Made by a program: the position numbers and the translations under genes | Assembly (NCBI GenBank): GCA_964630525.1 | Contig: CAZVUY010000003.1 | Location: forward strand, 48,699-112,698 | Source of the DNA: an uncultured Candidatus Saccharibacteria bacterium | GTDB lineage: Bacteria > Patescibacteriota > Minisyncoccia > Phycocordibacterales > WO2-35-19 | Direction of reading: 5' to 3' | Length of the DNA stretch: 64,000 nucleotides | Notes under the pieces: model-generated | Seen by the model: only the letters and a program-made list of their open reading frames with translations | Database searches by the model: none | Told to the model about the DNA's origin: nothing | Part shown: positions 1-64,000 of the stretch, in pieces | Numbering within the stretch: position 1 is the stretch's first letter | Layout: the number at the start of each line of letters is the position of its first letter

Positions 1-1
1 T

Positions 2-814
2 TTTAACCAAGAGGCTTATGAAAAAGTGAAAAATCTTGGCGGACTTTTCGTCGTTGGTACTGAACGGCACGATGCTCGTCGTATCGACAACCAGCTCCGT
101 GGGCGTTCCGGCCGACAAGGTGATCCGGGCGAAACCCAATTTTTCGTCTCAATGGAGGATCATATCATGCGAGTTTTTGCGGCTGATACGGTGAAAAAAA
201 TGATGGGTCGGCTCGGTATCCCAGAAGATCAACCGATCGAGAACAAACTGATCACTCGTTCGCTCGAAAGCGCTCAGGAAAAAATCGAAGGACTCAATTT
301 TGATGCTCGCAAACACGTTTTGGAATATGATGATGTGCTCAATTTTCAACGCAAAGTCTTTTATGAAAGGAGGAGAAAGGTGTTGATGGAGCCAGCGAGC
401 GGTGAAGAAGCGGAGAGGGTGCGCCAGGTCAAACTCCAGGTTTATGATATGTTCTGGGTCGATCATTTGGAGATGATGGATTATCTGCGTAGTAGCGTGA
501 ACTTGCGCGCTTATGGTCAGCGCGACCCACTAGTCGAGTACAAGAAAGAGGGTTTGCGTTTGTTTAAAGAGATGGAAGCCTCAATTCAAAACACGATCGA
601 CGAAAATCTGCAAAAGTTGGCTGAAGCTCAGAAAACCACGGTGCTTTCGAATGTTCAAAAACAGGCGGAGCTGATTACAGACTCTGATAATTCTTCTAAT
701 CTCCCTAACCCTCTTTATTCTAAAGAGGGGACTGGAGGGAACAAGAACATTGGTCGCAACGACCCATGCTGGTGCGGCTCTGGTAAAAAATTCAAAAAAT
801 GCCACGGGGCTTAA
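2..814 (+). CDS. secA: Preprotein translocase SecA, C-terminal fragment (5' end lies outside the window)
   Basis: The ORF has no start inside the window. The SecA C-terminal region ends in the zinc-binding tail CWCGSGKKFKKCHGA. Confidence 0.85.
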   Translation, partial: FNQEAYEKVKNLGGLFVVGTERHDARRIDNQLRGRSGRQGDPGETQFFVSMEDHIMRVFAADTVKKMMGRLGIPEDQPIENKLITRSLESAQEKIEGLNFDARKHVLEYDDVLNFQRKVFYERRRKVLMEPASGEEAERVRQVKLQVYDMFWVDHLEMMDYLRSSVNLRAYGQRDPLVEYKKEGLRLFKEMEASIQNTIDENLQKLAEAQKTTVLSNVQKQAELITDSDNSSNLPNPLYSKEGTGGNKNIGRNDPCWCGSGKKFKKCHGA

Positions 815-817
815 AAA

Positions 818-1420
818 ATGAAATTTTCACCTAAGATAAAAAATCTGATCGACTTTATAGAATTCAATCACGAATTTAGAGAGGTAATTAGGGTGGCGCG
901 ATCGCCTAATGCTAAGAATTTTGAAAATGATGCCGAACATAGCTACCAACTTGCGATGGTTGCTTGGTATCTGATCGAATCTGACAAATTGAAGCTTAAT
1001 AAAGAACTTTGCTTTATGTATGCTCTTGCACATGATTTGGTAGAAATTTACGCTGGGGATACTTATTTTCTCGATAATCAAAAAGCCGAATCAAAACATA
1101 AAAGAGAAAAAGAGGCGTTATTGAAGATCAAAAAAAGATTTCCTCGTTTTAGATCACTTGTTAAAGTAATTGAACGATATGAAAAGAGGGAAGATGAAGA
1201 GAGTAAATTTATTTATGCAATTGATAAAATCATACCTCCGATCCAAATATACTTAGAGAATGGTAAATTATGGCGAGAGCAAAAAGTACCTTTTGATGGT
1301 TTGATGCAAAACAAAAATCCAAAAATTGCTCTTTCCAAACCAGTCGACAAGTATTGGCAAGAGATGAAAAGGGCGATTAGCAAAAATAAGAAAAAATTAT
1401 TTAATTATGAACACCACTGA
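818..1420 (+). CDS. HD-domain phosphohydrolase (YfbR-like)
   Basis: H...HD motif (EHSYQLAMVAW ... ALAHDLVEIYAGD). Starts 4 nt after the secA stop. Confidence 0.65.
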   Translation: MKFSPKIKNLIDFIEFNHEFREVIRVARSPNAKNFENDAEHSYQLAMVAWYLIESDKLKLNKELCFMYALAHDLVEIYAGDTYFLDNQKAESKHKREKEALLKIKKRFPRFRSLVKVIERYEKREDEESKFIYAIDKIIPPIQIYLENGKLWREQKVPFDGLMQNKNPKIALSKPVDKYWQEMKRAISKNKKKLFNYEHH

Positions 1421-1964
1421 AATCGAATGTCGGTTTTTGGAGATAGACAAGGATGACTTGGTTAAAAAACTTAAGGAGCTTGGGGCGCATGATGAAGGGG
1501 AAAATCTTATTGAGGAAACTGTGATTTATGACAAAGATCTGAAGTGGAGAGATGAACAAAAATTCGTGCGGATAAGAAAAGTTGGAAACAAAACCAAGCT
1601 GACTTATAAAGATCAAAAGATACAAACAGTAGATGGTACTTTTGAAATAGAATTTGAGATTGAAGATTACCAAAAAGCTGAACTCCTTTTTCAAAAAATA
1701 GGATTGTGGCCTTACCGACACCAACAAAAGAAGCGACATGCTTTTAAGTTGGATGGAGTTTCGATTGATATTGATTCTTGGCCTATGATTCCAACATATG
1801 TAGAACTGGAAGGTGAATCAGAAGAAGATTTAAAGAGAGTGGCAAAACTGCTTGATTTGGATTGGGAGAAAGCCGATTTCCATAATGCGAGATGGGTGAT
1901 AGAAAATGTTTACAACATTCCGGTCGGCACTTTTAGGTGGTATACCTTTGATAAATGTGAATAA
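1407..1964 (+). CDS. CYTH-domain protein (triphosphatase / class IV adenylyl cyclase fold)
   Basis: N-terminal EIECRFLEI matches the CYTH 'EIERKFL' start. Alternating acidic/basic beta-strand pattern. Overlaps the previous gene by 14 nt. Confidence 0.6.
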   Translation: MNTTEIECRFLEIDKDDLVKKLKELGAHDEGENLIEETVIYDKDLKWRDEQKFVRIRKVGNKTKLTYKDQKIQTVDGTFEIEFEIEDYQKAELLFQKIGLWPYRHQQKKRHAFKLDGVSIDIDSWPMIPTYVELEGESEEDLKRVAKLLDLDWEKADFHNARWVIENVYNIPVGTFRWYTFDKCE

Positions 1965-1965
1965 A

Positions 1966-2481
1966 ATGCGGGGAACTATTCCAGAATTTGGTATAAAACG
2001 GGAAAATGAGGAGCACCGAGATGGTGGTTGTGGAGTGGTTTTTGATCCGAAGACACAAAAATATGCGGTAGGAGAAAAAACTGATTCTGGTTTTTTTATA
2101 CTATTTTCAGGCGGAGTTGATAAAGGTGAAGATATAAAAGGGGGGATTTTGAGAGAGGTGACCGAAGAGAGCGGGCTTTACGATTTTGGTCATATCGAAA
2201 AGATAGCTGAAGCTTTTACTCATTATCGAAATACGGCGAAAAATGTAAACCGTGTCGCCCATGCGACGTGCTTTCTGGTTATTTTAAAGAGCACAAATTT
2301 GAAAAATACCAAACTAGAAGAACACGAAAAATTTGTTTTAAAATGGAAAACTTTGGAAGAAATTTTTGCTAACTGGAAAGAAAGCAATCAAAATAAAGAC
2401 AATGATCATTGGTTTTATTTTATGGAAAAAGCTGTCGCTCGAGCAAAAGAACTTGGATATGACAAGACAAGCAAAATATGA
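1966..2481 (+). CDS. NUDIX hydrolase
   Basis: Nudix box GGVDKGEDIKGGILREVTEESGL. ATG at 1966 directly after the CYTH stop; the track ORF starts upstream at 1906. Confidence 0.7.
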   Translation: MRGTIPEFGIKRENEEHRDGGCGVVFDPKTQKYAVGEKTDSGFFILFSGGVDKGEDIKGGILREVTEESGLYDFGHIEKIAEAFTHYRNTAKNVNRVAHATCFLVILKSTNLKNTKLEEHEKFVLKWKTLEEIFANWKESNQNKDNDHWFYFMEKAVARAKELGYDKTSKI

Positions 2482-2639
2482 AAAAACGGACCGTTGAAAA
2501 AATCCATCACTTTAGTTGTGAGAAGTGCAAAAGATGGTGGAGTGTAGGGGACGCGCCTCCTGAAAAGAAAAACTGGTTTTGTCCTTGGTGTGGTAAGGAA
2601 AATTTATACAAAAATCCACGGCCGTGGGAAAGTGTATAA
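2478..2639 (+). CDS. Small zinc-ribbon protein (53 aa, 2x CxxC)
   Basis: Its ATG overlaps the NUDIX stop (ATGA). CEKC...CPWC motifs. Below the ORF track's 60 aa cutoff. Confidence 0.4.
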   Translation: MKKRTVEKIHHFSCEKCKRWWSVGDAPPEKKNWFCPWCGKENLYKNPRPWESV

Positions 2640-2723
2640 AATGTAGCGATTAATTGCTACAAAATGGGAACTTCCTTTTTTGTTAGAGATGTGTAAGATT
2701 GAGGAAGGAAGGAGATTGATTGT

Positions 2724-2951
2724 ATGACAATTGACCTAATAGACGCTCGTTTTGAAGAAGAGAGGAAGAGGACAAAAAAGTGTTTGGATCAAGTGCTCCA
2801 GTATCTTTCACATGACACTTCTCCTACTCGAAAAAAACTTGCTGAAGTTTTGAGGCAGCAGGCTTATCTGGTTGAATCAGAATCCAATATAGATTGTTTT
2901 TCAGCTAAGTATGATATGACTGGAAAGGATGAATATGTCTGCGAAGATTGA
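2724..2951 (+). CDS. Hypothetical protein (75 aa)
   Basis: ORF with upstream GGAAGGAGA RBS. Confidence 0.4.
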   Translation: MTIDLIDARFEEERKRTKKCLDQVLQYLSHDTSPTRKKLAEVLRQQAYLVESESNIDCFSAKYDMTGKDEYVCED

Positions 2952-3285
2952 CAGCGATCTCAAGCAAATGGACATCGGTTCTCTTAGACGAGAAGTGATG
3001 AAACTACGCAGAGCCATTCGCCTGGAGCTGAGGCATACTGGCAATCGGCGCTGTTGGATCAACTTGGCAAATGTTTTGCCAGAAGGGGGCGAAATCTGCC
3101 CTCTGAATCTACCAGAAGAAGAGTTTCTGAAGAATTGTGCTCGTTATTACAAGCGCAACAAGAGGAAGAATCCAATTGAAAGAAATAACTTGATCAAAGT
3201 CATCCAAGAGATCGCAGAAAACCAAAAGCAGTTTGATGATTATAAGAAAAGGTCGGGATTGCGCCACTTGACCTTCACCTTGTGA
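2929..3285 (+). CDS. Hypothetical basic protein (118 aa)
   Basis: ORF overlapping the previous gene by 23 nt. Confidence 0.4.
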   Translation: MNMSAKIDSDLKQMDIGSLRREVMKLRRAIRLELRHTGNRRCWINLANVLPEGGEICPLNLPEEEFLKNCARYYKRNKRKNPIERNNLIKVIQEIAENQKQFDDYKKRSGLRHLTFTL

Positions 3286-3380
3286 CTTTTAGAGTCCGAT
3301 GCGAGAGACGATCTCGTGTCGGACTTTCGCTTTTTGGGCCAGTATTTTGCTATAATTCGACTTACTAATAACAAAAAATT

Positions 3381-3626
3381 ATGGAAGGATTTCAAAGGCC
3401 TAATACGGTGGAAGGAATAACGAAAATAATAGAAAATTTTGCCGAGCAAAATGAAATGGCGATTGAGGATTTATTTTCTGATGTGCTTACTTTTGCAGAA
3501 TTAGCTGAGGCGGGTGATGGGGCAGAAGAATATTTTGTTGAAATGGAGGAGTTAGCCGGTATTTCTAGAGCAGAAATGATCCAAGCGGCAAATGCGTATA
3601 AAGAGTCTCAAGAATCAGAAGAATAA
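3381..3626 (+). CDS. Hypothetical acidic protein (81 aa)
   Basis: ORF. Very acidic C-terminal half. Confidence 0.4.
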   Translation: MEGFQRPNTVEGITKIIENFAEQNEMAIEDLFSDVLTFAELAEAGDGAEEYFVEMEELAGISRAEMIQAANAYKESQESEE

Positions 3627-3628
3627 TT

Positions 3629-3943
3629 ATGGAAGAGTTAAATAATCAGGAACGTTTTGGGGATTTTAAAAATAGAATTTCAGAAATTTTTAAAACGGAA
3701 GGTCTTTCTGAAAACTTATTAGCAGAAGTAGAGAAGTGGCATAATCGCAGATATGAAGAGACTGATAGGCAAGGTGGCACCATAGAACAAAGAATTACCT
3801 TTCAGATGGAATTGGCAGAAATTTATCTAATCACAGAAAGGGTAGATCTTGCTTTGGAGATTTTAGATGATGCTTGGACTCAGGCTGATCAAGAAGGTTT
3901 ACAGGATCTTGCAGCTAAAATTGGAGATATAATAAGAGGTTAA
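3629..3943 (+). CDS. Hypothetical acidic protein (104 aa)
   Basis: ORF starting 2 nt after the previous stop. Confidence 0.4.
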   Translation: MEELNNQERFGDFKNRISEIFKTEGLSENLLAEVEKWHNRRYEETDRQGGTIEQRITFQMELAEIYLITERVDLALEILDDAWTQADQEGLQDLAAKIGDIIRG

Positions 3944-3965
3944 TGAGTTATCTAAAATAGATATT

Positions 3966-4110
3966 AAAAACGGCTGGGAGCGTAAGCTGCCAGCCGGGGG
4001 CGTCGGGTCTCTTGGGTTGTTCGCATAACAAACTCATTGTAGGCGTCCCACAAACGCCTCGTTGTTCGGCCCGCAGGGCGCAGGCCTACACCCGACATTG
4101 GTCATATGAT
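3966..4110. ncRNA. Candidate structured non-coding RNA, class unknown
   Basis: GC-rich intergenic block in an AT-rich genome. An 11-bp stem with a GUAA tetraloop lies at 3971-3996. A long-range 7-bp pairing joins GTCGGGT (4002-4008) to ACCCGAC (4090-4096). Internal hairpins are AGGCGT/ACGCCT and TTGTT/AACAA, and GTTGTTCG occurs twice as a direct repeat. Confidence 0.3.
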
Positions 4111-4167
4111 AGCCAAGTTACTCATTTGGTCAAGTTGCCGTTTACGATTTAATGTGTACTATGAATT

Positions 4168-4851
4168 ATGGAAAGGCTCTGTATGTCCAAAAAATTCAAC
4201 AATGGCTATGCGTTTGAGCGATATGTATTCGGTGAGCCGATCTTAAAAAGGGAGGCTCACCAGATCCAAGCGTCAGCGATCACTTTCAGCAATGCTTTAA
4301 GGAGGGTGATCGCCAATGCAAACGGGCATTTGCATTCTCAGCACCCTAAAACAGAAGTAGGGAGAGATTTGTGGCATTTCGTGCGCAAATTTTTGGTTGC
4401 AGCTCAATTGCCCATTCAGAAGTTTGGGTTCTATTCTGCCATCAAGACAGATGCCGACTTTCGGTACGGGGTCGATGGCTTCTTTTATTTGGTTAGCCAA
4501 GACAAGGAGGCTTTGGCAATAATTGACGCTTTTCTGATTCCGAATTTTCTGATTGAAAAATTGGAAAACCGGCAATTCAGTTCTTGTTCGCAAGTCCAAG
4601 ATGAGTTGTACCGGATGAAGAGAATCATCAGACAGGTAAAACAGTCAAATCCAAACAATGAGTTAACCTGGCCCCAATTTTGGCAAATATATAACAACAA
4701 AGAATCCGCGAAAGAATTTGTGAGGTTCAAGAATTCTTTCGTTTTTACCCAGTATGATTTGCGTAGGCCAAAGGGGATCAAGGAGTTGGGTAAAGAGATC
4801 GCCAGGTCCCTCTTTTGGCAGATACGACCCGGGGTAAAGTTATCTTTCTAG
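4168..4851 (+). CDS. Hypothetical protein (227 aa)
   Basis: ORF directly downstream of the structured RNA candidate. No recognisable domain. Confidence 0.45.
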   Translation: MERLCMSKKFNNGYAFERYVFGEPILKREAHQIQASAITFSNALRRVIANANGHLHSQHPKTEVGRDLWHFVRKFLVAAQLPIQKFGFYSAIKTDADFRYGVDGFFYLVSQDKEALAIIDAFLIPNFLIEKLENRQFSSCSQVQDELYRMKRIIRQVKQSNPNNELTWPQFWQIYNNKESAKEFVRFKNSFVFTQYDLRRPKGIKELGKEIARSLFWQIRPGVKLSF

Positions 4852-4862
4852 CTTCGGAAGGA

Positions 4863-4896
4863 AGCGGCCAGTTGGAGGCTGGTCGCTTTTATTTTG
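4863..4896 (+). terminator. Rho-independent terminator
   Basis: AGCGGCCAG-N7-CTGGTCGCT stem followed by TTTTATTTT. Confidence 0.5.
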
Positions 4897-4936
4897 AGGG
4901 TGTAATAAGATTATCGATATCAAATAATTACATTTA

Positions 4937-5575
4937 ATGATCGAATCACTCATACTTTTTTTACAGGTCAATGTTTTGCCGCTCGGGGCGCTCGGGGTAT
5001 TTTTGGCGAGCGTGATCGAAGAGGTGGTAGCTCCCATTCCATCGGCTCTTATCATGACCATGTCGGGCTTTCTGTTGGTGTCCGGGCCGGTCTCGGTTGG
5101 GACAATAACAAGCTTATTACTCAAAGTCGCGCTGCCCGCAGCCTTGGGAGTGACGATCGGCTCTTACGTCGTTTACTTCGCGGCTCGTTATGGTGGTAAG
5201 TTTGTAATTGAAAAATGGGGTAAATATATAGGTCTTTACTGGAGCGATATCGAAAAGTTACAAAACAAACTTTCAGGTACAAAGAGCGATGAACTTTTGA
5301 TAGCTGGAGCCAGAGTGCTACCGATTGTACCATCGGTCGCCATCTCGGCATTTTGCGGAATCATCGGTATGAATGCCGCCAAATATTTCCTGATTAGCTT
5401 GGTTGGCACGTTTCTAAGGGGGATTATTTTGGGTAGTATTGGTTGGCAGGTGGGCAATGTTTACGCTCGGTATGCCAAAGTGGTCGCTTCAGTAGAAAAT
5501 ATAGTGCTTTTATCCACCGTTTTTATTTTTATCGGATTTGTTGTGTTAAAATATAAAGGTAAATTGGGGGAGTGA
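4937..5575 (+). CDS. DedA/VTT-family membrane protein
   Basis: LGALGVFLASVIEEVVAPIPS motif. Multi-pass membrane protein. Confidence 0.75.
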   Translation: MIESLILFLQVNVLPLGALGVFLASVIEEVVAPIPSALIMTMSGFLLVSGPVSVGTITSLLLKVALPAALGVTIGSYVVYFAARYGGKFVIEKWGKYIGLYWSDIEKLQNKLSGTKSDELLIAGARVLPIVPSVAISAFCGIIGMNAAKYFLISLVGTFLRGIILGSIGWQVGNVYARYAKVVASVENIVLLSTVFIFIGFVVLKYKGKLGE

Positions 5576-5599
5576 GCACTATCCTTCAGTTTTACCCAT

Positions 5600-6646
5600 A
5601 TGTCTCAAAAAACTATCCAACTATCATTTTTTATCGCGCTTACTTTGGGACTTTTGGTACTCGCTTTCTTTGTTTTTAAGCCCTATCTCGGGATCATCTT
5701 TATCGCCAGTGTGTTGTCAGTCCTCTTTTACCCCCTTTACCAGAAATTTCTTATCTGGTTCAATGGCCGGCCGGGCCTCTCGGCTCTCGCTACACTTTTG
5801 GTGATTGTGGTCGCCATTGTTTTGCCAGCAATTTTCATATCAGCGAGCGTTTTTTCAGAAGCGATCGGTCTCTATAATTCGATCGCTTTCGGTGGCGGGG
5901 CTCAAAAAGCGATAGATTACATTGACCTGCTTTCCTCTAAGGTTGGTGGGTCGCTTTTCAATAATCCGACTTTTGAAATAGGTATCGAAAATTATTTTCG
6001 AGATATCTTGGGTTGGGTGATCAGTCATTTCGATTCTATTTTCTCAGCAGTATTCAAAGGGATTTTGGGTTTTGTCTTGATGCTCATCTCGATCTACTAT
6101 TTGCTGCGCAATGGTACCAAACTCAAAGAGGCGATCGTGATGTGGAGCCCGCTACCAGACAATTATGACGAAGAGATATTGGTGGCTCTGCGATCTTCTG
6201 TTGATGCGGTGATTCGCGGGAGGCTCCTAGTTTCGGTGGCCCAAGGTGTTTTTTTGAGCATTGGCTTCGTTATTTTCGGAGTGGCCAACCCAGTGTTGTG
6301 GGGTTTTGTGGGTAGTATCGCTTCTCTTATCCCAGCTCTCGGCACTTCGCTCATCACAATTCCGGCAGTGCTCTATCTTTTTGTAAACGGAAGTTATGGT
6401 GCGGGCTTAGGTCTTTTGGTTTGGGGAGCAGTGGCAGTCGGTTTGGTCGACGATACCCTTTCTTTCTTTATTTTGAAAAGAAGTATAAAAATTCACCCGC
6501 TCCTGATCCTCTTCTCTATTTTAGGCGGAGTCCAATTGTTCGGGATCATTGGTTTGATAGCCGGACCGGTCGTTATCAGTGCTTTTCTGGCGCTACTTCG
6601 GGTTTACCCCTTTATCCTTCGCCAGGATTTATCTACCAAAATGTAA
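5600..6646 (+). CDS. AI-2E family transporter (PerM/UPF0118)
   Basis: Roughly 350 aa polytopic membrane protein with the typical AI-2E layout. Confidence 0.7.
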   Translation: MSQKTIQLSFFIALTLGLLVLAFFVFKPYLGIIFIASVLSVLFYPLYQKFLIWFNGRPGLSALATLLVIVVAIVLPAIFISASVFSEAIGLYNSIAFGGGAQKAIDYIDLLSSKVGGSLFNNPTFEIGIENYFRDILGWVISHFDSIFSAVFKGILGFVLMLISIYYLLRNGTKLKEAIVMWSPLPDNYDEEILVALRSSVDAVIRGRLLVSVAQGVFLSIGFVIFGVANPVLWGFVGSIASLIPALGTSLITIPAVLYLFVNGSYGAGLGLLVWGAVAVGLVDDTLSFFILKRSIKIHPLLILFSILGGVQLFGIIGLIAGPVVISAFLALLRVYPFILRQDLSTKM

Positions 6647-6649
6647 ACA

Positions 6650-7939
6650 ATGGCAAGTTCGAGGTTACCAAGTGTACTCATGTTTGGGTGGGAGTTCCCA
6701 CCTTTTAATAGTGGTGGACTTGGAGTGGCCTGTGAGGGCTTGACCAAAGCGTTGTCGGCAAGCGGGGTCGACTTGACTTTTGTGTTGCCTTTTAAAATCC
6801 CGGTGGCGGCTTCCTGGTGCCGTTTTGTTTTTGCCAATGATTCGACCACTTTTAAAAATGAGGCCCAGATCCGGACACTTTTTGCTGGTTATCAGAGTCA
6901 TTCTGATACTGTTTATACTAAAAAATATGGGTTACCAAAAAATATTTCTGGCAGTTTGGTTGAGCGGGTACGCACTTATGCTCACAGTGCACCAGCGGTG
7001 GCGGCACGAGTCGAACATTCGGTGATCCATGCCCATGATTGGCTTACTTACCCGGCCGGGATAGCTGCCAAAGAAGTTTCTGGTAAGCCGCTGGTCGCTC
7101 ATGTGCATGCGACCGAGTTTGATCGTAGTGGAGGGGACAGTGTCAACCGAGAAATTTTTGAAGTGGAGATGGAAGGTTTTCATAAAGCCGATCGGGTGGT
7201 CACTGTTTCTGGTCTTACCAGAAAAAAAGTAATTGAAAAGTACGGAGTTGCACCAGAAAAGGTGCAAGTGGTCTACAATGGAATTGAATTTGGTACTAAC
7301 CACTCTGCGATCGAGCACAATCTGGAAAAGCTTAAGAGAGAAGGTAATTCAATTGTTTTGTTTGTAGGCCGGATCACTCTCCAAAAAGGTCCGGAGTTTT
7401 TTGTTGAGATGGCCAAGCGGGTGATGAGTTATGAACCAAACACATTTTTCGTAGTTTCGGGAAGTGGAGATATGGAAGGAGAAATGATTGGAAGGGTGGC
7501 AGCGGCCGGACTTTCTCACAAATTTATATTCTGTGGTTTCTTGCGAGGAGATGAGCTTGCACGAGTTTACAAAGCAGCCGATATTTTCGTGATGCCCTCG
7601 GTTTCTGAGCCGTTCGGGTTAGTGCCACTAGAGGCAATGATTTCAGAAGTACCGGTCCTAATCTCTAAAGAATCCGGAGTGAGTGAAATATTATCGACAG
7701 CGCTCAAATCTCATTTTTGGGACATAGACGATATGGCCGACAAAGTGGTGAGTGTTTTGCGTCATCAGAAACTAAAAAAACATTTGAGTATAAATGGTCG
7801 CGAAGAAGTGAAGACTATCCACTGGAAAAAAGCTGCAGACACCTTGATCTCAGTGTATAATTCTCTAGACAATGCCTTCGGTATGCTTTTACTTCCAAGT
7901 TCACCAGCCGTTGCGGGTGCGAAAGTACCGCATTTTTGA
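6650..7939 (+). CDS. Glycosyltransferase, GT4/GT5 glycogen-synthase-like
   Basis: N-terminal FGWEFPPFNSGGLGVACEGLTKAL and C-terminal SEPFGLVPLEAM motifs. Confidence 0.7.
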   Translation: MASSRLPSVLMFGWEFPPFNSGGLGVACEGLTKALSASGVDLTFVLPFKIPVAASWCRFVFANDSTTFKNEAQIRTLFAGYQSHSDTVYTKKYGLPKNISGSLVERVRTYAHSAPAVAARVEHSVIHAHDWLTYPAGIAAKEVSGKPLVAHVHATEFDRSGGDSVNREIFEVEMEGFHKADRVVTVSGLTRKKVIEKYGVAPEKVQVVYNGIEFGTNHSAIEHNLEKLKREGNSIVLFVGRITLQKGPEFFVEMAKRVMSYEPNTFFVVSGSGDMEGEMIGRVAAAGLSHKFIFCGFLRGDELARVYKAADIFVMPSVSEPFGLVPLEAMISEVPVLISKESGVSEILSTALKSHFWDIDDMADKVVSVLRHQKLKKHLSINGREEVKTIHWKKAADTLISVYNSLDNAFGMLLLPSSPAVAGAKVPHF

Positions 7940-9131
7940 TGTTGGTAACAACCGTTCTTATTTTAGCGACGAGAGCGGCACCAGCCTGGACAACAGAGCA
8001 ATCGTCGAGAAAGTGGCTACCAAATGTTATCTGCCAGCCAACGCTACTATTCTCGAAAATATAAAAAGCAATCCTGATTTCAAAGTGAGCTACTCGATCT
8101 CTGGGGTGGCACTCGAACAGTTTGAAAAGTTTAAGCCAGAAGTTATCGATTCGTTCAAAGCGCTGATTGACACCGGCAATGTCGAGCTGCTTTCTGAGAC
8201 TTATCACCACTCACTCTCTTCTATTTTTGCTGAGGATGAGTTTGTCAATCAGGTCAAAATGCACCGCAAGAAAGTGAGGGACATGTTTGGCGTCACTCCA
8301 ACTATTTTCCGCAACACGGAGCTTATTTATTCCAACGAGATTGCTCGTTTGGCAGAGGCGATGGGTTACAAAGGTATTTTGGCTGAAGGAGCCGACCATG
8401 TTTTGGGTTGGCGTAGCCCCACCTTTCTTTATCGACCGGTTGGTACGGAAAAAATAAAATTACTACTCAAGCATTATCGACTTTCCGATGATATCGCTTT
8501 TCGTTTTAGTCAGCGGAGTTGGGAAGGTTGGCCACTCACTGCGCCCAAGTTTGCTGATTGGGTAGCTTCGCACAATGGCAATGGGCAGACAGTCAATCTT
8601 TTCATGGATTATGAGACTTTCGGTGAACATCAGTGGGAGGATACCGGTATTTTCGAATTTTTGCGTCATTTGCCAGGAGAGATTTTGCGCAATCCGGACA
8701 ATAATTTTCTCACTCCTTCTGAAGTGGTTGATCGCTACGAGGCGGCAGCCGAACTCGATGTGCCGTACCATGTCTCTTGGGCCGATACTGAGCGCGACCT
8801 CTCGGCTTGGATGTCAAATGATTTACAAAATGAAGCACTGCGAACTGTCTATGATTTGGGTAAAGAAATAGTACACGTGAATGATCCTGAACTTTTGGAA
8901 GATTGGCGGCGATTGCAGACTTCTGATCACTTCTACTATATGTGCACCAAATATTTCAATGACGGCGATGTTCACAAATACTTTTCTCCATACGAGTCGC
9001 CCTACGAAGCCTTTATTGCTTATATGAATGTGATGCAAGATATGCGTCTGCGCCTTGAAGAGGCCAAGAAAAATGAATCACACGGGATTAGCATTCATCG
9101 AGTGAAGCCACTTCGTTTTAGTGAAATGTAA
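7872..9131 (+). CDS. Glycoside hydrolase family 57 (alpha-glucan acting)
   Basis: N-terminal FYFQVHQP matches the GH57 FHQHQP signature. About 420 aa. Confidence 0.75.
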   Translation: MPSVCFYFQVHQPLRVRKYRIFDVGNNRSYFSDESGTSLDNRAIVEKVATKCYLPANATILENIKSNPDFKVSYSISGVALEQFEKFKPEVIDSFKALIDTGNVELLSETYHHSLSSIFAEDEFVNQVKMHRKKVRDMFGVTPTIFRNTELIYSNEIARLAEAMGYKGILAEGADHVLGWRSPTFLYRPVGTEKIKLLLKHYRLSDDIAFRFSQRSWEGWPLTAPKFADWVASHNGNGQTVNLFMDYETFGEHQWEDTGIFEFLRHLPGEILRNPDNNFLTPSEVVDRYEAAAELDVPYHVSWADTERDLSAWMSNDLQNEALRTVYDLGKEIVHVNDPELLEDWRRLQTSDHFYYMCTKYFNDGDVHKYFSPYESPYEAFIAYMNVMQDMRLRLEEAKKNESHGISIHRVKPLRFSEM

Positions 9132-9333
9132 TTCACATAAACTGATTGCATTTTGTTATTTTTTTTCTAAAATACTGGGAGGAGCATTCCAAGAGAGAGA
9201 TGAGGGACAACTTCGGGTCGCAGCCATTTTCATACTTGGCTCGCGACCCTCTTTTTATATAAAAATAGAGAGGGCGCCTCGTCTTAAACCTTGCGGCTTG
9301 TAACGAAGCGCCCTTCTTGCGGGGGAGGAGGCG

Positions 9334-9870
9334 TCAGGCCCTTTTGCTAGCGGTGGGAGTGATGGTTGGCGGCATAAACGGTGTTAGGATCATCAGTTTC
9401 AAAAATTCGAAACTTTTCTCAACACCATTTTTGATTAACAAGCTTGCTGCTCTGGTGACGGCCAGTGTATTGTCACCGCCCGGGTTTCTCCACACAACCG
9501 TCACCTGGACATCTCCAGGAGAAGGATTCATAGCGTATGGGGCGAACAAAACACCTATTGTCTGGCCACAAATCGGACTCTCTTGCCCTTTTTGGACTTC
9601 TTTTTTTACCCAAGCGTCGATCTTCTCCTTCAAGGTAGAAGTGAAAACTTCATATCCTGCGGGATTAGATTTCCGGTTGAGCAAGAAATCCATCTTCGCC
9701 ACTCCTACATGGTCACCTCGCTTTTGAGCAGCAGCCCTTTCTGACCTGAGCTCAGCAAGGTAATCATTATCGGCGAGTGTGAAGACAATGACGTCCACAT
9801 TGGTTTGCCACTGCGCGAATGCGCTCGTGGCGGAAACGAACAGTAGCACAACCGTCAAAAGCCACGGCAT
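9334..9870 (-). CDS. Secreted hypothetical protein
   Basis: ATG at 9870 has an AAGGAGG RBS. Signal peptide MPWLLTVVLLFVSATSAFA. Confidence 0.5.
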   Translation of the reverse strand: MPWLLTVVLLFVSATSAFAQWQTNVDVIVFTLADNDYLAELRSERAAAQKRGDHVGVAKMDFLLNRKSNPAGYEVFTSTLKEKIDAWVKKEVQKGQESPICGQTIGVLFAPYAMNPSPGDVQVTVVWRNPGGDNTLAVTRAASLLIKNGVEKSFEFLKLMILTPFMPPTITPTASKRA

Positions 9871-9925
9871 GGCAGTGGCCTCCTTTCTTTCTTCTACTTT
9901 AATCCTCCCATTTTGATGCAAAAAG

Positions 9926-10534
9926 TCAAGTACTCTTGGGGAAGGGGGTGCGACACTCTTTTTCTCTAAAACAGGTAGTGAGGTGGTCGTTCGTCATACC
10001 TACGGCCTGCATATGGGCGTAAACCACAGTTGGACCCAAGAATTTAAACCCTCTTTTCTTCAAATCTTTGGCAAAAATTTCTGCCTCTCTAGTAACAGCG
10101 GGGATGTCTTTCAAACTTTTCCTCTTGTTTTGGATTTGCTTATTTTTCACAAAACCCCACATGTATTTGGCAAAACTACCGAACTCTTTTTGGACCAACA
10201 TAAACTTATTAGCATTGTTGATCGCCGCCGCTATCTTGAGTTTGTTCCTGATGATCCTGCTATCTTTTAGCAATGACGCTACTTTGGTTTTATTGAACCT
10301 AGCTATCTTTTTATAATCAAACTCGGCGAAGGCTTTGCGGAAATTTGCTCGCTTGTGCAAAATGGTGCGCCAAGAAAGTCCGGCCTGCATACTCTCAAGG
10401 ATTAAAAACTCAAATATTTTCTGGTCGTCAAAAACCGGCACACCCCATTCTCTGTCATGGTATTCGATCATGAGAGCGTCCTCTCCCGGCCATGGACAGC
10501 GAGCGCTTCCTTTTTTCTGTTTTTGCCCTAGCAT
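9926..10534 (-). CDS. tag: DNA-3-methyladenine glycosylase I
   Basis: CPWPGEDALMIEYHDREWGVP ... FEFLILESMQAGLSW. Confidence 0.85.
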   Translation of the reverse strand: MLGQKQKKGSARCPWPGEDALMIEYHDREWGVPVFDDQKIFEFLILESMQAGLSWRTILHKRANFRKAFAEFDYKKIARFNKTKVASLLKDSRIIRNKLKIAAAINNANKFMLVQKEFGSFAKYMWGFVKNKQIQNKRKSLKDIPAVTREAEIFAKDLKKRGFKFLGPTVVYAHMQAVGMTNDHLTTCFREKECRTPFPKST

Positions 10535-10848
10535 TATTTCTTCTTGTCGAGTTTGTCGATGCCGATTATCCGAACTCCGAAGTAGACGACTAGCGCGATT
10601 ACTAAAAAGTCTATAACAACCGCAACGAAGTCTCCATAAAGGATTTGATTTTCGCCTATTTTTAGCGAAGCAGATTTCAATCCTTCTGTGGTGCCAAGCA
10701 AAGCTCCGAGGAGGGGATTGACGATATCGGTGACAAGTGCACTCACCACTCTGGAAACAGCGCCTCCTAAAATAAAGCCGACCGCAAGCCCTACCACTCC
10801 CTGCTCACGTATAAAATCAACAAACGCCTCTATGTTATTTCGGATCAT
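10534..10848 (-). CDS. mscL: Large-conductance mechanosensitive channel
   Basis: Typical MscL sequence throughout, including GLAVGFILGGAVS. 104 aa. Confidence 0.85.
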   Translation of the reverse strand: MIRNNIEAFVDFIREQGVVGLAVGFILGGAVSRVVSALVTDIVNPLLGALLGTTEGLKSASLKIGENQILYGDFVAVVIDFLVIALVVYFGVRIIGIDKLDKKK

Positions 10849-11029
10849 TTTTTTTGATGAAGTAAATAAATACTATTGTTATGTCGACTATAAACCCAAT
10901 GATTCCGACGATGACAAGGACAGCAACACTCCACTTCGGCATCACCACTCCTCGCAGTGTATTAATAGCAAATATGGTTATATAAGCAAAAGCCAGCGAA
11001 CCTAAAATATCGAAATGTTGGGGCTTCAT
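10835..11029 (-). CDS. Small membrane protein (64 aa, 2 TM)
   Basis: Internal ATG (MKPQHF...) of the track ORF lies downstream of the pyrF terminator. Two hydrophobic helices. Confidence 0.35.
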   Translation of the reverse strand: MKPQHFDILGSLAFAYITIFAINTLRGVVMPKWSVAVLVIVGIIGFIVDITIVFIYFIKKNDPK

Positions 11030-11089
11030 AGCTTGAATGAAATATAGTTTATCAGATGAAATACCTAAAAGATATAAGAAACAAATATG

Positions 11090-11117
11090 CCCGGTCTGCA
11101 TTGTTGCAGACCGGGCA
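11090..11117 (-). terminator. Rho-independent terminator for pyrF
   Basis: Perfect 12-bp stem GCCCGGTCTGCA-TTGT-TGCAGACCGGGC with a T-rich run on the minus strand. Confidence 0.6.
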
Positions 11118-11138
11118 TTAACAGTATCATCTCTTTTA

Positions 11139-12053
11139 TCACGGCAGGTATTTTTTGATCTCTGCTGCCAGTTCTTGTGTTTTTGTTCGGGCCGCATCCG
11201 CATAATCCCTGTCGGACGAAGCGAAGATGATGCCGCGCGAGGAGTTGACGATGATGCCGTCGCCATTGTGGGTGATGCCAGCTTTGACCGTCTTCTCGAC
11301 GTCGCCGCCTTGAGCGCCGATGCCCGGAATGAGGATCGGCATGTCGTGGACGATCTTGCGAACGACTGTCAGTTCTTCCGGATAGGTGGCGCCGACTACG
11401 ACTCCGCAGTTGTGGCCAATTCGGTTCCAGACTCCGTGAACGCGATGCGCCACATACTTCCAGAGCGGCATGGATCTCTCCATGGTGAAGTGTTCTTCTG
11501 AAGCCAGTTGACCTTGATAGATTTCATCGAAGTGCTCCGACTGAAGCGAAACGGTCAGATCCTGGAACTCCCACGCTCCTGGATTGGAGGTGCGACAGAG
11601 CACGAAGATACCTTTGTTATCGCAATCGAGAAAAGGCTTCAGTGCGTCCGGTCCGCCGAGATACGGGTGAACGGTGATGGCGTCGACCTTAAGTCTGTCG
11701 AAAGCCATCTTGATGTAGCCGTTGTTGGTGTTGCCGATGTCTGCTCGCTTGGCGTCCAGAATGACAGGGACGTCTGGGGCGAGCCGATGGATGGTCCTCA
11801 CCGTTTCCTCGAGAACTTGCCAGCCACTGTTGCCGAACGCCTCATAAAAGGCAGCGTTTGGTTTGTATGCCAGCACCATGTCGCAAGTAGCATCGATGAT
11901 GCTTTCGTTGAAAATCCTCATGATTCTTTCAAGAGAATCTGATGAGCGGCGGAGGTGGTACGGAAGTTTGGAGACTTCAGAATCGAGGCCGACGCAGACG
12001 AATTTGCCTTCCGCCCATTTGGCTTTGAGTAATTCCTTGAAGTGTCTTCTCAT
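11139..12053 (-). CDS. pyrF: Orotidine-5'-phosphate decarboxylase, type 2
   Basis: VCVGLD, ILDAKRADIGNT and HPYLG motifs. About 300 aa. GC content clearly above the flanks. Confidence 0.75.
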   Translation of the reverse strand: MRRHFKELLKAKWAEGKFVCVGLDSEVSKLPYHLRRSSDSLERIMRIFNESIIDATCDMVLAYKPNAAFYEAFGNSGWQVLEETVRTIHRLAPDVPVILDAKRADIGNTNNGYIKMAFDRLKVDAITVHPYLGGPDALKPFLDCDNKGIFVLCRTSNPGAWEFQDLTVSLQSEHFDEIYQGQLASEEHFTMERSMPLWKYVAHRVHGVWNRIGHNCGVVVGATYPEELTVVRKIVHDMPILIPGIGAQGGDVEKTVKAGITHNGDGIIVNSSRGIIFASSDRDYADAARTKTQELAAEIKKYLP

Positions 12054-12369
12054 TAGGCACCCCTTTCTAAGTTGATTTGACTGTTGGTAAGGAACAGTTT
12101 CGGATCAATATTACATTATGTTTAATATAATACAACCCACCAAAAACAGTGCATCGGACACTTTTTTGTTTCTGGTGGACATCAGCCCGAAAAGTTGGAA
12201 CCAGTGGGAAATCTATGTATTTGAGAGCTATGGATTGTTGAGCGGGTTAAATATATAAAGAAATACCTTAATCTTATTTAAATTTAGATACACAAGAGAG
12301 GAATAGAATATTATAAAAAAAGAAACCGCCCGCCGAAACGAGTGGTCTCTGCGGGACGGGTGACTAAGG

Positions 12370-12735
12370 TTACTGCTTGACTAGATATCGTGTGCAAGTG
12401 TCCCAAATAGTCTTGACGACACTAACCCACTCCGTGGCAAGAAATTTATCAGTCGGGACGTAGCACTGCCGATTCTCGTCGGATACTGGGTGATAGTAGA
12501 CGTATTCGATTTTACCTCCACACAACATAATTGTCCGTAGAGGTTCCTCGTTAAGCTTAATCTTGACACCCACGGAGGAGAGATCGAGTGCTTTGCCCCA
12601 TAAGTAATCGACCTCAATTTGAAGCATCTCTGCTCCTGAAACAAAATCCTCTTTGGTAGGCGGACGATACCCTTGCAATGTTGCTAATTTGTAGAACATG
12701 CTGAGTCCCTCTTCAACAGATAGCTCAGTGACCAT
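12370..12735 (-). CDS. Hypothetical protein
   Basis: ATG at 12735 has an AAAGGAGGAG RBS. A GC hairpin plus T-run follows the stop on the minus strand. Confidence 0.45.
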   Translation of the reverse strand: MVTELSVEEGLSMFYKLATLQGYRPPTKEDFVSGAEMLQIEVDYLWGKALDLSSVGVKIKLNEEPLRTIMLCGGKIEYVYYHPVSDENRQCYVPTDKFLATEWVSVVKTIWDTCTRYLVKQ

Positions 12736-12810
12736 CACTACTCCTCCTTTTTCCAAAAGAACTTATATGTTTATATATTATACTTTACTATAAAAATAAA
12801 GTCAAATTTG

Positions 12811-12883
12811 TGGACCCTACCAGATTCGAACTGGTGACCTCCTCATTGCAAATGAGGCGCTCTACCAACTAAGCTAAGGGCCC
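12811..12883 (-). tRNA. tRNA-Cys (GCA)
   Basis: Cloverleaf folded by hand: acceptor GGGCCCU/AGGGUCC, anticodon loop UUGCAAU, T-loop UUCGAAU. 73 nt. Confidence 0.85.
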
Positions 12884-12963
12884 GTTATGGGTTTATTATA
12901 CGATTTTTTGATTTCAATTTACTACTCCATCAACCAAACTAAGTGCTTGCGTTGGCTAATATA

Positions 12964-13956
12964 TCACACCCTATCTCTTTTCCCAAGAGCTTTGTTGATG
13001 AGGTGGGAGAGGAATTCTTTGATGTTGGAACCGATGGCTTGGAGGGACTTTGGCAGAAGTGAAGTTTCGGTGAGGCCAGGGAGAGTGTTGGTTTCCAAAA
13101 TATAAATACCGCGCCGTGGATGGACGATAAAGTCTGAGCGGGAATAATGACGCAGGTGAAGGGCTCGGTGAGCTTCGGTAGCCAGTTGTTTTATAAGATC
13201 GGACTCTTCGGGTGTAAAGTTGCCAGGGCAAATCTCTTCAGCACCACCATTTTTGGAGTCGCTGTACTTGGCCGCATAGTCGAATAGATCTCGGCCATGC
13301 CTTATCTCTATCGGGATGAGTGGATAATGTTCGGTATTTCTAAAATGGTCGATCACACCACAGGTCGCTTCCTTGCCTTCTATCATCTCTTCGATCAAGA
13401 CAGCAGGGGAATGTTCGGCGGCTGCTACCACTGCTTCTTCGAGCTCGGGCAATGAGCGAGCCAGGTAAACACCGACCGAAGAGCCGGCCGAAGATGGTTT
13501 GACGATGAAAGGAGCTGGTACACTTTCATAAGCACTTCTGATCATTTGTTTACTCAAGTCTTCAAAGGGTATTACGAAAGAGGCTGGCGTCTTGAGTCCA
13601 TGGTGTCGATAGATTTTTTTGGCAGCCACTTTGTTCATGGCGATCGCTGAGGCGAGAGAAGTGGAGCCGGTGTAGGGGACTTTGAAATGCTCTAGTAAGC
13701 GTTGGACCTCGCCATCTTCGCCGTACTTGCCGTGGAGCCCGTTGATGACCAGGTCGAGCCTGGACAAAACATTTTCTGGTTTGCGTTCTACACCACGCTC
13801 GTGCCAGACACCGTCTTTGGAGATCAAGATATCGGCTGGCTCATATTCTTCACCCAAATTGGCGAGAATGTTGGCTCCGGTTTTGAGTGACACTTCATAT
13901 TCCGGAGAAGGGCCGCCGCGCAAAACACCAACTTTTATTTTATGAGCAAAAGACAT
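12964..13956 (-). CDS. ddl: D-alanine--D-alanine ligase
   Basis: Ddl-like N-terminus KIKVGVLRGGPSPEYEVS and an ATP-grasp body. Confidence 0.85.
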   Translation of the reverse strand: MSFAHKIKVGVLRGGPSPEYEVSLKTGANILANLGEEYEPADILISKDGVWHERGVERKPENVLSRLDLVINGLHGKYGEDGEVQRLLEHFKVPYTGSTSLASAIAMNKVAAKKIYRHHGLKTPASFVIPFEDLSKQMIRSAYESVPAPFIVKPSSAGSSVGVYLARSLPELEEAVVAAAEHSPAVLIEEMIEGKEATCGVIDHFRNTEHYPLIPIEIRHGRDLFDYAAKYSDSKNGGAEEICPGNFTPEESDLIKQLATEAHRALHLRHYSRSDFIVHPRRGIYILETNTLPGLTETSLLPKSLQAIGSNIKEFLSHLINKALGKRDRV

Positions 13957-14184
13957 ACGGTAATTATAATTGAAAGAAGGAAAGATTGAAAATTGAAAGA
14001 TTGAAAATCTGGTTTGACTTTTATTTATTAAGTTTATATTATTGAGATGGTTTTTAATATACTTCTCGCTTGTGCCAAACTTCTTGTAGAAGGCGGGAAG
14101 TATAGCTCCATAGGCGTTGTGTGTGAAGACTCCCGATCATACAACGCCTTTTTTTATATCCGATTTTTAGCTATACTTGGTCGC

Positions 14185-15216
14185 ATGTCAGAGGCACTTT
14201 ATCGAAAATATCGACCGCAAACTTTCAAAGAAGTCGTTGGTCAGGAGCAGGTAGTCAAAGTCCTCGAATCGGAGGTGGCTTCGGGCAAAGTGGCACACGC
14301 CTATCTGTTTGCTGGTAGTCGAGGGACGGGCAAGACCAGTATTGCTCGTATTTTCGCTAAAGCTCTCGGGGTTAGCGCTGAGGATGTGTATGAAATCGAT
14401 GCCGCCTCCAATCGTGGGATCGATGAAGTGCGAGAAATCAGAGACTCGGTGCATACTTACCCTTACTCTTCAAAATACAAAATCTATATTGTCGATGAAG
14501 TGCACATGCTTACTAAAGAAGCTTGGAACGCTTTCCTCAAAACTTTGGAAGAGCCGCCGGCTCATGTGATCTTTATCATGGCGACGACCGAGGAACACAA
14601 GTTGCCTGACACCGTGATTTCTCGTTGCGAAACTTTCACTTTCAAAAAACCAAACCACGCTCTGCTCGCCGCCGCTGTTTTAGAAGTGGCCAAAAAGGAG
14701 GGTTGCAAGCTGGAAAAGAAATCAGCCAACCTGATCGCCACTTTGGCGGAAGGCTCGTTTCGAGACGCTTTCTCTATTTTGCAGAAGACGATCAACTCTT
14801 CAAAAGACAAAACTCTCTCTCATGGAGAAGTAGAAGGGGTACTCGGTGCTCCGGAAGAATCTCTAATTCTCGAAGTGCTTGCGGGAGTGGCGGCTAAAGA
14901 TGCGAAGCAGGCTCTCGGGGCGATCCAAAAAGCGGTCGCCATGAATACTGATATGCAGGTTTTGTTGAAAATGATTATCCGCGCTTTGCGCTTTGTACTG
15001 CTGCTCCGGTTTGCGAGTGACACCAAAACAATGATCATAGCAGAGACCGGTGAAGCGGAATTTGAAAAACTTGCTGCGCTTGCCAAGACGGCGAGGGACC
15101 TAAATTCTAAAACAGTGGTCGCTTTTCTTGAAGCGGCTTCACGGCAAGCACACGCTTCTATGCCAGAATTGCCGATCGAATTGGCGATCATCGAATCTTG
15201 TGAAAGCGGGAAATAG
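14185..15216 (+). CDS. dnaX: DNA polymerase III subunit gamma/tau (short form)
   Basis: YRKYRPQTF, GTGKTS Walker A and IVDEVHML. ATG at 14185; the track ORF starts upstream at 14047. Confidence 0.85.
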   Translation: MSEALYRKYRPQTFKEVVGQEQVVKVLESEVASGKVAHAYLFAGSRGTGKTSIARIFAKALGVSAEDVYEIDAASNRGIDEVREIRDSVHTYPYSSKYKIYIVDEVHMLTKEAWNAFLKTLEEPPAHVIFIMATTEEHKLPDTVISRCETFTFKKPNHALLAAAVLEVAKKEGCKLEKKSANLIATLAEGSFRDAFSILQKTINSSKDKTLSHGEVEGVLGAPEESLILEVLAGVAAKDAKQALGAIQKAVAMNTDMQVLLKMIIRALRFVLLLRFASDTKTMIIAETGEAEFEKLAALAKTARDLNSKTVVAFLEAASRQAHASMPELPIELAIIESCESGK

Positions 15217-15341
15217 TTTTGCAACTTACAAAAATAGCTTCTTTCGCTTTGCGCACATAATTTTCTGCTGAAAATTTGCTCGTGCTCGCTTCAGTCAAGC
15301 CTCGCATGGCACACTCAAGAACTATTTTTGTAAGTTACAGG

Positions 15342-15851
15342 CTACTCGTCTTCTTTTAGTTCGGCCAAAGCGACTTTGAGCTCGTTTTGTTTGAGTGAAG
15401 CAAAAAATCTTTTTAGAGTATCGACGATCACCGGCAACTCTAGGTAGTCGATCAAGATAGCGACCCAGGCGAGCCAAAGAGGCAAAAGCAGCGGTGCATT
15501 TTCTACAAATGCATCGATCACAAACTCATCGGTGATCCAGAAGAGGTGCAACCATTGGGAATTGATAAAAAGGAAATACATCAATGACTTTTTGTTGAAA
15601 GATTTGCGGAGTTCGTTGAGGTACACAGTGGAGGTGGCCAAGATGGCTGGGATCTCGGTGTAGTCGATGAGGACGATGAAAGCTTTGGGGGCGTCGTGGA
15701 GGGAGAAGAGAGGGGCGCCGAAAAGTTTGGCTGTGATCACTTCGCCAAAAAGCCAGATCAAATGAAATATTTGTAGCAAAAAAAGTCCCGCGGCGATGCC
15801 GAGGTTTAGTGTGTAATGGCTTTCGTACCAACTCCAAAATTTTTTAAACAT
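15342..15851 (-). CDS. Hypothetical membrane protein
   Basis: ORF with several hydrophobic helices. Confidence 0.45.
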   Translation of the reverse strand: MFKKFWSWYESHYTLNLGIAAGLFLLQIFHLIWLFGEVITAKLFGAPLFSLHDAPKAFIVLIDYTEIPAILATSTVYLNELRKSFNKKSLMYFLFINSQWLHLFWITDEFVIDAFVENAPLLLPLWLAWVAILIDYLELPVIVDTLKRFFASLKQNELKVALAELKEDE

Positions 15852-15902
15852 GGAGGAAATAATACCATAACCGGCTTTTTTATGTTATAACTCTCTAGTA
15901 AT

Positions 15903-15976
15903 TGCCGGGTCGTCTAATGGTAGGACATCAGGTTTTGGTCCTGAGTATCGGGGTTCGAGTCCCTGCCCGGCAGCCA
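15903..15976 (+). tRNA. tRNA-Gln (UUG), CCA encoded
   Basis: U1-A72 acceptor pair, anticodon loop UUUUGGU, T-loop UUCGAGU, terminal CCA. Confidence 0.8.
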
Positions 15977-16126
15977 AGTCGTGCGGCGTTCGAGACGCGT
16001 CAACATAACGCTTTTCTTGCTAAGTAAAGCTGATCCGTCTAGAGTGCAAAAACCCATAAAATTCTTTTTCGTGGTCGATTCCAGTCTTCTGGATTTCTAG
16101 ACCATAAAAAGCTATTATGAGCAATA

Positions 16127-17596
16127 ATGATAACTCGAAGATTGGAATTTTGGGCTGACAGCTTCCATGAGGGAAATTGGGCTTGTGAGGAGCTTTCCAA
16201 ATTTTTTAAGCTGAAAAACATTTCTTATGCAAAGGGTTTTATACCAGTCTTTATTTTCTCGATTGATAAAGACACGGAGCTTGAGGTTACCGTTTTGGGA
16301 TCGTATAAGAATTGGTCGCCCATTCCTAAACCAATAAGTGAGCTGTTAGAGTGGGGTAAACCAGATCTCGTTGCTTACGATGTAGAGGATGACAAAATTC
16401 TTTTTGCGATGGAAGAAACTGCCGCAGTCCCTACTGGTAACCAGGCATTACAACGTTGCGAGCGCATTTACGGAAGTCTTCGACTAGGCATTCCATTTTG
16501 GTATCTTTTGGGAGAATTCGGCCTCCATGTGGATGGTGGGGTTCGAAGAGATTCCATTTGGCCAACCGTTTTGGGTATCAAGCTAAGTTGTATTCAACGT
16601 ACACCCTGCATGGTTCTTCATTACTCAGACCAAGAGCATCCAGAAGATTACTCAGTCGGCGAAGGCGTTAAATCCTTATATACAGCTCTTGCTACAGAAA
16701 TTGAAATTTTCCTTGGTAAAAAGAAGCGGGCTGACCTGAACCAAGTTCTTTCTGAGCAATATGCTCACATGCTTAAGTTTGTAGAGAGTCAGGGCCATAA
16801 TCTAGTGAACTTTATTCCTAATAAAGATGTTCTTTATCACTCAGATACTCCAATGCGTCTGGCACAGCTGGTTACTTCAGGTGAAGTGTTGAGTAATGAT
16901 GATCTTGATTTCTTTAATTGGGGAAAGACTGATGAGCTCCCATCAGAGATTTATGAAAAAATAAGACCCGGAGGATCAATAAAAGAAGATGTTTTCGTAA
17001 AATCTTTAGAAGGTTTAGTGGAAAGCAAAAAGGCCTATACCTTGTCAGGAAACGCTGGTTCACGACCTCAGGATATTGAAAGTATTCGTGAATGGTTGAG
17101 TCAACAAAAAGCATTGTTTGAGGCGGGTAATACCACAAACGCAAAATTTACACTTAAAGAAGGCGATTTCCCTTCGAGTATTTCAGGTAGGAGGCATGTT
17201 ACGACTGCTAAGAACGTGTTTTATCTGGTCGATTCATGTGAAGACATCGAAAATGCATTGAAGTTAAGTTTCCCTAGACTTAGTAGTCTTGATCTAACAT
17301 CAAAGGAGATGCCGGCGTTCGTGTATATTTCTAATAGCTTAAAGCCTGGTCGAATTTTTGGTGACCCATTTACAGGTCAGTTGTCAGCTTTTGCAAATAT
17401 TTTTACAAAGAATGTGCTCGGTGATAAAACGAGAATCTCTATTGCTTACTATCCCCATCAAGTTCATACTCAACTATTAGATCGGAATGGCAAACTGAGA
17501 CGCAACAAGGGAATTGTATTGATGTCTGAACTTCTCGACTACGCTGTTTTTCTGGGTGGGGTTGTCGTGAACATGAAATCAGGAGAAATCATATGA
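16127..17596 (+). CDS. Hypothetical protein (489 aa), first gene of a putative restriction-modification / defence operon
   Basis: ORF whose stop overlaps the next start (ATGA). A weak PDLVAYDVEDD...AMEE region. No clear domain. Confidence 0.45.
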   Translation: MITRRLEFWADSFHEGNWACEELSKFFKLKNISYAKGFIPVFIFSIDKDTELEVTVLGSYKNWSPIPKPISELLEWGKPDLVAYDVEDDKILFAMEETAAVPTGNQALQRCERIYGSLRLGIPFWYLLGEFGLHVDGGVRRDSIWPTVLGIKLSCIQRTPCMVLHYSDQEHPEDYSVGEGVKSLYTALATEIEIFLGKKKRADLNQVLSEQYAHMLKFVESQGHNLVNFIPNKDVLYHSDTPMRLAQLVTSGEVLSNDDLDFFNWGKTDELPSEIYEKIRPGGSIKEDVFVKSLEGLVESKKAYTLSGNAGSRPQDIESIREWLSQQKALFEAGNTTNAKFTLKEGDFPSSISGRRHVTTAKNVFYLVDSCEDIENALKLSFPRLSSLDLTSKEMPAFVYISNSLKPGRIFGDPFTGQLSAFANIFTKNVLGDKTRISIAYYPHQVHTQLLDRNGKLRRNKGIVLMSELLDYAVFLGGVVVNMKSGEII

Positions 17597-18165
17597 TCAA
17601 ATACACTTTCAACATCAATGAGGAAATTGCTCGGTGGGTTACCGAGGTGTACGTACGCGATAATAAAAATCTAGATTGGTGGGTAGCTTTTACTAATCCT
17701 ATTGCTGGTCCTTGGAAGAAAATAACAGCACTAAACGGAGACGGAGTTCCTGTTGAGATTTACCGATTCGAAAGAGAGGGAGAAAGGCCGGATCTTATTT
17801 TGGTCAATGACACGCATAAGACAATACTAATTATCGAGGCAAAAGATTTTGTTCAGAAATTAGTAGCTGGTGAGCAAATGCGTAAATCTGCCCGTGTTAT
17901 TAAAGAAATTACTTCTATACTTAGAAATTGCGGTAATGAACATTGGGTATCACGTAAGGATTATAAAATTATTCCTTCGTTCTTATGGTATACAGATAAA
18001 CAAGATCTGATTAAGCCAGAGGATGAGTTGGTACGAGTAACTTATAAAACAGTAGCGGATGATGATTCTGAACTATTGAATATAGTGATCACAAAAGGTG
18101 AATCAGGAGATCTAAAGAACAACTTTGTCTACAATTCACAGATCACTGATGATCTAACTGTTTAA
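17593..18165 (+). CDS. PD-(D/E)xK nuclease-fold protein (candidate restriction endonuclease subunit)
   Basis: RPDLILVND...ILIIEAKD motif. Converges on the methyltransferase genes. Confidence 0.5.
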   Translation: MIKYTFNINEEIARWVTEVYVRDNKNLDWWVAFTNPIAGPWKKITALNGDGVPVEIYRFEREGERPDLILVNDTHKTILIIEAKDFVQKLVAGEQMRKSARVIKEITSILRNCGNEHWVSRKDYKIIPSFLWYTDKQDLIKPEDELVRVTYKTVADDDSELLNIVITKGESGDLKNNFVYNSQITDDLTV

Positions 18166-20030
18166 AATAAAGTGGAAGTTCTGGTAATTCTTTGGAGATA
18201 GGCGTAATTTTTGTCGAATAAGACCGTGTGCTTCAATAGGTTTTTTACTTCTCCCAATGAAGGTGAACCGATATCAAAAGTAGACTCAAGTATAGCTTCA
18301 TAAAGTTCCTTTATACTCTTTTTACCATCTCGCAAAAGATCCACAGCCACATTTGCAACATATTCCTCAATCTTTTTCGCGTTCTCTATTTCTCCAAGAA
18401 ACTCATCTCTAAGTTGGTAATAATCCTTATCACTTGTCGCAATCGGAATAATTACTTCATTTATTTTTCCGAGAGTGAGTGTATTCATACCCTCATTTAG
18501 GATGCATAGGATGATCATCCTATGCACAAGGTTTTTTGGAGCGGTCCCTCCGCGACTCAGTAAAACCTTTTTAGCTATTTCGGTTAGGTGAAAAAGATCC
18601 TGCTTCTTTTTTGGGGGATGCACTTTCTTTTCAAATACACAGTAGTAGTCTCCCACATAGCTTGTGTTTGAAGCCGTCTGTGATTTTGATGATACCACTG
18701 CAGGAATTTGATATTTTGCCTCAGTACAAACGAAAGATTTTTCTGAGAAAGACTCAAGAACGATCTTCCATGCACGGGGATCTAGATTATTGAAAGTCAT
18801 AATAATTTTTCCTCCTTTTTTCAGCTTGCGCTGAAATAGATCCACGATAATTGCTATATCTGCTCCGTACTTATCCCAGGAGCTTACGTATTCTTTTCTG
18901 TCAGAAACGATAATTTCGTCATCGTAGGAAACTCTTTTCTTGAGGAAGCCGTTCCAAATGGCAGAGAATTCTACATACGGAACATTATCTCCGTAAGGTG
19001 GATCAAAGAAAATACCATCGATGCTTTCATCCTCAAATTCCTCTAGCCCATTCTGAGCAGGTTTTAAATCAATTTTGGATGTCGCACCTGTATTTTTGTA
19101 ACTACTTGCGAGAGCCTCAAGTCCTTTAACAAATTTTTTGTATCTAGCCTGTAGGTGAATCACTGGATTTGTTTCAAGGTGTAATGGAGCAATCCAAAAA
19201 CCTGGGATAGTCCATGCAGGCCCGCCTGTACTCAGGTTATTTCTGTAAGGTATAAGTCGTGACGATTGCGCAACGGAAGATGTTAAAAGTAAGAGTGCAG
19301 CATTTCTAATAGAATCTTTTTTTATCTTATGGGCTTTATCGAAGAGTTGGGAAAGTACATAAAATGCTCTAGGGGTGAACAGGTCAGAAAGTTGCATTCC
19401 CGGAAAAGCCAGAATTCTACGATTAATCAATAAATTTTCACTGTCTATCCTGGGAATTTTCTGAATAATAGATTCCTGTTTTTCAATAGCCTTTTTATCT
19501 ATATAAACTTCATTATCACGAGTGATAATTTTTACGATCCTAGTGCCTGTAAACTTTTCAAAATTAAAATACAGTCTTTCGTCACATTTCGCGCAGTGGT
19601 ATTTAGACCCTTTTTTTATTGCATTATCAATTGATCCAATGGTGTTGCAAGAAGGACACTCTGATTCCATGCGATGCACTAAGTACCGGACGTCCTTTCC
19701 ATCGAGGGTATAGAGTTCCTTAAAAGAATCCGCAAACGAAATCAGGTTCTCAATTTCGTGATTAAATTCCTCCACAGTAGGGGGATTAACTGTGACTTCA
19801 GAAAGTAGTTGAGCTAACGGATTTATGTCGAAACCCCTAGAATTAATCCCCAGCTTTTTTGCCTCAGCCAAGAAAACTCCACTTCCACAAAAAGGATCTA
19901 CTACTAAATCACCAGGCTTAAAATGTGACCTTATATATCCATGTAGAATATTTGAAGGCTTTCGTGCCCAGTACTTATGAATTAGGTATTCATTGGGATG
20001 GGTCTCAGCCATCAGTGCTCTTGAGCTCAT
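18162..20030 (-). CDS. DNA methyltransferase (N6-adenine/N4-cytosine type)
   Basis: Motif I VVDPFCGSG and motif IV IFFDPPYG with a long intervening region. Confidence 0.75.
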   Translation of the reverse strand: MSSRALMAETHPNEYLIHKYWARKPSNILHGYIRSHFKPGDLVVDPFCGSGVFLAEAKKLGINSRGFDINPLAQLLSEVTVNPPTVEEFNHEIENLISFADSFKELYTLDGKDVRYLVHRMESECPSCNTIGSIDNAIKKGSKYHCAKCDERLYFNFEKFTGTRIVKIITRDNEVYIDKKAIEKQESIIQKIPRIDSENLLINRRILAFPGMQLSDLFTPRAFYVLSQLFDKAHKIKKDSIRNAALLLLTSSVAQSSRLIPYRNNLSTGGPAWTIPGFWIAPLHLETNPVIHLQARYKKFVKGLEALASSYKNTGATSKIDLKPAQNGLEEFEDESIDGIFFDPPYGDNVPYVEFSAIWNGFLKKRVSYDDEIIVSDRKEYVSSWDKYGADIAIIVDLFQRKLKKGGKIIMTFNNLDPRAWKIVLESFSEKSFVCTEAKYQIPAVVSSKSQTASNTSYVGDYYCVFEKKVHPPKKKQDLFHLTEIAKKVLLSRGGTAPKNLVHRMIILCILNEGMNTLTLGKINEVIIPIATSDKDYYQLRDEFLGEIENAKKIEEYVANVAVDLLRDGKKSIKELYEAILESTFDIGSPSLGEVKNLLKHTVLFDKNYAYLQRITRTSTLF

Positions 20031-21271
20031 GTTTTCTTAAGAATTACCATTAGGTCACAAAGGTTAATTCCAACGTCTCCACCTTTTCTTCGTTGGCTTG
20101 CAGCCCATGAAGCCTCAGTGAACTTAGGTATTCTGAGAGCTACTTTTTCCACATTATATACATCTTTCAATCTGTGGATTAGATTATGTGTGACAGGTAT
20201 ATATTGACCTTTGATAACAGTGTCGCCAATCATTAAGACAACTCTACCATCAGACTCTAAGTAGCCGTTTAGGTTTCGAAGCCCGTTCTCCATATCATTA
20301 AGATATTCCTCAACTTTTTCTGGCTTTCCAACTTTAAATGCTTCTCTAATTTCACCTTTTCGAATAGATGCATGATCTATATCAAGCCAGGCCAGTTCAA
20401 GTGAATTAACTCCACTGTATTTATATGAATTAAAGTAAGGTGGATGACAGATAATTAATTTAGCAACCTGGTCCTTGCTATTTGGCGTATCAAATATAGA
20501 TCGAACTTCAATATTAATAACCGACTTCCTGGTTTTGGGTAGTTCAGGGGCTGACTCCGCAATTTCTAATGCTTTTTTAAGAAAGAAAGGGAAGGCATCC
20601 TTTTCAGCCGTCTCCACATCTAGAAAAAGTCTCCCTTGTTGTGTTGTCGCCCGCGAAACCCTACGGACGATACCCAAGAAAGCAACCATTAAAGCGTCTT
20701 TAATTTCAGAAGAGTAACTCAGATTCTTAACCCCTGTTCGAATCTTTTCAAGAGAAATAATTGTTTCTGGTAGAAACCAATGATCGGGGTTTCTTAGTCC
20801 CGTTAAAACAGGTTTTTTTATCCTTTTTGAATTTGTATAAAAATCTCTTACTTCATTGAGAGCTTGGAGATAGTCTTCCTTGTCAATCTTTGTAGTTTTA
20901 ACTCGTGATATCAGTACAGACAGAGGGTTGATATCGAAGCAAGAAGCCTGTCTCTTTAATAAGAGGGCTTCTAGTGCTGTGGTTCCACTACCACACATGG
21001 GATCAATAACCAAATCATTTTCCTTCGTGTATTCTTTAATTGCATGTCTTGCAATAGGAGGGGGGAATTTACCAAAATATCTGAAAATGCCATGAGATAA
21101 ATAAGACAGTGTTTTGTTTGAGGCACTAGAAGTCCAAACCTCGATATCTTTTGAAAGTTCCTTGATTCTGCTCCTATTTATTAAATCAGCATACTTTTCC
21201 TGAATTTCGTGGCTTGAAAAATCAACAATTTCAAGTTCTGGGATATTATCTTTTACGTTATAGATAGACAT
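20027..21271 (-). CDS. DNA methyltransferase (N6/N4 type), second copy
   Basis: VIDPMCGSGTT motif I and ICHPPYF motif IV. Its stop overlaps the start of the other methyltransferase gene. Confidence 0.7.
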   Translation of the reverse strand: MSIYNVKDNIPELEIVDFSSHEIQEKYADLINRSRIKELSKDIEVWTSSASNKTLSYLSHGIFRYFGKFPPPIARHAIKEYTKENDLVIDPMCGSGTTALEALLLKRQASCFDINPLSVLISRVKTTKIDKEDYLQALNEVRDFYTNSKRIKKPVLTGLRNPDHWFLPETIISLEKIRTGVKNLSYSSEIKDALMVAFLGIVRRVSRATTQQGRLFLDVETAEKDAFPFFLKKALEIAESAPELPKTRKSVINIEVRSIFDTPNSKDQVAKLIICHPPYFNSYKYSGVNSLELAWLDIDHASIRKGEIREAFKVGKPEKVEEYLNDMENGLRNLNGYLESDGRVVLMIGDTVIKGQYIPVTHNLIHRLKDVYNVEKVALRIPKFTEASWAASQRRKGGDVGINLCDLMVILKKT

Positions 21272-21321
21272 CAGCAATGTATATAGAATATGTTTGCAAT
21301 GTAATTATATCAGTAAAGTCT

Positions 21322-22638
21322 TTAATTTAACGATACCCGCTTGTTGATAAGTGTAATTTTCCCCCTTAAACAGCCGAGCAATTCTCTTTTTTCAAAATCT
21401 TTCCCTTCTCTAAGAATATATTTAGCATAATTACGAATATCTATTTCAGGTATATCAGGCCTTTCCCTGTTACCTAGTAGTACCCTTTGAAATTTTTTAT
21501 ACCTCTCCACTTCTTCTTTTATCTTCTTATTTATGCCGAGTTCGTCTATCTCGATCTGATCAATTAATTTCTCAAACTGAGTGATTAGATCATTCTCGTT
21601 GATATAGTTACCCTTACAATCCACCCCTTTACTCCTTGAACATCCGTAGTAGACATGTCTGTTCACGCTTCCACTCTTTAGCTTCTTAAATTTCTCCTCT
21701 GCTGTTATTCCGGAGCTGCATAGCCCACAAACCATCAACTTGGTAAAAGCAAACTCCTTATTTGAACCTCTAACGTAATCTATTCGCATATTTTCTTGCA
21801 CCATATCAAACAATTCTTTCGTTATGATAGGTTCGTGCTTGCCCTTATACCAATTACCGCTTTTTGTTGGAAACTCAAATGTGCCGTAATAGAAGTGATT
21901 GCATAATATCCGATGAACATTTCCTATGCTTAGGTTTTTATTTCCATTGGCTGTCCTAAAATTAAGATCAAATTTAAGCCAATTATAAATTTTCCTTGTT
22001 GACCACTTTTCGTAGGCTGCTTTTTCAAACATTTTCTTAATAATTGGCGCTCTCTCTGGATCTATCATCACATATCCCTTTCTATCGATTCTCTTTTCCG
22101 TAAGGTAGCCAGTCGGTGCAACAGATGGCCACAATCCCATTTCTACTCTAGCTCTCAACCCTCGTTTTACGTTTATGCTTTTATTATCGTTTTCAAGTTT
22201 TGCCTGAGAACATAGAATCATTAGTAGAAATTTTTCGCTCGGAGTGTTCGTAAAGGTTTGGCCGTAGGTTCTAATTTGTGTCAGTTTTTTCTCATCCATT
22301 AAATCAACAATTGATCCCAGATCTCCGGCGTTTCTAGACAATCTATCTGGATGCCAAACTAGTATTCCGTTGAATCTATCTCTCCTTAGATCCTCAAGAA
22401 TCTCTTTAAATACTGGCCGTTGCCCTGAATCCTTGGCAGAATGGGCTTCTCGTCGTATGTCTACAATCTCAAGGCTTTCTCGCTCAGCTATAGCGAGCAT
22501 TTCTTTAACCTGAGACTCAATTGATAAGGCCTGCTTTTCATCTTGTTCTGTTGATTTACGAGCATATAAGCAATACCTAACTTTTATTACTGGTATTGGT
22601 AATGGATTGCCGATTAGGGCAGTTGCTTGCGTTTCCAT
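21322..22638 (-). CDS. Large serine recombinase (integrase/transposase type)
   Basis: N-terminal YARKSTEQDEKQALSIESQ serine catalytic domain, a recombinase domain and a C-terminal Cys-rich zinc ribbon. ATG at 22638. Confidence 0.8.
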   Translation of the reverse strand: METQATALIGNPLPIPVIKVRYCLYARKSTEQDEKQALSIESQVKEMLAIAERESLEIVDIRREAHSAKDSGQRPVFKEILEDLRRDRFNGILVWHPDRLSRNAGDLGSIVDLMDEKKLTQIRTYGQTFTNTPSEKFLLMILCSQAKLENDNKSINVKRGLRARVEMGLWPSVAPTGYLTEKRIDRKGYVMIDPERAPIIKKMFEKAAYEKWSTRKIYNWLKFDLNFRTANGNKNLSIGNVHRILCNHFYYGTFEFPTKSGNWYKGKHEPIITKELFDMVQENMRIDYVRGSNKEFAFTKLMVCGLCSSGITAEEKFKKLKSGSVNRHVYYGCSRSKGVDCKGNYINENDLITQFEKLIDQIEIDELGINKKIKEEVERYKKFQRVLLGNRERPDIPEIDIRNYAKYILREGKDFEKRELLGCLRGKITLINKRVSLN

Positions 22639-22968
22639 GTATATATTGATGACAGACCCCAAAACCCTGCATAGCTATGCAGAACTAAGAAAACGTCGCA
22701 TACTCGCGTTTAGGGCTTAGCAAAAGCTCTGTAGTGCGATAGATTCAAATGGATAGCCGTAAGTGCTATCATGTAAATACAACTGAATATTGGCCCGTAA
22801 AGGGCAGGACCTAAACCCGAAAGGGCATGGTCCCAAATTCGCAAGCAACATAGAGAACCCGTCATTAGGGCGTTGCTTGCGTTACTAGGGGAAACCCTAG
22901 TAGAGGAGTCCGCGAGGCCCTTCCTAGTGGCGGGCTTTCTGTTTCTATTAAAAACGCAAGCAACAAAC

Positions 22969-23847
22969 ATGATTAAGAAAATATTACTGGGGCTAATTGG
23001 AGGCTTTGTCCTACTCGTATGGATCGGATCAATGCTTCCAGATGTCCCAAGGGAGGAAGTAAGCCAAGATAAAGTTTCTGTCTCATCTGATGTTCAAGAA
23101 GCAACTGCTCCTCAAATATCAATACAAGAAACTAGTTCAGTTACGAATCAATCTCCTACTACTGAAACCGCAACCAAGTCAGTCCAAACGACTCAATCAA
23201 GTCCCACTACAGCCCCGCAATACACATATTATTCAGTAACTGATGTGGTAGACGGAGATACGGTCAAAGTGAATATAAATGGAACTGTAACAACTCTTCG
23301 ATTGATTGGAATGGATACGCCAGAGACTGTTGATCCCAGAAAACCAGTTCAATGCTTTGGTAAAGAAGCATCTAACAAAGCAAAAGAATTACTTTCAGGA
23401 AAGAAAGTAAGACTTGAGATGGATCCAAGCCAAGGAACTCTCGATACTTATGGCAGAACTCTTGCTTATATCTACCGAGAAGACGGTTTGTTCTTTAACA
23501 AATACATGATTGAGCAGGGGTATGCCCACGAGTATACCTACCGAACTCCATACAAATACCAGGCTGAATTTAAAACTGCTCAAAAGACAGCTCAAACCAA
23601 TCAGGCGGGACTGTGGTCTCCAAGTACCTGTAACGGAGATACGACCTCCTCTTCCGAAACTGTCCCAGCCACTACTTCATCAGGTGGAAAGTTCTACACC
23701 TCATCACACTACAGTGCGAAATATTACTATCCAGAGGCATGTAATGGTTGGGAAAGTCTAAGTCCAACTTATCTCAAATCATTCGATACCCTAGAAGCTT
23801 TATTGGCTTCTTATCCTTCGAGAACTAAGAGCCCACAGTGTCAGTAG
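22969..23847 (+). CDS. Membrane-anchored thermonuclease (SNase family)
   Basis: N-terminal TM helix, a Ser/Thr-rich linker, then an SNase core LIGMDTPETV...GRTLAYIY. Confidence 0.75.
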   Translation: MIKKILLGLIGGFVLLVWIGSMLPDVPREEVSQDKVSVSSDVQEATAPQISIQETSSVTNQSPTTETATKSVQTTQSSPTTAPQYTYYSVTDVVDGDTVKVNINGTVTTLRLIGMDTPETVDPRKPVQCFGKEASNKAKELLSGKKVRLEMDPSQGTLDTYGRTLAYIYREDGLFFNKYMIEQGYAHEYTYRTPYKYQAEFKTAQKTAQTNQAGLWSPSTCNGDTTSSSETVPATTSSGGKFYTSSHYSAKYYYPEACNGWESLSPTYLKSFDTLEALLASYPSRTKSPQCQ

Positions 23848-24247
23848 TCTGGTTACTTTCTGTCTTGCCCCTGCTTGAGGTCGGCTCATTTTTACCATGT
23901 CTAATGATCACCTCAAAACCTTCCGATCTTTTTACTCCCATTAATTCAGCAATCAACCCTTTCGGTCTTGGTCGTACGTAGTTTTTATGATGATTATCAA
24001 GCCAATACTTCACAGCCCACTTTTCACCCCTTTGCATAGCCAAAAATAATTTACTATGTGCCAAATCATTTCCTGTTTCTTCTCCTAACTGCATGGCCTT
24101 ATCCATTTCTTTTCTGAACGCAGGATCTTTTTCTCGCCATTGGTAAACTGTGTTTCTTGCGATTCCAAGATTCTTGCAGACAACCGAGACATTCGGAAGT
24201 AGGCATAATTCCTCCAGAAGCTTTTTAGATTTTCGGTACTTCTTCAT
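23825..24247 (-). CDS. HTH protein, phage terminase small-subunit-like
   Basis: N-terminal HTH LLEELCLLPNVSVVCKNLGIARNTVYQW. Sits next to a ParB-MTase gene, as in phage packaging regions. Confidence 0.4.
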   Translation of the reverse strand: MKKYRKSKKLLEELCLLPNVSVVCKNLGIARNTVYQWREKDPAFRKEMDKAMQLGEETGNDLAHSKLFLAMQRGEKWAVKYWLDNHHKNYVRPRPKGLIAELMGVKRSEGFEVIIRHGKNEPTSSRGKTESNQTTDTVGS

Positions 24248-25508
24248 CTCTTAATACTTCAGCAGTTAACCCGGTGAGTTTTTCCCAACGCTTAACAATG
24301 AGATCGCAAAATATTGGCTCGAGCTCAATCCCATAGACTCTACGCTTTAATTGTTCTCCTGCGATTAGGGTACTACCAGAACCTAGGAAGCTATCCAAAA
24401 TCACGTCTCCAGGCCTTGTGCAGCGTAGGATGGCCTTCTCATGGAGCTTCGGTGGCTTTGAGGTAGCATGTTCGTAATCTTTGCCTGCCAATCTCTTAAC
24501 AGCCCAGATATCTCCAATCTGATCTAACATCTCGTTTCCTGTACTAATTTCTTTATTTAAAACCTCGTTAAGATCTTGCTTATCAGTTGAGAGATACGGA
24601 GAGCCTTTAGTGCCATAGGTACAAGGTTCGTAACACTTGTTGAATGCAACTGTAGGAGTGGGGTTGTGGCCATTCTTTACCCACAAGCACACTCGCTTAT
24701 TGTTAATTCCAAGTTCGGCGTAAAGAGTCTGCATGAGCCAAATGTATCGCTGATCCGACCAGTAAAAAATGTGGAAATCTTTCTTGGCTACGGAAAGAGC
24801 GTTTACCATAGAACTTCTAATTAGATTTCTGTACGCCTCTTCAGTGCGATTGTCCTCGACTTTACCACCGTAACCTCTTTTACCGCCGATACCTTTGTCA
24901 TAACTTACGTTCAGGTTATAGATAGGGTCCGAATAGATCATGGACGTCTTCTCATCCTCGAATAGTTTATGGACCACTTTTGGGTCAGTAGAGTCGCCAC
25001 AAATAATCTTGTGCTTACCCAGAGTGATAACATCTCCGAGTTTAGTCTTAGGTTCCCTAATCTTCTTGACCTCTTTTTCTACATCGAAGTCGTCGTCTTC
25101 AACTTCTGCATCCTTAGCCCAGATGTTATCTAACTCAATTTGGTCAAAACCGATATCCACCAGTAGATCCACATCAAAGTCCTTGAGTTTCTCGAAATCC
25201 CAGTCTCCAATCACGGCGTTACTCGTGAGCATATATCTTTTGTATTCATCTTCCGTTAGTTTACGATTTGGTACTCTCACTTCAATTTCTTCCTTACCTC
25301 TGCCAAGAATTTGGAGGGCTCTGATTCTTTGATGTCCGGCGCAGATCTTGCCATCTAGGTCTATTGCTGGAATTTCTACTAGATTAAACTTCTTTAAACT
25401 TTTCTTAAGATCTTCCATTGTCTTGTCCGACATAACCCTTGGGTTCTTAGGGGAGGGTAAGAGGGCGTCGACTGTACGTTTTTCCGTATGCCATATAAGT
25501 TTTTTCAT
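24225..25508 (-). CDS. ParB-like nuclease domain / DNA methyltransferase fusion
   Basis: ParB motif LVEIPAIDLDGKICAGHQRIRAL. Methyltransferase motifs SDPIYN and ILDSFLGSGST. ATG at 25508. Confidence 0.75.
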   Translation of the reverse strand: MKKLIWHTEKRTVDALLPSPKNPRVMSDKTMEDLKKSLKKFNLVEIPAIDLDGKICAGHQRIRALQILGRGKEEIEVRVPNRKLTEDEYKRYMLTSNAVIGDWDFEKLKDFDVDLLVDIGFDQIELDNIWAKDAEVEDDDFDVEKEVKKIREPKTKLGDVITLGKHKIICGDSTDPKVVHKLFEDEKTSMIYSDPIYNLNVSYDKGIGGKRGYGGKVEDNRTEEAYRNLIRSSMVNALSVAKKDFHIFYWSDQRYIWLMQTLYAELGINNKRVCLWVKNGHNPTPTVAFNKCYEPCTYGTKGSPYLSTDKQDLNEVLNKEISTGNEMLDQIGDIWAVKRLAGKDYEHATSKPPKLHEKAILRCTRPGDVILDSFLGSGSTLIAGEQLKRRVYGIELEPIFCDLIVKRWEKLTGLTAEVLRDEEVPKI

Positions 25509-25658
25509 ATTGTTGGTGATTAGCTTTGTAACCACTTCTAGACCTTACGCAAAACGGGCCCACAACGCCGATCCCGTAGGATCTGCTTTGTGGGCCCGTA
25601 GGCTCCGAATCTATGTAAGTGTGCTTAAAGTTTATATCCACCCGTAAAGGGTGTCAAG

Positions 25659-26345
25659 ATGCTTTACAAAATCTGTGGATTGGGCGATAATGAAAGTATG
25701 CATCAAACACAGCAGAAATTACTTGACCTGATTGGTCGCCAAGACCTGGGGAAAATGAGCCTAAGGCAGATTGCTAAGCTCGTGGGGGTTGAAAATAAGC
25801 CTCAGATCGTGAAGCATCATCTTCTTCAGCTTGAGAAGGCGGGGCTTATTCAGCTTAACCTCGAAAGTGGCATAATCCGTCTCACTAGCCGAGGGTTTAA
25901 CCCATCTCCTGTTAAGAGCATTTTCTACTCTATTCCCATTGTGGGTGCCGCTAACTGTGGCCCAGCAAATATTTTTGCAGAAGAAAGAGTTGAGGGGTAT
26001 CTAAAGGTATCTTCAAAAATGCTTCCCCGCAGGAGAAATGATCTCTATGTGCTTATAGCTGACGGACCATCCATGAACCGGGCGGAAGTGGTTGATGGCA
26101 AAACCATCGATAGTGGCGACTTCGTTATTGTTGACCGTTCATATAATACCCCTAAGGATGGTGACATCGTCGTGGCTGTTATTGACGGCATGGCGACAAT
26201 CAAAAGATATCGGGAAGATAAGGATCACGATCAAATTATTCTCGAGGCGGAATCTACTGAGAAATTTCTTCCAGTCTTTATCCACGAGGGAGACGATTTC
26301 GTGATTAGCGGTAAGGTTATCAATGTTATTAAGAATCCAAAATAA
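25659..26345 (+). CDS. S24-peptidase repressor (CI/LexA-like)
   Basis: N-terminal wHTH and C-terminal S24 domain (ADGPSMN ... GDIVVA ... TIKR). Divergent from the ParB-MTase gene. Confidence 0.7.
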   Translation: MLYKICGLGDNESMHQTQQKLLDLIGRQDLGKMSLRQIAKLVGVENKPQIVKHHLLQLEKAGLIQLNLESGIIRLTSRGFNPSPVKSIFYSIPIVGAANCGPANIFAEERVEGYLKVSSKMLPRRRNDLYVLIADGPSMNRAEVVDGKTIDSGDFVIVDRSYNTPKDGDIVVAVIDGMATIKRYREDKDHDQIILEAESTEKFLPVFIHEGDDFVISGKVINVIKNPK

Positions 26346-26347
26346 TT

Positions 26348-26587
26348 ATGGTTAAGAAAAATATTCACACGGTCTACAACAGTGACCGCAAGATGTGGGA
26401 GACAAAGAAGGAAGGACAAGCAAAACCACTCGCTTCATCACACACTAAGGATGCGGCAGAGGAGAAGTCTATTCGCGAAGCAAAGAAAGCAGGGGTTGAG
26501 CATGTGATCCACAACAAGGACGGCAAGATCTCTGACAAAGACAGTTACGGCAAGGACTCCAACCCTCCAATCGATAGGAAACACTAA
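26348..26587 (+). CDS. DUF2188-like small protein
   Basis: SHTKDAAEEKSIREAKKAG...VIHNKDGKI...SYGKDSNPP pattern. Confidence 0.5.
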   Translation: MVKKNIHTVYNSDRKMWETKKEGQAKPLASSHTKDAAEEKSIREAKKAGVEHVIHNKDGKISDKDSYGKDSNPPIDRKH

Positions 26588-26599
26588 TTACCAACTCCG

Positions 26600-27520
26600 A
26601 TGATGACTGTCTTTACATGGCTACTAGCTAAATTTGCTGAAACGGCATTTGGCGGTGTAATCATGGAAGGACTTGAGCACTATTTCCCAGATTTATTTAA
26701 GGGAAAGACAAAAGAATTGGTAGATGTTTATGAGAAAAGAATTAGGGAGAAGAATAAGAAAATTAGAGAGCTAGAAAAAGCAAAGACAAAGGAACAGCAA
26801 CGCCATGATGAAGAGGAATCAAGACTTATTGATTCATTGAAAAGAAGGAGCATAGCGACGGATAAATTGATTGAGCAGTACCACAAACCCCTGAATGCAA
26901 TATTAATTTCGTATGCCACACAACGAGAAGATGTGGGTGGGAGAAATAAAGAGTCCCATTTTCTTAAAGAAGAGTTAGAGAAATATAACTCTAAGTACCT
27001 AGGTGGAACAGATGTTCTTATTCCTCCCGCCCATGTTCCTTCAGGTATAAAAAGCCAGGGCGATTTAAAGAAATGGTTTGAGGAAGATATTTTGAAGGGT
27101 CGATATTGCAAGATAAAGTTTATGATCTTGTTTGATATAAAGAAGTCTGCTTTTTGGGGCACATATTTGCCCTACATTCAAAAGAAACCCATGCATCACA
27201 GTGTTGGTGAAGTCCTAAGTGTCGGAGATGTTTTCACAGAGGAGCAAATTAATAAATTGGCTCTAAGTGAGATTATTAAATCTGGCGATATAGCTTGGTT
27301 GGCATCATCAGTTATATCTGAGGCTGAAATAGAGATCATATTAAGAAACCAAAAAAAGATTGAGCAAGAGATTGGCAATCCTTCTTTAAGAGTGGTTGCT
27401 GATGGTGATATTAAAGTAAAATTATCCTCTGCATTATCAAAATTTATACAAAGTGCTGATTCTGTGGCTGACGCAATTATTGATGAGGCCAAGTTTTGGA
27501 ATGAAAAGATTAAGGGTTAA
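26600..27520 (+). CDS. Hypothetical protein (306 aa)
   Basis: ORF. Hydrophobic N-terminus and a charged coiled-coil segment. Confidence 0.4.
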   Translation: MMTVFTWLLAKFAETAFGGVIMEGLEHYFPDLFKGKTKELVDVYEKRIREKNKKIRELEKAKTKEQQRHDEEESRLIDSLKRRSIATDKLIEQYHKPLNAILISYATQREDVGGRNKESHFLKEELEKYNSKYLGGTDVLIPPAHVPSGIKSQGDLKKWFEEDILKGRYCKIKFMILFDIKKSAFWGTYLPYIQKKPMHHSVGEVLSVGDVFTEEQINKLALSEIIKSGDIAWLASSVISEAEIEIILRNQKKIEQEIGNPSLRVVADGDIKVKLSSALSKFIQSADSVADAIIDEAKFWNEKIKG

Positions 27521-27533
27521 AGATTAAAATCTT

Positions 27534-27908
27534 ATGATTAGATGCTCAAATTGCAAATCAATATTGGTTAAGGAGATAGACATGAATTATGCCTCTGTCA
27601 AAAAAGAAGGTGAGCCCGCTGATTCCTCAGAACTTTTACCAGAGTACTTTCAGTGCGAGACTTGTAGTCATGCCTGGTTTGCTGATCCGTCTGCTAAAAA
27701 ACTATATCTTGAATATAAGGAGTTGGTACCAAAAACAGAAATTATATCTCAGATTGCACGACCCCGTGGCACATATACTATCTATCATATTAAGCCAGAA
27801 GAACTTTCTCGGAGATTAGAAATTGCTCGTATACTTACTGAGGCACATCAGCATGATTTAAATATAGATGCTGGGGACTGGTATGAAATATTTCAAGATG
27901 CTAGATAG
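27534..27908 (+). CDS. Zinc-ribbon hypothetical protein
   Basis: CSNC...CETC motifs. Confidence 0.4.
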   Translation: MIRCSNCKSILVKEIDMNYASVKKEGEPADSSELLPEYFQCETCSHAWFADPSAKKLYLEYKELVPKTEIISQIARPRGTYTIYHIKPEELSRRLEIARILTEAHQHDLNIDAGDWYEIFQDAR

Positions 27909-27933
27909 TTAAAGATATTAAATTACAGACGAT

Positions 27934-28560
27934 ATGGAAACTTTCATATTAAACATTTATCAAAAATTAGGAGATTACTTTACAGGAAGTAAAAGAAGGA
28001 GGTTGTTATATGCACTTGTTGTAATATTCTTTGTATCTATTTTAGTAATTTCGACCTGTTTTAAATTATCTGTTTCAATCGATACTCTTTATTGGGTTTT
28101 TAGTAGTCTCGTTCAGGCACTTTTAGCACTTGTTGCATTAATGGGAGTCGTATCAGTATTTAAATTACAATCACTTAAATCATCTGAGGACCAGTTTTTG
28201 ATGATTGCAAGAGAAAGTACTTATACCTACTACATCGGAGCGCCACCATCAACTATTGAATTATTGTTATCAAAAATAGAACCAGTCATATCTTCTAATA
28301 ATTTAGACAAATCTAACCACCTGCACATTCTCAGAGATAACATTATGGAAGTAAGATCATCTAAGGAATTAGTGGTGAATTATGCTACAAAATATGCAAT
28401 ATTTACCTTTCTAGTTGTTCTGTTATCCCTACTTTTTCTAATGTGCACAACTTATATTTCTAGGTTCTATTTGGGTGTACCCTCCCTGTACCTCATGTTT
28501 GTGTTAACCGCATATTCTTTATTTCTTGCGATGAAGGGATTTTCTGGCTCTATTAGATAA
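27934..28560 (+). CDS. Hypothetical 4-TM membrane protein
   Basis: Four hydrophobic helices. Confidence 0.45.
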   Translation: METFILNIYQKLGDYFTGSKRRRLLYALVVIFFVSILVISTCFKLSVSIDTLYWVFSSLVQALLALVALMGVVSVFKLQSLKSSEDQFLMIARESTYTYYIGAPPSTIELLLSKIEPVISSNNLDKSNHLHILRDNIMEVRSSKELVVNYATKYAIFTFLVVLLSLLFLMCTTYISRFYLGVPSLYLMFVLTAYSLFLAMKGFSGSIR

Positions 28561-28627
28561 TGTCCATAAATAAATGCTGAAAAGTGTCACTTTTGTCACT
28601 TTTTGCTATCCTTAAAGAAACATATAT

Positions 28628-29263
28628 ATGGACCAGATAGTCTACATACTCACGAATGAAGCCATGCCCGGCTATGTAAAGATTGGGATTACTGGTGATT
28701 TACAGACAAGGATTAAGCAACTAAGTAGCACCTCGGTTCCCGTCCCTTTTGAATGTTTTTATGCCAAAAAGGTAAAAGATGCTCGGTTTGTAGAAAATAG
28801 GTTACAAGCCACATTCTCTCAGGACAGAGTCGATTCTGGGGCAGGTAGAGAATTTTTCATGATCCAACCCGAGCAGGCAGCAGCCGCCCTGAGTCTTGCT
28901 GAAGGAGAGGAAATCATATTAGGTGACTCAACCATATCTGAACAGGAGCGAATTGCTATTGAGGAAATCAAAAAACGCCGTCCTGGATTTAACTTTTCAA
29001 TGGTAGGTATAAAACCAGGTGCAATATTAACTTTCTCTTTAGATGAATCAATTACTTGTGTGGTTCATGATTCAAAGAAAGTTGAGTTTAATGGAGAGGT
29101 GACCTCACTATCAGATGCAGCTATGAAAGTTCTAGAATCAAAAGGTCTAAACTGGAAAGCGGTTTCTGGACCTGGTATCTGGATGTATGAAGGAGAGAAT
29201 CTATATGAAAGAAGAATTAGGATGGAGGAAGAAGGGGATGGATCTATTTCTGAGAATAATTAA
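28628..29263 (+). CDS. T5orf172 / MUG113 (GIY-YIG-like) domain protein
   Basis: VYILTNEAMPGYVKIGIT...R.KQL...PVPFE...GREFF motif. Confidence 0.55.
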   Translation: MDQIVYILTNEAMPGYVKIGITGDLQTRIKQLSSTSVPVPFECFYAKKVKDARFVENRLQATFSQDRVDSGAGREFFMIQPEQAAAALSLAEGEEIILGDSTISEQERIAIEEIKKRRPGFNFSMVGIKPGAILTFSLDESITCVVHDSKKVEFNGEVTSLSDAAMKVLESKGLNWKAVSGPGIWMYEGENLYERRIRMEEEGDGSISENN

Positions 29264-29482
29264 CGTGTACGAGACGCGTCATTCGGGAGTGTTAAAATAA
29301 ATCTATTCCGTCAAGCAGGGCTTGACCGACCACGGTTCTAACACGAGGCGGCCAGCAGCCATGTGAGATAGACTGAGACGCCTAAATCAGTCATATTTCT
29401 CAAAGTATTTTTTGAACGAGTCATGGGCTCGAACCGTCTTTGGATGGTGTCCTAAACGGGTCAAGATTGATAAAATATAAAT

Positions 29483-29923
29483 ATGAAAATTATTAGTCTA
29501 AATACTTGGGGTGGGCGTGCAGGAAAGGAAGGGTTACTTTCTTTCTTTAAGGAGCATAAGAATGATACGGATATCTTTTGTCTCCAAGAAATTTGGTCCG
29601 CACCCTATAGTCATTTAGAGGGATACAAAGCTGGCGGTAAGGAGATTAATCATGCGGAAATCATGGTTCAGGGTCTTCAGGAAATCACTGAGCTTTTATC
29701 TGATTTTGTTCCATATTTCCGACCACACCATGGTGATCACTACGGTCTTTTGATGATGGTAAAGAAAGATATCGAGGTGAAAGTTGAGGGAGAAATTTTT
29801 GTACACAAGCACAAGGGATATATTCCTGAAGGTGCCTCGCCCTACAACTTTGAGACCATGACAGCCAGCAGTCATATACTAAGTCAGGTGACTAGGATAC
29901 CTCGGCTTATTTATCCAAAATGA
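29483..29923 (+). CDS. Endonuclease/exonuclease/phosphatase-like protein, short and possibly truncated
   Basis: N-terminal MKIISLNTWGG resembles an EEP start. At 146 aa it is shorter than typical EEP proteins. Confidence 0.4.
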   Translation: MKIISLNTWGGRAGKEGLLSFFKEHKNDTDIFCLQEIWSAPYSHLEGYKAGGKEINHAEIMVQGLQEITELLSDFVPYFRPHHGDHYGLLMMVKKDIEVKVEGEIFVHKHKGYIPEGASPYNFETMTASSHILSQVTRIPRLIYPK

Positions 29924-30882
29924 TACCAGTTCAAAACCCAAAAAATAAAATTATTGTAGCCGCCATTCTTACTTTGCTTATGATCGTAGGTCTTGTAATC
30001 TGGTATTTAAATCAACCAAAACCAGCATCGGACCATATCCAGGAATTAACTATGGAAGAAGTAGAAGCAGGCTATGAAGTCAGTGCTCGCGCTATGGCTT
30101 CGAGCTCTCCTGATTTTGCTCGTCGAATGGCAATAAATGAATTACCTGCTATTGGAGATAGTAATTATAAAAAGGATGATAATTATGTATATTTTGGTAC
30201 TGATATTGTAGTGGGGGCAGATCCAAAAACTTTTGAAATAATAAATGAGGAATTCGCAAAAGATAAAACTCATGTGTATTACGAAGGAGATATGTTGGAA
30301 GATTCTAACTCTCCAACTTTTGTTCCAGGTCCGATTCCAAAGGATAAATATAGCGTGTATCTGCTTTTGATTTGTAAAGATAACCAATGGGATCAGTGTT
30401 ATCAAAAAGTAGCAGGAGCAGATCCAGCAACTTTTGAACCTGTAAAGTATGGATTTTATAAAGATAAATCTCATATCTTCTACAACACAAAGTTGGTTCC
30501 CGAGGCGGATGTAAACACTTTTGCTATTTATGATGGAGGTAAATATGACTATACCTATGGTTATGATAAGAACTATATTTTTGTAATTGGATACGACCGA
30601 GTCGGAGTGATTAAAGAAAAGTGTAGTGACTTAAATCGAATTGGTGGCTACTATTTGAAATGCGACGACAAAGTTTACTATGAAGATAAACTTTTGGTAG
30701 GTGCTGATGTAAATACTATGAGACCCGTGGGAGTTACAAGTAACTATGCGAAAGATTCAAAGACCGTTTACTTCGATGGAGAGGTTGTGGTAGGTGCAGA
30801 TGCGTCAACCTTTGAGATCGGAGATGGAATAAATGCGAAAGATAAAAATTACACATATCGATTTGGGAAGAGGGTGGAATAA
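29920..30882 (+). CDS. DKNYY repeat membrane protein
   Basis: N-terminal TM helix. Repeated YF/YY...GAD..TF units (KTHVYYEGD, KSHIFYN, KVYYEDK, KTVYFDG). Confidence 0.6.
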   Translation: MIPVQNPKNKIIVAAILTLLMIVGLVIWYLNQPKPASDHIQELTMEEVEAGYEVSARAMASSSPDFARRMAINELPAIGDSNYKKDDNYVYFGTDIVVGADPKTFEIINEEFAKDKTHVYYEGDMLEDSNSPTFVPGPIPKDKYSVYLLLICKDNQWDQCYQKVAGADPATFEPVKYGFYKDKSHIFYNTKLVPEADVNTFAIYDGGKYDYTYGYDKNYIFVIGYDRVGVIKEKCSDLNRIGGYYLKCDDKVYYEDKLLVGADVNTMRPVGVTSNYAKDSKTVYFDGEVVVGADASTFEIGDGINAKDKNYTYRFGKRVE

Positions 30883-30883
30883 T

Positions 30884-31393
30884 ATGGAAATAAAAACTGA
30901 ATTTGAATATCAAGGGAAAACATATCCAGTAACCTATAAGGAAGCTGATCCGACTAATGATTTGGAAGGAAAAATATTAAATGGAGTTCATGCATATTGT
31001 TTCTGTGGAGACAAATTCGTTTTAGTCTACAATCAAAAGAAAGATCACTATACTCCTCCGGGTGGCGGTATTGAACCTGGAGAAACTTATGAACAAGCCA
31101 TTATTCGAGAAGTAAAAGAGGAATCCAATATGAAAGTAATCAGCCAAGAATTAATTGGTTACCAAGATGTGGTAGATATCGCGAACGGAGATCGGGTTAT
31201 AAGGCAGGTTAGATCATTTTGTATCGTGGAGCCGTATGGAGATTTTGTTTCTGATCCAGATGGAGATATCACTGCAATTAAATTGATTGATCCCAAAGAT
31301 TACAAACAATATTTCGACTGGGGTAAAATTGGAGACAGAATAATGGAAAGAGCTTTGGAAATATACAATGGAAAATCAACCTCAACAATTTAA
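30884..31393 (+). CDS. NUDIX hydrolase
   Basis: PPGGGIEPGETYEQAIIREVKEESN. ATG at 30884 with a GGGTGGAATAAT RBS. Confidence 0.7.
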   Translation: MEIKTEFEYQGKTYPVTYKEADPTNDLEGKILNGVHAYCFCGDKFVLVYNQKKDHYTPPGGGIEPGETYEQAIIREVKEESNMKVISQELIGYQDVVDIANGDRVIRQVRSFCIVEPYGDFVSDPDGDITAIKLIDPKDYKQYFDWGKIGDRIMERALEIYNGKSTSTI

Positions 31394-31862
31394 TATCGAA
31401 AGTAGCCCAATGGAAGAAGCTTATGAGCTTCTTGAAGCCTCGACTCCTTTAGAGTTATCTCAAAACTATACGAAAGCAGAACAGCCGATATTCATTTCTC
31501 AAGAATGGGACTATGAAAATCCGGAGCAAATACAGAATAAAGTTAAAGATATTTTGGAAGCTGTGAATCCCAGTACCCTAACCGAAGAAGAACAAGATTG
31601 GAGGCAAGAAATACTCTGGTTCTGGTATCACCATGCGATTAGTTGTGCCATTTGGAAAAAAGATAGAGCCAAAGCGATTGAATATTCCAACAAAGCACTC
31701 TCACTTCAAGACGAAAATCATCCGAATAAAATAACAAAAGTATTAAGTCTCTTGGTAAACGATAAAGTGGAGGAAGCAGAAGAATTTGTAAAAACTGTAG
31801 ATACCGACAGAGAAGAAGCTGAGGGATTGATTGAGGATTATAAAGAAGGAAAATTCTTCTAG
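31368..31862 (+). CDS. Hypothetical acidic protein
   Basis: ORF with no recognisable domain. Confidence 0.4.
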   Translation: MENQPQQFNIESSPMEEAYELLEASTPLELSQNYTKAEQPIFISQEWDYENPEQIQNKVKDILEAVNPSTLTEEEQDWRQEILWFWYHHAISCAIWKKDRAKAIEYSNKALSLQDENHPNKITKVLSLLVNDKVEEAEEFVKTVDTDREEAEGLIEDYKEGKFF

Positions 31863-32128
31863 ATTAACTCCACTTTCTTATCTTTCAACACCAGCTTACT
31901 CTTAAGGCAACTTAAAGAAAGGGGTACCTTTCACTCCAATCAAGGTACGGACCCGTTGAATCTGAAAAATATATTTTGTACCACATCATGGTTGGTGGAA
32001 GCCCAGGTGAAGCCCCATTTTTTGATTTCCCAGAACCAGATTCAATCTATATTTGGTTGAAGAGCCAAATGAATCCCACCGAGTAATGATCGTGAAAGGT
32101 AGGATTTGTGCTATGTTATTATTGACTT

Positions 32129-33289
32129 ATGAAAAGAGTTTTTGCTTTTTTGGGTTTGGTACTAGTTTTGCCGTGGGTCGCTTTTGCCCAGGGTGAAATT
32201 GTGCAAGATAAATACGAGACAGTGCTTGCCAAGGTGGTTGAAATAATTGAGCAGGAGACAAAAAATATTCCCGGTACTGATACTCCCACTCTCCACCAAA
32301 AAATCAAAGTAGAATTGCTTGAAGGTTGGCAAAAAGGCGAGATAGTCCAAATAGACAACGACTATCTAAACCTCAAAAAGGGAGAAAAATTTTATGTTCT
32401 CCATACGATAGGTTGGGATAGTCAGAAGGATTATTATTCTGTCCAGGAAAAATATCGTCTACCAAATCTATTTATTCTCACGATTATATTTATCGGGATC
32501 GCTCTTTATTTCGGAAGAGGCCAGGGTTTTCGGGGGTTGATTAGTCTTGCGGGGAGTATTGTTTTGATAATTTTTGTCTTGTTGCCCGGCATTTTACACG
32601 GATTTTCTCCAATCTTTATGACTATTGCGGTCTCCTCTGTAATTATTATCCTTGGGTCTTATATTACACATGGGTTTAATAGGGTCACTTCGGCGGCTGT
32701 TGTGGGGATGATCGCTACTGTCGTCATCACAGGGGCGTTTGCCTACTTTGCTGTCCACTTTACCTCCCTTACTGGCTATGAATCTGAAGAAGCGACATAC
32801 CTCACTCTCAATTCAAGAGGAACGATCGATATTCTAGGTCTCTTGTTTGGTGGGATCATGATCGGTCTTTTGGGGGTGCTCTATGATGCTGCCATTTCAC
32901 AGGCGATCTCTGTTGAGGAGCTTTGGAAAATCGCTCCGCATGTTTCTGCCAGAAAAATTTATGAAAGAGCGATAAGGATTGGTCGAGAACACATCGGAGC
33001 GCTCGTCGATACTCTTGCTATCGCTTATGTCGGCGCCTCGCTCCCACTTCTTCTTTTGTTTTTCCAGACTTCGGCTGAAAGCCCTCTCATTACTCTAAAT
33101 CGTGAAATATTTTCTACCGAGATAGTACGCATCCTTATTGGTTCGATTGGCCTTATCCTTGCTGTGCCGATCACAACATTTGTGGCGGTACGGATGTTGC
33201 AAAATAAAAAAAGCTCCAAAATTAGTGAAAGTGAGCTTCAAAAAGAAGAGCACAAATTGCTCGCGGTCGAACAAGGGCATAGCCATTAA
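32129..33289 (+). CDS. YibE/F-family membrane protein
   Basis: Signal/TM start, a periplasmic domain, then a polytopic membrane domain. Confidence 0.55.
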   Translation: MKRVFAFLGLVLVLPWVAFAQGEIVQDKYETVLAKVVEIIEQETKNIPGTDTPTLHQKIKVELLEGWQKGEIVQIDNDYLNLKKGEKFYVLHTIGWDSQKDYYSVQEKYRLPNLFILTIIFIGIALYFGRGQGFRGLISLAGSIVLIIFVLLPGILHGFSPIFMTIAVSSVIIILGSYITHGFNRVTSAAVVGMIATVVITGAFAYFAVHFTSLTGYESEEATYLTLNSRGTIDILGLLFGGIMIGLLGVLYDAAISQAISVEELWKIAPHVSARKIYERAIRIGREHIGALVDTLAIAYVGASLPLLLLFFQTSAESPLITLNREIFSTEIVRILIGSIGLILAVPITTFVAVRMLQNKKSSKISESELQKEEHKLLAVEQGHSH

Positions 33290-33310
33290 AAACAAATCCT
33301 TATTTAATTT

Positions 33311-33589
33311 ATGTTTAAAGAATTGATCGAGTATTGCCGAGATAATCCTAAAGGCTATTGGTTTAAGCGCAAGGTGTATGGTTGGGGGTGGACTCCGGTC
33401 AAGTGGCAAGGGTGGCTGGTGGTGTTGGTGGCGGTAGCCTTCATCTTTGCTGGTGCTTACGTGGGAGAAACTGACGATGCGCCTGGGGCGACGTTACTTG
33501 GAATCTTGATCGCCACCGCGCTCATATTTGGTTTTGGTTATTGGAAAGGGGAGAAGCCACGTTGGCAATGGGGCCTGCCTAAAAAATAA
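33311..33589 (+). CDS. Small membrane protein
   Basis: ORF with two TM helices. Confidence 0.35.
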   Translation: MFKELIEYCRDNPKGYWFKRKVYGWGWTPVKWQGWLVVLVAVAFIFAGAYVGETDDAPGATLLGILIATALIFGFGYWKGEKPRWQWGLPKK

Positions 33590-33591
33590 AT

Positions 33592-33849
33592 ATGAACCCC
33601 ATTTCAAAAAAGACTTCCTTAATAATACTCGCTATCACCGCTCTGCTACTTTCTAGATTAATGTTTGTCTTTTTCGATGATCCAGAAGGGCCAAACTTGC
33701 TTATTGTTACTGTCGGAGCAGCAGTCGTTTATTTCTTGTCTCTCACTACCTACCGACTCAATCCTCCTATTGCTGGTCTTAAAAAACTACTCCTCGCTAT
33801 TTTTGTTCAAATTCTTATCGTCACCTGTGCTGGTCTGCTTTTGCATTAG
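33592..33849 (+). CDS. Small membrane protein
   Basis: ORF with three hydrophobic segments. Confidence 0.35.
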   Translation: MNPISKKTSLIILAITALLLSRLMFVFFDDPEGPNLLIVTVGAAVVYFLSLTTYRLNPPIAGLKKLLLAIFVQILIVTCAGLLLH

Positions 33850-33854
33850 TTCTG

Positions 33855-34388
33855 ATGGTTTTTCAGGCGGGTCTTGAATTTTATGTAAAAATAGCTATTC
33901 TTCATTTAGAAAGGAAGAGGATAATGCAAGCTGTAGATATTGTAATCTCCGGGATAGGTAGTATGAGCTTCGACTGGAATTCTAACGGATTCGGAGTCTC
34001 GTGCAATCTTTGTGGTTCAGAAAATGCAACCAACCGGCTATCTGGCGACATGCCACTAGGCATCCCTGGTTATTACTGCGATTCCTGCCACAAGACCGTG
34101 TGCCGGAGAGCCAGTGAATACTACCTAGAACAATTCAAGAAAAGTACCAAAAATCTCAGGTGGACGGTACTGTTCCGCGATAGCGGTACATGGTCAACCG
34201 AAGAGAGGAATTGTTTAATCTCTCTCAGTGGAGGAGTGTGGGATCATGTCGAGCATCCTGGTTATCTGATACTTGAGGGGCACTACTCCAGAAGAGCTGT
34301 CTCAAAGGCGCTTTTGGGGGGTCCTAAGTTTACTATTACCAAGGTTGTTGGCACAGAAGGGGGCCAGCTCCCATTCCTGCCAATCTAA
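33855..34388 (+). CDS. Hypothetical Cys-rich protein
   Basis: CNLC...CDSC motifs. Confidence 0.35.
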   Translation: MVFQAGLEFYVKIAILHLERKRIMQAVDIVISGIGSMSFDWNSNGFGVSCNLCGSENATNRLSGDMPLGIPGYYCDSCHKTVCRRASEYYLEQFKKSTKNLRWTVLFRDSGTWSTEERNCLISLSGGVWDHVEHPGYLILEGHYSRRAVSKALLGGPKFTITKVVGTEGGQLPFLPI

Positions 34389-34504
34389 CTCGTTTGCAAA
34401 ACCCAACTTGTTTGAAAAGGTACGACTTAATCGTCGTACCTTTGTGTTTTTAGGAGAGAATTGTTAATTCTAAAATTTAGAAAATTTGGTATAATGTTGA
34501 ACAT

Positions 34505-34786
34505 ATGAAAAATACAATTATTGCGATTGTGGCGATCGTCCTTCTGGTAGGTGGTTATGTGGTTTATTCTCGCAATCAAGGAGAGACATCGGTGCCAACA
34601 CCAAACCAAAATGGCAATGCCAAGATAAATATCGATGATGTTTGTGAAGGCGCGCTAGCTTACATGACTTTTGAAAACGGCGAGCAAGCGGAAATCTTTG
34701 TACAGGAGTGTAAAGAGGGTAAACACCCGCAAGTGATCGAACAGTACAAGGCTAGCTTGAATTTGGACGCGGGAGTAGAGATATAA
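34505..34786 (+). CDS. Small secreted or anchored protein
   Basis: N-terminal TM/signal segment. Confidence 0.4.
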   Translation: MKNTIIAIVAIVLLVGGYVVYSRNQGETSVPTPNQNGNAKINIDDVCEGALAYMTFENGEQAEIFVQECKEGKHPQVIEQYKASLNLDAGVEI

Positions 34787-34879
34787 GCCGGCCCATCATC
34801 ATTCCACAGCTGTCTAGACAGCTGATTTGGCTATGCTACAATTGACGCAAACGGATTATTATCAATTAATATATAAAAT

Positions 34880-35134
34880 ATGCCAAAAGCAAATTCCGCA
34901 TTTATGAAGCCTTGGAATCTTAGTCCGGAAATGGAAGTTATCGTGGGTAAGGGTCCGATGCCTCGATCTGAGGTAGTTTCTAAGATGTGGGTTTATATAA
35001 AAAAGAATGGTTTGCAAGACTCGGTCAATAAGAGGAACATTAATGCTGATGAAAACTTGAAGAAGGTTTTTGACGGCAAGTCTATGGTGACTATGTTTGA
35101 AATGGCCAAATATATTTCAAAGCATCTCTCTTAG
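34880..35134 (+). CDS. SWIB/MDM2 domain protein
   Basis: LSPEMEVIVG ... VSKMWVYIKKNGLQD ... MFEMAKYISKHL. Confidence 0.7.
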   Translation: MPKANSAFMKPWNLSPEMEVIVGKGPMPRSEVVSKMWVYIKKNGLQDSVNKRNINADENLKKVFDGKSMVTMFEMAKYISKHLS

Positions 35135-35237
35135 TCAGAAATCATTATGTAAAACAAAATCCATCCGGCTTTTGCTTGGGTGGGTTTTGTTTTGGAGATA
35201 TTTCCTTTGAACGCCAAAACTGGTAGGATAGACGATC

Positions 35238-36113
35238 ATGAAGAGTGAATACAAAGTTATCCTTTTTTATAAATTCGTCCGTCTTAAAAATCCGGAAAAG
35301 ATATTAAGGGAGCAGAAGAAGCTCTGCTCAAGCCTCAATTTGAAGGGGCGGATGCTTTTGGCCAAAGAGGGGATCAACGCTACTTTTGAAGGTAAGGTAC
35401 GAGATATCGGTCGGTACAAAAAAGCCCTAAACGAAAGCCGATTGTTTAAAAATATTGTTTTCAAAGAAAGCGAGAGTGACGGTCGAGCCTTCACTAAGCT
35501 GAAAATAAAAGTGCGCAATGAGGTGGTGACACTGGGAGATTTTGATTTTAACGTAAAAAAGGAAACCGCGAAGACCCTCACGGCTCGCGAACTCGAGCAG
35601 ATGTATAAAAAAGATGAAGATTTTGTGGTCCTTGATCTACGCAATGATTATGAAATCCAGGTTGGTCGTTTTGAAAAGACGGTTAATGACGATATTGGCT
35701 TTGCGACCCAAAATTTCCGAGAGTTGCCAGATCAGCTCAGACGACTCAAACCACTAAAAGAAAAGAAGGTGGTGGCGGTTTGTACAGGTGGTATTCGTTG
35801 TGAAAAGGCCACTTGTCTTCTCAGGCGAGAAGGGTTTAAAAATATTTTCCAGCTTCAGGACGGTATCCATACCTATATGCAAAAGTATCCCGGTAAAAAT
35901 TTCAAAGGTTCTCTTTTTGTTTTTGATAATCGGATGACGACTCCGGTCAAAGATAGTGCGGATCGAGAAATAATCGGTCACTGCCTCTATTGTCAGAAAA
36001 AATGTGAACAATTTTTTAGCGATGACACTTTCAGTCCTTCACGTAAGGTGATTTGCTGCTCGGCTTGCGCCAAAAAACACGGCACTCATCTGCGCCACTG
36101 CTTGCCAGCCTAA
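35238..36113 (+). CDS. trhO: Rhodanese-domain protein, UPF0176/TrhO (YceA) family
   Basis: N-terminal LFYKF fold, a rhodanese Cys loop CTGGIRCEKA, and a C-terminal Cys cluster. Confidence 0.7.
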   Translation: MKSEYKVILFYKFVRLKNPEKILREQKKLCSSLNLKGRMLLAKEGINATFEGKVRDIGRYKKALNESRLFKNIVFKESESDGRAFTKLKIKVRNEVVTLGDFDFNVKKETAKTLTARELEQMYKKDEDFVVLDLRNDYEIQVGRFEKTVNDDIGFATQNFRELPDQLRRLKPLKEKKVVAVCTGGIRCEKATCLLRREGFKNIFQLQDGIHTYMQKYPGKNFKGSLFVFDNRMTTPVKDSADREIIGHCLYCQKKCEQFFSDDTFSPSRKVICCSACAKKHGTHLRHCLPA

Positions 36114-36139
36114 TTTTCAACGTTATCCCCAGCTTTTAT

Positions 36140-36168
36140 TTGCTAGGTGAACTATGGTTCACTATAAT
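36140..36168 (+). promoter_or_regulatory. Sigma-70-like promoter with an embedded GAAC-N4-GTTC LexA (Cheo-type) box
   Basis: TTGCTA -35, 17 nt spacer, TATAAT -10. The perfect palindrome GTGAACTATGGTTCAC lies in the spacer, upstream of a small ORF and lexA. Confidence 0.5.
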
Positions 36169-36227
36169 GTTTTTATATTAGATTATTTAGAAATTAAGTC
36201 GCACTCCAAAGGACGGTATCGTGCGAC

Positions 36228-36449
36228 ATGATTTCACTAAATCAAATGAGCAAATATCAAATCGCAAAAGCTGTCCAACGAGAATTAGAAATCTTGAATC
36301 GAAGGATTGACCAAAAGATTCTTCGAGGCATGTCTTATGTTACCGAAGCGAGACGCCACAAAATGCTCCTTGCTCAACTCAATCGTCTGCATCGCCACAA
36401 TTCAGTCGGTCTTTTGAGCAGGATCGCTTCGGTGTTCTCATTTTCTTAA
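36228..36449 (+). CDS. Small hypothetical protein (73 aa) upstream of lexA
   Basis: ORF between the SOS-box promoter and lexA. Confidence 0.35.
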   Translation: MISLNQMSKYQIAKAVQRELEILNRRIDQKILRGMSYVTEARRHKMLLAQLNRLHRHNSVGLLSRIASVFSFS

Positions 36450-36461
36450 GTTCTCCCAATA

Positions 36462-37028
36462 ATGTTCGAATCACATAAAAACAAAATATTAAATTTTTAC
36501 AAAAAGCATCGACGGATGCCGGGTTATAACGAGATGCTCTCATTGCTTGGATTTAAATCTAAAAATGCAGTCTATAAATTGATTCAGAAAATGGTAGATG
36601 ATGGTACGGTGAGCAAAGACGCTAAGGGCAGGATCATTCCAACCAAACTGATAGGGGAGCTACCGTTTTTGGGTTTGGTAGAAGCTGGTATACCCACCAT
36701 GGCCGAAGCCCTAACCTCAGACACCTTGAGCCTCGATGATTATTTGATCCGTAGTAAAGAAGGTACCTATATTTTAGAAGTAAAAGGTGACTCCATGATC
36801 GAAGAGGGTATCAAAGAGGGTGATCTGGTGATCGTCGAGAGGCACGGCGAACCAAAAGAAGGAGACATTGTCATCGCCGAAGTCGATGGTGGCTGGACAA
36901 TGAAATTTTTTAGAAAGAATGGAAAACAAATTTATCTTGAACCAGCCAACAAAAAATACAAACCCATTTATCCCGAGTATGATTTGAAGATCGCCGCCAT
37001 CGTCAAAGGGGTAATCCGCAAATACTGA
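36462..37028 (+). CDS. lexA: LexA repressor (S24 peptidase)
   Basis: N-terminal wHTH. C-terminal S24 domain with GDSM and the KEGDIVIAEVDGGWTMKFF pattern. Confidence 0.8.
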   Translation: MFESHKNKILNFYKKHRRMPGYNEMLSLLGFKSKNAVYKLIQKMVDDGTVSKDAKGRIIPTKLIGELPFLGLVEAGIPTMAEALTSDTLSLDDYLIRSKEGTYILEVKGDSMIEEGIKEGDLVIVERHGEPKEGDIVIAEVDGGWTMKFFRKNGKQIYLEPANKKYKPIYPEYDLKIAAIVKGVIRKY

Positions 37029-37216
37029 TTTGTCTTTTAGGTAAAATAATGCATAATAGAAAGTGCCCCAAGCAGGGGTTTTATTATGGATCCTGTAGTA
37101 GAAAATGGCATAGAAAGCTTTTCTCTCAGGCTAAGCGTATTTTGGAATTATTAGAATGAACTAAAATAATGGCGCAAATGCTTTCCAAATAAGCAATGCC
37201 ATTTTTCACTAACAGG

Positions 37217-38992
37217 ATGGAAATTAGAAACATTGCTATTATCGCTCACGTCGACCACGGCAAAACGACTCTCACTGACTCTATTTTGAAGCAGACCCAT
37301 GCCGTTGAAGAAGGAGTGAGTATGGACTCAAATGCGCTCGAAAAGGAGCGTGGTATTACCATTTATTCCAAAAATGCTTCTATTCAATACAAAAGTACCA
37401 AGATCAATATTGTCGACACTCCAGGGCATGCCGACTTTGGTTCTGAAGTAGAGCGAATCTTGCGATCGATCGACTCGGTTCTTTTGGTAGTCGATGCGCA
37501 AGAAGGGCCAATGCCCCAGACTCGCTTTGTGTTGAAAAAATCTTTGGAAATCGGCCATCGCCCGATCGTGGTTTTAAATAAAATCGATAAACCAGCGGCT
37601 GACCCGAAACGGGCGCATGATGAAATATTCGAATTATTTTTTGACTTGGGAGCGACCGAAGAACAACTCGATTTCACTACAGTCTATGCGATCGGTAAGG
37701 ATGGGGTGGCGATGAAAAATTTGGACGATGAACGGAAAAATATGGAACCACTTTTGGATACTATTTTAGAAAAGGTTACTCCGGCCCCCGACAAGACTGA
37801 AACAGCCCTCAGGGCTCAACCTTTTAATCTGGGTTATGACAACTTTTTGGGTCGCTTGGCGATCGTGAGGGTTTACGAGGGGGTACTCAAAGATGGTCAA
37901 AAAGTTTTTGTGAAGAAATCGGAAGGCAAGATCGAAGAAGGCAAGATCACCAAAATTTTCGTTTTTGAAGGTACCAACCGAAAGGAGGTGGCTGAAGTGA
38001 GAGCAGGGGATATTGCGATTATTGCTGGCCTGCCAAATATTTATATTGGAGACACCGTGACCGACAATCGAGAAGTGGAAAATTTGCCCTCGATCCATGT
38101 CGATGAGCCGACCATCGCTGTCAACTTTTTGGTCAACAATTCGCCTTTTGCTGGTCGGGAAGGCAAGTTTGTGACTAGTCGCCAGATTCGGGACAGATTG
38201 GTCAAAGAGCTTGAGATAAACGTAGGTCTAAAAGTGGACTTCGACGAGGAGGTAATGAAAGTTTATGGTCGTGGCGAGCTACATATCGCTATTTTGCTTG
38301 AAAATATGCGCCGCGAAGGTTTTGAGCTCCAGGTTTCTCAACCGCAGGTGATCATCAAAGAGATCGAGGGGGTGAAATGTGAGCCTTTCGAAGAAGTAAC
38401 CATCGATGTGCCTGAGGAAATGCAGGGGGTGGTGATCGAAAAGTTGGGCAAGCGTGGCGCTATCATGACCAATACTCGACACCACAACAACCATGTGCGA
38501 CTGATTTTCGAAGGACCAACTCGAGGGCTCCTCGGTTACCGCAACCAATTTGTGGTAGACACCAAAGGGGAAGGTATTTTTGCCAGTCGCGTGCTCGGCT
38601 TCAAACCTTATGCTGGTGAAATCCAAAAAAGACCGACCGGCTCGATGACTTCGATGGCTTCTGGCAAGGCGCTTGCTTTCGCGCTCGACAATCTGCAAAC
38701 TCGAGGCACTCTTTATATTGGTCCGACGACCGAAGTGTATGAAGGAATGGTGATCGGCAATACAGCGAAGGGTGATGAACTCGTGGTCAACCCAACCAAA
38801 GGCAAACAACTTACCAACATGCGTGCTTCCGGCTCGGACGACAAGATTTATCTAGCGCCCCCACTCCCAGTTACCATCGAAAGTGGTTTGGAAATAATGG
38901 CTGAGGATGAATATTTGGAAATTACTCCAAAAAGTGTCCGTTTGCGCAAAAAATATCTGACCGAACTCGAGCGCAACAAACATAGGGCATAA
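37217..38992 (+). CDS. typA: Translational GTPase TypA/BipA
   Basis: [18 protein letters not shown]1 motif and an EF-G-like body. An alternative start exists at 37196. Confidence 0.85.
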
Positions 38993-39086
38993 ATAAACCC
39001 AGACTTGCATTTTTTGCAACAATAATGTAGTATCCTGCCGGGCCTCTTTATGAGGCTTAATTTGATCTTTGAATTTGGAGGATAGT

Positions 39087-39857
39087 ATGCGACAAATCGT
39101 CGCCTTTTTTGTGATTTTCGTTTTTGCTTCCCTGGCTCCGGCCGCGGAGCTGATGCCGGATTTCGCTGGCGTACCTACCGGTTGGGTGACTGACCGGTAT
39201 CAGCCGAATGTTTTCGCCAACGTCGGCAACTTTGCCGGGCGCGACAATGTGCTCGGTATAACCACCACGGCGGACGAGAGTCTCGGTTCCCGTCCGGGGC
39301 CTTTCCAATCCACGTTCTACAACACTCAGGGCATGCAGTACGCCCTGACTGGCGGCGCAGGTGATTCGCTTTCAGCGGATCTCTGGGTGCCAGAAGAGTG
39401 GCGGAGCGAGGCCAATGGCTCGCGGAGGACCGATATGTGGGGGGTGATGACCGACGGCTCGTTGGTGACCGACTACCCAATAATCGGATTCACCAACTAC
39501 GGCGGGACTCCAACGTTTCGGGTGTGGGATGACATTGCTTGGGTGAACTTGAGCGATCCCATCCAGTACGGGTCATGGAACCGACTGAGCTTGCTATTCA
39601 CTGGTGCTTCCTACGAGTACTACGTAAATGGCAATCTTGCTTACACCGATAACACACTCGGTGCTGGAACCACTGGTTTCAGCGCCACGATCATGCAGAT
39701 CTACAATTTGGGCGATCCAGCATTTCCCAACGCGGTGGTCAACGACTATAGCGCCCATTGGGACAACGTAGGAGATGTACCCGAGCCGGCGACGTTGTCG
39801 CTTGCTGGACTGAGTCTGATGGGGCTCGGAATCTGGCATCGACGAAAAAAGGCCTGA
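39087..39857 (+). CDS. PEP-CTERM sorting-domain protein
   Basis: Signal peptide and the C-terminal motif VPEPATLSLAGLSLMGLGIWHRRKKA. GC content far above the flanks. GGAGGA RBS. Confidence 0.7.
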   Translation: MRQIVAFFVIFVFASLAPAAELMPDFAGVPTGWVTDRYQPNVFANVGNFAGRDNVLGITTTADESLGSRPGPFQSTFYNTQGMQYALTGGAGDSLSADLWVPEEWRSEANGSRRTDMWGVMTDGSLVTDYPIIGFTNYGGTPTFRVWDDIAWVNLSDPIQYGSWNRLSLLFTGASYEYYVNGNLAYTDNTLGAGTTGFSATIMQIYNLGDPAFPNAVVNDYSAHWDNVGDVPEPATLSLAGLSLMGLGIWHRRKKA

Positions 39858-39881
39858 GCCTCATCGTTTGTTCATTCCCAA

Positions 39882-39920
39882 AACGCCCGAGACCGTAAGG
39901 TCTCGGGCGTTACCTTTTTT
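39882..39920 (+). terminator. Rho-independent terminator
   Basis: Perfect 13-bp stem AACGCCCGAGACC-GTAA-GGTCTCGGGCGTT followed by a T6 run. Confidence 0.7.
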
Positions 39921-40662
39921 AATTTAATTTTTGTATCAGAGCCTGCACCCCATCCCAGAGACCGTCACCGTCAGTGTCTCTCATTTTCGGATTGGTTTTA
40001 TTGCAAACCTCACCATCTTTAGCACCGAGGCATTCTTCATTGTAATCAGCGATACCGTCTTGGTCGGTATCTTCCGACCAGCGGGTGACTCTAGCTGTTA
40101 ATTCTTCTTCACCGGCCTCACCTCTATTTGTTGCCCCGCCTTGGGTTGGACTAAAACTGAGCATTTTGAGATTGCCGGCCTCGTCTTTGAGGAAAAAGAT
40201 AATGCTGCGAAAGCGGCCGATCAGGTTCATGTCTTTGTTATTTTCGATCCAGAAATCGGTAGCCAGGATTGCTTGCTTTTCGTCTGACCAGAAATGGACA
40301 AAGTCAGATTTTTTGAAAGCGCTACCGTAAGAGTAGGCGGCTCCCATCCGGGCTTCGCAGTCGATCCGAGTCTTTGGATCTTCACAGACCGGAGCGATTT
40401 TGTAGACTACACTTTTGATGCCTGCCAAATTGCGAGTTTTGTTGTATTCCAAATATTTTTGAAATAGATTCCAGGCCGCGTCTTTTGGATCATTCGAGAG
40501 TGGTAGGGACATTTCTGGCACTTCCGGATTTAGTGCTATTTTTTCTAATTGAGGCTCTTCTTTGGTGTTGGTCGGGTCGCCTGGTTGGTAGCGCATGATC
40601 AATACCAAAAGACCGATGATTGCCAAGAAAGAAAAAGTGAAATATATGATTTTGGTTTTCAT
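39919..40662 (-). CDS. Membrane-anchored protein with calcium-binding (thrombospondin type-3-like) repeats
   Basis: N-terminal TM anchor. DTDQDGIADYNE and DTDGDGLWDG motifs. Confidence 0.45.
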   Translation of the reverse strand: MKTKIIYFTFSFLAIIGLLVLIMRYQPGDPTNTKEEPQLEKIALNPEVPEMSLPLSNDPKDAAWNLFQKYLEYNKTRNLAGIKSVVYKIAPVCEDPKTRIDCEARMGAAYSYGSAFKKSDFVHFWSDEKQAILATDFWIENNKDMNLIGRFRSIIFFLKDEAGNLKMLSFSPTQGGATNRGEAGEEELTARVTRWSEDTDQDGIADYNEECLGAKDGEVCNKTNPKMRDTDGDGLWDGVQALIQKLN

Positions 40663-40697
40663 AATGGGGTAGGATAACATAGGTGTATAATATTTTC

Positions 40698-41315
40698 ATG
40701 CAAAACCTAATCAAGACACTCAAGACACCGCAACGGGTACAAGATTTTCTCGACACCATTCCTTTCAATTTTGAAAACAGTAGAGAAACATATTGGTCGC
40801 CAAAGAAGGCATTAGCGAAAAACAAAATGCACTGCTTTGAAGGAGCACTGTTCGCTTGTGCTTGCTTGCATCATCACCTCTTAGTCAACTATTTGCTCGA
40901 TCTCAAAGTGAAAAATTTGCAAAAAGATAGCGATCACACCCTGTGTGTTTTCAAGGTGAATGGTTTTTGGGGAGCGATCAGCAAGACCAACCATGGTGTT
41001 TTGCGTTACCGCGATCCGATCTATCGGACGACCCGGGAGCTGGCGATGTCGTATTTCCATGAATACTTTATAAATTCTGGAGAGAAAACTTTGCACTCTT
41101 TTTCCAAACCTTTCGATATTTGGAAAAAGTTTGGTACTGATTGGGTGGAGAGCGAAGCCGATTTGGATGAGATAGCGCAGGCTCTGGATAGCTCCCCTCA
41201 CGAGCTGTTTGTGCCCAAGACTAATCGAAAGTATGTCCGCCCAGCTGGTAAATTGGAAATAAAAATGGCTTCTTTGCAAGAGTGGAGCAAAAAAGGGAAA
41301 AAAGGTATATTTTAG
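40698..41315 (+). CDS. Hypothetical protein
   Basis: The ORF track starts at a GTG (40683); ATG at 40698 is the likely start. Confidence 0.4.
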   Translation: MQNLIKTLKTPQRVQDFLDTIPFNFENSRETYWSPKKALAKNKMHCFEGALFACACLHHHLLVNYLLDLKVKNLQKDSDHTLCVFKVNGFWGAISKTNHGVLRYRDPIYRTTRELAMSYFHEYFINSGEKTLHSFSKPFDIWKKFGTDWVESEADLDEIAQALDSSPHELFVPKTNRKYVRPAGKLEIKMASLQEWSKKGKKGIF

Positions 41316-41319
41316 CAAT

Positions 41320-41826
41320 ATGAAAAAAGCAATCACTTGGATAGTTTGGCTGCTGGTACTTATCGGCCTTGTTTATCTTTATCGTATTTCGACCAAGGTA
41401 GAATTGCCAGTGGTAGGAACTAATGGCGAAGTGAAGGGGGAATACGCGATCAGCAATATCATGGCTTTGGGCAAACCCTATCGTTGTACTTTTGAAAAGA
41501 AAGACGAAACCTCGATGATCCAAGGCGTACTTACCACCGATGCGCTCAATATTTACGGTGAATTTAAAATCAATACTGAAATTTTGGAGGAGAGCTTCAG
41601 AACTTTCCTTCTGGTCAGGGGCAAAGAATCATACATTTGGACTTCGCTGCAAAATGTAGGTTTCAAGTCGAGAGTGACAAATTCTGCGACCAAAAATGCT
41701 TCACCGGAAGAGCAGGCTCAGATCGTCGGCCTCAAAGACAAGTTGGAACTTAGCTGCTCACCACTCGCTGAGATCGACCCTTCTACTTTCGAAGTGCCAT
41801 CCTCGATAGAATTCGTAAGTCGCTAA
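41320..41826 (+). CDS. Secreted hypothetical protein
   Basis: TM/signal start. Confidence 0.4.
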   Translation: MKKAITWIVWLLVLIGLVYLYRISTKVELPVVGTNGEVKGEYAISNIMALGKPYRCTFEKKDETSMIQGVLTTDALNIYGEFKINTEILEESFRTFLLVRGKESYIWTSLQNVGFKSRVTNSATKNASPEEQAQIVGLKDKLELSCSPLAEIDPSTFEVPSSIEFVSR

Positions 41827-41905
41827 TCCACAGCCCCACTTTTTGACTTTTTAAGTCAAGGAGTGTATTGTTTTTATTAGTAGTTATTTCTTCTCAAGGA
41901 GATTT

Positions 41906-42169
41906 TTGATGCGCTTGTCTATGGAGGAAGTGAGGAAGATGTTAGAAGGTGGTAGCCCCATCCTTCTTTCGGAAGGAATTCATCCGAAAGTGGTTGAGCA
42001 GGCTGTCCGGCATACCTACAATGTGCCGGATCATATTGGATTGAAGTTTCTTCCAAAATTTGGAGGAGGTATGCCGCCCAAGAATGCGATCATATCGGAA
42101 ATCCCGATTGTTTCGATGGCAGAAATGGATCCCAAGAAGATCCCTGTTACATTCAGACAGATGCAGTAA
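41906..42169 (+). CDS. Hypothetical protein (87 aa)
   Basis: ORF. Confidence 0.3.
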   Translation: MMRLSMEEVRKMLEGGSPILLSEGIHPKVVEQAVRHTYNVPDHIGLKFLPKFGGGMPPKNAIISEIPIVSMAEMDPKKIPVTFRQMQ

Positions 42170-42321
42170 TATTCCGGCCGGCGCGTCTGACGCGCCGGCC
42201 ACTTTCATGCCCAAAAGTTATCCCCAACTCCACTACCTCTTGCAAGTTTTAAATAATAGGTGTATAAAATGTGAGGAGGACCTTCCGTTGACGAGGAGGT
42301 CAATCTAGAAGGAGATTTTTT

Positions 42322-42507
42322 ATGGTGAGTCCAGGGTTTGGGTATAATAATACCCCGAGAAGACAACTGCGTCAGGCAGCAAAGGAGGAAGCGGTAATTT
42401 GTTCCTGCTGCTTCAAAAACTCGTTGGCTCATGCCAACAGGTTTGGGACTTGTCGCGGTTGCCGGCAAGTTCTCAAAGGATACGAGAAGGTGGCCAAGGT
42501 TCAGTAG
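42322..42507 (+). CDS. Small Cys-rich protein (61 aa)
   Basis: CSCC...CRGC motifs. Confidence 0.3.
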   Translation: MVSPGFGYNNTPRRQLRQAAKEEAVICSCCFKNSLAHANRFGTCRGCRQVLKGYEKVAKVQ

Positions 42508-42606
42508 TCCTAGGGAGGGGCTTCGAGGTGTTTACCCCGGAGTGCTAGGCCCCGCACACGTTGTTGATGCGGGGCTTAATCGTGCCAACCACTTTTTGAT
42601 GCTATA

Positions 42607-43617
42607 ATGCGAGGGATGATCGAAAAGTTTAAAGACACCAAATACATATTTTTTGTTGGTATTGGTGGGTCGGACCTGGCATCCAAAGCAGTTTGGGAAG
42701 CGATAACTCTCCACAAACCAGAGACAGGCAAAAAAGTTTTTTTCTTGGAATCGCCGGATTCGCGCGAATATGAAGAAGTTAGTTATTTTGTAAACGAGGT
42801 GGCGGCCGATCTCAGCGAGGTGGTGCTTTTGGTGGTCAGCAAATCCGGACGGACGACTGAAACCATCGAAGCTTATCAAAAAACTTTCGATATACTTTCT
42901 GAAAAATTTGGCGGTCCGATCAGCGAACAGACTGTTGTCATCTCTACTCCGGGTTCGCCCCTTTGGCAGATGGCCGAATCGAAAGGGTTTTCTCTCATTG
43001 CCTGGGAAGGGGAGGTGGGCGGCCGGTTCAGCGCTTTTACAGTAGCGCATACTGCTTTTTTGAAGATGGTTGACCTCGATGTGGAATCTTTCCTCTCTGG
43101 TAAGGCTGATATGGATAAACGTTGTGAGAGCGAAGACAGTCCCGCCAAGATTTTGGCTCAAAATATTTTTGATAATTACAAAAAAGGTCTTGAGATCCTT
43201 GATTTCTTTTTCTTCAATTCCGAACTTGAAAGTTTGGGCAAGTGGTGCCGGCAGCTGATCGCCGAGAGTCTTTCGGTTTTGACACCAACTATTTCGTTGG
43301 GTCCGACCGATCTCCACTCGATGCTCGAACTCTATTTGGGCGGACCAAAAGATCGCTTTACTCTTTTTGTTCGATCAATTGAGGAGATAAGGGGAGGTGT
43401 CAACGAAAAGGCTTATGGAGATGTGGCGCTCGCTTATGAGAAAGCCTCGCTACCTTTTGAAAAGTATGAAATGGAGAAGATCGACGAATACAATATCGGT
43501 GCTTTTATGGCGTTTATGATTGCGACAACACTCGAGCTCGCAGAGCTGCTCGGAGTCGACCCTTATGATCAGCCAGCGGTGGAGGAGTATAAAAAACATT
43601 TAACTGATAACCAGTAA
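42607..43617 (+). CDS. pgi: Glucose-6-phosphate isomerase (short SIS-type)
   Basis: FVGIGGSDLASKA and VSKSGRTTET. Confidence 0.75.
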   Translation: MRGMIEKFKDTKYIFFVGIGGSDLASKAVWEAITLHKPETGKKVFFLESPDSREYEEVSYFVNEVAADLSEVVLLVVSKSGRTTETIEAYQKTFDILSEKFGGPISEQTVVISTPGSPLWQMAESKGFSLIAWEGEVGGRFSAFTVAHTAFLKMVDLDVESFLSGKADMDKRCESEDSPAKILAQNIFDNYKKGLEILDFFFFNSELESLGKWCRQLIAESLSVLTPTISLGPTDLHSMLELYLGGPKDRFTLFVRSIEEIRGGVNEKAYGDVALAYEKASLPFEKYEMEKIDEYNIGAFMAFMIATTLELAELLGVDPYDQPAVEEYKKHLTDNQ

Positions 43618-43627
43618 TCACAATTTT

Positions 43628-44407
43628 ATGGGCTTTATATTATTCGACATAGGAGGAACCAAAATAAGGATGGCATATTCAGACGATGGCGAGAGTTTTG
43701 AAGAACCGAGAGTGATTGAGACACCCAAAAATTATGAAGAAGGTAAAAAAATTTTTGTAGAGCTTGCAAAAGATTTGACCAAAGGTAGGGAGGCAAAAAA
43801 ATTTGTAGGTGGTATGAGTAGGAGCGTTGCTGGCTGGGGTTATGGTTGGTTTAAGTCAGATTTGGAGAACCTGGTACAGGCAGAAATCTATCTTGAAAAC
43901 GATGCCGCCATGGTTGGGCTTGGTGAAGCGGTTTATGGCGCTGGCAGAGGTTTTGATATTGTGGCATATGTTACAGTTTCTACCGGAGTGGGCGGTGCGC
44001 GGATTGTTGGTGGTAAAATCGACGAGAAGGCAGTGGGCTTTGAGCCAGGTAAGCAGATAATCGATATCGATGCGGGTGACAGACTTGAAGATTTGATATC
44101 TGGCAAGGCTCTAGAAGAAAAGACCGGTAAGTCTCCAAAGGAAATAACTGATCCGAAAGTGTGGAATGAGCATGCCTACTTCCTCGCGGTGGGACTCAAC
44201 AATGTTATCGTTGGCTGGTCGCCAAACGTGGTGGTGCTAGGTGGCTCCATGATAACCGGCGATCCAGCTATTCCTCTCGACAAAACCGAAGAATATCTTA
44301 AAGGTTTGTTGAAAATTTTCCCAGAATTGCCGGCGATCAAAAAAGCAAAGCTTGGCGACTTTGGCGGGCTCTGGGGCGCACTGACATACCTAAAAGCTAA
44401 AAATTAA
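43628..44407 (+). CDS. ROK-family sugar kinase (glucokinase-like)
   Basis: DIGGTKIR N-terminus and a Gly-rich ROK core. Adjacent to pgi. Confidence 0.7.
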   Translation: MGFILFDIGGTKIRMAYSDDGESFEEPRVIETPKNYEEGKKIFVELAKDLTKGREAKKFVGGMSRSVAGWGYGWFKSDLENLVQAEIYLENDAAMVGLGEAVYGAGRGFDIVAYVTVSTGVGGARIVGGKIDEKAVGFEPGKQIIDIDAGDRLEDLISGKALEEKTGKSPKEITDPKVWNEHAYFLAVGLNNVIVGWSPNVVVLGGSMITGDPAIPLDKTEEYLKGLLKIFPELPAIKKAKLGDFGGLWGALTYLKAKN

Positions 44408-44433
44408 AAGCATAAAGTTAAAAGTTTATAAAC

Positions 44434-44661
44434 ATGGGAATCAAAGATTTTTTTGTTCGAAAGATGGTGGAGGCCAAACTGAAGGATGTGCCGAAGGAAC
44501 AACAGGAGCAAATGCTTAAACTGATCGAACAAAATCCGGAGCTGTTTCAAAAGATCGCTCTTGAAATTCAAGCTGAAATGAAAAATGGCAAAGAGGAGAT
44601 GGTGGCGGCGATGTCAGTGATGGCAAAATACAAAGATGATTTACAAAAGTTAATGAAATAA
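44434..44661 (+). CDS. Hypothetical helical protein (75 aa)
   Basis: ORF. Confidence 0.35.
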   Translation: MGIKDFFVRKMVEAKLKDVPKEQQEQMLKLIEQNPELFQKIALEIQAEMKNGKEEMVAAMSVMAKYKDDLQKLMK

Positions 44662-44666
44662 TCGCT

Positions 44667-45239
44667 ATGAAGAAAATCTGCATCATTATCGGTCACCCGG
44701 ACACCATAAGCTTCAACCACCAATTGGCCGAATCTTACGCAGAGGGGGCGAGAGAAAAAGGTCATGAAGTGAGGGTTACCAACTTGGGCGATCTATCTTT
44801 TGATCCAGTGCTGCACCACGGTTATCGCGAAATTCAGGAGTTGGAGCCAGACCTGAAAAAGATCCAGGAGGATATAAAATGGTGTGAGCACCTAGTGATC
44901 ATCTACCCATCTTGGTGGTCGACGATGCCGGCTATCCTGAAAGGTATGTTTGATCGTATTTGGTTGCCGGGTTTTGCTTTTCATTTCCACCCAAACGGTT
45001 TGTGGTGGGACGGTTTGCTCAAAGGTCGCACCGCGAGAGTCTTTGTGACTTCCGATGCTCCACCCATCTTCACTCGCATTATCTTTGGTGATACGACCAA
45101 TGAAATCCGCAAAGGTATTTTGTGGTTTGCTGGCCTCTCTGTCTCAGTCAAAAAGATTGGCCCTCTCAAAAGAATTTCAGAAGAGAAGAAGCAAAAGTGG
45201 CTCAACAAGCTCAAAAAGTGGGGGAGCAAGGTTTACTGA
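44667..45239 (+). CDS. Flavodoxin-like NAD(P)H dehydrogenase (quinone) family protein
   Basis: KKICIIIGHP N-terminus and the HLVIIYPSWW pattern. Confidence 0.65.
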   Translation: MKKICIIIGHPDTISFNHQLAESYAEGAREKGHEVRVTNLGDLSFDPVLHHGYREIQELEPDLKKIQEDIKWCEHLVIIYPSWWSTMPAILKGMFDRIWLPGFAFHFHPNGLWWDGLLKGRTARVFVTSDAPPIFTRIIFGDTTNEIRKGILWFAGLSVSVKKIGPLKRISEEKKQKWLNKLKKWGSKVY

Positions 45240-45251
45240 TACCTATAATTT

Positions 45252-45779
45252 TTAAGCAATATTTTTAAGGAGAGCACCGACGAAATAAGCAACTAAAGCG
45301 GCGATAGTGCCGATGGTACATGTTTGCAACGCAGTTTTCCAGCTTGGAGTGTGAGATACTTTGCCTCTAATCAAACCGATTATGAAAAACGTGATAAGAG
45401 TTAGTATTGAAGCGATGAGGAATTCATCTTTAATTGTTTCCGGTGAAAAATAGCTTATGACGTAAGCAACGAGGGGAATCGAACCGACAGTGATAAAAGA
45501 GAAAAAGGTGGCCAGGGCTGTTTTCCAGGGTTTGGTATGTGAATGTCCGCTTTCGTGCTTGGTTTGGTCTTGGTGCGATTCTTCGGAGAGATAATTTGAA
45601 GAGGCCATAGAAAAGCCGTCGGCGAGTACATTCGAAAAGCCCAAAATTAAAACAATGCCCGAGTCTAGTCTGGCTCCGGCGATACCAGCAATAATAGCGA
45701 AGGTGGTCACGGCGCCATCGATCGAACCGTAAACAAACTCCGGCAAATATTTCCAAAATTTTTTCTTCAATCGTTCCAT
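45252..45779 (-). CDS. VIT1/CCC1-family membrane protein
   Basis: GSIDGAVTTFAIIAG motif. Confidence 0.7.
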   Translation of the reverse strand: MERLKKKFWKYLPEFVYGSIDGAVTTFAIIAGIAGARLDSGIVLILGFSNVLADGFSMASSNYLSEESHQDQTKHESGHSHTKPWKTALATFFSFITVGSIPLVAYVISYFSPETIKDEFLIASILTLITFFIIGLIRGKVSHTPSWKTALQTCTIGTIAALVAYFVGALLKNIA

Positions 45780-46108
45780 TTACGAAATAATAACACAAAA
45801 CCCGAGGAGCAAAAGCTCAACTCGGGTGTTTTGTTTATCGCGGGACGAGCTGGTTTAGATCAAAGCCAGCTTCGAGATTTCTGCTTGTATTACTCATCAC
45901 TGCGTTTGCGGTGTTGAGTGTGTTGACAAGCAGGTCTTCTCCGGCGACAAACACTTCGGACATAAGGAACTTGAGGATTATTATCGTTAACCCAAGTCCC
46001 AAAGCTTTTCTAATCATCCGATTAAAATTGCGGGGGCTAAATGTAGTGGCCCGGACCCCAAAATTTGCACACTGATCTTGTATAATTAGTCACCTAATAT
46101 ACAAGTAT

Positions 46109-46363
46109 ATGAAAAAGCATCGCATCGCTCCCGAAGTTAAGGAGCAAATCATTAATCGCATCAAGAACGATGGTTTAACTGTCGTTCAGGCTGCCAAAGA
46201 TCACGGAGTGGCCGAGGGCACCATCTATACTTGGATCGCCAGGAAAACGGACGAGAATGTATCTCTATCAGACTTTCTCAAGATTAAAAGAGAAAATGAT
46301 CAGCTCAAGATGCTTCTGGGCGAGATCACCCTCAAGCTGTCCGAAACCCAAAAAAAGAAGTGA
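46109..46363 (+). CDS. IS3 transposase OrfA (HTH)
   Basis: HTH LTVVQAAKDHGVAEGTIYTW and a leucine-zipper-like tail. Confidence 0.8.
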   Translation: MKKHRIAPEVKEQIINRIKNDGLTVVQAAKDHGVAEGTIYTWIARKTDENVSLSDFLKIKRENDQLKMLLGEITLKLSETQKKK

Positions 46364-47184
46364 GGGAAACCAGCCTGACCACCAAAGCTCTTCGGGCCCG
46401 AGAGTTAGGTGTGTCACTGCGTAGTCTGTACTACAGACCAAAGAAACCGGACAAAGATTGGCTTCTGAAGTGTCAGATTGAATCTGTTCTGCGAGAACAT
46501 CCATCATATGGATCGAGGAGAATATCAATCCATCTGAATATGAATCGCAAACCGGTGAAGCGAGTGATGAACCTTTTTGGCATCAAAGCATACAGACGTA
46601 GAGGCAGAAAATGGAAGAAAACCAAGAATATCAGGGTGATATATCCAAACCTGCTCCTGACAGAATATCCAGCATATCCTAACCATATCTGGACAGCAGA
46701 TTTCACTCACTTAAATTTTCAAGGAAAAATCATATACATCGCCACCGTGATGGATTTGTTCACCAGGCGGATTGTCGGCGTAGCGGTGTATACGAATCAC
46801 GCTGTTCAGTTGGTATTAGCTGCTCTAATGAACGCAATATTGACCAACCAAAGGCCGGAGATATTCCACTCCGACAACGGCAGTGAATACAACGCGGATG
46901 TATTCATCGAGGCTCTAACAAATATCGGAACAATGATTTCCAGATCTGCTCCAGGTTGTCCGTGGGAGAATGGCTACCAAGAGAGCTTCCACTCACAGTT
47001 TAAGGTGGACTTTGGTGATCCTGCTAGATTCAAAAGTCTCGGTGAGTTGGTCTACGAAATATATCAGACGATCTACCGCTACAATCACATGAGGATTCAT
47101 TCAGCTCTCAAGATGCCGCCACAGAAATTTGCAGATTTAGCGGCAGCAGAATACAATTTAGAATACAAGATTCGTGTGCAATGA
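46360..47184 (+). CDS. IS3 transposase OrfB (DDE integrase core)
   Basis: DDE triad at WTADFTH, HSDNGSEY and ENGYQESFH. Probably expressed as an OrfAB fusion by a -1 frameshift. Confidence 0.8.
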   Translation: MRETSLTTKALRARELGVSLRSLYYRPKKPDKDWLLKCQIESVLREHPSYGSRRISIHLNMNRKPVKRVMNLFGIKAYRRRGRKWKKTKNIRVIYPNLLLTEYPAYPNHIWTADFTHLNFQGKIIYIATVMDLFTRRIVGVAVYTNHAVQLVLAALMNAILTNQRPEIFHSDNGSEYNADVFIEALTNIGTMISRSAPGCPWENGYQESFHSQFKVDFGDPARFKSLGELVYEIYQTIYRYNHMRIHSALKMPPQKFADLAAAEYNLEYKIRVQ

Positions 47185-47488
47185 ATGGGGTCCAGTACAG
47201 GTCGACATAAAAGCAAAGAGCCCCAAGTCTTTCAACTTGGGACCCCGCAGTTGATGTCATTTGGCACTACTGCCAAACGTGGACTCATTCTATACCAAGT
47301 TAGATGAAAAATCAATGATATTCACAGCTTTACATTTAAATCCCAAAATATGGCTTCAGAACTAAGCATCGGCATAGTCTAGATACTACACGTAACTATT
47401 TTGGCCAACAGAAAGGTATTCCATTTGAATTTGTTGTAAAACTTCCTCCTCGCCGCAAGCTATTTGGTAATCCGTAATCTGGCATTCT

Positions 47489-47524
47489 AATTAAAATAAA
47501 AAGCCCCCAGTTTCCTAGGGGCTT
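47489..47524 (-). terminator. Rho-independent terminator
   Basis: AAGCCCC...GGGGCTT stem with a T-rich run on the minus strand. Confidence 0.45.
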
Positions 47525-47643
47525 CTTGCTAACGAGAGGTTAGGTTCTTATTCTCTGACTTAATCTCAAACTACGAGAGAGTCAGAATTAGCCTTTTAGG
47601 AAATCCCGAAGGACTTCACCTTGTCGTTTGCAAGTAATGAGTA

Positions 47644-47901
47644 CTAATCGTACTCGAAGTGTTCCTTGTTCTGCGCTACCGACTCAGGAGCCGGCGGCTT
47701 TGCAAGGGAAGCAATTTGAGCGTCGAAGAGTTCACGATAAACTTCCGTGACGAACTCGACGGACTCCTCGTAAGTGATACCGATGGCTTTGGCCTCGTTG
47801 GCCAGCTCTCGGTTGAGACCTCGCCGTAGCTTGATCCCATTCTCACGAAGTTGCTTCTTCATCAGCAATAGAGCAATTTGCCCTTTGCGTTCTTCTGTCA
47901 T
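47644..47901 (-). CDS. Hypothetical protein (85 aa)
   Basis: ATG at 47901 has an AGGAGGTG RBS; the longer track ORF starts at 47952. Confidence 0.4.
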   Translation of the reverse strand: MTEERKGQIALLLMKKQLRENGIKLRRGLNRELANEAKAIGITYEESVEFVTEVYRELFDAQIASLAKPPAPESVAQNKEHFEYD

Positions 47902-48014
47902 GTACATCACCTCCTTTCCGAAGTGATCTAGGTATAGTATAGCATAATCCATCCGCTATTGCAAGTTTTATTAAAACATGGTTGAATTATGCGCGGAAAA
48001 GGAGATTTTACACA

Positions 48015-48809
48015 ATGCAGAAGAAAGTTGGTCCCTACGTTGGAGTCACAGGATTCATGTCCCGCGCTGAAGTAAATGAGGCGCTTGCTATGGTCCCTGA
48101 GGGATCAAAGCATCGTCTCATGGTCGGAGTTCTTATTAGCTCCAAGACATTCGCTGGTTTGCCAAACAAATGGCCCGGCCGGTATCCGAAGAAAGAGGTC
48201 GCGGCAGACATCTTCGCTGATGATCCGCGAGCACTCAACCTTATCCACTACAACACTGACAACCGTAACCAGCTTCATCATGAGCTCGTCGAGATCACGC
48301 GATTCATTGGTCCCGATAAGTTCGATGGATTCCAGATCAACATGCGATGGCCGTGTGCTACGGAACTACGCAATTACCAGCACATTTTCCCTGACAAGTT
48401 GCTGGTAGTGCAGGTTGGTGGCGGCGCACTTGAAGATGTGGGACGGATTGGTGGTCATCTGGGAGGTATTCTTTACCTCGTCTATGACCACCGCTCATGC
48501 TGTAGTTGGATGATCGATTCAGTTCTTATCGATCCAAGTGGTGGTAAGGGAATACCACTGAATACCGAGGAAGGAGCTGATCATCTTCGCGATGTCCGCG
48601 ATCACTACAAGACAAAAGAAGTTGGTATCGGCATTGCCGGTGGTCTTGGTCCGGATACGCTTCATCTCATCGAGCCGCTTGTTCAGGAGTTTCCGAACCT
48701 GAGCATTGATGCAGAAGGCAGGCTTCGCACCCAAGATGACCAGTTGGATATGTTAAGGGTCAAACTCTACCTTCAACGCGCATTCGAAATGTTCAATCGT
48801 CGGGCCTAA
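48015..48809 (+). CDS. Hypothetical TIM-barrel-like protein, possibly TrpF/PRAI-like
   Basis: Weak IDPSGGKG...GIAGGLGPD...IDAEGRLR pattern. GC-rich. The ORF track starts at TTG 47982; ATG at 48015 has a GGAG RBS. Confidence 0.3.
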   Translation: MQKKVGPYVGVTGFMSRAEVNEALAMVPEGSKHRLMVGVLISSKTFAGLPNKWPGRYPKKEVAADIFADDPRALNLIHYNTDNRNQLHHELVEITRFIGPDKFDGFQINMRWPCATELRNYQHIFPDKLLVVQVGGGALEDVGRIGGHLGGILYLVYDHRSCCSWMIDSVLIDPSGGKGIPLNTEEGADHLRDVRDHYKTKEVGIGIAGGLGPDTLHLIEPLVQEFPNLSIDAEGRLRTQDDQLDMLRVKLYLQRAFEMFNRRA

Positions 48810-49122
48810 TAGCCCACTCTCGCGTCAGGCCAAGTGTCTGGCGCGAGCTTTCTTTTTATCCAAAATTTAATTACACTCTATAAATCATGGCCAATATTTC
48901 TGTTGGCACGGGAGGGACGCAATCGAGCATTTTCATAACCCAATGGCTTCTAAGAAAATTCCCTTCTTTTTCGAGATAAAATTACCGCCTCCACTCCGTA
49001 GGGGAATCGACTACGGCATTACCAAGGACAACCGCTGGGTCTTTACCGTAGATAAAAAAGAATAGTCCGACTTCTCGGGTAAGGTTTACTAACAAACAAA
49101 TATAAGATAAATTACCTTTGGT

Positions 49123-49557
49123 ATGAAAAATTGTGTATATTGCACGTTACCGGAAATCAAGGAAAGACAGATTATCGAGAATGATCTGGCTTGGGCTTTC
49201 TTAACCAACATCCCAATCACCCCCGGCCACACACTCGTTATACCGAAGAGGTGTGTCGCAAAGTATGAGGACCTGACCACAGAAGAAAAGTCGGCGATTG
49301 AAGAACTTCGAGTGAAGATCGTCGATGTCCTTACAAAGCTCTACGGAGCTGAAGGGTTCAATATCGCTTGGAACGTGAACAAGATCGCTGGCCAGTCGGT
49401 CCCTCATTTTCACTTGCACATTGTGCCTCGGAAGGAAGGCGACGAAGGTATCTACGAATACGAGCCGAGGAAGTTTTTATATCGGCCGGGAAGTCGCGAG
49501 ACAACTCCGGAAGATGAACTCAAAGCCACTTCGGAGGAAATACGAAATGCACTGTAG
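49123..49557 (+). CDS. HIT-family hydrolase
   Basis: Histidine triad HFHLHIVPR. Confidence 0.8.
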   Translation: MKNCVYCTLPEIKERQIIENDLAWAFLTNIPITPGHTLVIPKRCVAKYEDLTTEEKSAIEELRVKIVDVLTKLYGAEGFNIAWNVNKIAGQSVPHFHLHIVPRKEGDEGIYEYEPRKFLYRPGSRETTPEDELKATSEEIRNAL

Positions 49558-49599
49558 TACAAAGGGCCGCGGAGAATATCCACGGCCCTGTTCTTTTGT

Positions 49600-50171
49600 T
49601 CATAGAGCAAGTTCCTTTTTGACAACTTCCACGATCTTCGGCCAATCCCGTTCGTGGAAAGCCATATACTCGCGAATGGCATGTTGCACTTGGCGCCAGC
49701 CGCCATCTCCGTTACTTCTCGGATAGACTTTGCCGGTCTTCATGTCGAACACCTCGCTTCCCATAAAAGTAGCAACACGAGCGGTATGCAAAGCCGGTTT
49801 TTCCATGTCTGGATACTTGAGCGGTTTGTGGGCTCGCCATAGTTCACAACCCAGATTGTCATTTTGGTCTTCTCCTCGACAGAGAAAGAACGATTCGATA
49901 CCGAGGTCATGCAGCTCTTTGGCAAAAGCGAGCTGTTTGTGCGAGATACCGGGGATCTTGCCGGGCAGCCAGCAATTTTCGAAGATAATGGCCCGAAGTT
50001 TCCCATCAACCAAACACTGCTTCAGCTTGGTTAGTTCTTCTTCTGGATTGGTGTCGAAGATGTCGTTGTGCAGGCAAAAGGTATGCAGCCCTTGGCCAGT
50101 TTGGGCGGTTTCCGTAAGTTGCCCAGTTCCGGACGAATAGCTGGTAGTCGCCAGTATTTTGAGTTTTTTCA
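49600..50171 (-). CDS. Hypothetical protein (190 aa)
   Basis: ATG at 50171 has a GGAAGGAG RBS. Moderately GC-rich. Confidence 0.4.
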
Positions 50172-50262
50172 TCAGAACTCCTTCCGGGAGTAAAGCTACC
50201 TCCAAAACGCCACTATGTAAATAGCTTTCTTTTTATCTAAATTTTGGTTAAGCTCAATACCA

Positions 50263-51345
50263 ATGGCCAATATTTCTGTTGGGATAGTCGGTTTGCCGAA
50301 TGTGGGGAAGTCCACCCTTTTTAATGCGCTTACCAAAAAAAGCGTGCCGGCGGAGAATTATCCTTTTTGCACCATTGATCCGAGTGTTGGGATTGTGCCG
50401 GTGCCAGACGATCGTCTCACCAAGCTGGCCGAGCTTAGTCACTCGGCCAAAACGATTCCAGCGGTAGTGGAATTTACTGACATTGCCGGGTTGGTAAAAG
50501 GCGCTTCGGAGGGTGAAGGGTTGGGCAACCAATTTCTCTCTCATATCAGAGAGGTAGATGCGATCGCTCAGGTGGTCCGTATCTTTGAGGACAAAGATAT
50601 CATTCATGTTCATAATAAAGTGGATCCGGTATTTGATATCGGTACTATCAACCTCGAGCTTATCTTGGCCGACTTGCAGACGGTGAGCAAAAGACTTGGG
50701 ACTTTGGAGAAAGATGTCAAAAGAGGCGATAAGGAAGCAGTGATTTTACAAGGGGCGTTGCAAAAAATAAAAGAAGCACTGGAGAGCGAAAAACTTGCTT
50801 CCACTGTTTTTGCTCCGACGCACGAAGTGGTCGGAGGGTCGGCTGTAAACGTCGACCATGATAAAGAGTATCCGCTAGTCAAACAAATGCAACTTCTCAC
50901 CATGAAGCCGATCTTTTATGTTCTGAATACTTCGGAGGCAAGTGAAAATTTGGAAATTGAAAATTTACTCCGACGTGAAGTCGGAGAGCCGACCGAAGCG
51001 TCGGCTTTGAAAATTAACAACTATGTTGTTGTTGATGCGGTGTTTGAAAAAGGTTTTGATGATTTGATCAAAAAAGCTTACGAAGTGCTTGATCTCATAA
51101 CTTTTTTCACTACCGGAGAGGACGAAACCAGGGGTTGGACTACCAAAAAAAATTCGACAGCACCGGAAGCGGGTACGGCGATCCATACAGATTTTAAAGA
51201 CAAATTCATTCGAGCCGAAGTGGTGTATTGTGATGATCTGCTAAGTGCTGGCTCTTATACTACTGCTCGCGAGAAAGGTCTGGTCCGCACCGAAGGCAAG
51301 GAGTACATTGTCAAAGATGGCGATGTGATTGAGTTTAAGATCTAA
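50263..51345 (+). CDS. ychF: Ribosome-binding ATPase YchF
   Basis: GIVGLPNVGKSTLFNALT. Obg-like with a TGS domain. Confidence 0.9.
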   Translation: MANISVGIVGLPNVGKSTLFNALTKKSVPAENYPFCTIDPSVGIVPVPDDRLTKLAELSHSAKTIPAVVEFTDIAGLVKGASEGEGLGNQFLSHIREVDAIAQVVRIFEDKDIIHVHNKVDPVFDIGTINLELILADLQTVSKRLGTLEKDVKRGDKEAVILQGALQKIKEALESEKLASTVFAPTHEVVGGSAVNVDHDKEYPLVKQMQLLTMKPIFYVLNTSEASENLEIENLLRREVGEPTEASALKINNYVVVDAVFEKGFDDLIKKAYEVLDLITFFTTGEDETRGWTTKKNSTAPEAGTAIHTDFKDKFIRAEVVYCDDLLSAGSYTTAREKGLVRTEGKEYIVKDGDVIEFKI

Positions 51346-51390
51346 TAATTTAATGATATAATCTGATTTATTATTTTAATTGAAAACTTT

Positions 51391-52332
51391 ATGGAAAATA
51401 ATATCCCCACAAATCGTGGTACTAGCGCCAAGGACTTCTTCCTCCATCTTGGCATGATAGTTTCGCTCTATGTAGTTGCCGGTAACTTTATTAGCCTTTT
51501 GTTTACTATCATCAACAAGTCTTATCCTGAGGTTGCTAGATATTATAGCTATTATTACAACGGTTCCGAAATAAGCTTGCCAGTTGCGACGCTCATTATT
51601 GTCTTTCCGGTTTTTGTTGTTCTCTCAAGATGGGTACATCGGAGCTACGAAGAATTTCCCGAGAAAAAGCACCTGGCGATCCGCAAGTGGCTGACTTACA
51701 TCACTCTTTTTGTGGCCGGTATCATGTTGGTGGGGGATTTGGTAACAGTACTCTATAAGTTTTTGGATGGTCAGGATCTGACTGCCGCCTTCTTGCTCAA
51801 AGCACTCACTGTACTTTTGGTTTCCGGAGCGGTATTTGGGTTCTATCTGCAGGATATCCGAGATCGGGTATCAGAAAAAGCACGCAATATATGGGCGGTA
51901 GCGGTCGGCTGCATTCTTTTGATCAGTATCATCCTCGGTTTTTCAGTCATCGGCTCACCCAGAACCCAACGGCTGATGAGGTGGGATAATCAAAAAATTT
52001 CTGATCTCCAAAACTTGCAATGGCAGGTGATCAATTATTGGCAAATGAATGGCATGATCCCGGAGATGATGCCAAACATTCCTCTTGACCCAGAGACCGG
52101 CACTCCTTATGAATATCGCAAGAGAGGCGATTTGCAATTTGAACTTTGTGCTAGTTTCAACCGCTCTTTTGAAGGCAATGGTTATGGTGGTAGGGGTGTT
52201 GGAATGATGGGTGAAGGACCATACTTTAAAGGTGGCATGATGAATAATGACAATTGGATGCATAGCGCTGGCCGACAATGCTTTACTCGAGAAATCGATC
52301 CCATTGCATATCCGACCAGTGTAAGGGGGTAG
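51391..52332 (+). CDS. Hypothetical membrane protein
   Basis: Polytopic N-terminal half and a Gly/Met-rich tail. Confidence 0.45.
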   Translation: MENNIPTNRGTSAKDFFLHLGMIVSLYVVAGNFISLLFTIINKSYPEVARYYSYYYNGSEISLPVATLIIVFPVFVVLSRWVHRSYEEFPEKKHLAIRKWLTYITLFVAGIMLVGDLVTVLYKFLDGQDLTAAFLLKALTVLLVSGAVFGFYLQDIRDRVSEKARNIWAVAVGCILLISIILGFSVIGSPRTQRLMRWDNQKISDLQNLQWQVINYWQMNGMIPEMMPNIPLDPETGTPYEYRKRGDLQFELCASFNRSFEGNGYGGRGVGMMGEGPYFKGGMMNNDNWMHSAGRQCFTREIDPIAYPTSVRG

Positions 52333-52340
52333 GCTCCCTA

Positions 52341-52377
52341 CAACAAAAAACCGCTTTGAATCAGCGGTTTTTTGTTG
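52341..52377 (+). terminator. Rho-independent terminator
   Basis: AAAACCGCT-TTGAATC-AGCGGTTTT plus TTTTGTTG. The outer 15-bp arms also pair. Confidence 0.6.
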
Positions 52378-52389
52378 TATATTTTGGTT

Positions 52390-54768
52390 ATGGATAATTA
52401 TAATCACCAAGAAATAGAAAAGAAGTGGCAAGAGAAGTGGAAGGCAGAAAAAATGTACGAAGCCAAAGATGATACTTCTAGAGATAAGAATTTTTATCTT
52501 CTTTTTGAATTCCCGTATCCATCGGGCAATCTGCATATAGGTCATTGGTACGCTTTTGCGATGCCTGATATTTTTGCTCGAATGAAGCGAATGCAGGACT
52601 TCAATATTCTTTTTCCGATTGGTTTCGATGCATTTGGTTTGCCGGCAGAGAACGCGGCGATCAAGCATGGCCTTGATCCTAAAAAGTGGACTTACGAAAA
52701 TATAGCCTACATGGAGCAGCAGCTCTCGAGTATGGGCGGCTCTTTTGATTGGTCGCGCAAGGTGGTGACTGCAGATCCAGAGTATTACAGGTGGACTCAG
52801 TGGTTGTTTTTGAAATTTTTCAAAAAAGGTTTGGCTTATAAGAGGCGGGCCAATGTTAACTGGTGTCCCAAAGATCAGACCGTGCTTGCCAATGAACAGG
52901 TGATAGCGGGCAAATGTGAAAGGTGCGGGACTGAGGTGGTGCAGAAAGATTTGGAGCAATGGTTTTTCAAAATTACGGATTATGCCGATCGCTTAGTTGA
53001 CGATCTGGCAAATCTAAATTGGCCTGAGCCCATCAAGGACGCACAGAGAAATTGGATAGGGAAGTCAGAAGGATCGGAAATAAGCTTTGAGCTTAAAGCT
53101 AAAAGCTTAGAGTCCGAACAGCTCCAAGCTCCAAGCTCCAAGCTCTCAGCTATTAATATATTCACCACCAGGGCAGACACTCTTTTGGGTGCTACTTACC
53201 TTGTTTTGGCGCCGGAGCATCCAGCAATTAAAAATCTAGCATCTAGCATCCAGAATCTAGCAGAAGTGGAAAAATATATTGAAGCAGTAAAGAAAAAAAC
53301 GGAAATAGAAAGGACTGATGCTAAAAAAGAAAAAACTGGTGTGGAGTTGAAGGGGGTAAAGGCTATCAATCCAGCGACTGGGGAAGAAATACCGGTTTGG
53401 GTGGCTGACTATGTACTTGGTGGCTATGGGACTGGGGCGGTAATGGCTGTACCAGCTCATGATGAGCGCGATTTTGATTTTGCTCAAAAATACAATTTGC
53501 CGATCAAGGAAATTACTCCTGATTGGGGTTTGTTGGAGCAGTTTGGCAAAAAAGTCACTAAATATAAATTGCGAGATTGGTTGTTGAGCCGCCAGCGCTA
53601 TTGGGGAGTGCCAATCCCGATCGTTTATGATCCGCAGGGTCAGCCGCAGCCAGTCCCTGAAGAGTATTTGCCTTGGCTTTTGCCGGAAGACAATATCGAC
53701 TTTACTCCTAGAGGTGCTTCACCACTCGCTTCATCTGCCGAACTAAAAGAAAGGGTGGTAAAAATTTTTGGTGAAGGCTGGACTCCAGAGTACGACACAA
53801 TGGATACTTTTGTTGATTCCTCTTGGTATTTTCTGAGGTACACCGATCCCAAGAATAGTCAGGAGTTTGCTTCTCAGGAGAAAATGAATGCTTGGTTGCC
53901 AGTCGACAAATATTCTGGCGGAGCCGAACATACGACGATGCATCTTTTGTATTCGCGCTTTTTCCACAAAGCTCTTTTCGATATGGGTTTGGTCAAAGAT
54001 TCAGAACCATATTTAAACCGAATGAATCGGGGTTTGATCCTCGGTCCCGATGGTCAAAAGATGAGCAAATCAAAAGGTAATGTGATTGATCCTGATGAAC
54101 AAGTGACTCGAGTTGGGGCTGACACGGTCCGCATGTACCTAGCCTTTATTGGGCCCTACAACGAGACCGGCCAATATCCGTGGGACCTAGGCGGGGTCGC
54201 TGGTGTTAGAAGATTTTTGGAAAGAGTGTGGAGAGTAAGCTTAGAGCTTAAAGCTAAAAGCTCAGAGGAAGAAAAGCTCTCAGCTCCAAGCTCTCAGCTC
54301 TCAACTCTTTTGCATAAAACTATAAAAAAAGTTACTGAAGATATCGAAGCTTTCAAATTCAACACCGCCATTTCGGCACTCATGATATTGCTGAATGAGT
54401 TGGAGAAACAGGTCACTAATAACCAGCCACAATTAACCAAACAAACATTCGAAGTATTTTTGAAGTTGTTGGCCCCGTTTGCACCACACATAACTGAAGA
54501 GATCTGGCATAATTTTGGGTATCAAAATTCTATTCATCTCGAAAAGTGGCCAGAATACGATGAAGCTGAAATCGTCGAGGATAAAGTGACAATATCAGTA
54601 CAGATCAATGGCAAAATCAGGGCTAAGTTTGAGGCCAGCTCTGATATTTCGGAGCAAGAGGCCAAAGATAGAGCGCTTATGATGCCGGAGGTGACCAAAT
54701 GGCTAGGGAGTGGGGAAGTTAAAAAGACAGTCTTTGTACCTAAAAAGATCATTAGTTTTGTGGTATAA
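52390..54768 (+). CDS. leuS: Leucyl-tRNA synthetase
   Basis: HIGH motif (PYPSGNLHIGHWY) and KMSKS present. The track ORF starts at TTG 52372; ATG at 52390. Confidence 0.9.
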   Translation: MDNYNHQEIEKKWQEKWKAEKMYEAKDDTSRDKNFYLLFEFPYPSGNLHIGHWYAFAMPDIFARMKRMQDFNILFPIGFDAFGLPAENAAIKHGLDPKKWTYENIAYMEQQLSSMGGSFDWSRKVVTADPEYYRWTQWLFLKFFKKGLAYKRRANVNWCPKDQTVLANEQVIAGKCERCGTEVVQKDLEQWFFKITDYADRLVDDLANLNWPEPIKDAQRNWIGKSEGSEISFELKAKSLESEQLQAPSSKLSAINIFTTRADTLLGATYLVLAPEHPAIKNLASSIQNLAEVEKYIEAVKKKTEIERTDAKKEKTGVELKGVKAINPATGEEIPVWVADYVLGGYGTGAVMAVPAHDERDFDFAQKYNLPIKEITPDWGLLEQFGKKVTKYKLRDWLLSRQRYWGVPIPIVYDPQGQPQPVPEEYLPWLLPEDNIDFTPRGASPLASSAELKERVVKIFGEGWTPEYDTMDTFVDSSWYFLRYTDPKNSQEFASQEKMNAWLPVDKYSGGAEHTTMHLLYSRFFHKALFDMGLVKDSEPYLNRMNRGLILGPDGQKMSKSKGNVIDPDEQVTRVGADTVRMYLAFIGPYNETGQYPWDLGGVAGVRRFLERVWRVSLELKAKSSEEEKLSAPSSQLSTLLHKTIKKVTEDIEAFKFNTAISALMILLNELEKQVTNNQPQLTKQTFEVFLKLLAPFAPHITEEIWHNFGYQNSIHLEKWPEYDEAEIVEDKVTISVQINGKIRAKFEASSDISEQEAKDRALMMPEVTKWLGSGEVKKTVFVPKKIISFVV
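53083..53152 (+). repeat. In-frame repeat element, copy 1, inside leuS
   Basis: AAGCTTTGAGCTTAAAGCTAAAAGCTTAGAG followed by (AGCTCCA)x3-AGCTCTCAGCT. Translated as ELKAKSLE...APSSKLSA. Confidence 0.6.
54236..54305 (+). repeat. In-frame repeat element, copy 2, inside leuS
   Basis: AAGCTTAGAGCTTAAAGCTAAAAGCTCAGAG is 29/31 identical to copy 1 and is followed by AGCTCTCAGCTCCAAGCTCTCAGCTCTC. Translated as ELKAKSSEEEKLSAPSSQLS. Confidence 0.6.
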
Positions 54769-54858
54769 TCTGTTTGTTTGACAAAAAACTACTCTATGAT
54801 ATTGTTTAGAGCGTTCTAATTAAACTTTTTAATTTTATTATCAAAATAACTCAATCGG

Positions 54859-55914
54859 ATGAAAAAAGAAGTTCAAAAAAATAAATTAGCTACTCTCTCC
54901 TTCAATCCAAAGCAGGTGGTCAAAAAGCTGCTTGGCTCTCTACCAAACAGGGCTCAAGATGTGATAGTGGGTCGATTCGGACTGAACCAAGCGGGTGATG
55001 AAATGACCCTTGAAGCGATTGGTCAAAAATACGGCATTACCAGAGAACGTGTCCGACAAATAGAGAATTATGCCATCAACCACATTCGCAAATCCGATAT
55101 TTATACTAAAGAGAAGCCTGTTTTTGAAGAACTGCTTTCGGTCGTGGCCAAGATGGGCGGAGTTATCTCTGAAGAAGATTTGCTTGACTACTTAGCAAAA
55201 GATGAGAGTACTAAAAAACACCTTCATTTTTTGCTAGTAGTAGGTGATGATTTCAACAAGATCAAGGAAGACAGTGAATTTAAACATCGTTGGCATATCG
55301 ATAAAGCTTTGTCCGAAAGGATTGAAGATGCTCTTCGCAAGCTCTATACCAAACTCTCTGATGACGCGATCGTGCCAGAGTCAGAAATGATCTCTTCTTT
55401 TTTGGAACATTTGAAAGACGTTTCTGAAGATTATAAACAGGATGAGATCATCACTCGATGGCTTTCTCTTTCTAAAAACATTTCTAAGAATCCGCTCGGT
55501 GAATGGGGTAAAACCAAATCTTCCAACATCAAAACCAAAGGTGTCAGGGATTATGCTTATCTTATCTTGCGTCGACACGGTTCTCCTATTCATTTTCGGG
55601 AAGTTGCCAAATTGATCAGCGAAGTTTTCAAGAAGAAGGCTCACGTAGCGACAACTCACAATGAATTGATCAAGGATCCGAGATTTGTTTTGGTGGGCCG
55701 CGGCCTCTATGCTCTCAAAGAATGGGGTTATTCGACCGGTGTTGTCAAAGATGTGATCCGGGAAATCATCAAAAAGAATGGACCACTTTCGAAAGAGGAT
55801 ATCTTGGAGAGAGTATTGAAAGAGCGATATGTCAAACCAAACACTGTAATGGTCAACCTCCAAAACCCAAAGTATTTTAAAAAGACCAAACAAGGAGTAT
55901 ACACAATTGCCTAA
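54859..55914 (+). CDS. Sigma-70 region-4 HTH protein with a C-terminal HARE-HTH-like domain
   Basis: N-terminal LEAIGQKYGITRERVRQIENYAINHIR and C-terminal IHFREVAKLI...RFVLVGRGLYALKEWG. Confidence 0.55.
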   Translation: MKKEVQKNKLATLSFNPKQVVKKLLGSLPNRAQDVIVGRFGLNQAGDEMTLEAIGQKYGITRERVRQIENYAINHIRKSDIYTKEKPVFEELLSVVAKMGGVISEEDLLDYLAKDESTKKHLHFLLVVGDDFNKIKEDSEFKHRWHIDKALSERIEDALRKLYTKLSDDAIVPESEMISSFLEHLKDVSEDYKQDEIITRWLSLSKNISKNPLGEWGKTKSSNIKTKGVRDYAYLILRRHGSPIHFREVAKLISEVFKKKAHVATTHNELIKDPRFVLVGRGLYALKEWGYSTGVVKDVIREIIKKNGPLSKEDILERVLKERYVKPNTVMVNLQNPKYFKKTKQGVYTIA

Positions 55915-55938
55915 AAAGTCCTGTGCTATAATTTGGAC

Positions 55939-57168
55939 ATGCCAGATTTTATACCCCCAGAGATAGGGAATGCTCTTGTTCAAGCTTTCAAATATATCTA
56001 CTTAGCGATGCCTGTTTGGTTGCCTGTTTTTTTCCTCGTTACTCTTTTTAATGCCTGGATTTACTATCGCCGCTCAGCTTATTTCGCTGGCTTGGGGAGT
56101 ATTTTGCTTGAAATCAAATTGCCGAGAGAAGTATTTAAATCACCTGCGGCGATGGAGATCGTGCTTCAGGTTTTGCATCAAGGTGGTGGGGAGAGTACCT
56201 GGATCGATCGTCTTTGGCTTGGCAAAAAAAGAGATTGGTTTTCTCTCGAGATAGTCTCTTCTGGAGGTAAAGTGAGTTTCTACATTTGGACTCGACCCAA
56301 GTATCGCAACTTGATCGAGTCTCAGATCTATTCTCAATACCCAGGTGTCGAGGTTTATGAAGTCAAAGACTATACTTTGCCGTTTTTCTACAATCCGGAG
56401 GCCAATGAAGTTTGGGCTTGCGGCTTTGAGTTGGCTGAAGCTGATCCGTATCCCATTAAGACCTATATTGATTATGGTCTGGAGAAAGATCCTAAAGAAG
56501 AGTTCAAGATTGATCCGATGACCTCGATGATCGAGTTCCTTGGTTCGATCGTGAGTGGTCAGAATATTTGGATCCAAATATTAGTGCGAGCTCACAAGAA
56601 ACGTCGTGTTCTCGATCTTTTTGATGAAAAGGAAGATGCTTGGAAGGATGAGGCCAAAAATCAAATAAAAACAATCATTGAGAGCATGAAGGTTGAGGGT
56701 GCTAGTTTTGGTCGGATTCCAACCAAAGGTGAAGCAGATAAAATCGCCGCTTTAGAGAGGAGTGTCACCAAACTACCTTTTGATTGTGGTATCCGAGCCA
56801 TCTATTTGACTGATAAAGAAAAATTTAATTCAGCCAACATTGGCGGTATTACCGGGGCTCTCAAACAGTATGGTTCAAATGGTTTGAATGGATTCAAGCC
56901 GGCTGGTGGGATGACTATCTTCGATTACCCTTGGCAAGAGTGGTTTGGGGCCAAAGAAAAACTAAAACCAATTTTTCTTGATGAGTATAAACTCAGAAGA
57001 TTTTTTCACTCACCTTATGTTGGTAAAAAGTTTTATCACAAACCGTTTGTACTGAATGCTGAAGAGTTGGCCACAATTTTCCATTTTGTTGGATCGGTCG
57101 CCATGACACCAACCTTCGAAAGAGTTAATTCTAAGAAAGCTGAAGCACCTTCCAATTTACCGATATGA
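55939..57168 (+). CDS. Hypothetical membrane protein
   Basis: N-terminal TM helix. The track ORF starts at TTG 55933; ATG at 55939. Confidence 0.4.
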   Translation: MPDFIPPEIGNALVQAFKYIYLAMPVWLPVFFLVTLFNAWIYYRRSAYFAGLGSILLEIKLPREVFKSPAAMEIVLQVLHQGGGESTWIDRLWLGKKRDWFSLEIVSSGGKVSFYIWTRPKYRNLIESQIYSQYPGVEVYEVKDYTLPFFYNPEANEVWACGFELAEADPYPIKTYIDYGLEKDPKEEFKIDPMTSMIEFLGSIVSGQNIWIQILVRAHKKRRVLDLFDEKEDAWKDEAKNQIKTIIESMKVEGASFGRIPTKGEADKIAALERSVTKLPFDCGIRAIYLTDKEKFNSANIGGITGALKQYGSNGLNGFKPAGGMTIFDYPWQEWFGAKEKLKPIFLDEYKLRRFFHSPYVGKKFYHKPFVLNAEELATIFHFVGSVAMTPTFERVNSKKAEAPSNLPI

Positions 57169-58271
57169 TAAAAATTTCAAATTTCAAAACTCAAATCTCA
57201 AAATTGTGGAGAAGATTTTTAGCCGAGACAGAAAGCCTGCGGGTGATTGTCGGCACCAATCCAAAAGTTATACTTTGGCGACTCCATATTTTCGGTTACT
57301 CCCCATTTCTTTCAAGGCATATTTTCAAAATCGCAGCTACTGGTCTGGTACTTTTCTCATTCTTTTTTAGTTTCTATATTTTTTGTTGGCGTTCACCACG
57401 ACCATTCCCTGAAAATGCATTAGTTACTGTTGAACGAGGTGAGCCTCTTTCTCAAATAGTGAACGATTTTGCTAGCAAAGGGGTGGTTCGTTCGTCATTT
57501 TGGCTTAGGGTTTTTATCACTATTTCAGGTGGACAAAATAGGGTGATTGCCGGAGATTATTATTTCCCAAAAGCAAAAAATGTTTTTAGTGTTGCTAAGG
57601 TGTTGCATCAGGGTAAATTTGGGCTTATCCCTTTTCGAGTCACTATCCCGGAAGGTCTTTCCTCAATGGAAATTGCTGACATCTTAGATGAACAGTTACC
57701 CGCTTTTAATTCAAGTGATTTTATAAGCGAGGTTGATAGCGGTGATTTTGAAGGTTACTTATTCCCCGATACTTACTTTTTTATGCCCAATACCAAGGCG
57801 GGCGATGTCATCTTGACCATGCGCGAGAATTTTGCGCGACAGGTGAGTACTTATGAAGCTGATATTGCAAAGTTTGAAAAGCCGCTGCATGAGGTGGTGA
57901 TCATGGCTTCTATCATTGAAGATGAGGCTAACAAGTCACTTGCCGATAAAAGGATTATTTCCGGTATTCTTTGGAAGCGGATCAGGATGGAAATGCCAAT
58001 GCAGGTGGATGCTCCTTTCAAATATTACAACGGCAAGCACAGCTACACTTTGACCAACGAAGATTTAAAAGAAGATCATCCTTACAATACTTATATAAAC
58101 AAAGGTTTGCCGCCGACGGCGATCAGCAACCCGGGGATTGATTCTATTCGCGCCGCTATCACCCCGACCCCGACTAATTACCTTTACTTCATGTCTGACA
58201 AGTCAGGTAACCTTTACTACGCTTCCGACTTTGAGGGGCATCAGGTGAATAGGGAGCGGTATTTGAGGTAG
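57165..58271 (+). CDS. mltG: Endolytic murein transglycosylase MltG (YceG-like)
   Basis: N-terminal TM helix and a YceG-like domain with GLPPTAISNPG. Confidence 0.75.
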   Translation: MIKISNFKTQISKLWRRFLAETESLRVIVGTNPKVILWRLHIFGYSPFLSRHIFKIAATGLVLFSFFFSFYIFCWRSPRPFPENALVTVERGEPLSQIVNDFASKGVVRSSFWLRVFITISGGQNRVIAGDYYFPKAKNVFSVAKVLHQGKFGLIPFRVTIPEGLSSMEIADILDEQLPAFNSSDFISEVDSGDFEGYLFPDTYFFMPNTKAGDVILTMRENFARQVSTYEADIAKFEKPLHEVVIMASIIEDEANKSLADKRIISGILWKRIRMEMPMQVDAPFKYYNGKHSYTLTNEDLKEDHPYNTYINKGLPPTAISNPGIDSIRAAITPTPTNYLYFMSDKSGNLYYASDFEGHQVNRERYLR

Positions 58272-58299
58272 CGATTAAAATATTGAAAGATTTAAAGAT

Positions 58300-58350
58300 T
58301 GAAAAAATAGAAAGCGAGCCGTCCTCCGAGTACGGCTCGCTCTGGTTTAT
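58300..58350. terminator. Bidirectional terminator hairpin
   Basis: Perfect 10-bp stem AGCGAGCCGT...ACGGCTCGCT with T-runs on both strands. Confidence 0.5.
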
Positions 58351-58727
58351 TGGCCTGCCGGTAATCTCTCCAGAGCTTTTTCGAACACGGCTTTGTAGAC
58401 CTCCATTGGTTTTGCCTGCCCCACCCCTTTCGCGAGGAAAAACATTGGGTTGGGGTCGGAATCTGTGGACAAACAGCAAAAGATTCTGGTTGCCCAAGAC
58501 CCCGATTGACAAATAAAACGCACAAGAAATTGAACCGAGAAAATATTATGTCCTGACTGCTGGTACCTTTCTATTTCAAGTCGAACTATTGAATCTTTTG
58601 GCAACGAAACACCTTGATTTATAACCTCACACTGTAACATCAAGGATGTAACGGTTTGGGCTGTTACGATGTGGTTGAAGTCAGGATTGTTGAATTCAAC
58701 ATTTTTTATTTCAAACTGGAAATTCAT
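58347..58727 (-). CDS. Hypothetical protein (126 aa)
   Basis: ATG at 58727 has an AAAGGAG RBS. The terminator lies directly downstream. Confidence 0.45.
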   Translation of the reverse strand: MNFQFEIKNVEFNNPDFNHIVTAQTVTSLMLQCEVINQGVSLPKDSIVRLEIERYQQSGHNIFSVQFLVRFICQSGSWATRIFCCLSTDSDPNPMFFLAKGVGQAKPMEVYKAVFEKALERLPAGQ

Positions 58728-58776
58728 CCAAAGCTCCTTTCTTGCGAACTTTCCGAAAATAAACTAACATACTGTT

Positions 58777-60027
58777 ATGAAAAGTCAACCAAGTAGTGAA
58801 AAATTCCATAGCCCTAAAAAAGCAGGCAAGGCCCAATCGAATTTTCTACTACAAGATCAAGCGAAAAAAGGAAGGGTGTTTGTCGGACTCTCCGGTGGGG
58901 TGGACTCGGCGGTGAGTGCGGCGCTCTTAAAAAAAGAAGGTTACGAGGTGACCGGAGTTTTTATAAAGGCCTGGGACCCAGCCTCGACGTCAAACCACAG
59001 GCATATAAAATATCCGTGCACATGGAAAGAAGACAGGCGGAGCGCTATGCGAGCGGCAGCTGTTTTGGACATACCATTTTTAACTTTGGATTTGGAAAAA
59101 GAATACAAACAGGAAGTGGTGGACTACATGATAAAAGAATACAAAGAGGGTAAAACTCCAAACCCGGATGTTATGTGCAACAAAGAAATAAAATTTGGCC
59201 ATTTTTTGAAGTTCGCTTTAAAAAATGGAGCAGATTTTGTGGCGACCGGGCATTATGCTCAAAAGCTAAAAGCTAAAAGCTTAGAGCTTAAAGTAAAAAT
59301 TTCCAATTCCAAACCTCTTAGCTCCAAGCTTTTAGCTCCAAGCTATATCTTGAGTGAAGCGAAAGATAAAAACAAAGATCAATCATATTTCCTCTGGACT
59401 CTTACTCAAGAGCAGCTTGCTCGTACGCTCTTTCCGGTCGGTCATCTTGAGAAAGAAGGGGTGAGGAAGTTGGCGGTGAAATTTGGTTTGCCGCAGGCCA
59501 CTCGGAAAGACAGCCAGGGTCTGTGCTTCCTTGGCAAGATCGATATAAAAGAATTTTTGAAAGATTATTTACAATCAGCAAAAGGCGAGGTGATTAATGA
59601 AAAAGGTGAAGTGGTGGGCGAACATGATAGTGCTGTATTTTATACGATTGGGGAGAGGCATGGTTTTAGGGTTACCCAAAAGAGGGACAACGAAGTGCCG
59701 CTGTATGTGGTGGCTAAAGATATAGTTAAAAATACCATCACTGTTGCACCCAGGTTGAATACTGGAGAAAAGAAAGAGAGAGTTAGACAAAAGATTGCCT
59801 TGTCAGATGTAAACTGGAATCAAGGCAAAGAGCCTGATTTGAAAAAGTTTTATACCGCCAGAGTGAGATATCGGGGTGAAAAAATAAAATGCCAAATTAA
59901 GATTGAGGAAGGTGGGGTGGTCGTGAGCCTAGCCAAATACCAACAAGGAGTATCTCTCGGTCAATCACTCGTTTTGTATCAGGGTGAAATTTGTATTGGT
60001 GGCGGCGTGATGTCTGAAATATTGTAA
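58777..60027 (+). CDS. mnmA: tRNA-specific 2-thiouridylase MnmA
   Basis: VGLSGGVDSAVSA PP-loop and DQSYFLW. About 30 aa N-terminal extension. Confidence 0.85.
   Translation: MKSQPSSEKFHSPKKAGKAQSNFLLQDQAKKGRVFVGLSGGVDSAVSAALLKKEGYEVTGVFIKAWDPASTSNHRHIKYPCTWKEDRRSAMRAAAVLDIPFLTLDLEKEYKQEVVDYMIKEYKEGKTPNPDVMCNKEIKFGHFLKFALKNGADFVATGHYAQKLKAKSLELKVKISNSKPLSSKLLAPSYILSEAKDKNKDQSYFLWTLTQEQLARTLFPVGHLEKEGVRKLAVKFGLPQATRKDSQGLCFLGKIDIKEFLKDYLQSAKGEVINEKGEVVGEHDSAVFYTIGERHGFRVTQKRDNEVPLYVVAKDIVKNTITVAPRLNTGEKKERVRQKIALSDVNWNQGKEPDLKKFYTARVRYRGEKIKCQIKIEEGGVVVSLAKYQQGVSLGQSLVLYQGEICIGGGVMSEIL
59262..59345 (+). repeat. In-frame repeat element, copy 3, inside mnmA
   Basis: AAAGCTAAAAGCTAAAAGCTTAGAGCTTAAAG followed by AGCTCCAAGCTTTTAGCTCCAAGCT. 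Translated as KLKAKSLELKVKIS...SSKLLAPS. The insert is about 20 aa longer than the equivalent loop in E. coli MnmA. Confidence 0.55.
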
Positions 60028-60049
60028 ATATGTTATATAATACTCATCT

Positions 60050-60886
60050 ATGAATGATGGTGTCACTATAGTCAAAGCTACGGGCGAGAGAGAAGTTTTC
60101 GATCCGCAAAAACTTCGCAATTCTTTACGTAAAGCTGGTGCGGGAGAAGAAACGACCAACAGGATCATTGATCAAATAGTTGGAGTTCTAAAAGATGGTG
60201 ATACTACCAAAGAGATTTATACTCGAGCTTTCGACCTCCTTAAACAGGAAAATGTGCCAAAGGTAACTGCTCGTTATTCCTTGAGAAATGCCATCATGGA
60301 TTTGGGTCCTTCCGGTTTTCCGTTTGAACAGTTTGTCGCTCAGATTTTCCAGGCCAAAGGTTTTGAGACTGCAACTGATTTTATTGCTCAAGGTCACTGC
60401 GCTGAACACGAGATCGATATTGTGGCTTGGAATCCAGAAAAATTGATCATGGTGGAAGCAAAGTTTCACAATATCTTCGGTATCAAGTCTGATCTGAAGG
60501 TGGCGCTTTATGTCAAAGCGCGTTGGGAAGATTTGGTAGATCAAGAATTTGATTTTGGTCACAAACGTAAATTAGATGAAGGTTGGCTTGTCACCAATAC
60601 CAAGTTTTCGGAAGCAGCGATCAAATATGCCAATTGCCGAGGAATGAAATTGGTCGGCTGGAATTATCCAGAAGATGGCAGTTTGCAAGATTTGATCGAA
60701 GATGCCAGGCTTCATCCGATCACCTGCCTCACCTCTATCAACCCGAGTGACGAAAAGCTTCTGATGGCTGCCGGTATAGTGCTCTGTAAACAGGCTAAGG
60801 ACAATCCGGATGTGGTGCTTCAAACCGGACTAAATAAAAACAAGTTAGATAAAATGTTGGAGGAGATTGAAATTATTTCTAACTGA
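60050..60886 (+). CDS. ATP-cone domain fused to an Mrr-like PD-(D/E)xK restriction-endonuclease domain
   Basis: N-terminal ATP-cone IVKATGEREVFDPQKLRNSL. Nuclease motif EIDIVAW...LIMVEAKF. Confidence 0.6.
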   Translation: MNDGVTIVKATGEREVFDPQKLRNSLRKAGAGEETTNRIIDQIVGVLKDGDTTKEIYTRAFDLLKQENVPKVTARYSLRNAIMDLGPSGFPFEQFVAQIFQAKGFETATDFIAQGHCAEHEIDIVAWNPEKLIMVEAKFHNIFGIKSDLKVALYVKARWEDLVDQEFDFGHKRKLDEGWLVTNTKFSEAAIKYANCRGMKLVGWNYPEDGSLQDLIEDARLHPITCLTSINPSDEKLLMAAGIVLCKQAKDNPDVVLQTGLNKNKLDKMLEEIEIISN

Positions 60887-61620
60887 TGGCCTTTTATCGC
60901 AAAAAACTTTATGATCCGAAAGCAAAGGAGGCTTTCAAAATAAGCCGGTCCAAAATCGACCTTTTCATCCAATGCCCGCGTTGTTTCTACCTTGATCGTC
61001 GGCTGGGGGTGTCGAGACCACAAGGTTTCCCTTTCAACCTAAACAGCGCAGTCGATATTTTGCTTAAAAAAGAATTTGACTTGCATCGAGCTCAAAAAAC
61101 ACCGCATCCTCTCATGGATGCTTATGGAGTCGAGGCAGTACCTTTGGCTCATCAAAACATGGACACCTGGAGAGATACCTTCAAAGGAGTAGAGTTTTTC
61201 CATGAACCAACCAATTTTATTGTTTTCGGCGGGGTAGATGATGTTTGGATCAATCAAAATCAGGAGCTTATCGTAGTTGACTACAAGGCGACTAGTAAAG
61301 ATGAAAAAGTAAATTTGGATGCCGAGTGGCAAGATGGTTACAAGAGGCAAATGGAAGTTTACCAATGGCTCTTGCGCCAAAATGGTTTTAAGGTTAGTGA
61401 CACTGGGTATTTCGTTTACGCCAATGGCAAAAGAGACAGGGAAGCCTTCGATGGGAAACTAGAGTTTGATGTGACCCTGATTCCTTACACTGGTTCCGCT
61501 GATTGGATAGAAAAAACTTTGCTAAAAATGAAAGAATGTTTAGATGGAGAAATACCAAAATCTTCTCCGGTTTGCGAGTATTGTGCTTATATAAATAATG
61601 TAAATAATTCTTTAAAATAG
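60886..61620 (+). CDS. PD-(D/E)xK nuclease with a Cas4/RecB-like Cys cluster
   Basis: N-terminal CPRC, ELIVVDYKAT and C-terminal CEYC. Its start overlaps the previous stop. Confidence 0.55.
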   Translation: MAFYRKKLYDPKAKEAFKISRSKIDLFIQCPRCFYLDRRLGVSRPQGFPFNLNSAVDILLKKEFDLHRAQKTPHPLMDAYGVEAVPLAHQNMDTWRDTFKGVEFFHEPTNFIVFGGVDDVWINQNQELIVVDYKATSKDEKVNLDAEWQDGYKRQMEVYQWLLRQNGFKVSDTGYFVYANGKRDREAFDGKLEFDVTLIPYTGSADWIEKTLLKMKECLDGEIPKSSPVCEYCAYINNVNNSLK

Positions 61621-61622
61621 TA

Positions 61623-61646
61623 GTGGCGAACCTTTCGGTTCGCCAC
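61623..61646. terminator. GC hairpin / terminator
   Basis: GTGGCGAACC-TTTC-GGTTCGCCAC perfect 10-bp stem. Confidence 0.45.
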
Positions 61647-61797
61647 ACTGGTTTGTCTGCCTAGCCCTTTCTCTTCTTGAGAGGGTCCGGTAGACGGAAA
61701 GTATCTTTCCCCTTGGTTTGAGCGATGATGAAATCGGTCCGCGCCAAGAGCTTTCTGAAATTACTCAAACTCATCCTGTTCTCCTAATGAAAATAGT

Positions 61798-62070
61798 ATG
61801 AAAACAAAAATAAAAACACAAATAACTTTTACACAGAAAGTTTTGGAGGTTGTAAGGAAAATACCAAGGGGGAAAATTTTGACCTACAAACAAGTGGCCA
61901 AATTTGCAGGGAGTCCAAATGCGGCTCGGGCAGTCGGGAGTGTTTTGAAGCAAAATTATGATCCCAAAATTCCTTGTCACCGAGTGATTCGTAGCGACGG
62001 AGTAGCCGGTGAATACAATCGTGGGCGAGCCAACAAAATCAAATTATTAAAAGCAGAAGAGGCGCTCTAG
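61798..62070 (+). CDS. MGMT-family (O6-alkylguanine transferase DNA-binding domain) protein
   Basis: PCHRV active-site motif and the HTH GKILTYKQVAKFAGSPNAARAVG. Confidence 0.65.
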   Translation: MKTKIKTQITFTQKVLEVVRKIPRGKILTYKQVAKFAGSPNAARAVGSVLKQNYDPKIPCHRVIRSDGVAGEYNRGRANKIKLLKAEEAL

Positions 62071-62208
62071 TTTGGCGCCCCTGAGAAAAACTCGTTAATA
62101 AGAACTATTACTATCCAAAGCAGGATAATAATATCAATAAAGCGAATCTTAACCAACCCCTTCTGATTCATAGTTGCACCTCTCCTCCATTTATAACATA
62201 ATTGCCGC

Positions 62209-62814
62209 ATGTCTCAAACAGTAGAAGAGAGGAGAGAATTGTTAAAAAAGATACGTGACGAAGTGGTGGAGTTGAAAAACTCGCCACTATATAAATTTCG
62301 GGTTGAAAATAAAAATCTGCCGGTGATCGGGGAGGGAAGTCATTTTGCCAAAATCATGTTTATCGGTGAGGCGCCGGGTAGGAACGAAGCCAAGACCGGC
62401 CGACCATTTTGCGGGGCGGCCGGTAAAATTTTGGACGAGCTCTTAGGGGCTGTAGGTATTGAGCGGAGCGAAATATATGTGACCAATATCGTCAAAGATC
62501 GGCCGCCACAAAATAGGGATCCGTTGCCGGAGGAGATAAAAATTTATGGTCCGTTTTTGGATCGACAAATTGAGATTATCCAACCGAGAGTGATCGCAAC
62601 TTTGGGTCGGTATGCGATGGGGTATGTTATGCCGAAGTTTGACCTGTCTCTCAAGTTAGAACCGATCAGCAAAGCTCATGGCAAAACATATGAAGCCCTG
62701 GCTACTTATGGTCCGATCAAAATTATCCCTCTCTATCACCCAGCCGTTGCTGTCTACAACTCCCATACCAAAGATATTTTAAAAAAAGATTTTGAGGTTT
62801 TGAAAAATTTGTAG
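62209..62814 (+). CDS. Uracil-DNA glycosylase, family 4
   Basis: GEAPGRNEAKTGRPFCGAAGKILDELL. Confidence 0.8.
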   Translation: MSQTVEERRELLKKIRDEVVELKNSPLYKFRVENKNLPVIGEGSHFAKIMFIGEAPGRNEAKTGRPFCGAAGKILDELLGAVGIERSEIYVTNIVKDRPPQNRDPLPEEIKIYGPFLDRQIEIIQPRVIATLGRYAMGYVMPKFDLSLKLEPISKAHGKTYEALATYGPIKIIPLYHPAVAVYNSHTKDILKKDFEVLKNL

Positions 62815-62826
62815 TAAGGTTTTCCT

Positions 62827-64000
62827 ATGAAATACAAAACGGAGTGGGATTTGGGTCATATCTATAAAGGAGAGGTGAAAAGGCAGGTAGCCAAAGATCT
62901 GGCTACTACTAAAAAAGAGTATTTGGCATTTGCCAAAAAATATCGCCAAAACAAAAAGCATCTTAAAAATCCAAAGGCGCTAGCGGGGGCTATTTTAGAA
63001 TATGAAAAATTAGGAGCCAATCCATCTAGCTCCCGGCCGAGTGCTTACTATTCGTACCGAAAGAGCTTGAATGCGCTGGACAATGAAGCTCAAGCCGAGC
63101 TCGCCAAACTCTCTGATTTTTATTCCAAACTTGGGAATGAAGTGGAATTTTTTATGCTGGAAGTTGGGAAAATATCCAAAAATCTACAACCCAAATTTTT
63201 GAAATCAAAAGAGTTGGCGCCTTTTAAATATTTTTTGACTAAAGTCTTTGAAAATGCCAAACATGATTTGAGTGAAGCGGAAGAAAAAATAATGAATCTA
63301 AAAAGCGCACCCTCTCACCAGATGTGGGTTTCTGGTTTTGCTCGGCTTTTGAATAAGCAAGAAGTGGAACACGAGGGGAGGCCAGTGCCTATCTCTGAAG
63401 CTGGCTCAAAAATTTCTACTTTGCCGACGAAAGCAAGAAGAGAGCTACATCAAAAATTGATGAAGGTTTACGAAAACGTGGCTGATTTTTCGGAAAGCGA
63501 AATAAATGCGATCGTGACCAACAAGAAAATCAGTGATGAATTGCGAGGGTTCAAAACTCCTTATGAAGAAACTGTCAAAGGTTATGAAAATGAACCAAAG
63601 ACGGTGAGGGAACTGACAGAGGCAGTAACCAAAAATTTTGAGATTGCTCACCGTTTTTTCAAGTTGAAAGCCGAAATGCTGGGTGAAAAAAGGCTGACCT
63701 ATGCCGACCGGGCGGCTAAAGTCGGCTCGGCTCAAGTGAAGATTGGCTTTGAAGAAGCAACGGAAAGAGTGATCCGTTCATTCAATGAAGCTGATCCAAG
63801 TTTCGGCGCTTTTGTCAAAGAAATGCTGGAGCGAGGTTTAGTGGACGTTTTTCCCAAGAAGGGCAAAACCAGTGGGGCCTTCTGTTCTTCTTGTACCGGC
63901 CTACCTTCTTATGTGCTCCTAAATCATATTGAAGATTTTAGATCGATCACCACTTTGGCTCACGAGATGGGCCATGCTCTGCACAGCAAATATTCGAAAA
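62827..64000 (+). CDS. pepF: Oligoendopeptidase F / M3-family peptidase, N-terminal part (3' end lies outside the window)
   Basis: Open to the window end. HEMGHALH zinc motif near the end. Confidence 0.75.
   Translation, partial: MKYKTEWDLGHIYKGEVKRQVAKDLATTKKEYLAFAKKYRQNKKHLKNPKALAGAILEYEKLGANPSSSRPSAYYSYRKSLNALDNEAQAELAKLSDFYSKLGNEVEFFMLEVGKISKNLQPKFLKSKELAPFKYFLTKVFENAKHDLSEAEEKIMNLKSAPSHQMWVSGFARLLNKQEVEHEGRPVPISEAGSKISTLPTKARRELHQKLMKVYENVADFSESEINAIVTNKKISDELRGFKTPYEETVKGYENEPKTVRELTEAVTKNFEIAHRFFKLKAEMLGEKRLTYADRAAKVGSAQVKIGFEEATERVIRSFNEADPSFGAFVKEMLERGLVDVFPKKGKTSGAFCSSCTGLPSYVLLNHIEDFRSITTLAHEMGHALHSKYSK

Follow-up and report, generated by a model that had tools for sequence, protein, structure and literature searches.

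The DNA analysed here is a window of 64 kb from a member of the Patescibacteria (Parcubacteria-type), judged from the homologs of its leucyl-tRNA synthetase (LeuS); all LeuS homologs found in the search were Patescibacteria LeuS. On its forward strand the window encodes leuS (52390..54768), assigned from its translation and a match to the T. thermophilus LeuRS 1h3n (E=2.8e-221), and mnmA (58777..60027), the gene for a tRNA 2-thiouridine synthase, which matches 2hma (E=2.7e-81). A TTG upstream, at 52372, is in the leuS frame as well. Three copies of a repeat family lie on the same strand in these two genes: c1 (53082..53152, 71 nt) and c2 (54237..54308, 72 nt) in leuS, and c3 (59258..59347, 90 nt) in mnmA, which also hosts an N-terminal hairpin insertion. 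A sequence-only reading of the window had pointed out the two leuS copies, the third copy in mnmA and a palindromic (hairpin) family in frame in essential genes, all of which were borne out.

Each copy is an imperfect palindrome in which a spacer separates an A-rich arm, (AGCTWWR)x4, from a C-rich one, (AGCTCYM)x4, and the periodicity is a strict 7 nt. The AGCT cores are spaced by exactly 7 nt and, in every copy, TRF assigns period 7 to both arms; the AGCTCCA and AGCTCTC units, earlier described as hexamer-like, are heptamers. A hairpin within the 5' module, also proposed earlier, does exist (14-nt arms, 93% complementary), but the dominant fold pairs the left arm with the right arm. The 19-mer core has 6 matches with up to three mismatches against 0.05 expected, and AGCTNNNAGCTNNNAGCT has 15 against 0.17 expected, every one of them within c1-c3. 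When periods of 6-15 were tested in the window, stringent arrays were found for period 7 alone (3, against 0 in 30 shuffles). As the core and array matches are far above expectation, chance is ruled out as the cause of the copies. Restriction-site avoidance or enrichment was also rejected, AGCT occurring 254 times in the window where composition predicts about 240.

Each of the three copies is read in the frame of its gene, which is its sole open sense frame, and the intact ORFs suggest that the copies are translated inside these essential genes. The A-rich arm has a single frame without stop codons, the one used by the copies; the C-rich arm, (AGCTCCA)n, is open in 3/3 frames and its product is always a permutation of SSKLQAP. 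The earlier claim of one shared peptide needs qualification: c1-c3 are all in the gene frame, but the peptide of the mnmA copy (KLKAKSLELKVK...LSSKLLAPS) is related to the leuS string ELKAKS...APSSKLS by permutation. Sharing a frame carries little weight as evidence, since the 7-aa repeat encoded by a heptamer array is the same in any frame and c1 was apparently copied from the site of c2. Copy density is low: 3 in the 64 kb of the window, 1 in 22 kb of a relative and 1-2 at each related locus. About 200 kb of Patescibacteria DNA, sampled around leuS from genomes with little intergenic DNA, had no copy between genes, and every array found in Patescibacteria loci lies within a long ORF.

In c1, at leuS site 1, the A-rich arm (about 53083-53113) reads AGCTTTG AGCTTAA AGCTAAA AGCTTAG, the spacer is TCCGAAC and the C-rich arm (53120-53151) consists of three AGCTCCA units, AGCTCTC and AGCT. 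The left module (53082-53112) is AAGCTTTGAGCTTAAAGCTAAAAGCTTAGAG and the peptide SFELKAKSLESEQLQAPSSKLSA. Relative to 1h3n, the copy adds 13 aa at V241-I243, the tip of a beta-hairpin entering the CP1 editing domain. An AF2 model of moderate quality (mean pLDDT 67.9, 22 sequences), applied to local loop assignment only, places c1 between strands 225-237 and 254-259, with residues 240-251 disordered. Relatives, whose sequences come from Logan (SRR12487014 and SRR12897917), JGI (3300045396), NCBI (GCA_038065655.1) and ENA (ERZ27275549), differ at this site. The AGCT element is present in the window, L003 and L250; L001 and L237 carry a GC-rich hairpin instead; L244, L246 and L247 have heptamer tracts of other motifs, (AGTAGCA)n, (GYAGTCA)n and (ACAAATT)n, respectively; and L245 has a short loop only.

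Copy c2, at leuS site 2, has an A-rich arm at 54238-54268, the spacer GAAGAAA and a C-rich arm at 54275-54306. Its left module (54237-54267), AAGCTTAGAGCTTAAAGCTAAAAGCTCAGAG, is identical to that of c1 at 29/31 positions, and its peptide is SLELKAKSSEEEKLSAPSSQLST. It lies in the variable helix-loop-helix linker preceding the anticodon-binding domain, modelled by AF2 as helix 600-624, loop 625-634 and helix 635-653, and the linker with c2 is not longer than that of T. thermophilus. Alignments to 1h3n and 2hma, together with low-confidence AF2 loops at residues 240-251 and 625-631, agree with the earlier proposal that the inserts sit in indel-tolerant loops. The site-2 AGCT element is common to seven orthologs of 70-98% identity. 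In those of 70-88% identity the nucleotide repeat occurs together with its peptide, the AGCT cores being retained at synonymous sites, and in columns with a conserved amino acid codon identity is 0.76 within the element against 0.51 in the rest of leuS. The peptide was not found conserved in LeuS orthologs without the nucleotide repeat; at site 2 the two are conserved together. Given this retention across distant orthologs, the site-2 copy is, on comparative grounds, old and not a recent insertion, and a simple selfish insertion, as first proposed, fails for it. Long conservation with an excess at synonymous sites is more in keeping with a functional nucleic-acid structure, or with continual homogenisation, than with neutral junk DNA.

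The relationship between the two leuS copies suggests how c1 may have arisen. Copy c1 is identical to every site-2 allele at 59-62 of 70 positions, whereas the site-2 alleles match one another at only 51-58 of 70, and its spacer and right arm are near-identical to those of the L001 site-2 allele. As c1 is nearer to each site-2 allele than these are mutually, it looks like a copy of the ancestral site-2 sequence set 1.15 kb upstream in the same gene. A further period-7 tract in leuS, four ATCTAGC units at 53234..53262 encoding NLASSIQNLA, is not an insertion, as orthologs have a homologous peptide without the periodicity.

Copy c3 is built likewise, with an A-rich arm (59261-59293) containing three AAAAGCT units, TAGAGCT and TAAAG, a spacer of about 24 nt that is itself 7-periodic (AATTTCC AATTCCA), and a right arm (59318-59344) of AGCTCCA AGCTTTT AGCTCCA AGCT. 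The palindrome has 30-nt arms that are 80% complementary and encodes QKLKAKSLELKVKISNSKPLSSKLLAPSY, about 19 aa extra relative to 2hma, on a beta-hairpin of MnmA between HYA and KDQSYFL. In relatives other hairpins occupy this site. In L003 and L250 the flanks are 96% and 94% identical but the cassettes only 37% and 52%; conversely, in L248 and L249, where the AGCT element is present, the flanks are 65% and 62% identical and the cassettes 73% and 77%. Three unrelated hairpins are found among strains whose flanks are 94-96% identical, and in the roughly 400 nt that follow the cassette there is next to no divergence between the window, L003 and L250, with at most one difference each. Six expanded alleles sequenced at the mnmA site fall into four unrelated sequence types, and all six fold as hairpins.

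Among 121 MnmA homologs this segment ranges from 15 to 63 aa (median 32) and is 21 aa or shorter, the length in the solved homolog, in 28. It comprises at least six recurrent peptide families as well as composite or nested forms (P0189, P0215 and P0236). The GC-rich hairpin family is found both at mnmA, in L003, and at leuS site 1, in L001. Mosaic blocks are shared by L250 and L001 and show that recombination is active in the population. The permissive sites are hot spots for replacement by differing hairpins.

Further hairpins and heptamer arrays occur in the window, all on the forward strand. The N terminus of mnmA carries a 72-nt in-frame hairpin insertion (58789..58860) of a family other than the AGCT element, with arms AGTAGTGAAAAATTC and GAATTTTCTACTAC, the peptide PSSEKFHSPKKAGKAQSNFLLQDQ and a flanking imperfect direct repeat, AAAGTCAA / AAGATCAA. 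The window and L250 have this insertion, L003 and L001 lack it and read MKSQ|AKKGRVF, and it folds at -21.2 kcal/mol as antisense against -13.1 kcal/mol as sense. A YceG-family gene (57165-58271; Pfam YceG) has an N-terminal array of period 7 by TRF, AAATTTC AAATTTC AAAACTC AAATCTC (57172..57202), encoding MIKISNFKTQISK; L001 is without an array at that position. A GC-richer palindrome, CTCCCTAACCCTCTTTA / TAAAGAGGGGACTGGAGGG (691..747), lies in frame in SecA, in the flexible linker that joins the SecA_SW domain to the SEC-C zinc motif as placed by Pfam, and folds at -23.2 kcal/mol on either strand. It is similar to the GC-rich hairpins of relatives at leuS site 1 and the mnmA site, and probably belongs to the same phenomenon. 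A degenerate A-rich array, TAAAAGC TAAAAAT TAAAAGC ATAAAGT TAAAAGT (44391..44426), at the 3' end of a ROK-family gene (43628-44407; Pfam ROK), may be a decayed array like the left arm, its membership being uncertain.

Outside leuS and mnmA, AGCT elements of other organisms were found in frame in an ArnB/DegT aminotransferase, as a 35-aa insert (L128), and in a WecG/TagA protein (L051). A scan of genome contigs with AGCTNNNAGCTNNNAGCTNNNAGCT gave, among the matches listed (at least 120), mostly arrays of other phyla. The pattern used for metagenomes, AAAGCTNAAAGCTN{8,38}AGCTCNNAGCTC, is also matched by plain (AAAGCTC)n arrays, and L237, L128/L228 and L205 were informative among the matches listed. 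Among those listed, many (AGCTNNN)n arrays come from other phyla, where most of them look intergenic; the earlier statement that the repeat persists only in frame thus does not extend to the wider repeat class. The two-arm pattern had no match in viral contigs, phmmer with the 31-aa c1 peptide against 1.84 billion representatives had none at E<=0.001, and neither did a word-indexed search with a 74-aa concatenated peptide.

The copies fold far better as the antisense strand, with 5-7 G.U pairs. Antisense energies are -40.4 kcal/mol for c1 (z -6.2), -38.4 kcal/mol for c2 and -39.3 kcal/mol for c3 (z -5.6), and the sense fold of c2 is not significant (z -1.4). In 11/11 AGCT two-arm instances folded the antisense strand was the more stable, by 10-17 kcal/mol in nine, by 5.8 at leuS site 1 of L250 and by 1.6 at leuS site 2 of L001. 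These instances have 4-7 G.U pairs as antisense against 0-4 as sense, and the sense strand has A.C mismatches where the antisense has G.U pairs. Few 90-nt windows of the 64 kb (mean -16.7, sd 6.3) are as stable as the antisense hairpins, at -39 to -44 kcal/mol. In the AGTAGCY family (L001 and L250) the strand preference is reversed. C-to-T deamination bias was rejected as the source of the A.C/G.U asymmetry, as the usual leading/coding-strand bias would predict the opposite polarity. Variation at site 2 is almost entirely between wobble-compatible states, so covariation counts would not discriminate. Searches with Rfam 15 gave only chance-level miRNA or snoRNA matches below threshold for the elements, and two tRNAs and a LOOT RNA as the only matches at gathering score in the whole window.

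Taken together, the AGCT copies are best explained as low-copy, translated hairpin DNA with AGCT-heptamer arms that turns over as cassettes, resembling the Rickettsia palindromic elements (RPEs) in behaviour without being an RPE family; we put the probability of this reading at about 0.55. Under this scenario, existing copies would spread by copy-and-paste, with c1 from site 2 as an example, and the exchange of short cassettes between strains would spread them further. A few permissive sites would be recolonised by unrelated families (AGCT, the GC-rich 'PLSLPRRGG', AGTAGCY and others), sometimes nested, which would leave hypervariable cassettes within otherwise near-identical genes. Likely routes are homologous recombination via the conserved flanking codons, hairpin-targeted insertion or template switching. 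The A.C/G.U asymmetry may mean that strong hairpins are selected against in the mRNA and in the lagging-strand template, the palindrome persisting in the DNA. The inserts are tolerated at domain junctions whose length differs among homologs, on the tips of beta-hairpins (leuS site 1 and mnmA) or of a helical hairpin (leuS site 2). Against mobility weighs that no transposase, RAYT/TnpA or other mobilising gene is linked to the elements in the window. Its sole transposase-like ORF is an rve integrase (46360-47184), a type not expected to move hairpins, and of 10 window ORFs scanned with Pfam eight matched a family, none of them a RAYT-type (Y1 or HUH) transposase. The flanks of c1-c3, on inspection, had no clear target-site duplication and no conserved terminal tag. 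The low copy number, with no intergenic copy in the same 200 kb or so, is likewise unusual for a selfish repeat. An intein, intron or bypass element was rejected on size and because the frame is open and continuous, and a CRISPR or DGR because the architecture does not match.

Selection rather than mobility could also maintain hairpins at these sites, if they act as nucleic-acid structures at junctions, either as mRNA or antisense-RNA hairpins pausing the ribosome for co-translational folding or as antisense or DNA-level binding sites, so that structure is selected and sequence replaceable. The position of c1-c3 at domain boundaries, the alleles at the mnmA site that keep a hairpin but not a sequence (six expanded alleles of four types) and the AGCT cores kept at synonymous sites of leuS site 2 in orthologs of 70-88% identity are what such selection would produce, as are antisense hairpins that rank among the most stable 90-nt windows and a G.U-only asymmetry that is strong in nine of the 11 two-arm instances. 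However, the hairpin is dispensable, as the segment does not exceed the basal 21 aa in 23% of MnmA homologs and L245 is without the leuS site-1 insert, and the mRNA (sense) fold is the weaker one, that of c2 having a z of only -1.4. The AGTAGCY family of L001 and L250 prefers the opposite strand, there is no Rfam family and no promoter- or terminator-like antisense context in what was examined, and nested and composite cassettes resemble insertion events. We consider this explanation unlikely.

Growth in place is another route to such loops: in AT-rich, repair-poor genomes they might lengthen by 7-nt slippage and quasi-palindrome template switching, with AGCT heptamers arising convergently. 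The (AGCTNNN)n arrays are ubiquitous in unrelated phyla among the matches listed, heptamer tracts of different motifs occur in other loops (L244, L246 and L247) and at the YceG N terminus, and the left end of c1 seems to overlap native codons with few changes, GAATTTGAAATTAAA -> AGCTTTGAGCTTAAA. Convergence does not readily account for left arms of c1 and c2 identical at 29/31 positions, for a c1 spacer and right arm close to the L001 site-2 allele, or for the GC-rich family at two different genes. Nor does it account for an mnmA-site element present in relatives of 62-65% identity and absent from those of 94-96%, or for sharp-bordered replacement of whole cassettes in a near-identical background, and we regard growth without mobility as unlikely. 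That chimeric metagenomic contigs or collapsed repeats fake in-frame inserts is highly improbable: all the sequences are metagenome-derived and low-complexity repeats are prone to misassembly, but the elements recur with intact frames in independent assemblies from different sources and point substitutions between assemblies keep the frame open.

If turnover of translated hairpin cassettes is correct, then the ultra-small genomes of CPR/Patescibacteria, which are commonly regarded as streamlined and as having little mobile DNA, tolerate and keep exchanging translated hairpin DNA in their most conserved enzymes. The RPE phenomenon would then be known from a second, independent case, in another phylum and built on another repeat architecture, and there would be a natural experiment on proteins absorbing palindrome-encoded peptides at domain junctions. 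The cassettes would be usable as very fast strain markers, and the segments would corrupt alignments and length-based annotation of marker genes in CPR phylogenomics. The unrelated hairpins at the same codons in strains of 94-96% identity, and the wide occurrence of AGCT-heptamer arrays in bacteria, raise testable questions of mechanism: how are palindromes with a 7-nt period made, and by what are they recognised? A broader and more tentative possibility is that Patescibacteria have a previously undescribed hairpin-cassette system, in which fixed junctions of essential genes (MnmA, LeuS, probably SecA and others) hold interchangeable translated hairpins, of several families, that are swapped faster than point mutations build up. 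Such a system would imply a structure-specific insertion or recombination activity for hairpins, or diversifying selection on a feature at the nucleic-acid level, and the machinery that recognises or makes the hairpins would have its signature in the 7-nt AGCT periodicity and in the conserved G.U hairpin of the antisense strand.

The sequence-only reading knew of no equivalent in this kind of genome, and our literature search, which returned RPE, REP, MITE and PARCEL papers, likewise found none on in-frame hairpin repeats in Patescibacteria or on AGCT-heptamer hairpins. Mobile hairpins that invade the coding genes of small genomes, sometimes in frame, are known from fungal mitochondria as GC clusters, double-hairpin elements and 'byp' elements. 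These are organellar and GC-rich, and byps are skipped by the ribosome, whereas the AGCT copies show no sign of bypassing, their frames being open and continuous. Tandem 7-nt units are a property the AGCT copies share with the short tandemly repeated repetitive (STRR) heptanucleotide sequences of cyanobacteria, reportedly described by Mazel et al. in 1990 and said to have been found within an RNase P RNA gene by Vioque in 1997. STRRs can extend a helix inside a functional gene, and they are mostly intergenic direct arrays, with motifs such as CCCCAGT, of heterocystous cyanobacteria. We know of no description of STRRs as two inverted arrays translated inside protein genes. The AGCT copies differ from them in being intragenic, in their Patescibacteria host and in their AGCT-centred unit. 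The term STRR occurs in PMC2858038.

PARCELs are coding sequences with dyad symmetry that are translated and have been suggested to move between genes and genomes (PMC2996958). Compared by description, they repeat a defined 25-residue domain in tandem, in ORFs of surface or unknown function and with no heptamer periodicity, whereas each AGCT locus has just one element, 23-29 aa long and with a sub-period of 7 aa, inside a conserved enzyme. REP/REPIN and MITEs, including the intragenic ERIC, BOX and Correia-type elements, are similar in being short, non-autonomous hairpin-forming repeats. According to PMC3733652 and PMC2817692, REPs are extragenic, high-copy and RAYT-linked sequences of 20-40 bp with a GTAG or CGTC tag; the AGCT elements, of 70-90 nt, are intragenic, start with AAGCTT or AAAGCT and showed none of these features. 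REP hairpins are also known as targets of further insertions and some MITEs form in-frame fusions, according to PMC1525189 and PMC10969869. A MITE is bounded by terminal inverted repeats, lies between target duplications and has a parent IS, whereas c1-c3 are each one whole hairpin without a clear duplication, and no parent element for them was found in the window, where the rve integrase is the only transposase-like ORF. A MITE-like flank is seen only at the 72-nt mnmA N-terminal insert, in the imperfect AAAGTCAA/AAGATCAA of that unrelated family.

The closest likeness is to the RPEs, palindromic repeats that are often in frame in unrelated housekeeping genes of a reduced genome and whose extra peptide is thought to be compatible with the protein fold (PMC10969869). 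Membership of the RPE lineage is excluded, the host being a member of the Patescibacteria, and, compared by description, the elements are set apart from RPEs. RPEs are about 100-150 bp long, with tens to hundreds of copies, and are found only in Rickettsia; the AGCT elements, at 70-90 nt, are low-copy and belong to Patescibacteria. Tandem AGCT-heptamer arms and a marked asymmetry of pairing between sense and antisense also distinguish them from RPEs, as does a leuS site-2 copy conserved at the nucleotide level across deep orthologs, and the replacement of unrelated hairpin families by one another at the same sites, seen here, is not described for RPEs. The RPE-like reading first proposed is accordingly kept in part: the low copy number in the window and related loci, the age of site 2 and the unrelated hairpins at shared sites depart from it, but the AGCT elements, like RPEs, are in frame, located in loops, carried by unrelated protein genes and polymorphic between close relatives.

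The repeat reported from the sequence alone in leuS and mnmA is present at those positions, with all three copies on the forward (+) strand. Copies c1 (53082-53152) and c2 (54237-54308) occupy sites 1 and 2 of leuS (52390-54768, +; match to LeuRS 1h3n, E=2.8e-221), while c3 (59258-59347) lies inside mnmA (58777-60027, +; match to MnmA 2hma, E=2.7e-81). The 31-nt left modules of c1 and c2 are identical at 29 of 31 positions. In the window, a 19-nt core has six matches at up to three mismatches against 0.05 expected, and AGCTNNNAGCTNNNAGCT has 15 against 0.17 expected, all 15 within c1-c3; as these counts are far above expectation, chance is ruled out as the source of the repeat. The tandem units that the sequence-only reading called hexamer-like do exist, but their period is seven in both halves of every copy (Tandem Repeats Finder), and among periods 6 to 15 only period 7 yields any stringent arrays in the window, three versus none in 30 shuffles. 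Each copy consists of two arms separated by a spacer of 7-24 nt; the left arm is A-rich and made up of four AGCT+3 units (AGCTTTG AGCTTAA AGCTAAA AGCTTAG), and the right arm is C-rich with four AGCTCCA or AGCTCTC units. Since the arms are imperfectly complementary, the element is a hairpin. The window also has another family of short-period repeats with no relation to the AGCT heptamers: two intergenic period-8 arrays (13969-14006 and 58273-58304) with the common motif GATTGAAA / ATTGAAAG.

In each copy one of the three sense frames is open, that of the gene, predicting peptides such as ELKAKSLESEQLQAPSSK; the other two are interrupted by stops, which in every copy lie in the A-rich arm and in c3 occur in the spacer and right arm as well. 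The C-rich arm of c1 and c2 is open in all three frames. As 3 x 7 nt make seven codons, every frame yields SSKLQAP in some circular permutation. The copies are read in frame as had been claimed, but their sharing of the same frame is therefore weak evidence alone.

Each of the three sites is a domain junction. Aligned with T. thermophilus LeuRS (1h3n), c1 adds 13 residues at V241-I243, at the tip of the beta-hairpin entering the CP1 editing domain, and c2 lies in the linker joining the catalytic and anticodon-binding domains, which is no longer than the T. thermophilus linker. In MnmA, about 19 residues between HYA and KDQ(S/T)YFL are extra relative to the S. pneumoniae protein (alignment to 2hma) and correspond to c3. 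An AlphaFold model of LeuS of moderate quality (mean pLDDT 67.9) places c1 in a low-confidence loop (240-251) flanked by strands 225-237 and 254-259, and c2 in a loop (625-634) flanked by helices 600-624 and 635-653. Alignment and structure mapping thus put the copies at a beta-hairpin tip, in a linker loop and in an insert segment, in line with the variable loops anticipated from the sequence. Many Patescibacteria LeuS proteins (P0007-P0120) are 930-1180 aa long with extra domains fused or inserted, among them NUDIX (PF00293), DUF559/PF18741 endonuclease-like inserts and alpha/beta-hydrolase. Directly 5' of leuS is a perfect 17-bp inverted repeat (52339-52379; TACAACAAAAAACCGCT / AGCGGTTTTTTGTTGTA), which overlaps an alternative TTG start at 52372 and resembles a terminator for the gene before it.

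The LeuS homologs come from Patescibacteria, including Parcubacteria, Zambryskibacteria and Paceibacteria-type MAGs. Among the syntenic loci compared from these relatives, LeuS is 98% identical to that of the window in L003, 87% in L001, 70-75% in L244, L245, L246 and L237, and 62% in L247 (a complete genome of 692 kb); the mnmA flanks of L250 are 94% identical in nucleotides, and MnmA of L248 and L249 is 59-63% identical. The AGCT element at leuS site 2 is common to seven orthologs that are 70-98% identical; each arm has four units there, and the spacer measures 7-19 nt. In L247 the element is absent from this site, and another 7-periodic tract, (ACAAATT)n, is found instead. Over columns with a conserved amino acid, pairwise codon identity averages 0.76 in the site-2 element versus 0.51 elsewhere in the gene, and the codon is identical in all six sequences compared at 4 of 8 element columns versus 58 of 395 in the rest of leuS, a small sample; within the element Ser is always AGC and Ala always GCT. 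The raised codon identity suggests that the AGCT cores are kept constant, or homogenised time and again, irrespective of the protein. The site-2 element is old and, on this small sample, constrained at the nucleotide level.

Site 1 varies between loci. The window, L003 and L250 have c1; L001 and L237 have GC-rich hairpins of the CCCCTCCCCTTGGCAAGGGGAGAGG type; L244 and L246 have other heptamer tracts; L247 has a different two-arm AGCT-heptamer element with the A-rich arm downstream; and L245 has only a short loop, EFEIKNNKEKISVF. Of 70 positions, c1 shares 55-62 with each site-2 allele, whereas site-2 alleles of different lineages share only 51-58 with one another, and the spacer and right arm of c1 are almost identical to the site-2 allele of L001. 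From these likenesses we infer that c1 is a copy of an ancestral site-2 sequence, set 1.15 kb upstream within leuS.

The most striking result of the analysis is the cassette-like turnover at mnmA. Across relatives, mnmA nucleotide identity to the window shows opposite trends in the variable hairpin segment, or cassette, and in the rest of the gene: 0.96 outside and 0.37 inside for L003, 0.94 and 0.52 for L250, 0.80 and 0.53 for L001, 0.66 and 0.46 for L244, 0.65 and 0.73 for L248, and 0.62 and 0.77 for L249. Over about 400 nt 3' of the cassette, the window has at most one difference from L003 and at most one from L250. Despite this virtually identical downstream DNA the three carry unrelated hairpins, the window an AGCT element, L003 a nested GC-rich hairpin encoding PLSLPRRGG, and L250 a (AGTAGCY)n...(GATGCTG)n cassette, which is the allele of L001 as well. 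A perfect 16-bp palindrome is present in L244. L250 and L001 also have a common mosaic block upstream of the cassette, indicating active recombination in this population. One GC-rich family occurs at both mnmA (L003) and leuS site 1 (L001), so different families share sites.

In 121 Patescibacteria MnmA cluster representatives, the corresponding TGHY-KDQSYF segment is 15-63 aa long (median 32), and in 28 of the 121 it does not exceed 21 aa, the size it has in the homolog of solved structure. Six or more peptide families recur in this segment, among them ASPQSRRGRDEVRVRL, PTSDVW..HPMLGYQL, KLPKKVLEKSLA..EDFSERSF, KVASSQYLVASRK..TLMLDAGYLLL and TSPP..PLSLxRRGG..GEVV. Some of the families were examined as DNA, and all of these are hairpins. 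Three homologs (P0189, P0215, P0236) have composite segments that look like a cassette nested within a cassette. The AGCT family is patchily distributed, being present at the mnmA site in the window and in P0126, P0127 and P0156 (59-63% identity) and absent from the three closest homologs (90%, 90% and 74%); its distribution thus departs from the gene tree.

Among conserved genes within about 25 kb of synteny between the window, L001 and L003, sharply bounded replacement cassettes of hairpins or heptamers were found only at leuS site 1, two mnmA sites and the N-terminus of a YceG-family gene. The second mnmA site is N-terminal, a 72-nt hairpin insertion (58789-58860, flanked by AAAGTCAA/AAGATCAA) in the window and L250 and not in L003 or L001; the YceG-family gene has an (AAATYTC)x4 array that is absent in L001. 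The same synteny includes further low-identity stretches, coding and intergenic, and one whole gene (about 39070-39790) is strongly diverged. A palindrome (691-747) lies in the flexible SecA linker preceding the SEC-C motif. A block of about 5 kb (about 45233-50223), missing from syntenic L001, holds an rve-type integrase ORF (46360-47184; HTH_21 + rve + rve_3), a HIT-family gene and two ORFs without a Pfam match, and is probably an IS or small island. Directly 3' of mnmA (60050-61620), an ATP-cone + Mrr_cat protein and a PD-(D/E)XK (Cas4-like) nuclease are encoded, a pair kept in L001, L003, L244, L247, L248 and L250. Just 5' of its ychF-DUF5671-leuS block, L250 encodes a large serine recombinase (1-1505; Resolvase + Recombinase + Zn_ribbon_recom) that is missing from the matching position in the window.

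When 185,579 species genomes were scanned for runs of four AGCT units with a period of 7, the matches listed included many arrays from Acidobacteriota along with others from Selenomonadaceae, Cyanobacteria, Bacteroidota, Planctomycetota, Pseudomonas, Omnitrophota and two Patescibacteria, which points to a general bacterial repeat class. In these listed matches the units often form a pair of inverted arrays flanking a spacer and often lie just 5' of start codons, and the class looks mostly intergenic. Metagenome matches listed are mostly (AAAGCTC)n arrays. Among the matches listed, (AGCTNNN)n arrays are very common in Acidobacteriota/Terriglobia (L006 5173-5249, L038 3619-3700, L087, L090, L103), and at L007, L011, L041, L052, L065 and L092 the array ends no more than a few bases from a ribosome-binding site or a start codon; we are aware of no account of this class. 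In a leuS-centred sample of Patescibacteria loci totalling about 200 kb, arrays of at least three units are low in copy number and all inside long ORFs. A Patescibacteria WecG/TagA protein has an in-frame (AGCTATC)4 array, and metagenome locus L128 (LGVF01103719.1) has a two-arm AGCT element as a 35-aa in-frame insert (…KSSKLKAQSSKQLTEGSKLQAPSSKL…) at aa 176 of a 422-aa ArnB/DegT-type aminotransferase (match to 1mdo, E=2.6e-64), between the conserved motifs DAAHA and GDxxxFSF.

We favour the view that the elements are translated, hairpin-forming repeat DNA that is copied from one site to another and exchanged among strains. Chief among the rivals is a functional role of the hairpin itself, either at domain junctions or as an antisense structure or a DNA structure. 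Sense folds of c1, c2 and c3 are moderate (-28.2, -22.7 and -27.0 kcal/mol; z -4.8, -1.4 and -5.5). Antisense folds reach -40.4, -38.4 and -39.3 kcal/mol (z -6.2, -4.7 and -5.6) as near-continuous stems of about 30 bp, and rank among the stablest 90-nt windows of the 64 kb (-39 to -44 kcal/mol; mean -16.7, sd 6.3). Each antisense MFE fold has six G.U pairs, opposite which the sense strand has A facing C; the shorter sense folds have 0-1. The asymmetry is conserved, with the antisense fold stabler in all 11 two-arm AGCT instances folded, by 10-17 kcal/mol in nine and by 1.6 and 5.8 in the others. This conservation would suit a functional hairpin, as would the synonymous-site conservation at leuS site 2 and the presence of a hairpin whatever the cassette sequence. 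However, the sense fold is weak, one family shows the opposite polarity, and L245 as well as 23% of MnmA homologs have insert-free alleles. The AGCT hairpins match no Rfam family in searches of the elements and the whole window. The stablest 90-nt fold of the window (-48.6 kcal/mol) is a LOOT RNA (Rfam RF03000; 22808-22923, +; 63.2 bits versus a gathering score of 46.4).

With translated repeat DNA as the preferred reading, copies moving from site to site and swapped among strains would persist only in indel-tolerant junction loops and in a stop-free frame. Directly shown by the data are the identity of the repeat, its hairpin architecture, its place in loops, replacement between nearly identical strains, a patchy distribution, nested forms and conservation of the nucleotide sequence at site 2; the route of spread and the cause of the strand asymmetry are more tentative. 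Spread within a genome may occur by template switching or gene conversion, and spread between alleles by homologous recombination through the conserved flanks or by hairpin-targeted insertion. The strand asymmetry may reflect selection that disfavours a strong hairpin in the mRNA and in the template of the lagging strand. For the AGCT copies we found neither a mobilising enzyme nor a terminal tag, and no clear target duplication. A so far undescribed mechanism behind the cassette hot spots is less likely than not, but its chance of being right is substantial.

In the literature covered, which lay outside subscription journals, no paper was found that describes hairpin repeats read in frame in Patescibacteria, or hairpins built of AGCT heptamers. 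Among known systems, the elements by description lack the defining features of REP/REPIN sequences (extragenic, 20-40 bp, GTAG or CGTC head) and of PARCEL (25-residue tandem domains), and share only the 7-nt unit with cyanobacterial STRR. Of the features that define classical MITEs, they show no clear target duplication, and no parent IS was found in the window. Nearest in behaviour are the Rickettsia palindromic elements (RPE), as the sequence-only reading had proposed. The likeness is one of behaviour, whereas lineage, length and architecture all differ and by description set the elements outside the RPE family; replacement by unrelated hairpins at a hot spot is a property of the elements described here and is not described for RPE.

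Follow-up and report, generated by a model that had tools for sequence, protein, structure and literature searches.

The 84-bp segment at 59262-59345 in the mnmA gene of the window (the whole 64-kb stretch of DNA analysed in this study) is, in the reading that we favour with some reserve, a translated heptanucleotide 'coding palindrome', i.e. a selfish or neutral element acting at the level of DNA, which forms no functional part of MnmA and is carried in an approximately 100-nt cassette exchanged at a permissive loop of the protein. It is best explained as one member of a large, heterogeneous population of hairpins and 7-nt repeats that occupies a few permissive loops (in mnmA, leuS, secA and other genes) of Paceibacteria.

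The mnmA insert and its copies in leuS

The host gene mnmA (58777-60027, plus strand; an ORF of 416 aa in the ORF listing) encodes a tRNA 2-thiouridine synthase, whose precomputed Pfam matches are the N, M and C domains of tRNA_Me_trans and which matches the solved MnmA structures 2hma and 2der with phmmer E-values of 1e-76 to 1e-81. The ORF translation around the insert reads ...ATGHYAQKLKAKSLELKVKISNSKPLSSKLLAPSYILSEAKDKNKDQSYFLW, and LLAPSYILSEAK is one predicted junction-spanning peptide. An assembly artefact was ruled out, since exactly this protein is present on three independent contigs and orthologous copies occur in independent samples.

The insert itself is an imperfect, in-frame palindrome of the form (AAAGCTW)x4-5, 21-nt spacer, (AGCTYYW)x4, with the DNA sequence, 5' to 3', AAAGCTAAAAGCTAAAAGCTTAGAGCTTAAAG, spacer, CTCTTAGCTCCAAGCTTTTAGCTCCAAGCT. 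As an inverted repeat it has 30-nt arms of 80% complementarity, separated by 21 nt, and both arms were called by TRF as 7-nt tandem arrays (period 7 at 59261-59298 and 59318-59344). The 5' arm (59262-59293, plus strand) consists of the units AAAGCTA, AAAGCTA, AAAGCTT, AGAGCTT and AAAG, encodes the peptide (K)LKAKSLELK, and was detected both by TRF (period 7, 5.6 copies) and as a lag-7 array at 59259-59294. The spacer (59294-59314, plus strand; TAAAAATTTCCAATTCCAAAC, peptide VKISNSKP) contains a short AATTTCC/AATTCCA 7-nt motif resembling an array at 57171-57203, and is unconserved in the same-family copies of L205 and L206. The 3' arm (59315-59345, plus strand; CTCTT, AGCTCCA, AGCTTTT, AGCTCCA, AGCT and A; peptide LSSKLLAPS; TRF periods 14 and 7) pairs with the 5' arm in both RNA and DNA folds. 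The encoded peptide is lysine-rich and amphipathic (KLKAKSLELKVK...). Hairpin folding of the insert beats that of shuffled sequences, whether calculated for RNA (z = -5.3 for the plus strand and -5.1 for the minus strand) or with DNA parameters (z = -3.8 and -4.0). Together with a 3' tail, ATATCTTGAGTGAAGCGAAA, which encodes the return beta-strand YILSEAK, the palindrome makes up the cassette that varies among near-identical genomes (59262-59365, plus strand).

Relative to the solved MnmA of S. pneumoniae (2hma), the loop that carries these residues is extended by about 19-20 residues; relative to the TGHY..FLW segment at its minimum of 27 residues, the state of 20 of 78 Paceibacteria loci, it is extended by 24. 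In 40 of the 78, only 27-33 residues are present. The insert is extra sequence relative to minimal orthologs, and the sequence-only reading was right in describing a loop longer than that of E. coli-type MnmA. It had stated that a loop of the same length and sequence in relatives lacking the repeat family would count against it; such relatives have either short loops or quite different inserts. Ortholog alignment and structural mapping, the checks it had named, show, by alignment to 2hma, that a beta-hairpin carries the extra residues at its tip. In the AF2 model the strands comprise residues 160-165 and 190-194, and residues 169-185 have a pLDDT below 50; the approximately 20 added residues, which the enzyme would tolerate, are probably disordered and lie in a surface beta-hairpin turn of the catalytic domain. 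Neither stops nor frameshifts were found in this region in any of 82 loci, and its length is always a multiple of three, despite the AT-rich DNA and the presence of up to 55 extra codons. From these frame and stop statistics we infer that the insert is translated.

Two further copies are located, also in frame, in leuS (52372-54768, plus strand; precomputed Pfam matches tRNA-synt_1 and Anticodon_1): copy 1 (53081-53154, plus strand; FELKAKSLESEQLQAPSSKLSAI) between the WIGKSEG and TTRADT motifs, and copy 2 (54236-54309, plus strand; SLELKAKSSEEEKLSAPSSQLSTL) after the RFLERVWR motif. All three window copies are on the coding strand, in a single orientation and a single peptide register (ELKAKS...APSS), and have in common a 21-nt super-unit, GAGCTTAAAGCTAAAAGCTTA, in the same frame, as well as one 23-nt stretch with a single mismatch. 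Within the 64 kb, AGCTNNNAGCT was observed 19 times (0.98 expected), the 18-mer AAAGCTTAGAGCTTAAAG, with up to three mismatches, 9 times (0.14 expected), and AGCTNNNAGCTNNNAGCT 15 times (0.17 expected), in each case exclusively inside the three elements. This confinement of shared k-mers to three sites in the same register bears out the proposal that the leuS repeat has its third copy in mnmA. The reading frame is kept, as had also been noted, in that all three copies are in frame and stop-free. It had further been supposed that the element itself preserves the frame, which need not be so: selection on the essential gene is the simplest explanation, and transitions in the 3' arm remove in-frame TAA and TAG.

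Copy 2 of leuS is also present in L002, L003, L004 and the metagenome contig L168, and other 7-nt arrays are found at its site in L018, where a CTAAACG array is common to leuS and mnmA (34 nt at 91%). At the exact position of copy 1, L004 carries a GC-rich hairpin instead. The orientation relative to the gene is identical in all known copies of the window class. A metagenome scan for the family yielded in-frame-like relatives only in L168 (leuS), L173 (FtsK) and L093/L160 (a DegT-type aminotransferase); its pattern was not strict enough, and the 120 matches consist for the most part of generic (AGCTCCA)n arrays from unrelated organisms, often between genes. A query of the concatenated insert peptides, aimed at the host-gene spectrum, gave no match. 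Hairpin stems are kept over long divergence; no double compensatory change was seen among the three sequences of the AAGCT family, and in a sister family 8 of 21 outer-stem pairs are compensatory.

Cassette replacement and diversity of inserts

In genomes that share 95-97% identity with the window, the mnmA cassette is a different one altogether, with identical flanks on either side. Three unrelated hairpins, embedded in near-identical flanks, distinguish the window, L002/L004 and L003. Identity between the window and L003 is 100% at 59220-59275 and from 59404 onward, and the cassette tract (about 59262-59365) is unalignable; it is the whole segment coding for the beta-hairpin that differs between close relatives, and not the number of units. 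In L002 a tract of 75-78% identity lies directly 5' of the insert, in surroundings that are 97-100% identical. L205, L207 and L208 provide a second example of replacement, with a divergence tract of approximately 200 nt between L205 and L207.

No empty site with the native loop kept on both sides was recovered among the relatives compared, and no intermediate or donor of the cassette was identified. A four-genome alignment of the junctions GCTCA/AAAGCT and ...GCGAAA/GATAAAAAC revealed no direct repeat indicative of target-site duplication, no terminal inverted repeats were found apart from the palindrome itself, and neither the 64-kb window nor the syntenic loci of its neighbours contain a transposase; the sole recombinase there is a large serine recombinase, encoded in a separate methylase island. 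The statement that the element inserts into genes holds in so far as extra sequence is present in unrelated genes, but none of these hallmarks of transposition accompanies it. Between the window and L205, flanking third codon positions are saturated up to the junction, so that no co-transferred flank is visible, and yet the tail TGAGTGAAGCG is kept in L205.

The mnmA loop is a hot spot for inserts. Among approximately 200 Paceibacteria orthologs its length ranges from 27 to 82 residues, and the long versions mostly consist of DNA hairpins or of 7-nt arrays, unrelated to one another in sequence. Of 42 long inserts, about 24 reach a folding z <= -3 (as judged by eye from the fold table), others being non-palindromic 7-nt arrays. 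Instead of the discrete single repeat family that had been assumed, hairpins and 7-nt arrays of dozens of unrelated kinds are seen across Paceibacteria, in this loop as well as in two further loops of mnmA and in loops of leuS. That such unrelated units share only their 7-nt period points to a generative process and argues against one element family. In 1.46 Mb of Paceibacteria DNA there are 63 lag-7 arrays (against at most 10 for lags 4-13), 47 of which fall within ORFs no shorter than 150 aa, aminoacyl-tRNA synthetase and tRNA-modification genes among them, and perfect hairpins of at least 11 bp number 216 versus 19 in shuffles (1.4-1.46 Mb). GC-rich multi-hairpin elements residing at different mnmA loops of different genomes are 85-92% identical. 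The strand that folds better varies by class, and is the plus strand in the AGTAGCC class. Arrays of (AGCTCCA)n and (AAAAGCT)n, some of them as inverted pairs, were also found in very different organisms (GC 30-70%), including on a Pseudanabaena plasmid. A restriction-modification link via the AGCT/AAGCTT cores was ruled out, as AGCT is unavoided elsewhere in the window (observed/expected 0.90).

Insert class is uncoupled from gene phylogeny. For six classes, MnmA identity within a class equals that between classes, and nearest neighbours belong to other classes; vertical inheritance of insert classes was ruled out, the six being interleaved on the MnmA similarity structure. In 12 pairs, third-position identity amounts to approximately 72% (55-94%) in the inserts versus about 45% (36-68%) in the rest of the gene; the nucleotide sequence of the inserts is thus better kept than synonymous sites elsewhere in the same genes. 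Paired insert positions are 80% identical and unpaired ones 70%, the latter value possibly being inflated by the alignment of short A-rich sequences. The inserts are not more alike in amino acids than in nucleotides, and their third positions are conserved like the others, which indicates a constraint at the DNA level and not at the peptide level. These sequence comparisons suggest that the inserts are younger than their host genes, or more constrained.

Origin and spread of the inserts

From these patterns we infer a manner of spread in which arrays would grow via replication slippage of 7-nt units, and intrastrand template switching, or conversion of one arm by the other, would uphold the complementarity of the arms. 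In-frame stops would be purged by selection on the essential gene through T-to-C transitions in the 3' arm, leaving the sense strand with A.C mismatches and the antisense strand with G.U pairs. The cassette of approximately 100 nt (hairpin plus return-strand codons) would then pass from allele to allele, from lineage to lineage and occasionally from locus to locus, through short-patch recombination or gene conversion via the strongly conserved flanking codons, without a dedicated transposase, and hairpin-provoked breaks may raise recombination at the site. It counts against this favoured scheme that lineages about 35% divergent have the same classes at identical junctions: one-step RecA-type recombination across such lineages is unlikely, and site-specific insertion fits this observation better.

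A wider proposal, which we advance tentatively and with distinctly less confidence, is that Paceibacteria (CPR) harbour an undescribed kind of protein-free mobile DNA, made up of hairpin/heptamer cassettes of approximately 60-150 nt. Such cassettes would recur at beta-turn codons of MnmA, LeuRS, SecA and other proteins, would be younger than their host genes, would cross distant lineages with identical junctions, and would be replaced at the strain level. They would be homing-like without a homing endonuclease, the driver perhaps being either hairpin-provoked breaks followed by repair from taken-up DNA, or a structure-specific enzyme that would set the 7-nt period as well.

The alternative that survives best, although we consider it unlikely, is a non-autonomous transposable element (MITE- or RPE-like), served by a transposase in trans and targeting hairpin-turn codons or hairpin DNA. 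The copies dispersed within one genome, the closely similar GC-rich multi-hairpin elements at different mnmA loops and genomes, and a patchy distribution uncoupled from phylogeny, with junctions identical within a class, are all compatible with transposition, as are inserts that look younger than their host genes and show no co-transfer of flanks. Insertion sequences aimed at palindromic units are moreover a known phenomenon (PMC1525189). However, the lack of a target-site duplication and of distinct terminal repeats, and of a transposase in the 64-kb window and the syntenic loci, speaks against this view, as do the dozens of unrelated units with only a 7-nt period in common, and relatives show whole-segment replacement with flanking divergence tracts typical of homologous recombination.

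Less probable still is a purely local origin, by slippage from a native seed and template switching, in which case the likeness of the copies would reflect convergence on an AGCT-core heptamer and not homology. Heptamer arrays of many different units do occur in these genomes, as do arrays with the AGCT core in very different organisms; furthermore, the mnmA array begins within native-like codons (GCT CAA AAG CT), AAGCTT is contained in ATA AGC TTT (I-S-F) at leuS site 1, and heptamer excess has been ascribed to slippage (PMC4692102). Convergence nevertheless accounts poorly for a 21-nt super-unit and a nearly perfect 23-nt stretch shared in the same frame, for the fact that leuS and mnmA share a family within a genome and differ between genomes (two independent cases), and for identical junctions combined with a conserved non-repeat tail in L205. 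Close relatives, too, differ by wholesale replacement and not by unit number.

It seems improbable that the insert is adaptive, either because its peptide aids tRNA or partner binding by MnmA and LeuRS, or because a hairpin in the mRNA or in an antisense transcript exerts regulation (e.g. translation pausing or antisense termination). Both host enzymes bind tRNA, the stems are maintained over long divergence, and class orientation relative to the gene is always the same, but many orthologs, those of close relatives included, lack an insert or contain unrelated sequences, and the low AF2 confidence and the DNA-level constraint do not favour a role for the peptide. The minus-strand (antisense) RNA of the insert, with its U-rich 3' arm, folds much better than the plus strand (-39 to -43 versus -27 to -28 kcal/mol); this asymmetry, however, is accounted for by T-to-C changes removing in-frame stops, as is the A.C versus G.U difference. 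An antisense structured RNA was ruled out, given that the better strand differs by class, that no Rfam family matched at the inserts, and that the terminator scan left them unflagged.

A small intron, a ribosome bypass or a mini-intein hardly deserves consideration, since the strong stem-loop and the precedent of insertions in rRNA genes of CPR bacteria (PMC11270868) are set against 82 of 82 loci in frame and stop-free, precisely those 3'-arm transitions that avoid in-frame TAA and TAG, a size far below that of inteins, and the lack of intein motifs and of any Rfam intron match. A phage origin was ruled out as well, the phage collection containing no match.

Comparison with known repeat systems

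To our knowledge, coding palindromes are rare, and the Rickettsia palindromic elements (RPEs) have been almost the sole classic bacterial case since 2000. A literature search returned nothing specific on CPR coding palindromes, on CPR heptamer repeats or on the sequence itself. The occurrence in the uncultured CPR radiation of an abundant version with a different mechanism, marked by 7-nt arrays, stems that are maintained and a turnover of cassettes at fixed loops, would broaden this phenomenon. The positions of the inserts naturally map the loops that are permissive in essential enzymes, and the inserts affect CPR marker-gene annotation and phylogenetics, since loops whose DNA is not homologous are aligned as homologous. 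They also provide a tractable system for two old questions, namely the bacterial excess of heptanucleotides and the creation, upkeep and movement of hairpins without a transposase, while strain-level cassette swaps could serve as sensitive marks of recombination in CPR populations.

REPs go together with RAYT genes, and a MITE has a parent IS, ends in terminal inverted repeats and is flanked by target-site duplications. Like REP/BIME and MITE sequences (PMC3733652 and PMC10969869), the window copies are small palindromic repeats without coding capacity, dispersed in a bacterial genome. REPs are described in the former source as extragenic, with a GTAG or CGTC head; the three window copies are intragenic and have neither head, no Y1_Tnp-type Pfam match was present among the window genes examined, and the mnmA insert shows no MITE-type target-site duplication. 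PARCEL sequences are similar in being coding DNA with dyad symmetry, in their amphipathic repeats and in a patchy distribution that suggests horizontal spread and shuffling within genomes. They differ in that their tandem 25-residue domains form whole ORFs of unknown function, often membrane proteins, and not hairpins of housekeeping enzymes; in the window there is a single insert of approximately 28 residues, in a protein for which only MnmA Pfam domains are recorded.

Coding palindromes of Nematomorpha, whose arms have been proposed to be maintained by template switching or conversion (PMC6649704), are likewise stable inverted repeats in translated essential genes, gained and lost between species. 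These repeats are perfect, up to 284 bp long, and encode conserved protein parts in both arms, unlike the window palindrome, which is extra loop sequence, imperfect, built from 7-nt units, and bacterial.

Heptanucleotide repeats are represented by the cyanobacterial STRR, GGGNATC of Xanthomonas and Nostoc, and TAACTGA of Beggiatoaceae (PMC4692102 and PMC4679880), and the excess of heptamer simple sequence repeats has been attributed to polymerase slippage (PMC4692102). With these the Paceibacteria arrays have in common the specific over-representation of a 7-nt unit with many unit sequences, occasional inverted pairs able to form stem-loops, and variation of length and sequence between close relatives. 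The Pseudanabaena plasmid even carries an inverted (AGCTTTT)n...(AAAAGCT)14 array, whose unit is the same as that of the window element. The known cases are intergenic, whereas three quarters of the Paceibacteria arrays (the 47 of 63 noted above), in CPR genomes of about 1 Mb, lie in ORFs, in frame, and the window copies are in essential genes.

RPEs are approximately 100-150 bp long, have family-specific consensus sequences with no known 7-nt periodicity, and occupy orthologous sites that, as far as is known, are stable between species. As described by Ogata et al. (2000, Science; 2002, Genome Res) and Claverie and Ogata (2003), and summarised in PMC6649704, they resemble the window element in many respects: they are short palindromic repeats placed in frame in conserved, often essential genes of a reduced-genome bacterium, are translated at tolerated protein positions, fall into several families in each clade, and are considered selfish DNA. 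The window element is, correspondingly, a palindrome in frame in protein genes, with a hairpin z of about -4 to -5. By description it is set apart from the RPE families by its host (Parcubacteria/Paceibacteria and not Rickettsia), its length of 84 bp and its 7-nt units. RPE copies lose their repeat identity with time, according to PMC6649704, whereas the arms of the window element are heptamer arrays whose stems remain complementary over deep divergence, many unrelated classes are found in a single MnmA loop, and cassette replacement distinguishes genomes that are at least 95% identical.

The AAGCT element of mnmA

The window (GC content 42.7%) derives from a genome of the Parcubacteria/Paceibacteria (CPR), whose best MnmA relatives are named Parcubacteria, Zambryskibacteria and Paceibacterota. 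The mnmA ORF (58777-60027, plus strand, from the ORF listing) contains at 59262-59345, on the same strand, a palindromic element composed of a 5' arm made up of heptamers (AAAGCTA AAAGCTA AAAGCTT AGAGCTT AAAG), a 21-nt spacer and a 3' arm (CTCTT AGCTCCA AGCTTTT AGCTCCA AGCT). The arms, of 30 nt each, are complementary at 80%, and the element folds more strongly than shuffled sequences, both as RNA and as DNA. The MnmA stretch extending from the conserved ATGHYA motif to KDQSYFLW reads QKLKAKSLELKVKISNSKPLSSKLLAPSYILSEAKDKN, and exactly the same protein was found on three independent contigs. The sequence, the ORF, the arms and the structure alignment bear out what the sequence-only reading had noticed, i.e. 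a repeat in frame with mnmA that supplies extra sequence to an MnmA loop. Its identification as the third copy of a leuS repeat also holds, since the two leuS copies (53081-53154 and 54236-54309, both on the plus strand) match it in architecture, strand and peptide register. The abundance of this family in the window is far above chance: AGCTNNNAGCTNNNAGCT has 15 matches (0.17 expected) and AGCTNNNAGCT 19 (0.98 expected), all of them inside the three elements.

The imperfection of the arms is explained by the reading frame, because a perfect (AAAGCTT)n...(AAGCTTT)n palindrome would hold an in-frame TAA. The 3' arm has C at positions where T would pair (CTC CAA, not CTT TAA), which yields A.C mismatches in the sense strand and G.U pairs in the antisense strand; for this reason the antisense RNA folds better (-39 to -43 kcal/mol) than the sense RNA (-27 to -28 kcal/mol). 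An antisense function is not needed to account for this asymmetry, which the C-for-T changes explain and which is reversed in another insert class, AGTAGCC.

The extra residues are located at the tip of a beta-hairpin. A phmmer comparison with the solved structures 2hma and 2der placed them opposite the turn of the hairpin RVARDEDGTVHMLRG, and in an AlphaFold2 model of the window MnmA (mean pLDDT 77.8) strands occupy residues 160-165 and 190-194, with pLDDT below 50 for residues 169-185. Orthologs and solved structures agree with the earlier estimate of a loop about 20 residues longer, the excess being ~20-24 residues. Among 78 Paceibacteria loci from species-representative genomes, the TGHY..FLW segment comprises 27-28 residues in 21, 29-33 in 19 and more than 40 (maximum 82) in 33. 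Many relatives have a segment of 27-33 residues, so that the minimal hairpin is functional in these.

Unrelated hairpins and heptamer arrays in coding sequences

The MnmA loop is a hot spot: the 120 closest orthologs carry many recurrent, mutually unrelated sequences at exactly the position of the AAGCT insert. Of the 42 long inserts, about 24 form strong hairpins (z -3 to -11; DNA folds read by eye); tandem arrays of 7-nt period, whose units differ widely, make up others, for instance AATACNA, CCAACAA, CTAAACG, TCAAATG, AAATTGT and GTCGAAA. Stops or frameshifts were found at this loop in none of 82 loci. Such sequences are not confined to one site: two or more additional loops of mnmA are hot as well (around +880 and +1040 nt), and in another genome (locus L018) the leuS position of AAGCT copy 2 is occupied by other arrays. 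In 1.46 Mb of Paceibacteria DNA, arrays of lag 7 numbered 63, compared with at most 10 for lags 4-13, and 47 of the 63 lay within ORFs of 150 aa or longer. In ~1.40 Mb of this DNA there were 216 perfect hairpins with stems of 11 bp or longer, against 19 in shuffles.

Several individual cases were recorded. L018 has (CTAAACG)n arrays in leuS, mnmA and two intergenic places (372-404, 7191-7222, 15935-15973 and 16982-17020), and its leuS contains three more 7-nt arrays, one at the position of window copy 2. In the window, a GC-richer palindrome at 691-747 (TTCTTCTAATCTCCCTAACCCTCTTTA / TAAAGAGGGGACTGGAGGGAACAAGAA), in frame in the secA C-terminal linker and directly preceding the SEC-C zinc motif, is probably a coding palindrome too, from a class other than AAGCT. 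The array (ATCTAGC)x4 at 53233-53262, ~80 nt downstream of leuS copy 1, is in frame (peptide NLASSIQNLA), lacks an inverted partner and is kept in the three syntenic contigs L002-L004. At 57171-57203, the array AAATTTC AAATTTC AAAACTC AAATCTC AAAA encodes residues 3-13 (KISNFKTQISK) of a YceG/MltG-like protein; L002 and L003 share it, L004 lacks it, and a related motif, AATTTCC AATTCCA, lies between the arms of the mnmA palindrome. An A-rich array at 44391-44426 (TAAAAGC TAAAAAT TAAAAGC ATAAAGT TAAAAGT), with 81% similarity to the 5' arm in mnmA and without an inverted partner, spans the stop codon of ORF 43628-44407 and extends into the following spacer. The alaS loci L056 (6345-6392), L071 (15426-15473), L084 (16226-16273), L041 and L043 share a conserved, perfect inverted repeat of 11 bp, TTTTTTGAAAT...ATTTCAAAAAA, which stems from the conserved AlaRS motif FFEM...GDYFKK; this calls for caution, as protein motifs may generate some coding hairpins as by-products.

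Cassette replacement and independence from the host gene

Three syntenic contigs were compared with the window, whose leuS is ~97% identical to that of L002 and L003 and ~86% identical to that of L004. The mnmA loop holds the AAGCT palindrome in the window, an (AGTAGCC)n...(GGCTACT)n palindrome in L002 and L004, and the GC-rich hairpin CCCCCCTCTCCTTGCCAAGGAGAGGGGGG in L003. The first leuS site carries an AAGCT copy in the window, L002 and L003 and a GC-rich hairpin in L004; the second carries an AAGCT copy in all four, that of L004 having a loop resembling the one at window site 1. Window and L003 are 100% identical in 59220-59275 and again from 59404 on, and their divergence is limited to ~59262-59365, i.e. 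the palindrome plus the return-strand codons. L002 shows, 5' of the insert, a tract of ~200 nt with 75-78% identity to the window (surroundings 97-100%), which is a recombination footprint. In a second species complex the loop contains the AAGCT palindrome in L205 and an (AAATTNN)x5 array in L207, whose MnmA is 92% identical outside the loop, and is short in L208. A native loop retained on both flanks of an insert was seen in none of these comparisons. The pattern among close relatives is thus that one hairpin-coding stretch takes the place of another; an empty site that had been cleanly filled was not seen. The sequence-only interpretation is supported in part, for the leuS-repeat family and the longer loop, with insertion by transposition as a candidate only.

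Variation is also observed elsewhere. The yceG/mltG-to-mnmA interval (58341-58854), with small minus-strand ORFs of 107-126 aa, is wholly different among the window and the three contigs, whose adjoining genes are 86-99% identical, and is a hypervariable gene slot. The M3 peptidase gene (window 62826-64000, L003 14057-15234) is only 68% identical, its neighbours 93-98%; the genome is a recombination mosaic far beyond the hairpin sites.

The inserts act as entities apart from their host genes. In 12 locus pairs sharing an insert class at the mnmA loop, third-codon-position identity was 55-94% in the insert (typically ~72%) and 36-68% in the rest of the gene (typically ~45%), while amino-acid identity was not higher within inserts. 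Between the window and L205, every third position of FVATGHYA differs and 27 consecutive nt of the 5' arm are identical. Within inserts, identity is 80% at paired positions, against 70% at unpaired ones; in a sister family, perfect AT-rich stems are kept, with compensatory changes across genomes in 8 of 21 pairs. Across six classes, MnmA identity within a class equals that between classes, and nearest neighbours are mostly of a different class; outside the loop, the window MnmA is 97% and 95% identical to the orthologs P0002 and P0001, both differing from it in class. Insert class is therefore independent of MnmA similarity. Junctions are invariant inside each class, and leuS and mnmA share insert families within one genome, the families differing across genomes (window, L018).

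Two elements with GC-rich sequence deserve mention. In L042, two copies of the sister family within one mnmA gene (2502-2606 and 2990-3090) have an identical 45-nt GC-rich core, CCCGCCTTCGCCCTCGGAGACATAGGACAGGGGACCCACGG, flanked by differing, perfectly self-complementary AT-rich stems of ~20 bp, as also found in L020, L053 and L062. An element of ~95 nt with 3-4 consecutive hairpins (peptide ...PLLVEEGVGGGNSKKHHP..GTPPHQGGE; L063 5300-5400, L035 10905-11005, L066 10855-10950, L020 10880-10940; identity 85-92%) lies, depending on the genome, either in the TGHY loop or in a C-terminal loop of mnmA, and is the clearest case of a single element at different sites.

Nature of the inserts and related systems

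The best explanation, which we consider moderately probable, is that the mnmA element is a tolerated, translated, DNA-level palindromic heptamer element in a permissive, recombination-prone beta-turn, belonging to a widespread and hitherto undescribed population of such inserts in Paceibacteria. The inserts may have spread by short-patch recombination or conversion, by way of a structure-specific enzyme, or by repeated local birth. The point hardest to account for is that distant lineages share the same junctions despite third positions being saturated in the flanks, and for this reason we retain the less probable reading that the inserts are homing-like hairpin cassettes. The comparison of the window with L002, L003 and L004 showed no target-site duplication. 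A transposase was found neither in the window nor in the syntenic loci, where recombinases are represented only by a large serine recombinase, located in a methylase island (~18-26 kb). Rfam families, terminator calls and phage matches were not found at the inserts, and the window gave no signal of restriction-site avoidance. Removal of the segment by splicing or bypass is very unlikely, because the conservation of frame and stop-free status at the loop is universal. The island itself (18162-25535) is a probable integrated element, with the serine recombinase gene (21322-22662, minus strand), an adjoining LOOT RNA (Rfam RF03000, 22808-22923), three N6/N4 DNA methylase genes and an SNase homolog.

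For CPR bacteria, neither coding palindromes nor heptamer arrays within genes were found described in the literature searched. Arrays of (AGCTCCA)n and related AGCT-core heptamers, some forming perfect palindromes with arms of ~45 nt, were observed in metagenome loci L085-L204 (e.g. L181 404-468, L144, L150, L094, L112, L191) from many environments, on contigs of 30-70% GC, frequently a short distance upstream of a gene (dxs, hemA, gmd and others); no description of them was found in the searched literature. The Pseudanabaena galeata plasmid pPg_01 (L210, 46045-46260) carries an inverted (AGCTTTT)n...(AAAAGCT)x14 arrangement between cas6 and a four-helix-bundle gene, with the same heptamer unit as the mnmA element, and 14 places in this record match the window 5' arm.

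For the coding palindromes of Nematomorpha mitochondria, template switching is the mechanism proposed to maintain their perfection (PMC6649704). The building blocks of the Paceibacteria inserts resemble the heptanucleotide repeats over-represented in cyanobacteria, Xanthomonas and Beggiatoaceae, some of which form inverted pairs; these repeats, however, are intergenic (PMC4692102). In its behaviour the AAGCT element is closest to the Rickettsia palindromic elements, i.e. translated selfish palindromes residing within essential genes (PMC6649704).

Follow-up and report, generated by a model that had tools for sequence, protein, structure and literature searches.

What does it mean that a gene for a nucleotide-sensing domain joined to a nuclease abuts the gene of a second, Cas4-like nuclease and is followed by two DNA-repair genes? 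Positions 60050 to 61620 of the 64-kb stretch of DNA analysed here, hereafter the window, pose this question. An earlier note, made from the sequence alone, had read the first protein as an ATP-cone fused to an Mrr-type domain and the second as a stand-alone RecB/Cas4-like nuclease with four Cys; it had treated the two genes as a pair and had suggested a regulated DNA-degrading or defence function.

Both open reading frames are present as described, on the forward strand. The first, encoding 278 aa, occupies 60050..60886 (ORF list, Pfam, PDB, AF2 and Foldseek) and the second, encoding 244 aa, occupies 60886..61620 (ORF list, Pfam, TIGRFAM, PADLOC and AF2). The reported overlap between them is real, with the TGA of the ATP-cone nuclease gene and the ATG of the Cas4-like gene having one base in common (...AACTGATGGCC...). 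Since each of the two has thousands of homologues, both are real genes, and chance open reading frames are excluded. A putative promoter, consisting of CTGAAA, a 16-nt spacer and TATAAT, lies at 60014..60041 (+), directly upstream of the start codon of the ATP-cone nuclease (consensus scan; a consensus match only, with 10/12 matches). At the other end, 3 nt past the stop codon of the Cas4-like gene, a 10-bp GC-rich hairpin (GTGGCGAACC-TTTC-GGTTCGCCAC; 61623..61646, +) possibly marks the end of a two-gene transcription unit, and, as it is accompanied by no strong T-run, we regard it as a putative terminator. The two genes are probably co-transcribed in this genome.

The repair genes reported to stand beside the pair were found downstream, on the same strand: a gene for a 90-aa MGMT C-terminal-domain protein at 61798..62070 (MGMT DNA_binding_1, E 9e-28), whose PCHRV active-site motif is kept in 25/25 relatives, and one for a 201-aa family-4 uracil-DNA glycosylase (UDG) at 62209..62814 (TIGR00758, 189 bits vs a cut-off of 125). 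The tRNA 2-thiouridylase gene mnmA, upstream at 58777..60027 (+; Pfam), is regarded as context and not as a functional part, and the wider neighbours comprise tRNA synthetases, a sigma factor, YceG, MnmA, a peptidase and ribosomal proteins. A search of positions 58200-62300 against Rfam at a permissive threshold returned only chance miRNA-like matches inside mnmA, and the intergenic stretches 58272-58776, 61621-61797 and 62071-62208 displayed no nucleotide-level conservation in related loci.

Domains, folds and conservation of the two nucleases

The 278-aa protein starts with an ATP-cone (PF03477; residues 6-78, 60065..60283, +), which scores 31.8 bits against a Pfam cut-off of 25.8. The PD-(D/E)xK nuclease core follows at residues 89-202 (60314..60655, +) and scores 36.9 bits with Mrr_cat against a cut-off of 21, so that both domain calls made previously hold above the Pfam thresholds. 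The C-terminal part (residues 223-274; 60716..60871, +) reaches 18 bits with AF1548-like_C (PF22357), below the cut-off of 23.9. Despite this sub-threshold score, the phmmer alignment to 1Y88, the crystal structure of AF1548, covers residues 94-273 (E 2e-32, PDB), and in the AF2 model the domain is helical with a pLDDT of about 88-91 (88.5 for the protein overall). We presume that it binds nucleic acid. Pfam detected no Mrr_N winged-helix DNA-recognition domain in the protein, the N-terminus of which is the ATP-cone.

In a Foldseek search the AF2 model has 1Y88 as its top structural match (E 2e-15, TM 0.73, target-normalised); next in rank come Cdn1, Can2 and VC1899, all nucleases that a ligand activates, together with the modification-dependent MspJI and AspBHI. 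The ATP-cone part superimposes on that of NrdR (7p37) with an rmsd of 2.2 Å over 77 residues. In the family-profile alignment with E. coli NrdR, the Lys-x-x-Gly and Lys-Leu motifs of the cone are aligned. Many ATP-cones have an Arg after the first Lys (K9 in the fusion); in the fusion family it is replaced by Ala or Ser, and Ser is likewise found there in E. coli NrdR.

The nuclease motifs are HEIDIVAW (D123) and MVEAKF (E136 and K138). Across 140 sequences drawn from separate 50%-identity clusters, E93, D123, E136 and K138 are 100% conserved, and the same residues are invariant in an alignment of 62 sequences (A1); K9, G12 and K21 of the ATP-cone are 95-99% conserved among the 140. The conserved D...ExK residues correspond to D38/E51/K53 of AF1548, for which a catalytic role, and hence a nuclease, was predicted in the GOS paper (PMC1821046). 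Our literature search on AF1548 returned nothing beyond that prediction. At 50% identity the fusion family falls into no fewer than 444 clusters (E<=1e-30), and at 90% identity into thousands, with nearly all members being full-length proteins of ~280 aa. This near-uniform length indicates that sensor and nuclease are held together by selection. Because the ATP-cone lysines and the catalytic residues are co-conserved family-wide, a nucleotide-regulated, allosteric nuclease is the most plausible predicted biochemistry of the 278-aa protein. Like that of the Cas4-like protein, the family, whose function is a predicted one, is large and already annotated in databases, and a literature search combining ATP-cone with restriction endonuclease, Mrr, nuclease/Patescibacteria and domain architecture found no paper on the fusion.

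The 244-aa protein scores 49 bits with PDDEXK_1 (PF12705; cut-off 22) and carries the motifs CPRC (C30, C33), DYK (D132, K134) and CEYC (C230, C233), which bears out its description as a RecB/Cas4-like nuclease with four Cys. D118, D132, K134, Q155, Y159 and all of C30/C33/C230/C233 are invariant among 46 relatives, down to 49% identity. Its AF2 model (pLDDT 86.6) comes closest in fold to the AdnAB nuclease domain, MGME1, lambda exonuclease, the Cas4 protein SSO0001 and RecE. The protein is probably an end-processing exonuclease, and we infer that its four Cys hold a putative metal or Fe-S cluster.

We considered that it might be a CRISPR-associated Cas4 and rejected this assignment. The RecB motifs and the four Cys are present; the scores with Cas_Cas4 (PF01930; 20.9 vs 22.7) and TIGR00372 cas4 (34 vs 65) are below threshold, and the PADLOC Cas4 models that reach E 1e-9 have no curated cut-off. 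There is no CRISPR-like repeat array in the whole 64-kb window (TRF and direct repeats), nor do the genes called in the flanking ~10 kb, upstream and downstream of the pair, include any cas gene, cas1 and cas2 among them. The protein is thus stand-alone, as had been supposed. The PF12705 score, the stand-alone gene and its vertical inheritance place it in the PDDEXK_1/solo Cas4 family; Hudaiberdiev et al. (2017, PMC5704561) reported that solo Cas4 is a common gene of CPR bacteria and is inherited vertically there.

Gene order and linkage of the pair

The gene order at this locus, in a patescibacterium of the Paceibacteria type that resembles Ca. Zambryskibacteria, is LeuRS-sigma-DUF8128-YceG-MnmA-[ATP-cone nuclease]-[Cas4-like]-MGMT-UDG-PepF. 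The same housekeeping string occurs in about 70 loci with protein identities down to 44%, and Cas4-like relatives located in it are 49-80% identical. As the +1 gene in 32/98 loci, the Cas4-like gene is the commonest neighbour of the ATP-cone nuclease at that position; 28 of 46 syntenic loci have it at a distance of no more than 3 kb, which the other 18 do not, and at least one of the Cas4-like, MGMT and UDG genes is found downstream in 37/43 loci. The most constant neighbour is MnmA, which is at position -1 in 57/96 loci and within 1.5 kb upstream in 62/80. Where MnmA is missing upstream, the Cas4-like gene is present in only 2/18 loci, both of which retain DUF8128-YceG, and it is present in none of the other 16, which have no common gene order (Bacteroidota, Chlamydiota, Daviesbacteria and others).

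The idea of a co-conserved pair therefore stands in part: linkage is found within the syntenic loci, but does not persist outside the inherited order, where the idea of an obligate pair fails. The two nucleases can also be found apart. Three loci (L007, L010 and L053) have UDG directly after the ATP-cone gene and no Cas4-like gene anywhere in the examined stretch, while a fourth (L117) keeps the Cas4-like and UDG genes and has an unrelated 134-aa open reading frame in place of the ATP-cone gene. The two genes are, moreover, often separated by insertions of 450-2000 nt, among them MgtC and DUF7282. The 11 MgtC cases all belong to the patescibacterial string with conserved synteny, where few insertion events may account for them; on this ground an association with MgtC or cation transporters was set aside as a functional clue.

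The two nucleases, separate enzymes that both look catalytically intact, are held together by inherited gene order, as part of a vertically inherited housekeeping string. Considering that this order is conserved together with MnmA and YceG, adjacency in this lineage says little on function, and the inference of a repair role is thereby weakened as well.

A search of plasmids with tblastn found the fusion in only 2 of 72,556 records, and these two matches led to a distinct operon in Bacteroidota and Chlamydiota. Here the orthologue is the first gene, followed by a beta-CASP/RMMBL nuclease, a nucleoside/nucleotide phosphorylase of the archaeal-type thymidine/AMP-phosphorylase family and Prs; PPK2 and a P-type ATPase often come next. 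The string was seen on contigs from Pontibacter, Criblamydia, Cyclobacterium-like and other Bacteroidota, and in these two phyla the fusion gene can sit on plasmids and in accessory islands. No paper on this island was found in a literature search (thymidine phosphorylase/phosphoketolase/Usp island). As tblastn detected no beta-CASP, thymidine-phosphorylase-family, Prs or P-type ATPase gene in the window, the nucleotide-catabolism operon is not local. With repair genes as neighbours in Patescibacteria vs RNase, phosphorylase and cation-transport genes in Bacteroidota, a single family-wide role may not exist.

Possible roles of the ATP-cone nuclease

One explanation for the locus is an obligate two-nuclease repair module, in which the ATP-cone endonuclease would nick or cut, the Cas4-like protein would resect, and both would share their regulation with MGMT and UDG in a DNA-repair operon. 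The stop/start overlap and the promoter-like site and hairpin that bracket the pair fit such a module, as do the place of the Cas4-like gene as commonest +1 neighbour, its presence in 28 of the 46 syntenic loci and the frequency of Cas4-like, MGMT or UDG genes downstream. We nevertheless think it unlikely, given that 18 of these same loci have no Cas4-like gene within 3 kb, that either nuclease occurs without the other, that other genes often come between them, and that almost all linkage disappears with MnmA or the common order. MnmA itself, which has an unrelated function, shows linkage that is no less tight.

The defence function suggested earlier would make the protein an Mrr-like type IV nuclease directed against phages or plasmids, with the ATP-cone sensing ATP/dNTP pools changed by infection, in a manner comparable to Can2 and Card1. 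The Mrr_cat fold, the ligand-activated and modification-dependent nucleases that rank after 1Y88 among the structural matches, and the plasmid and accessory-island locations in Bacteroidota and Chlamydiota are all consistent with this idea. It is not supported by the remaining data and appears quite improbable: matches of the fusion to PADLOC models are marginal (E 0.007), a tblastn search of 50,697 phage records found nothing, the gene is rare on plasmids, the Mrr_N domain is absent, and about 115 neighbourhoods examined contained no adjoining methyltransferase or recognisable defence gene. The stable housekeeping position across deep divergence is the opposite of how defence islands behave. 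There is a very slight chance that the protein is instead an NrdR-like transcription factor, with the ATP-cone controlling DNA binding by the nuclease-fold and C-terminal domains and thereby regulating nucleotide-metabolism genes. Its architecture parallels that of NrdR, a DNA-binding module plus an ATP-cone, and the gene opens nucleotide-metabolism operons in Bacteroidota; yet E93, D123, E136 and K138 would not be expected to remain invariant in 140 diverged members if the domain were used for binding only, and for this reason we set the possibility aside.

Cumulatively, we favour, with slightly better than even confidence, the reading that the first gene encodes an adenine-nucleotide-gated housekeeping nuclease, active in turnover or repair, which lies beside a solo Cas4-family exonuclease, the two being neither an obligate pair nor an anti-phage system. 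Domains, folds, conservation and neighbourhood statistics are the observations behind this proposal, and nucleotide binding, gating, substrate and role are predicted from them. The ATP-cone would bind adenine nucleotides, as in NrdR and the ribonucleotide reductases, and would respond to ATP vs dATP or to the adenylate level. A nucleotide-dependent shift in conformation or oligomeric state would then toggle a Mg2+-dependent endonuclease, and cleavage of nucleic acid, whether DNA or RNA, would thereby depend on nucleotide-pool status. Alongside MGMT and UDG, both nucleases may serve DNA maintenance and/or a turnover that feeds nucleotide salvage.

A broader proposal, which we offer tentatively and with some doubt, is that the whole family forms a widespread class of adenine-nucleotide-gated nucleases coupling the degradation of nucleic acid, RNA or DNA, cellular or imported, to energy and nucleotide status. 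If so, the nuclease of Bacteroidota and Chlamydiota might open a starvation pathway running from the nuclease through the beta-CASP RNase and the NMP/nucleoside phosphorylase to Prs, the last operating in reverse towards ribose-5-P and ATP, with PPK2, phosphoketolase and acetate kinase near the genes of the pathway. In Patescibacteria, which are not known to synthesise nucleotides de novo, it would act as a near-core enzyme feeding salvage beside the repair enzymes, and the family as a whole could be to housekeeping what the CARF-nuclease effectors are to CRISPR immunity.

To return to the favoured reading of a gated housekeeping nuclease, what the window itself provides is mostly clarification, namely that the pair is neither a new defence system nor a CRISPR remnant. 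The family merits biochemistry, being big and strictly conserved in its sensor and catalytic residues, having a crystal structure for its nuclease half, and being the subject of no functional study that we could find. An ATP/dATP-gated nuclease, if true, would extend ATP-cone regulation past ribonucleotide reduction, and it could help to explain nucleic-acid turnover in salvage-dependent bacteria with tiny genomes.

Comparison with known systems

The closest known protein is AF1548 (1Y88), a structural-genomics protein from Archaeoglobus fulgidus. Clear homology to the fusion extends over its nuclease core and its helical C-terminal domain (E 2e-32 with the single sequence, 2.6e-52 with the family profile; TM 0.73, target-normalised), and D...ExK is retained. 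The AF1548 chain has 199 aa and its alignment begins at residue 22 vs residue 93-94 of the fusion, which indicates that AF1548 is without an ATP-cone. Mrr, a type IV restriction endonuclease, has the Mrr_cat catalytic domain in common with the fusion, above threshold, whereas the fusion lacks both Mrr_N and a defence context, the AF1548-like proteins being its closest subfamily.

The N-terminal ATP-cone of roughly 75 residues is common to the fusion, NrdR and ribonucleotide reductases, as judged from the profile threshold, the fold and the basic residues that are conserved across the N-terminal beta-hairpin and helix 1; the cone of the fusion is about 8 residues shorter than that of NrdR. The output differs, being a Zn-ribbon DNA binder in NrdR, a reductase in the reductases and a nuclease domain in the fusion.

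Like solo Cas4/PDDEXK_1 proteins and the nuclease domains of AdnAB/AddAB, the 244-aa protein carries RecB motifs (D, DxK and QxxxY) as well as four conserved Cys, and its fold matches AdnAB, SSO0001 Cas4 and type I-C Cas4. Its Cys are arranged 2+2, with CxxC at the N-terminus and CxxC at the C-terminus; the canonical pattern, that of Cas4 and AddB, is a single N-terminal Cys with CxxCx5C at the C-terminus.

Lastly, Can2, Card1 and Cdn1, in which CARF is combined with a PD-(D/E)xK nuclease, resemble the fusion in that a small-molecule sensor is joined to an effector with the restriction-endonuclease fold, and their nuclease domains rank directly behind 1Y88 as structural matches. In the fusion, by contrast, the sensor is an ATP-cone, neither CRISPR nor cyclic oligoadenylates belong to the context, and the setting is a housekeeping one. 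By analogy, the likeness to CARF nucleases may indicate a possible working mode, and not membership of their family.

The ATP-cone nuclease and its family

Both ORFs lie exactly where the earlier note had placed them: the ATP-cone nuclease at window 60050-60886 (+ strand, 278 aa) and the Cas4-like nuclease at 60886-61620 (+ strand, 244 aa), with one base common to the TGA of the former and the ATG of the latter. The domains predicted there also held up in Pfam, where residues 6-78 of the first protein scored as an ATP-cone (31.8 bits vs. a cut-off of 25.8), residues 89-202 as a Mrr_cat restriction-endonuclease domain (36.9 vs. 21 bits) and the second protein as PDDEXK_1 (49 vs. 22 bits), with the Cas4 models below threshold (PF01930, 20.9 vs. 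22.7; TIGR00372, 34 vs. 65). Residues 223-274 of the ATP-cone nuclease gave an under-threshold Pfam match to the AF1548-like C-terminal domain, and AF1548 itself, a structural-genomics protein (PDB 1Y88), matched residues 94-273 with an E-value of 2e-32. The D38/E51/K53 triad of AF1548 was predicted to be catalytic in the GOS paper (PMC1821046); its counterparts here are D123, E136 and K138. When the AlphaFold2 model (mean pLDDT 88.5, confident except for linker residues 69-75) was submitted to Foldseek, 1Y88 was the top match (E 2e-15), followed by the ligand-activated nucleases Cdn1, Can2 and VC1899 and the modification-dependent enzymes MspJI and AspBHI. Further, the N-terminal part superposed on the ATP-cone of NrdR with an rmsd of 2.2 Å over 77 residues and also matched the ATP-cones of ribonucleotide reductases.

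When 1.84 billion cluster representatives were scanned in full with HMMER, 1195 clusters (counted at 50% identity) matched at E≤1e-3, 838 at E≤1e-10 and 444 at E≤1e-30, the best 150 matches being nearly all ~280 aa long and aligned to the query over its full length; word-index searches at 90% identity gave 5429 clusters with the query from the window and 7522 with the one from Pontibacter. When the query was aligned with 139 full-length sequences, each from a separate 50%-identity cluster, E93, D123, E136 and K138 were invariant, as were G115, E121, R158, D161, N183, P207 and P223. The cone residues K9, G12 and K21 are conserved at 95-99%, in agreement with a 62-sequence alignment of the family (A1). 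From these sequences, the fusion of a predicted functional nucleotide sensor to a predicted active nuclease is ancient and selected as one unit. Both nucleases are new members of families already named in public databases, that of the fusion as 'restriction endonuclease', 'ATP cone domain-containing protein', 'ATPase' or 'Holliday junction resolvase'. Our literature search found no paper describing the ATP-cone/AF1548 fusion, which, being widespread and uncharacterised, is a moderately interesting target for biochemistry.

The Cas4-like nuclease and the local setting

Among 46 relatives of the Cas4-like nuclease, with identity down to 49%, D118, D132-x-K134 and Q155xxxY159 are invariant, as are four cysteines (C30, C33, C230 and C233), and the model (pLDDT 86.6) is nearest to the nuclease domains of AdnAB, MGME1, lambda exonuclease, SSO0001 Cas4, RecE and type I-C Cas4 (Foldseek E ~1e-4, TM 0.4-0.5). 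On the strength of these residues and folds the protein is a RecB/Cas4-superfamily nuclease; it is not a canonical Cas4, because it scores below the thresholds of the Cas4 models and CRISPR context is absent. As the earlier note had read it, no CRISPR-like array was found anywhere in the 64-kb window and no cas gene within ~10 kb of the pair on either side. Moreover, the cysteines are arranged 2+2, whereas those of canonical Cas4 are arranged 1+3. The suggestion that this is a stand-alone nuclease was correct, and has precedent: solo Cas4 genes are common in Parcubacteria and other CPR bacteria, where their inheritance is mostly vertical, and the pfam12705 branch lacks CRISPR association (Hudaiberdiev et al. 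2017; PMC5704561).

Both proteins have identical or nearly identical copies on Patescibacteria contigs, the closest named relatives being Candidatus Zambryskibacteria. All genes around the pair are on the + strand. YchF, DUF5671, LeuRS, a sigma-70-type factor, DUF8128, YceG and MnmA precede the two nucleases, and MGMT, UDG, M3 oligoendopeptidase, a YfbR-like HD phosphohydrolase, AlaRS, two genes without Pfam match, IF-1 and ribosomal proteins S13, S11 and S4 follow. A promoter-like site upstream (60014-60041) and a 10-bp GC-rich hairpin downstream (61623-61646), both consensus matches only, flank the pair and, together with the one-base overlap, suggest a putative bicistronic unit in this genome.

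The neighbouring MGMT and UDG genes are present as described, at 61798-62070 and 62209-62814. The former encodes only the C-terminal DNA-binding/active-site domain (90 aa) and, since its PCHRV motif is kept in 25/25 relatives, appears to be an alkyltransferase that is minimal yet active. The family-4 UDG (TIGR00758, 189 bits) has a single Cys. Family-4 UDGs typically carry a four-Cys Fe-S ligand set, which this clade seems to lack, as a single Cys is likewise found in 29/43 relatives from the collected loci (one has none). Downstream (window 62815-64000; 12778-15163 of related locus L027) lie the M3 oligoendopeptidase and the YfbR-like protein; the latter, of the 5'-deoxynucleotidase family, is another nucleotide-metabolism gene in the co-directional string. 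No gene was called in the 505-nt YceG-MnmA gap (58272-58776), which contains just short ORFs on the two strands and gave no Rfam match and no nucleotide-level similarity in related loci; several relatives have a similar-sized gap at the same place. Elsewhere in the window, a LOOT RNA (RF03000) matches at 22808-22923 (+) with 63.2 bits (gathering score 46.4).

Gene neighbourhoods across phyla

Loci were collected from GTDB species genomes (24), metagenomes (80) and several plasmids and individual contigs, and neighbours were scored in two ways, with a protein panel in tblastn and by an unbiased clustering of every ORF nearby. About 70 loci have the string DUF8128-YceG-MnmA-[ATP-cone nuclease]-[Cas4-like]-[MGMT]-UDG-PepM3, which is kept down to ~44% identity of the ATP-cone protein. 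Across Paceibacteria-type Patescibacteria the conservation of this gene order is unusually deep; it includes the uncharacterised DUF8128 (window 55933-57168) and, with LeuRS and sigma at its head, covers window ~52372-64000 and recurs in ~70 related loci, e.g. L001-L022 and L031-L035. MnmA stands at -1 in 57/96 loci and within 1.5 kb upstream in 62/80; the Cas4-like gene is at +1 in 32/98, where UDG (13), MgtC (9), beta-CASP (5) and DUF7282 (5) also occur. In syntenic loci UDG lies within 5 kb in 28/43 and MGMT within the same distance in 14/43. An MgtC-family membrane protein occupies +1 or +2 in a subset of patescibacterial loci (L056, L061, L065, L069, L070, L077, L084, L085, L088, L095, L099 and L115); five clustered loci have DUF7282 at +1, as does L115, where MgtC stands behind it at +2.

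In Bacteroidota and Chlamydiota the neighbours are others. The only two plasmid matches, from Pontibacter actiniarum (Bacteroidota) and Criblamydia sequanensis (Chlamydiota), share a four-gene string headed by the ATP-cone nuclease and continued by an MBL-fold hydrolase, a ~500-aa 'thymidine phosphorylase family' protein and ribose-phosphate pyrophosphokinase, and the same string occurs on two more long contigs, one named uncultured Cyclobacterium sp. by its source (P0465). It spans 1972-6597 of locus L025, 7001-11608 of L026, 6001-10666 of L113 and 6001-10671 of L114, and is partly present in L030 and L078; in L078 and a Saprospiraceae contig the beta-CASP gene adjoins the fusion, and the phosphorylase lies downstream at a distance of a few kb. 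Of the three partners, the hydrolase is an aCPSF1/RNase J-type enzyme with beta-CASP and RMMBL domains, the phosphorylase is a member of TIGR02645, a family of archaeal type (589 bits vs. a cut-off of 434.6; AMP phosphorylase model, 480 vs. 535), and the kinase is of the PRK07199 Prs subfamily. The string is often followed by a 227-aa protein without Pfam match, by PPK2 and by a P-type ATPase. Around the string lie PPK2, P-type ATPases, Usp, PFK, a GAPDH-like gene, 2-hydroxyacid dehydrogenase, phosphoketolase, acetate kinase, glycogen phosphorylase and various cation transporters. Metal transporters are also found near the string, and cation transporters (P-type ATPases, CDF, ZIP, CorA, RND) recur near the ATP-cone nuclease in phyla other than Patescibacteria. 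Guilt by association suggests catabolism of nucleic acids and nucleotides during energy or ion stress, a setting in which control by an adenylate sensor would come naturally; the evidence is from other phyla, and none of the partner genes is in the window. No paper on this island was found in our literature search.

Predicted roles of the two nucleases

The ATP-cone, the catalytic PD-(D/E)xK site and the C-terminal helical domain are conserved, and the context is one of housekeeping. That the two genes form an obligate two-nuclease repair module we regard as unlikely. In favour of co-conservation, which the earlier note had proposed, of the 46 syntenic loci whose downstream sequence is long enough, 28 have a Cas4-like gene within 3 kb and 18 have it right next to the ATP-cone gene; within one lineage the association is real. 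It is, however, no stronger than that with MnmA, an unrelated tRNA-modification gene, and vanishes where gene order is not inherited: among 18 loci without MnmA (at least 1.5 kb of upstream sequence each), the Cas4-like gene occurs only in the two that still have DUF8128-YceG (L048, L061) and in none of the other 16, from Bacteroidota, Chlamydiota, Daviesbacteria and other lineages. Each gene also occurs alone. In L007, L010 and L053 the ATP-cone gene is followed directly by UDG, with no Cas4-like gene in the available stretch, and patescibacterial contig L117 keeps MnmA, Cas4-like and UDG around an unrelated 134-aa ORF (4516-4920, no Pfam match) in the ATP-cone gene's slot. The pair is best read as conserved synteny, possibly co-transcribed, and not as an obligate system.

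Still less probable is a nucleotide-sensing defence system, the role first proposed for the ATP-cone nuclease; the fusion of a sensor to a restriction-type domain would suit it, but the surroundings are a housekeeping region, not a defence island, and do not support it. Defence and a co-conserved nuclease pair were what made the finding attractive, and neither is supported. Least probable of all is an NrdR-like regulator, which would fit the fold of the cone and leave the invariant nuclease site aside.

We favour, at slightly better than even confidence, a nucleotide-gated endonuclease acting separately from the Cas4-like protein. In NrdR and ribonucleotide reductases the conformation or oligomeric state changes when the cone binds an adenine nucleotide, and on this established knowledge we propose that binding would do likewise in the ATP-cone nuclease. 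Such a change may gate its metal-dependent endonuclease, the Cas4-like protein being a predicted end-processing exonuclease, and in this patescibacterium both would probably serve DNA maintenance and nucleic-acid turnover tied to the nucleotide pool. The family profile aligns the cone with that of E. coli NrdR, and the two are alike in lacking an Arg after the first Lys.
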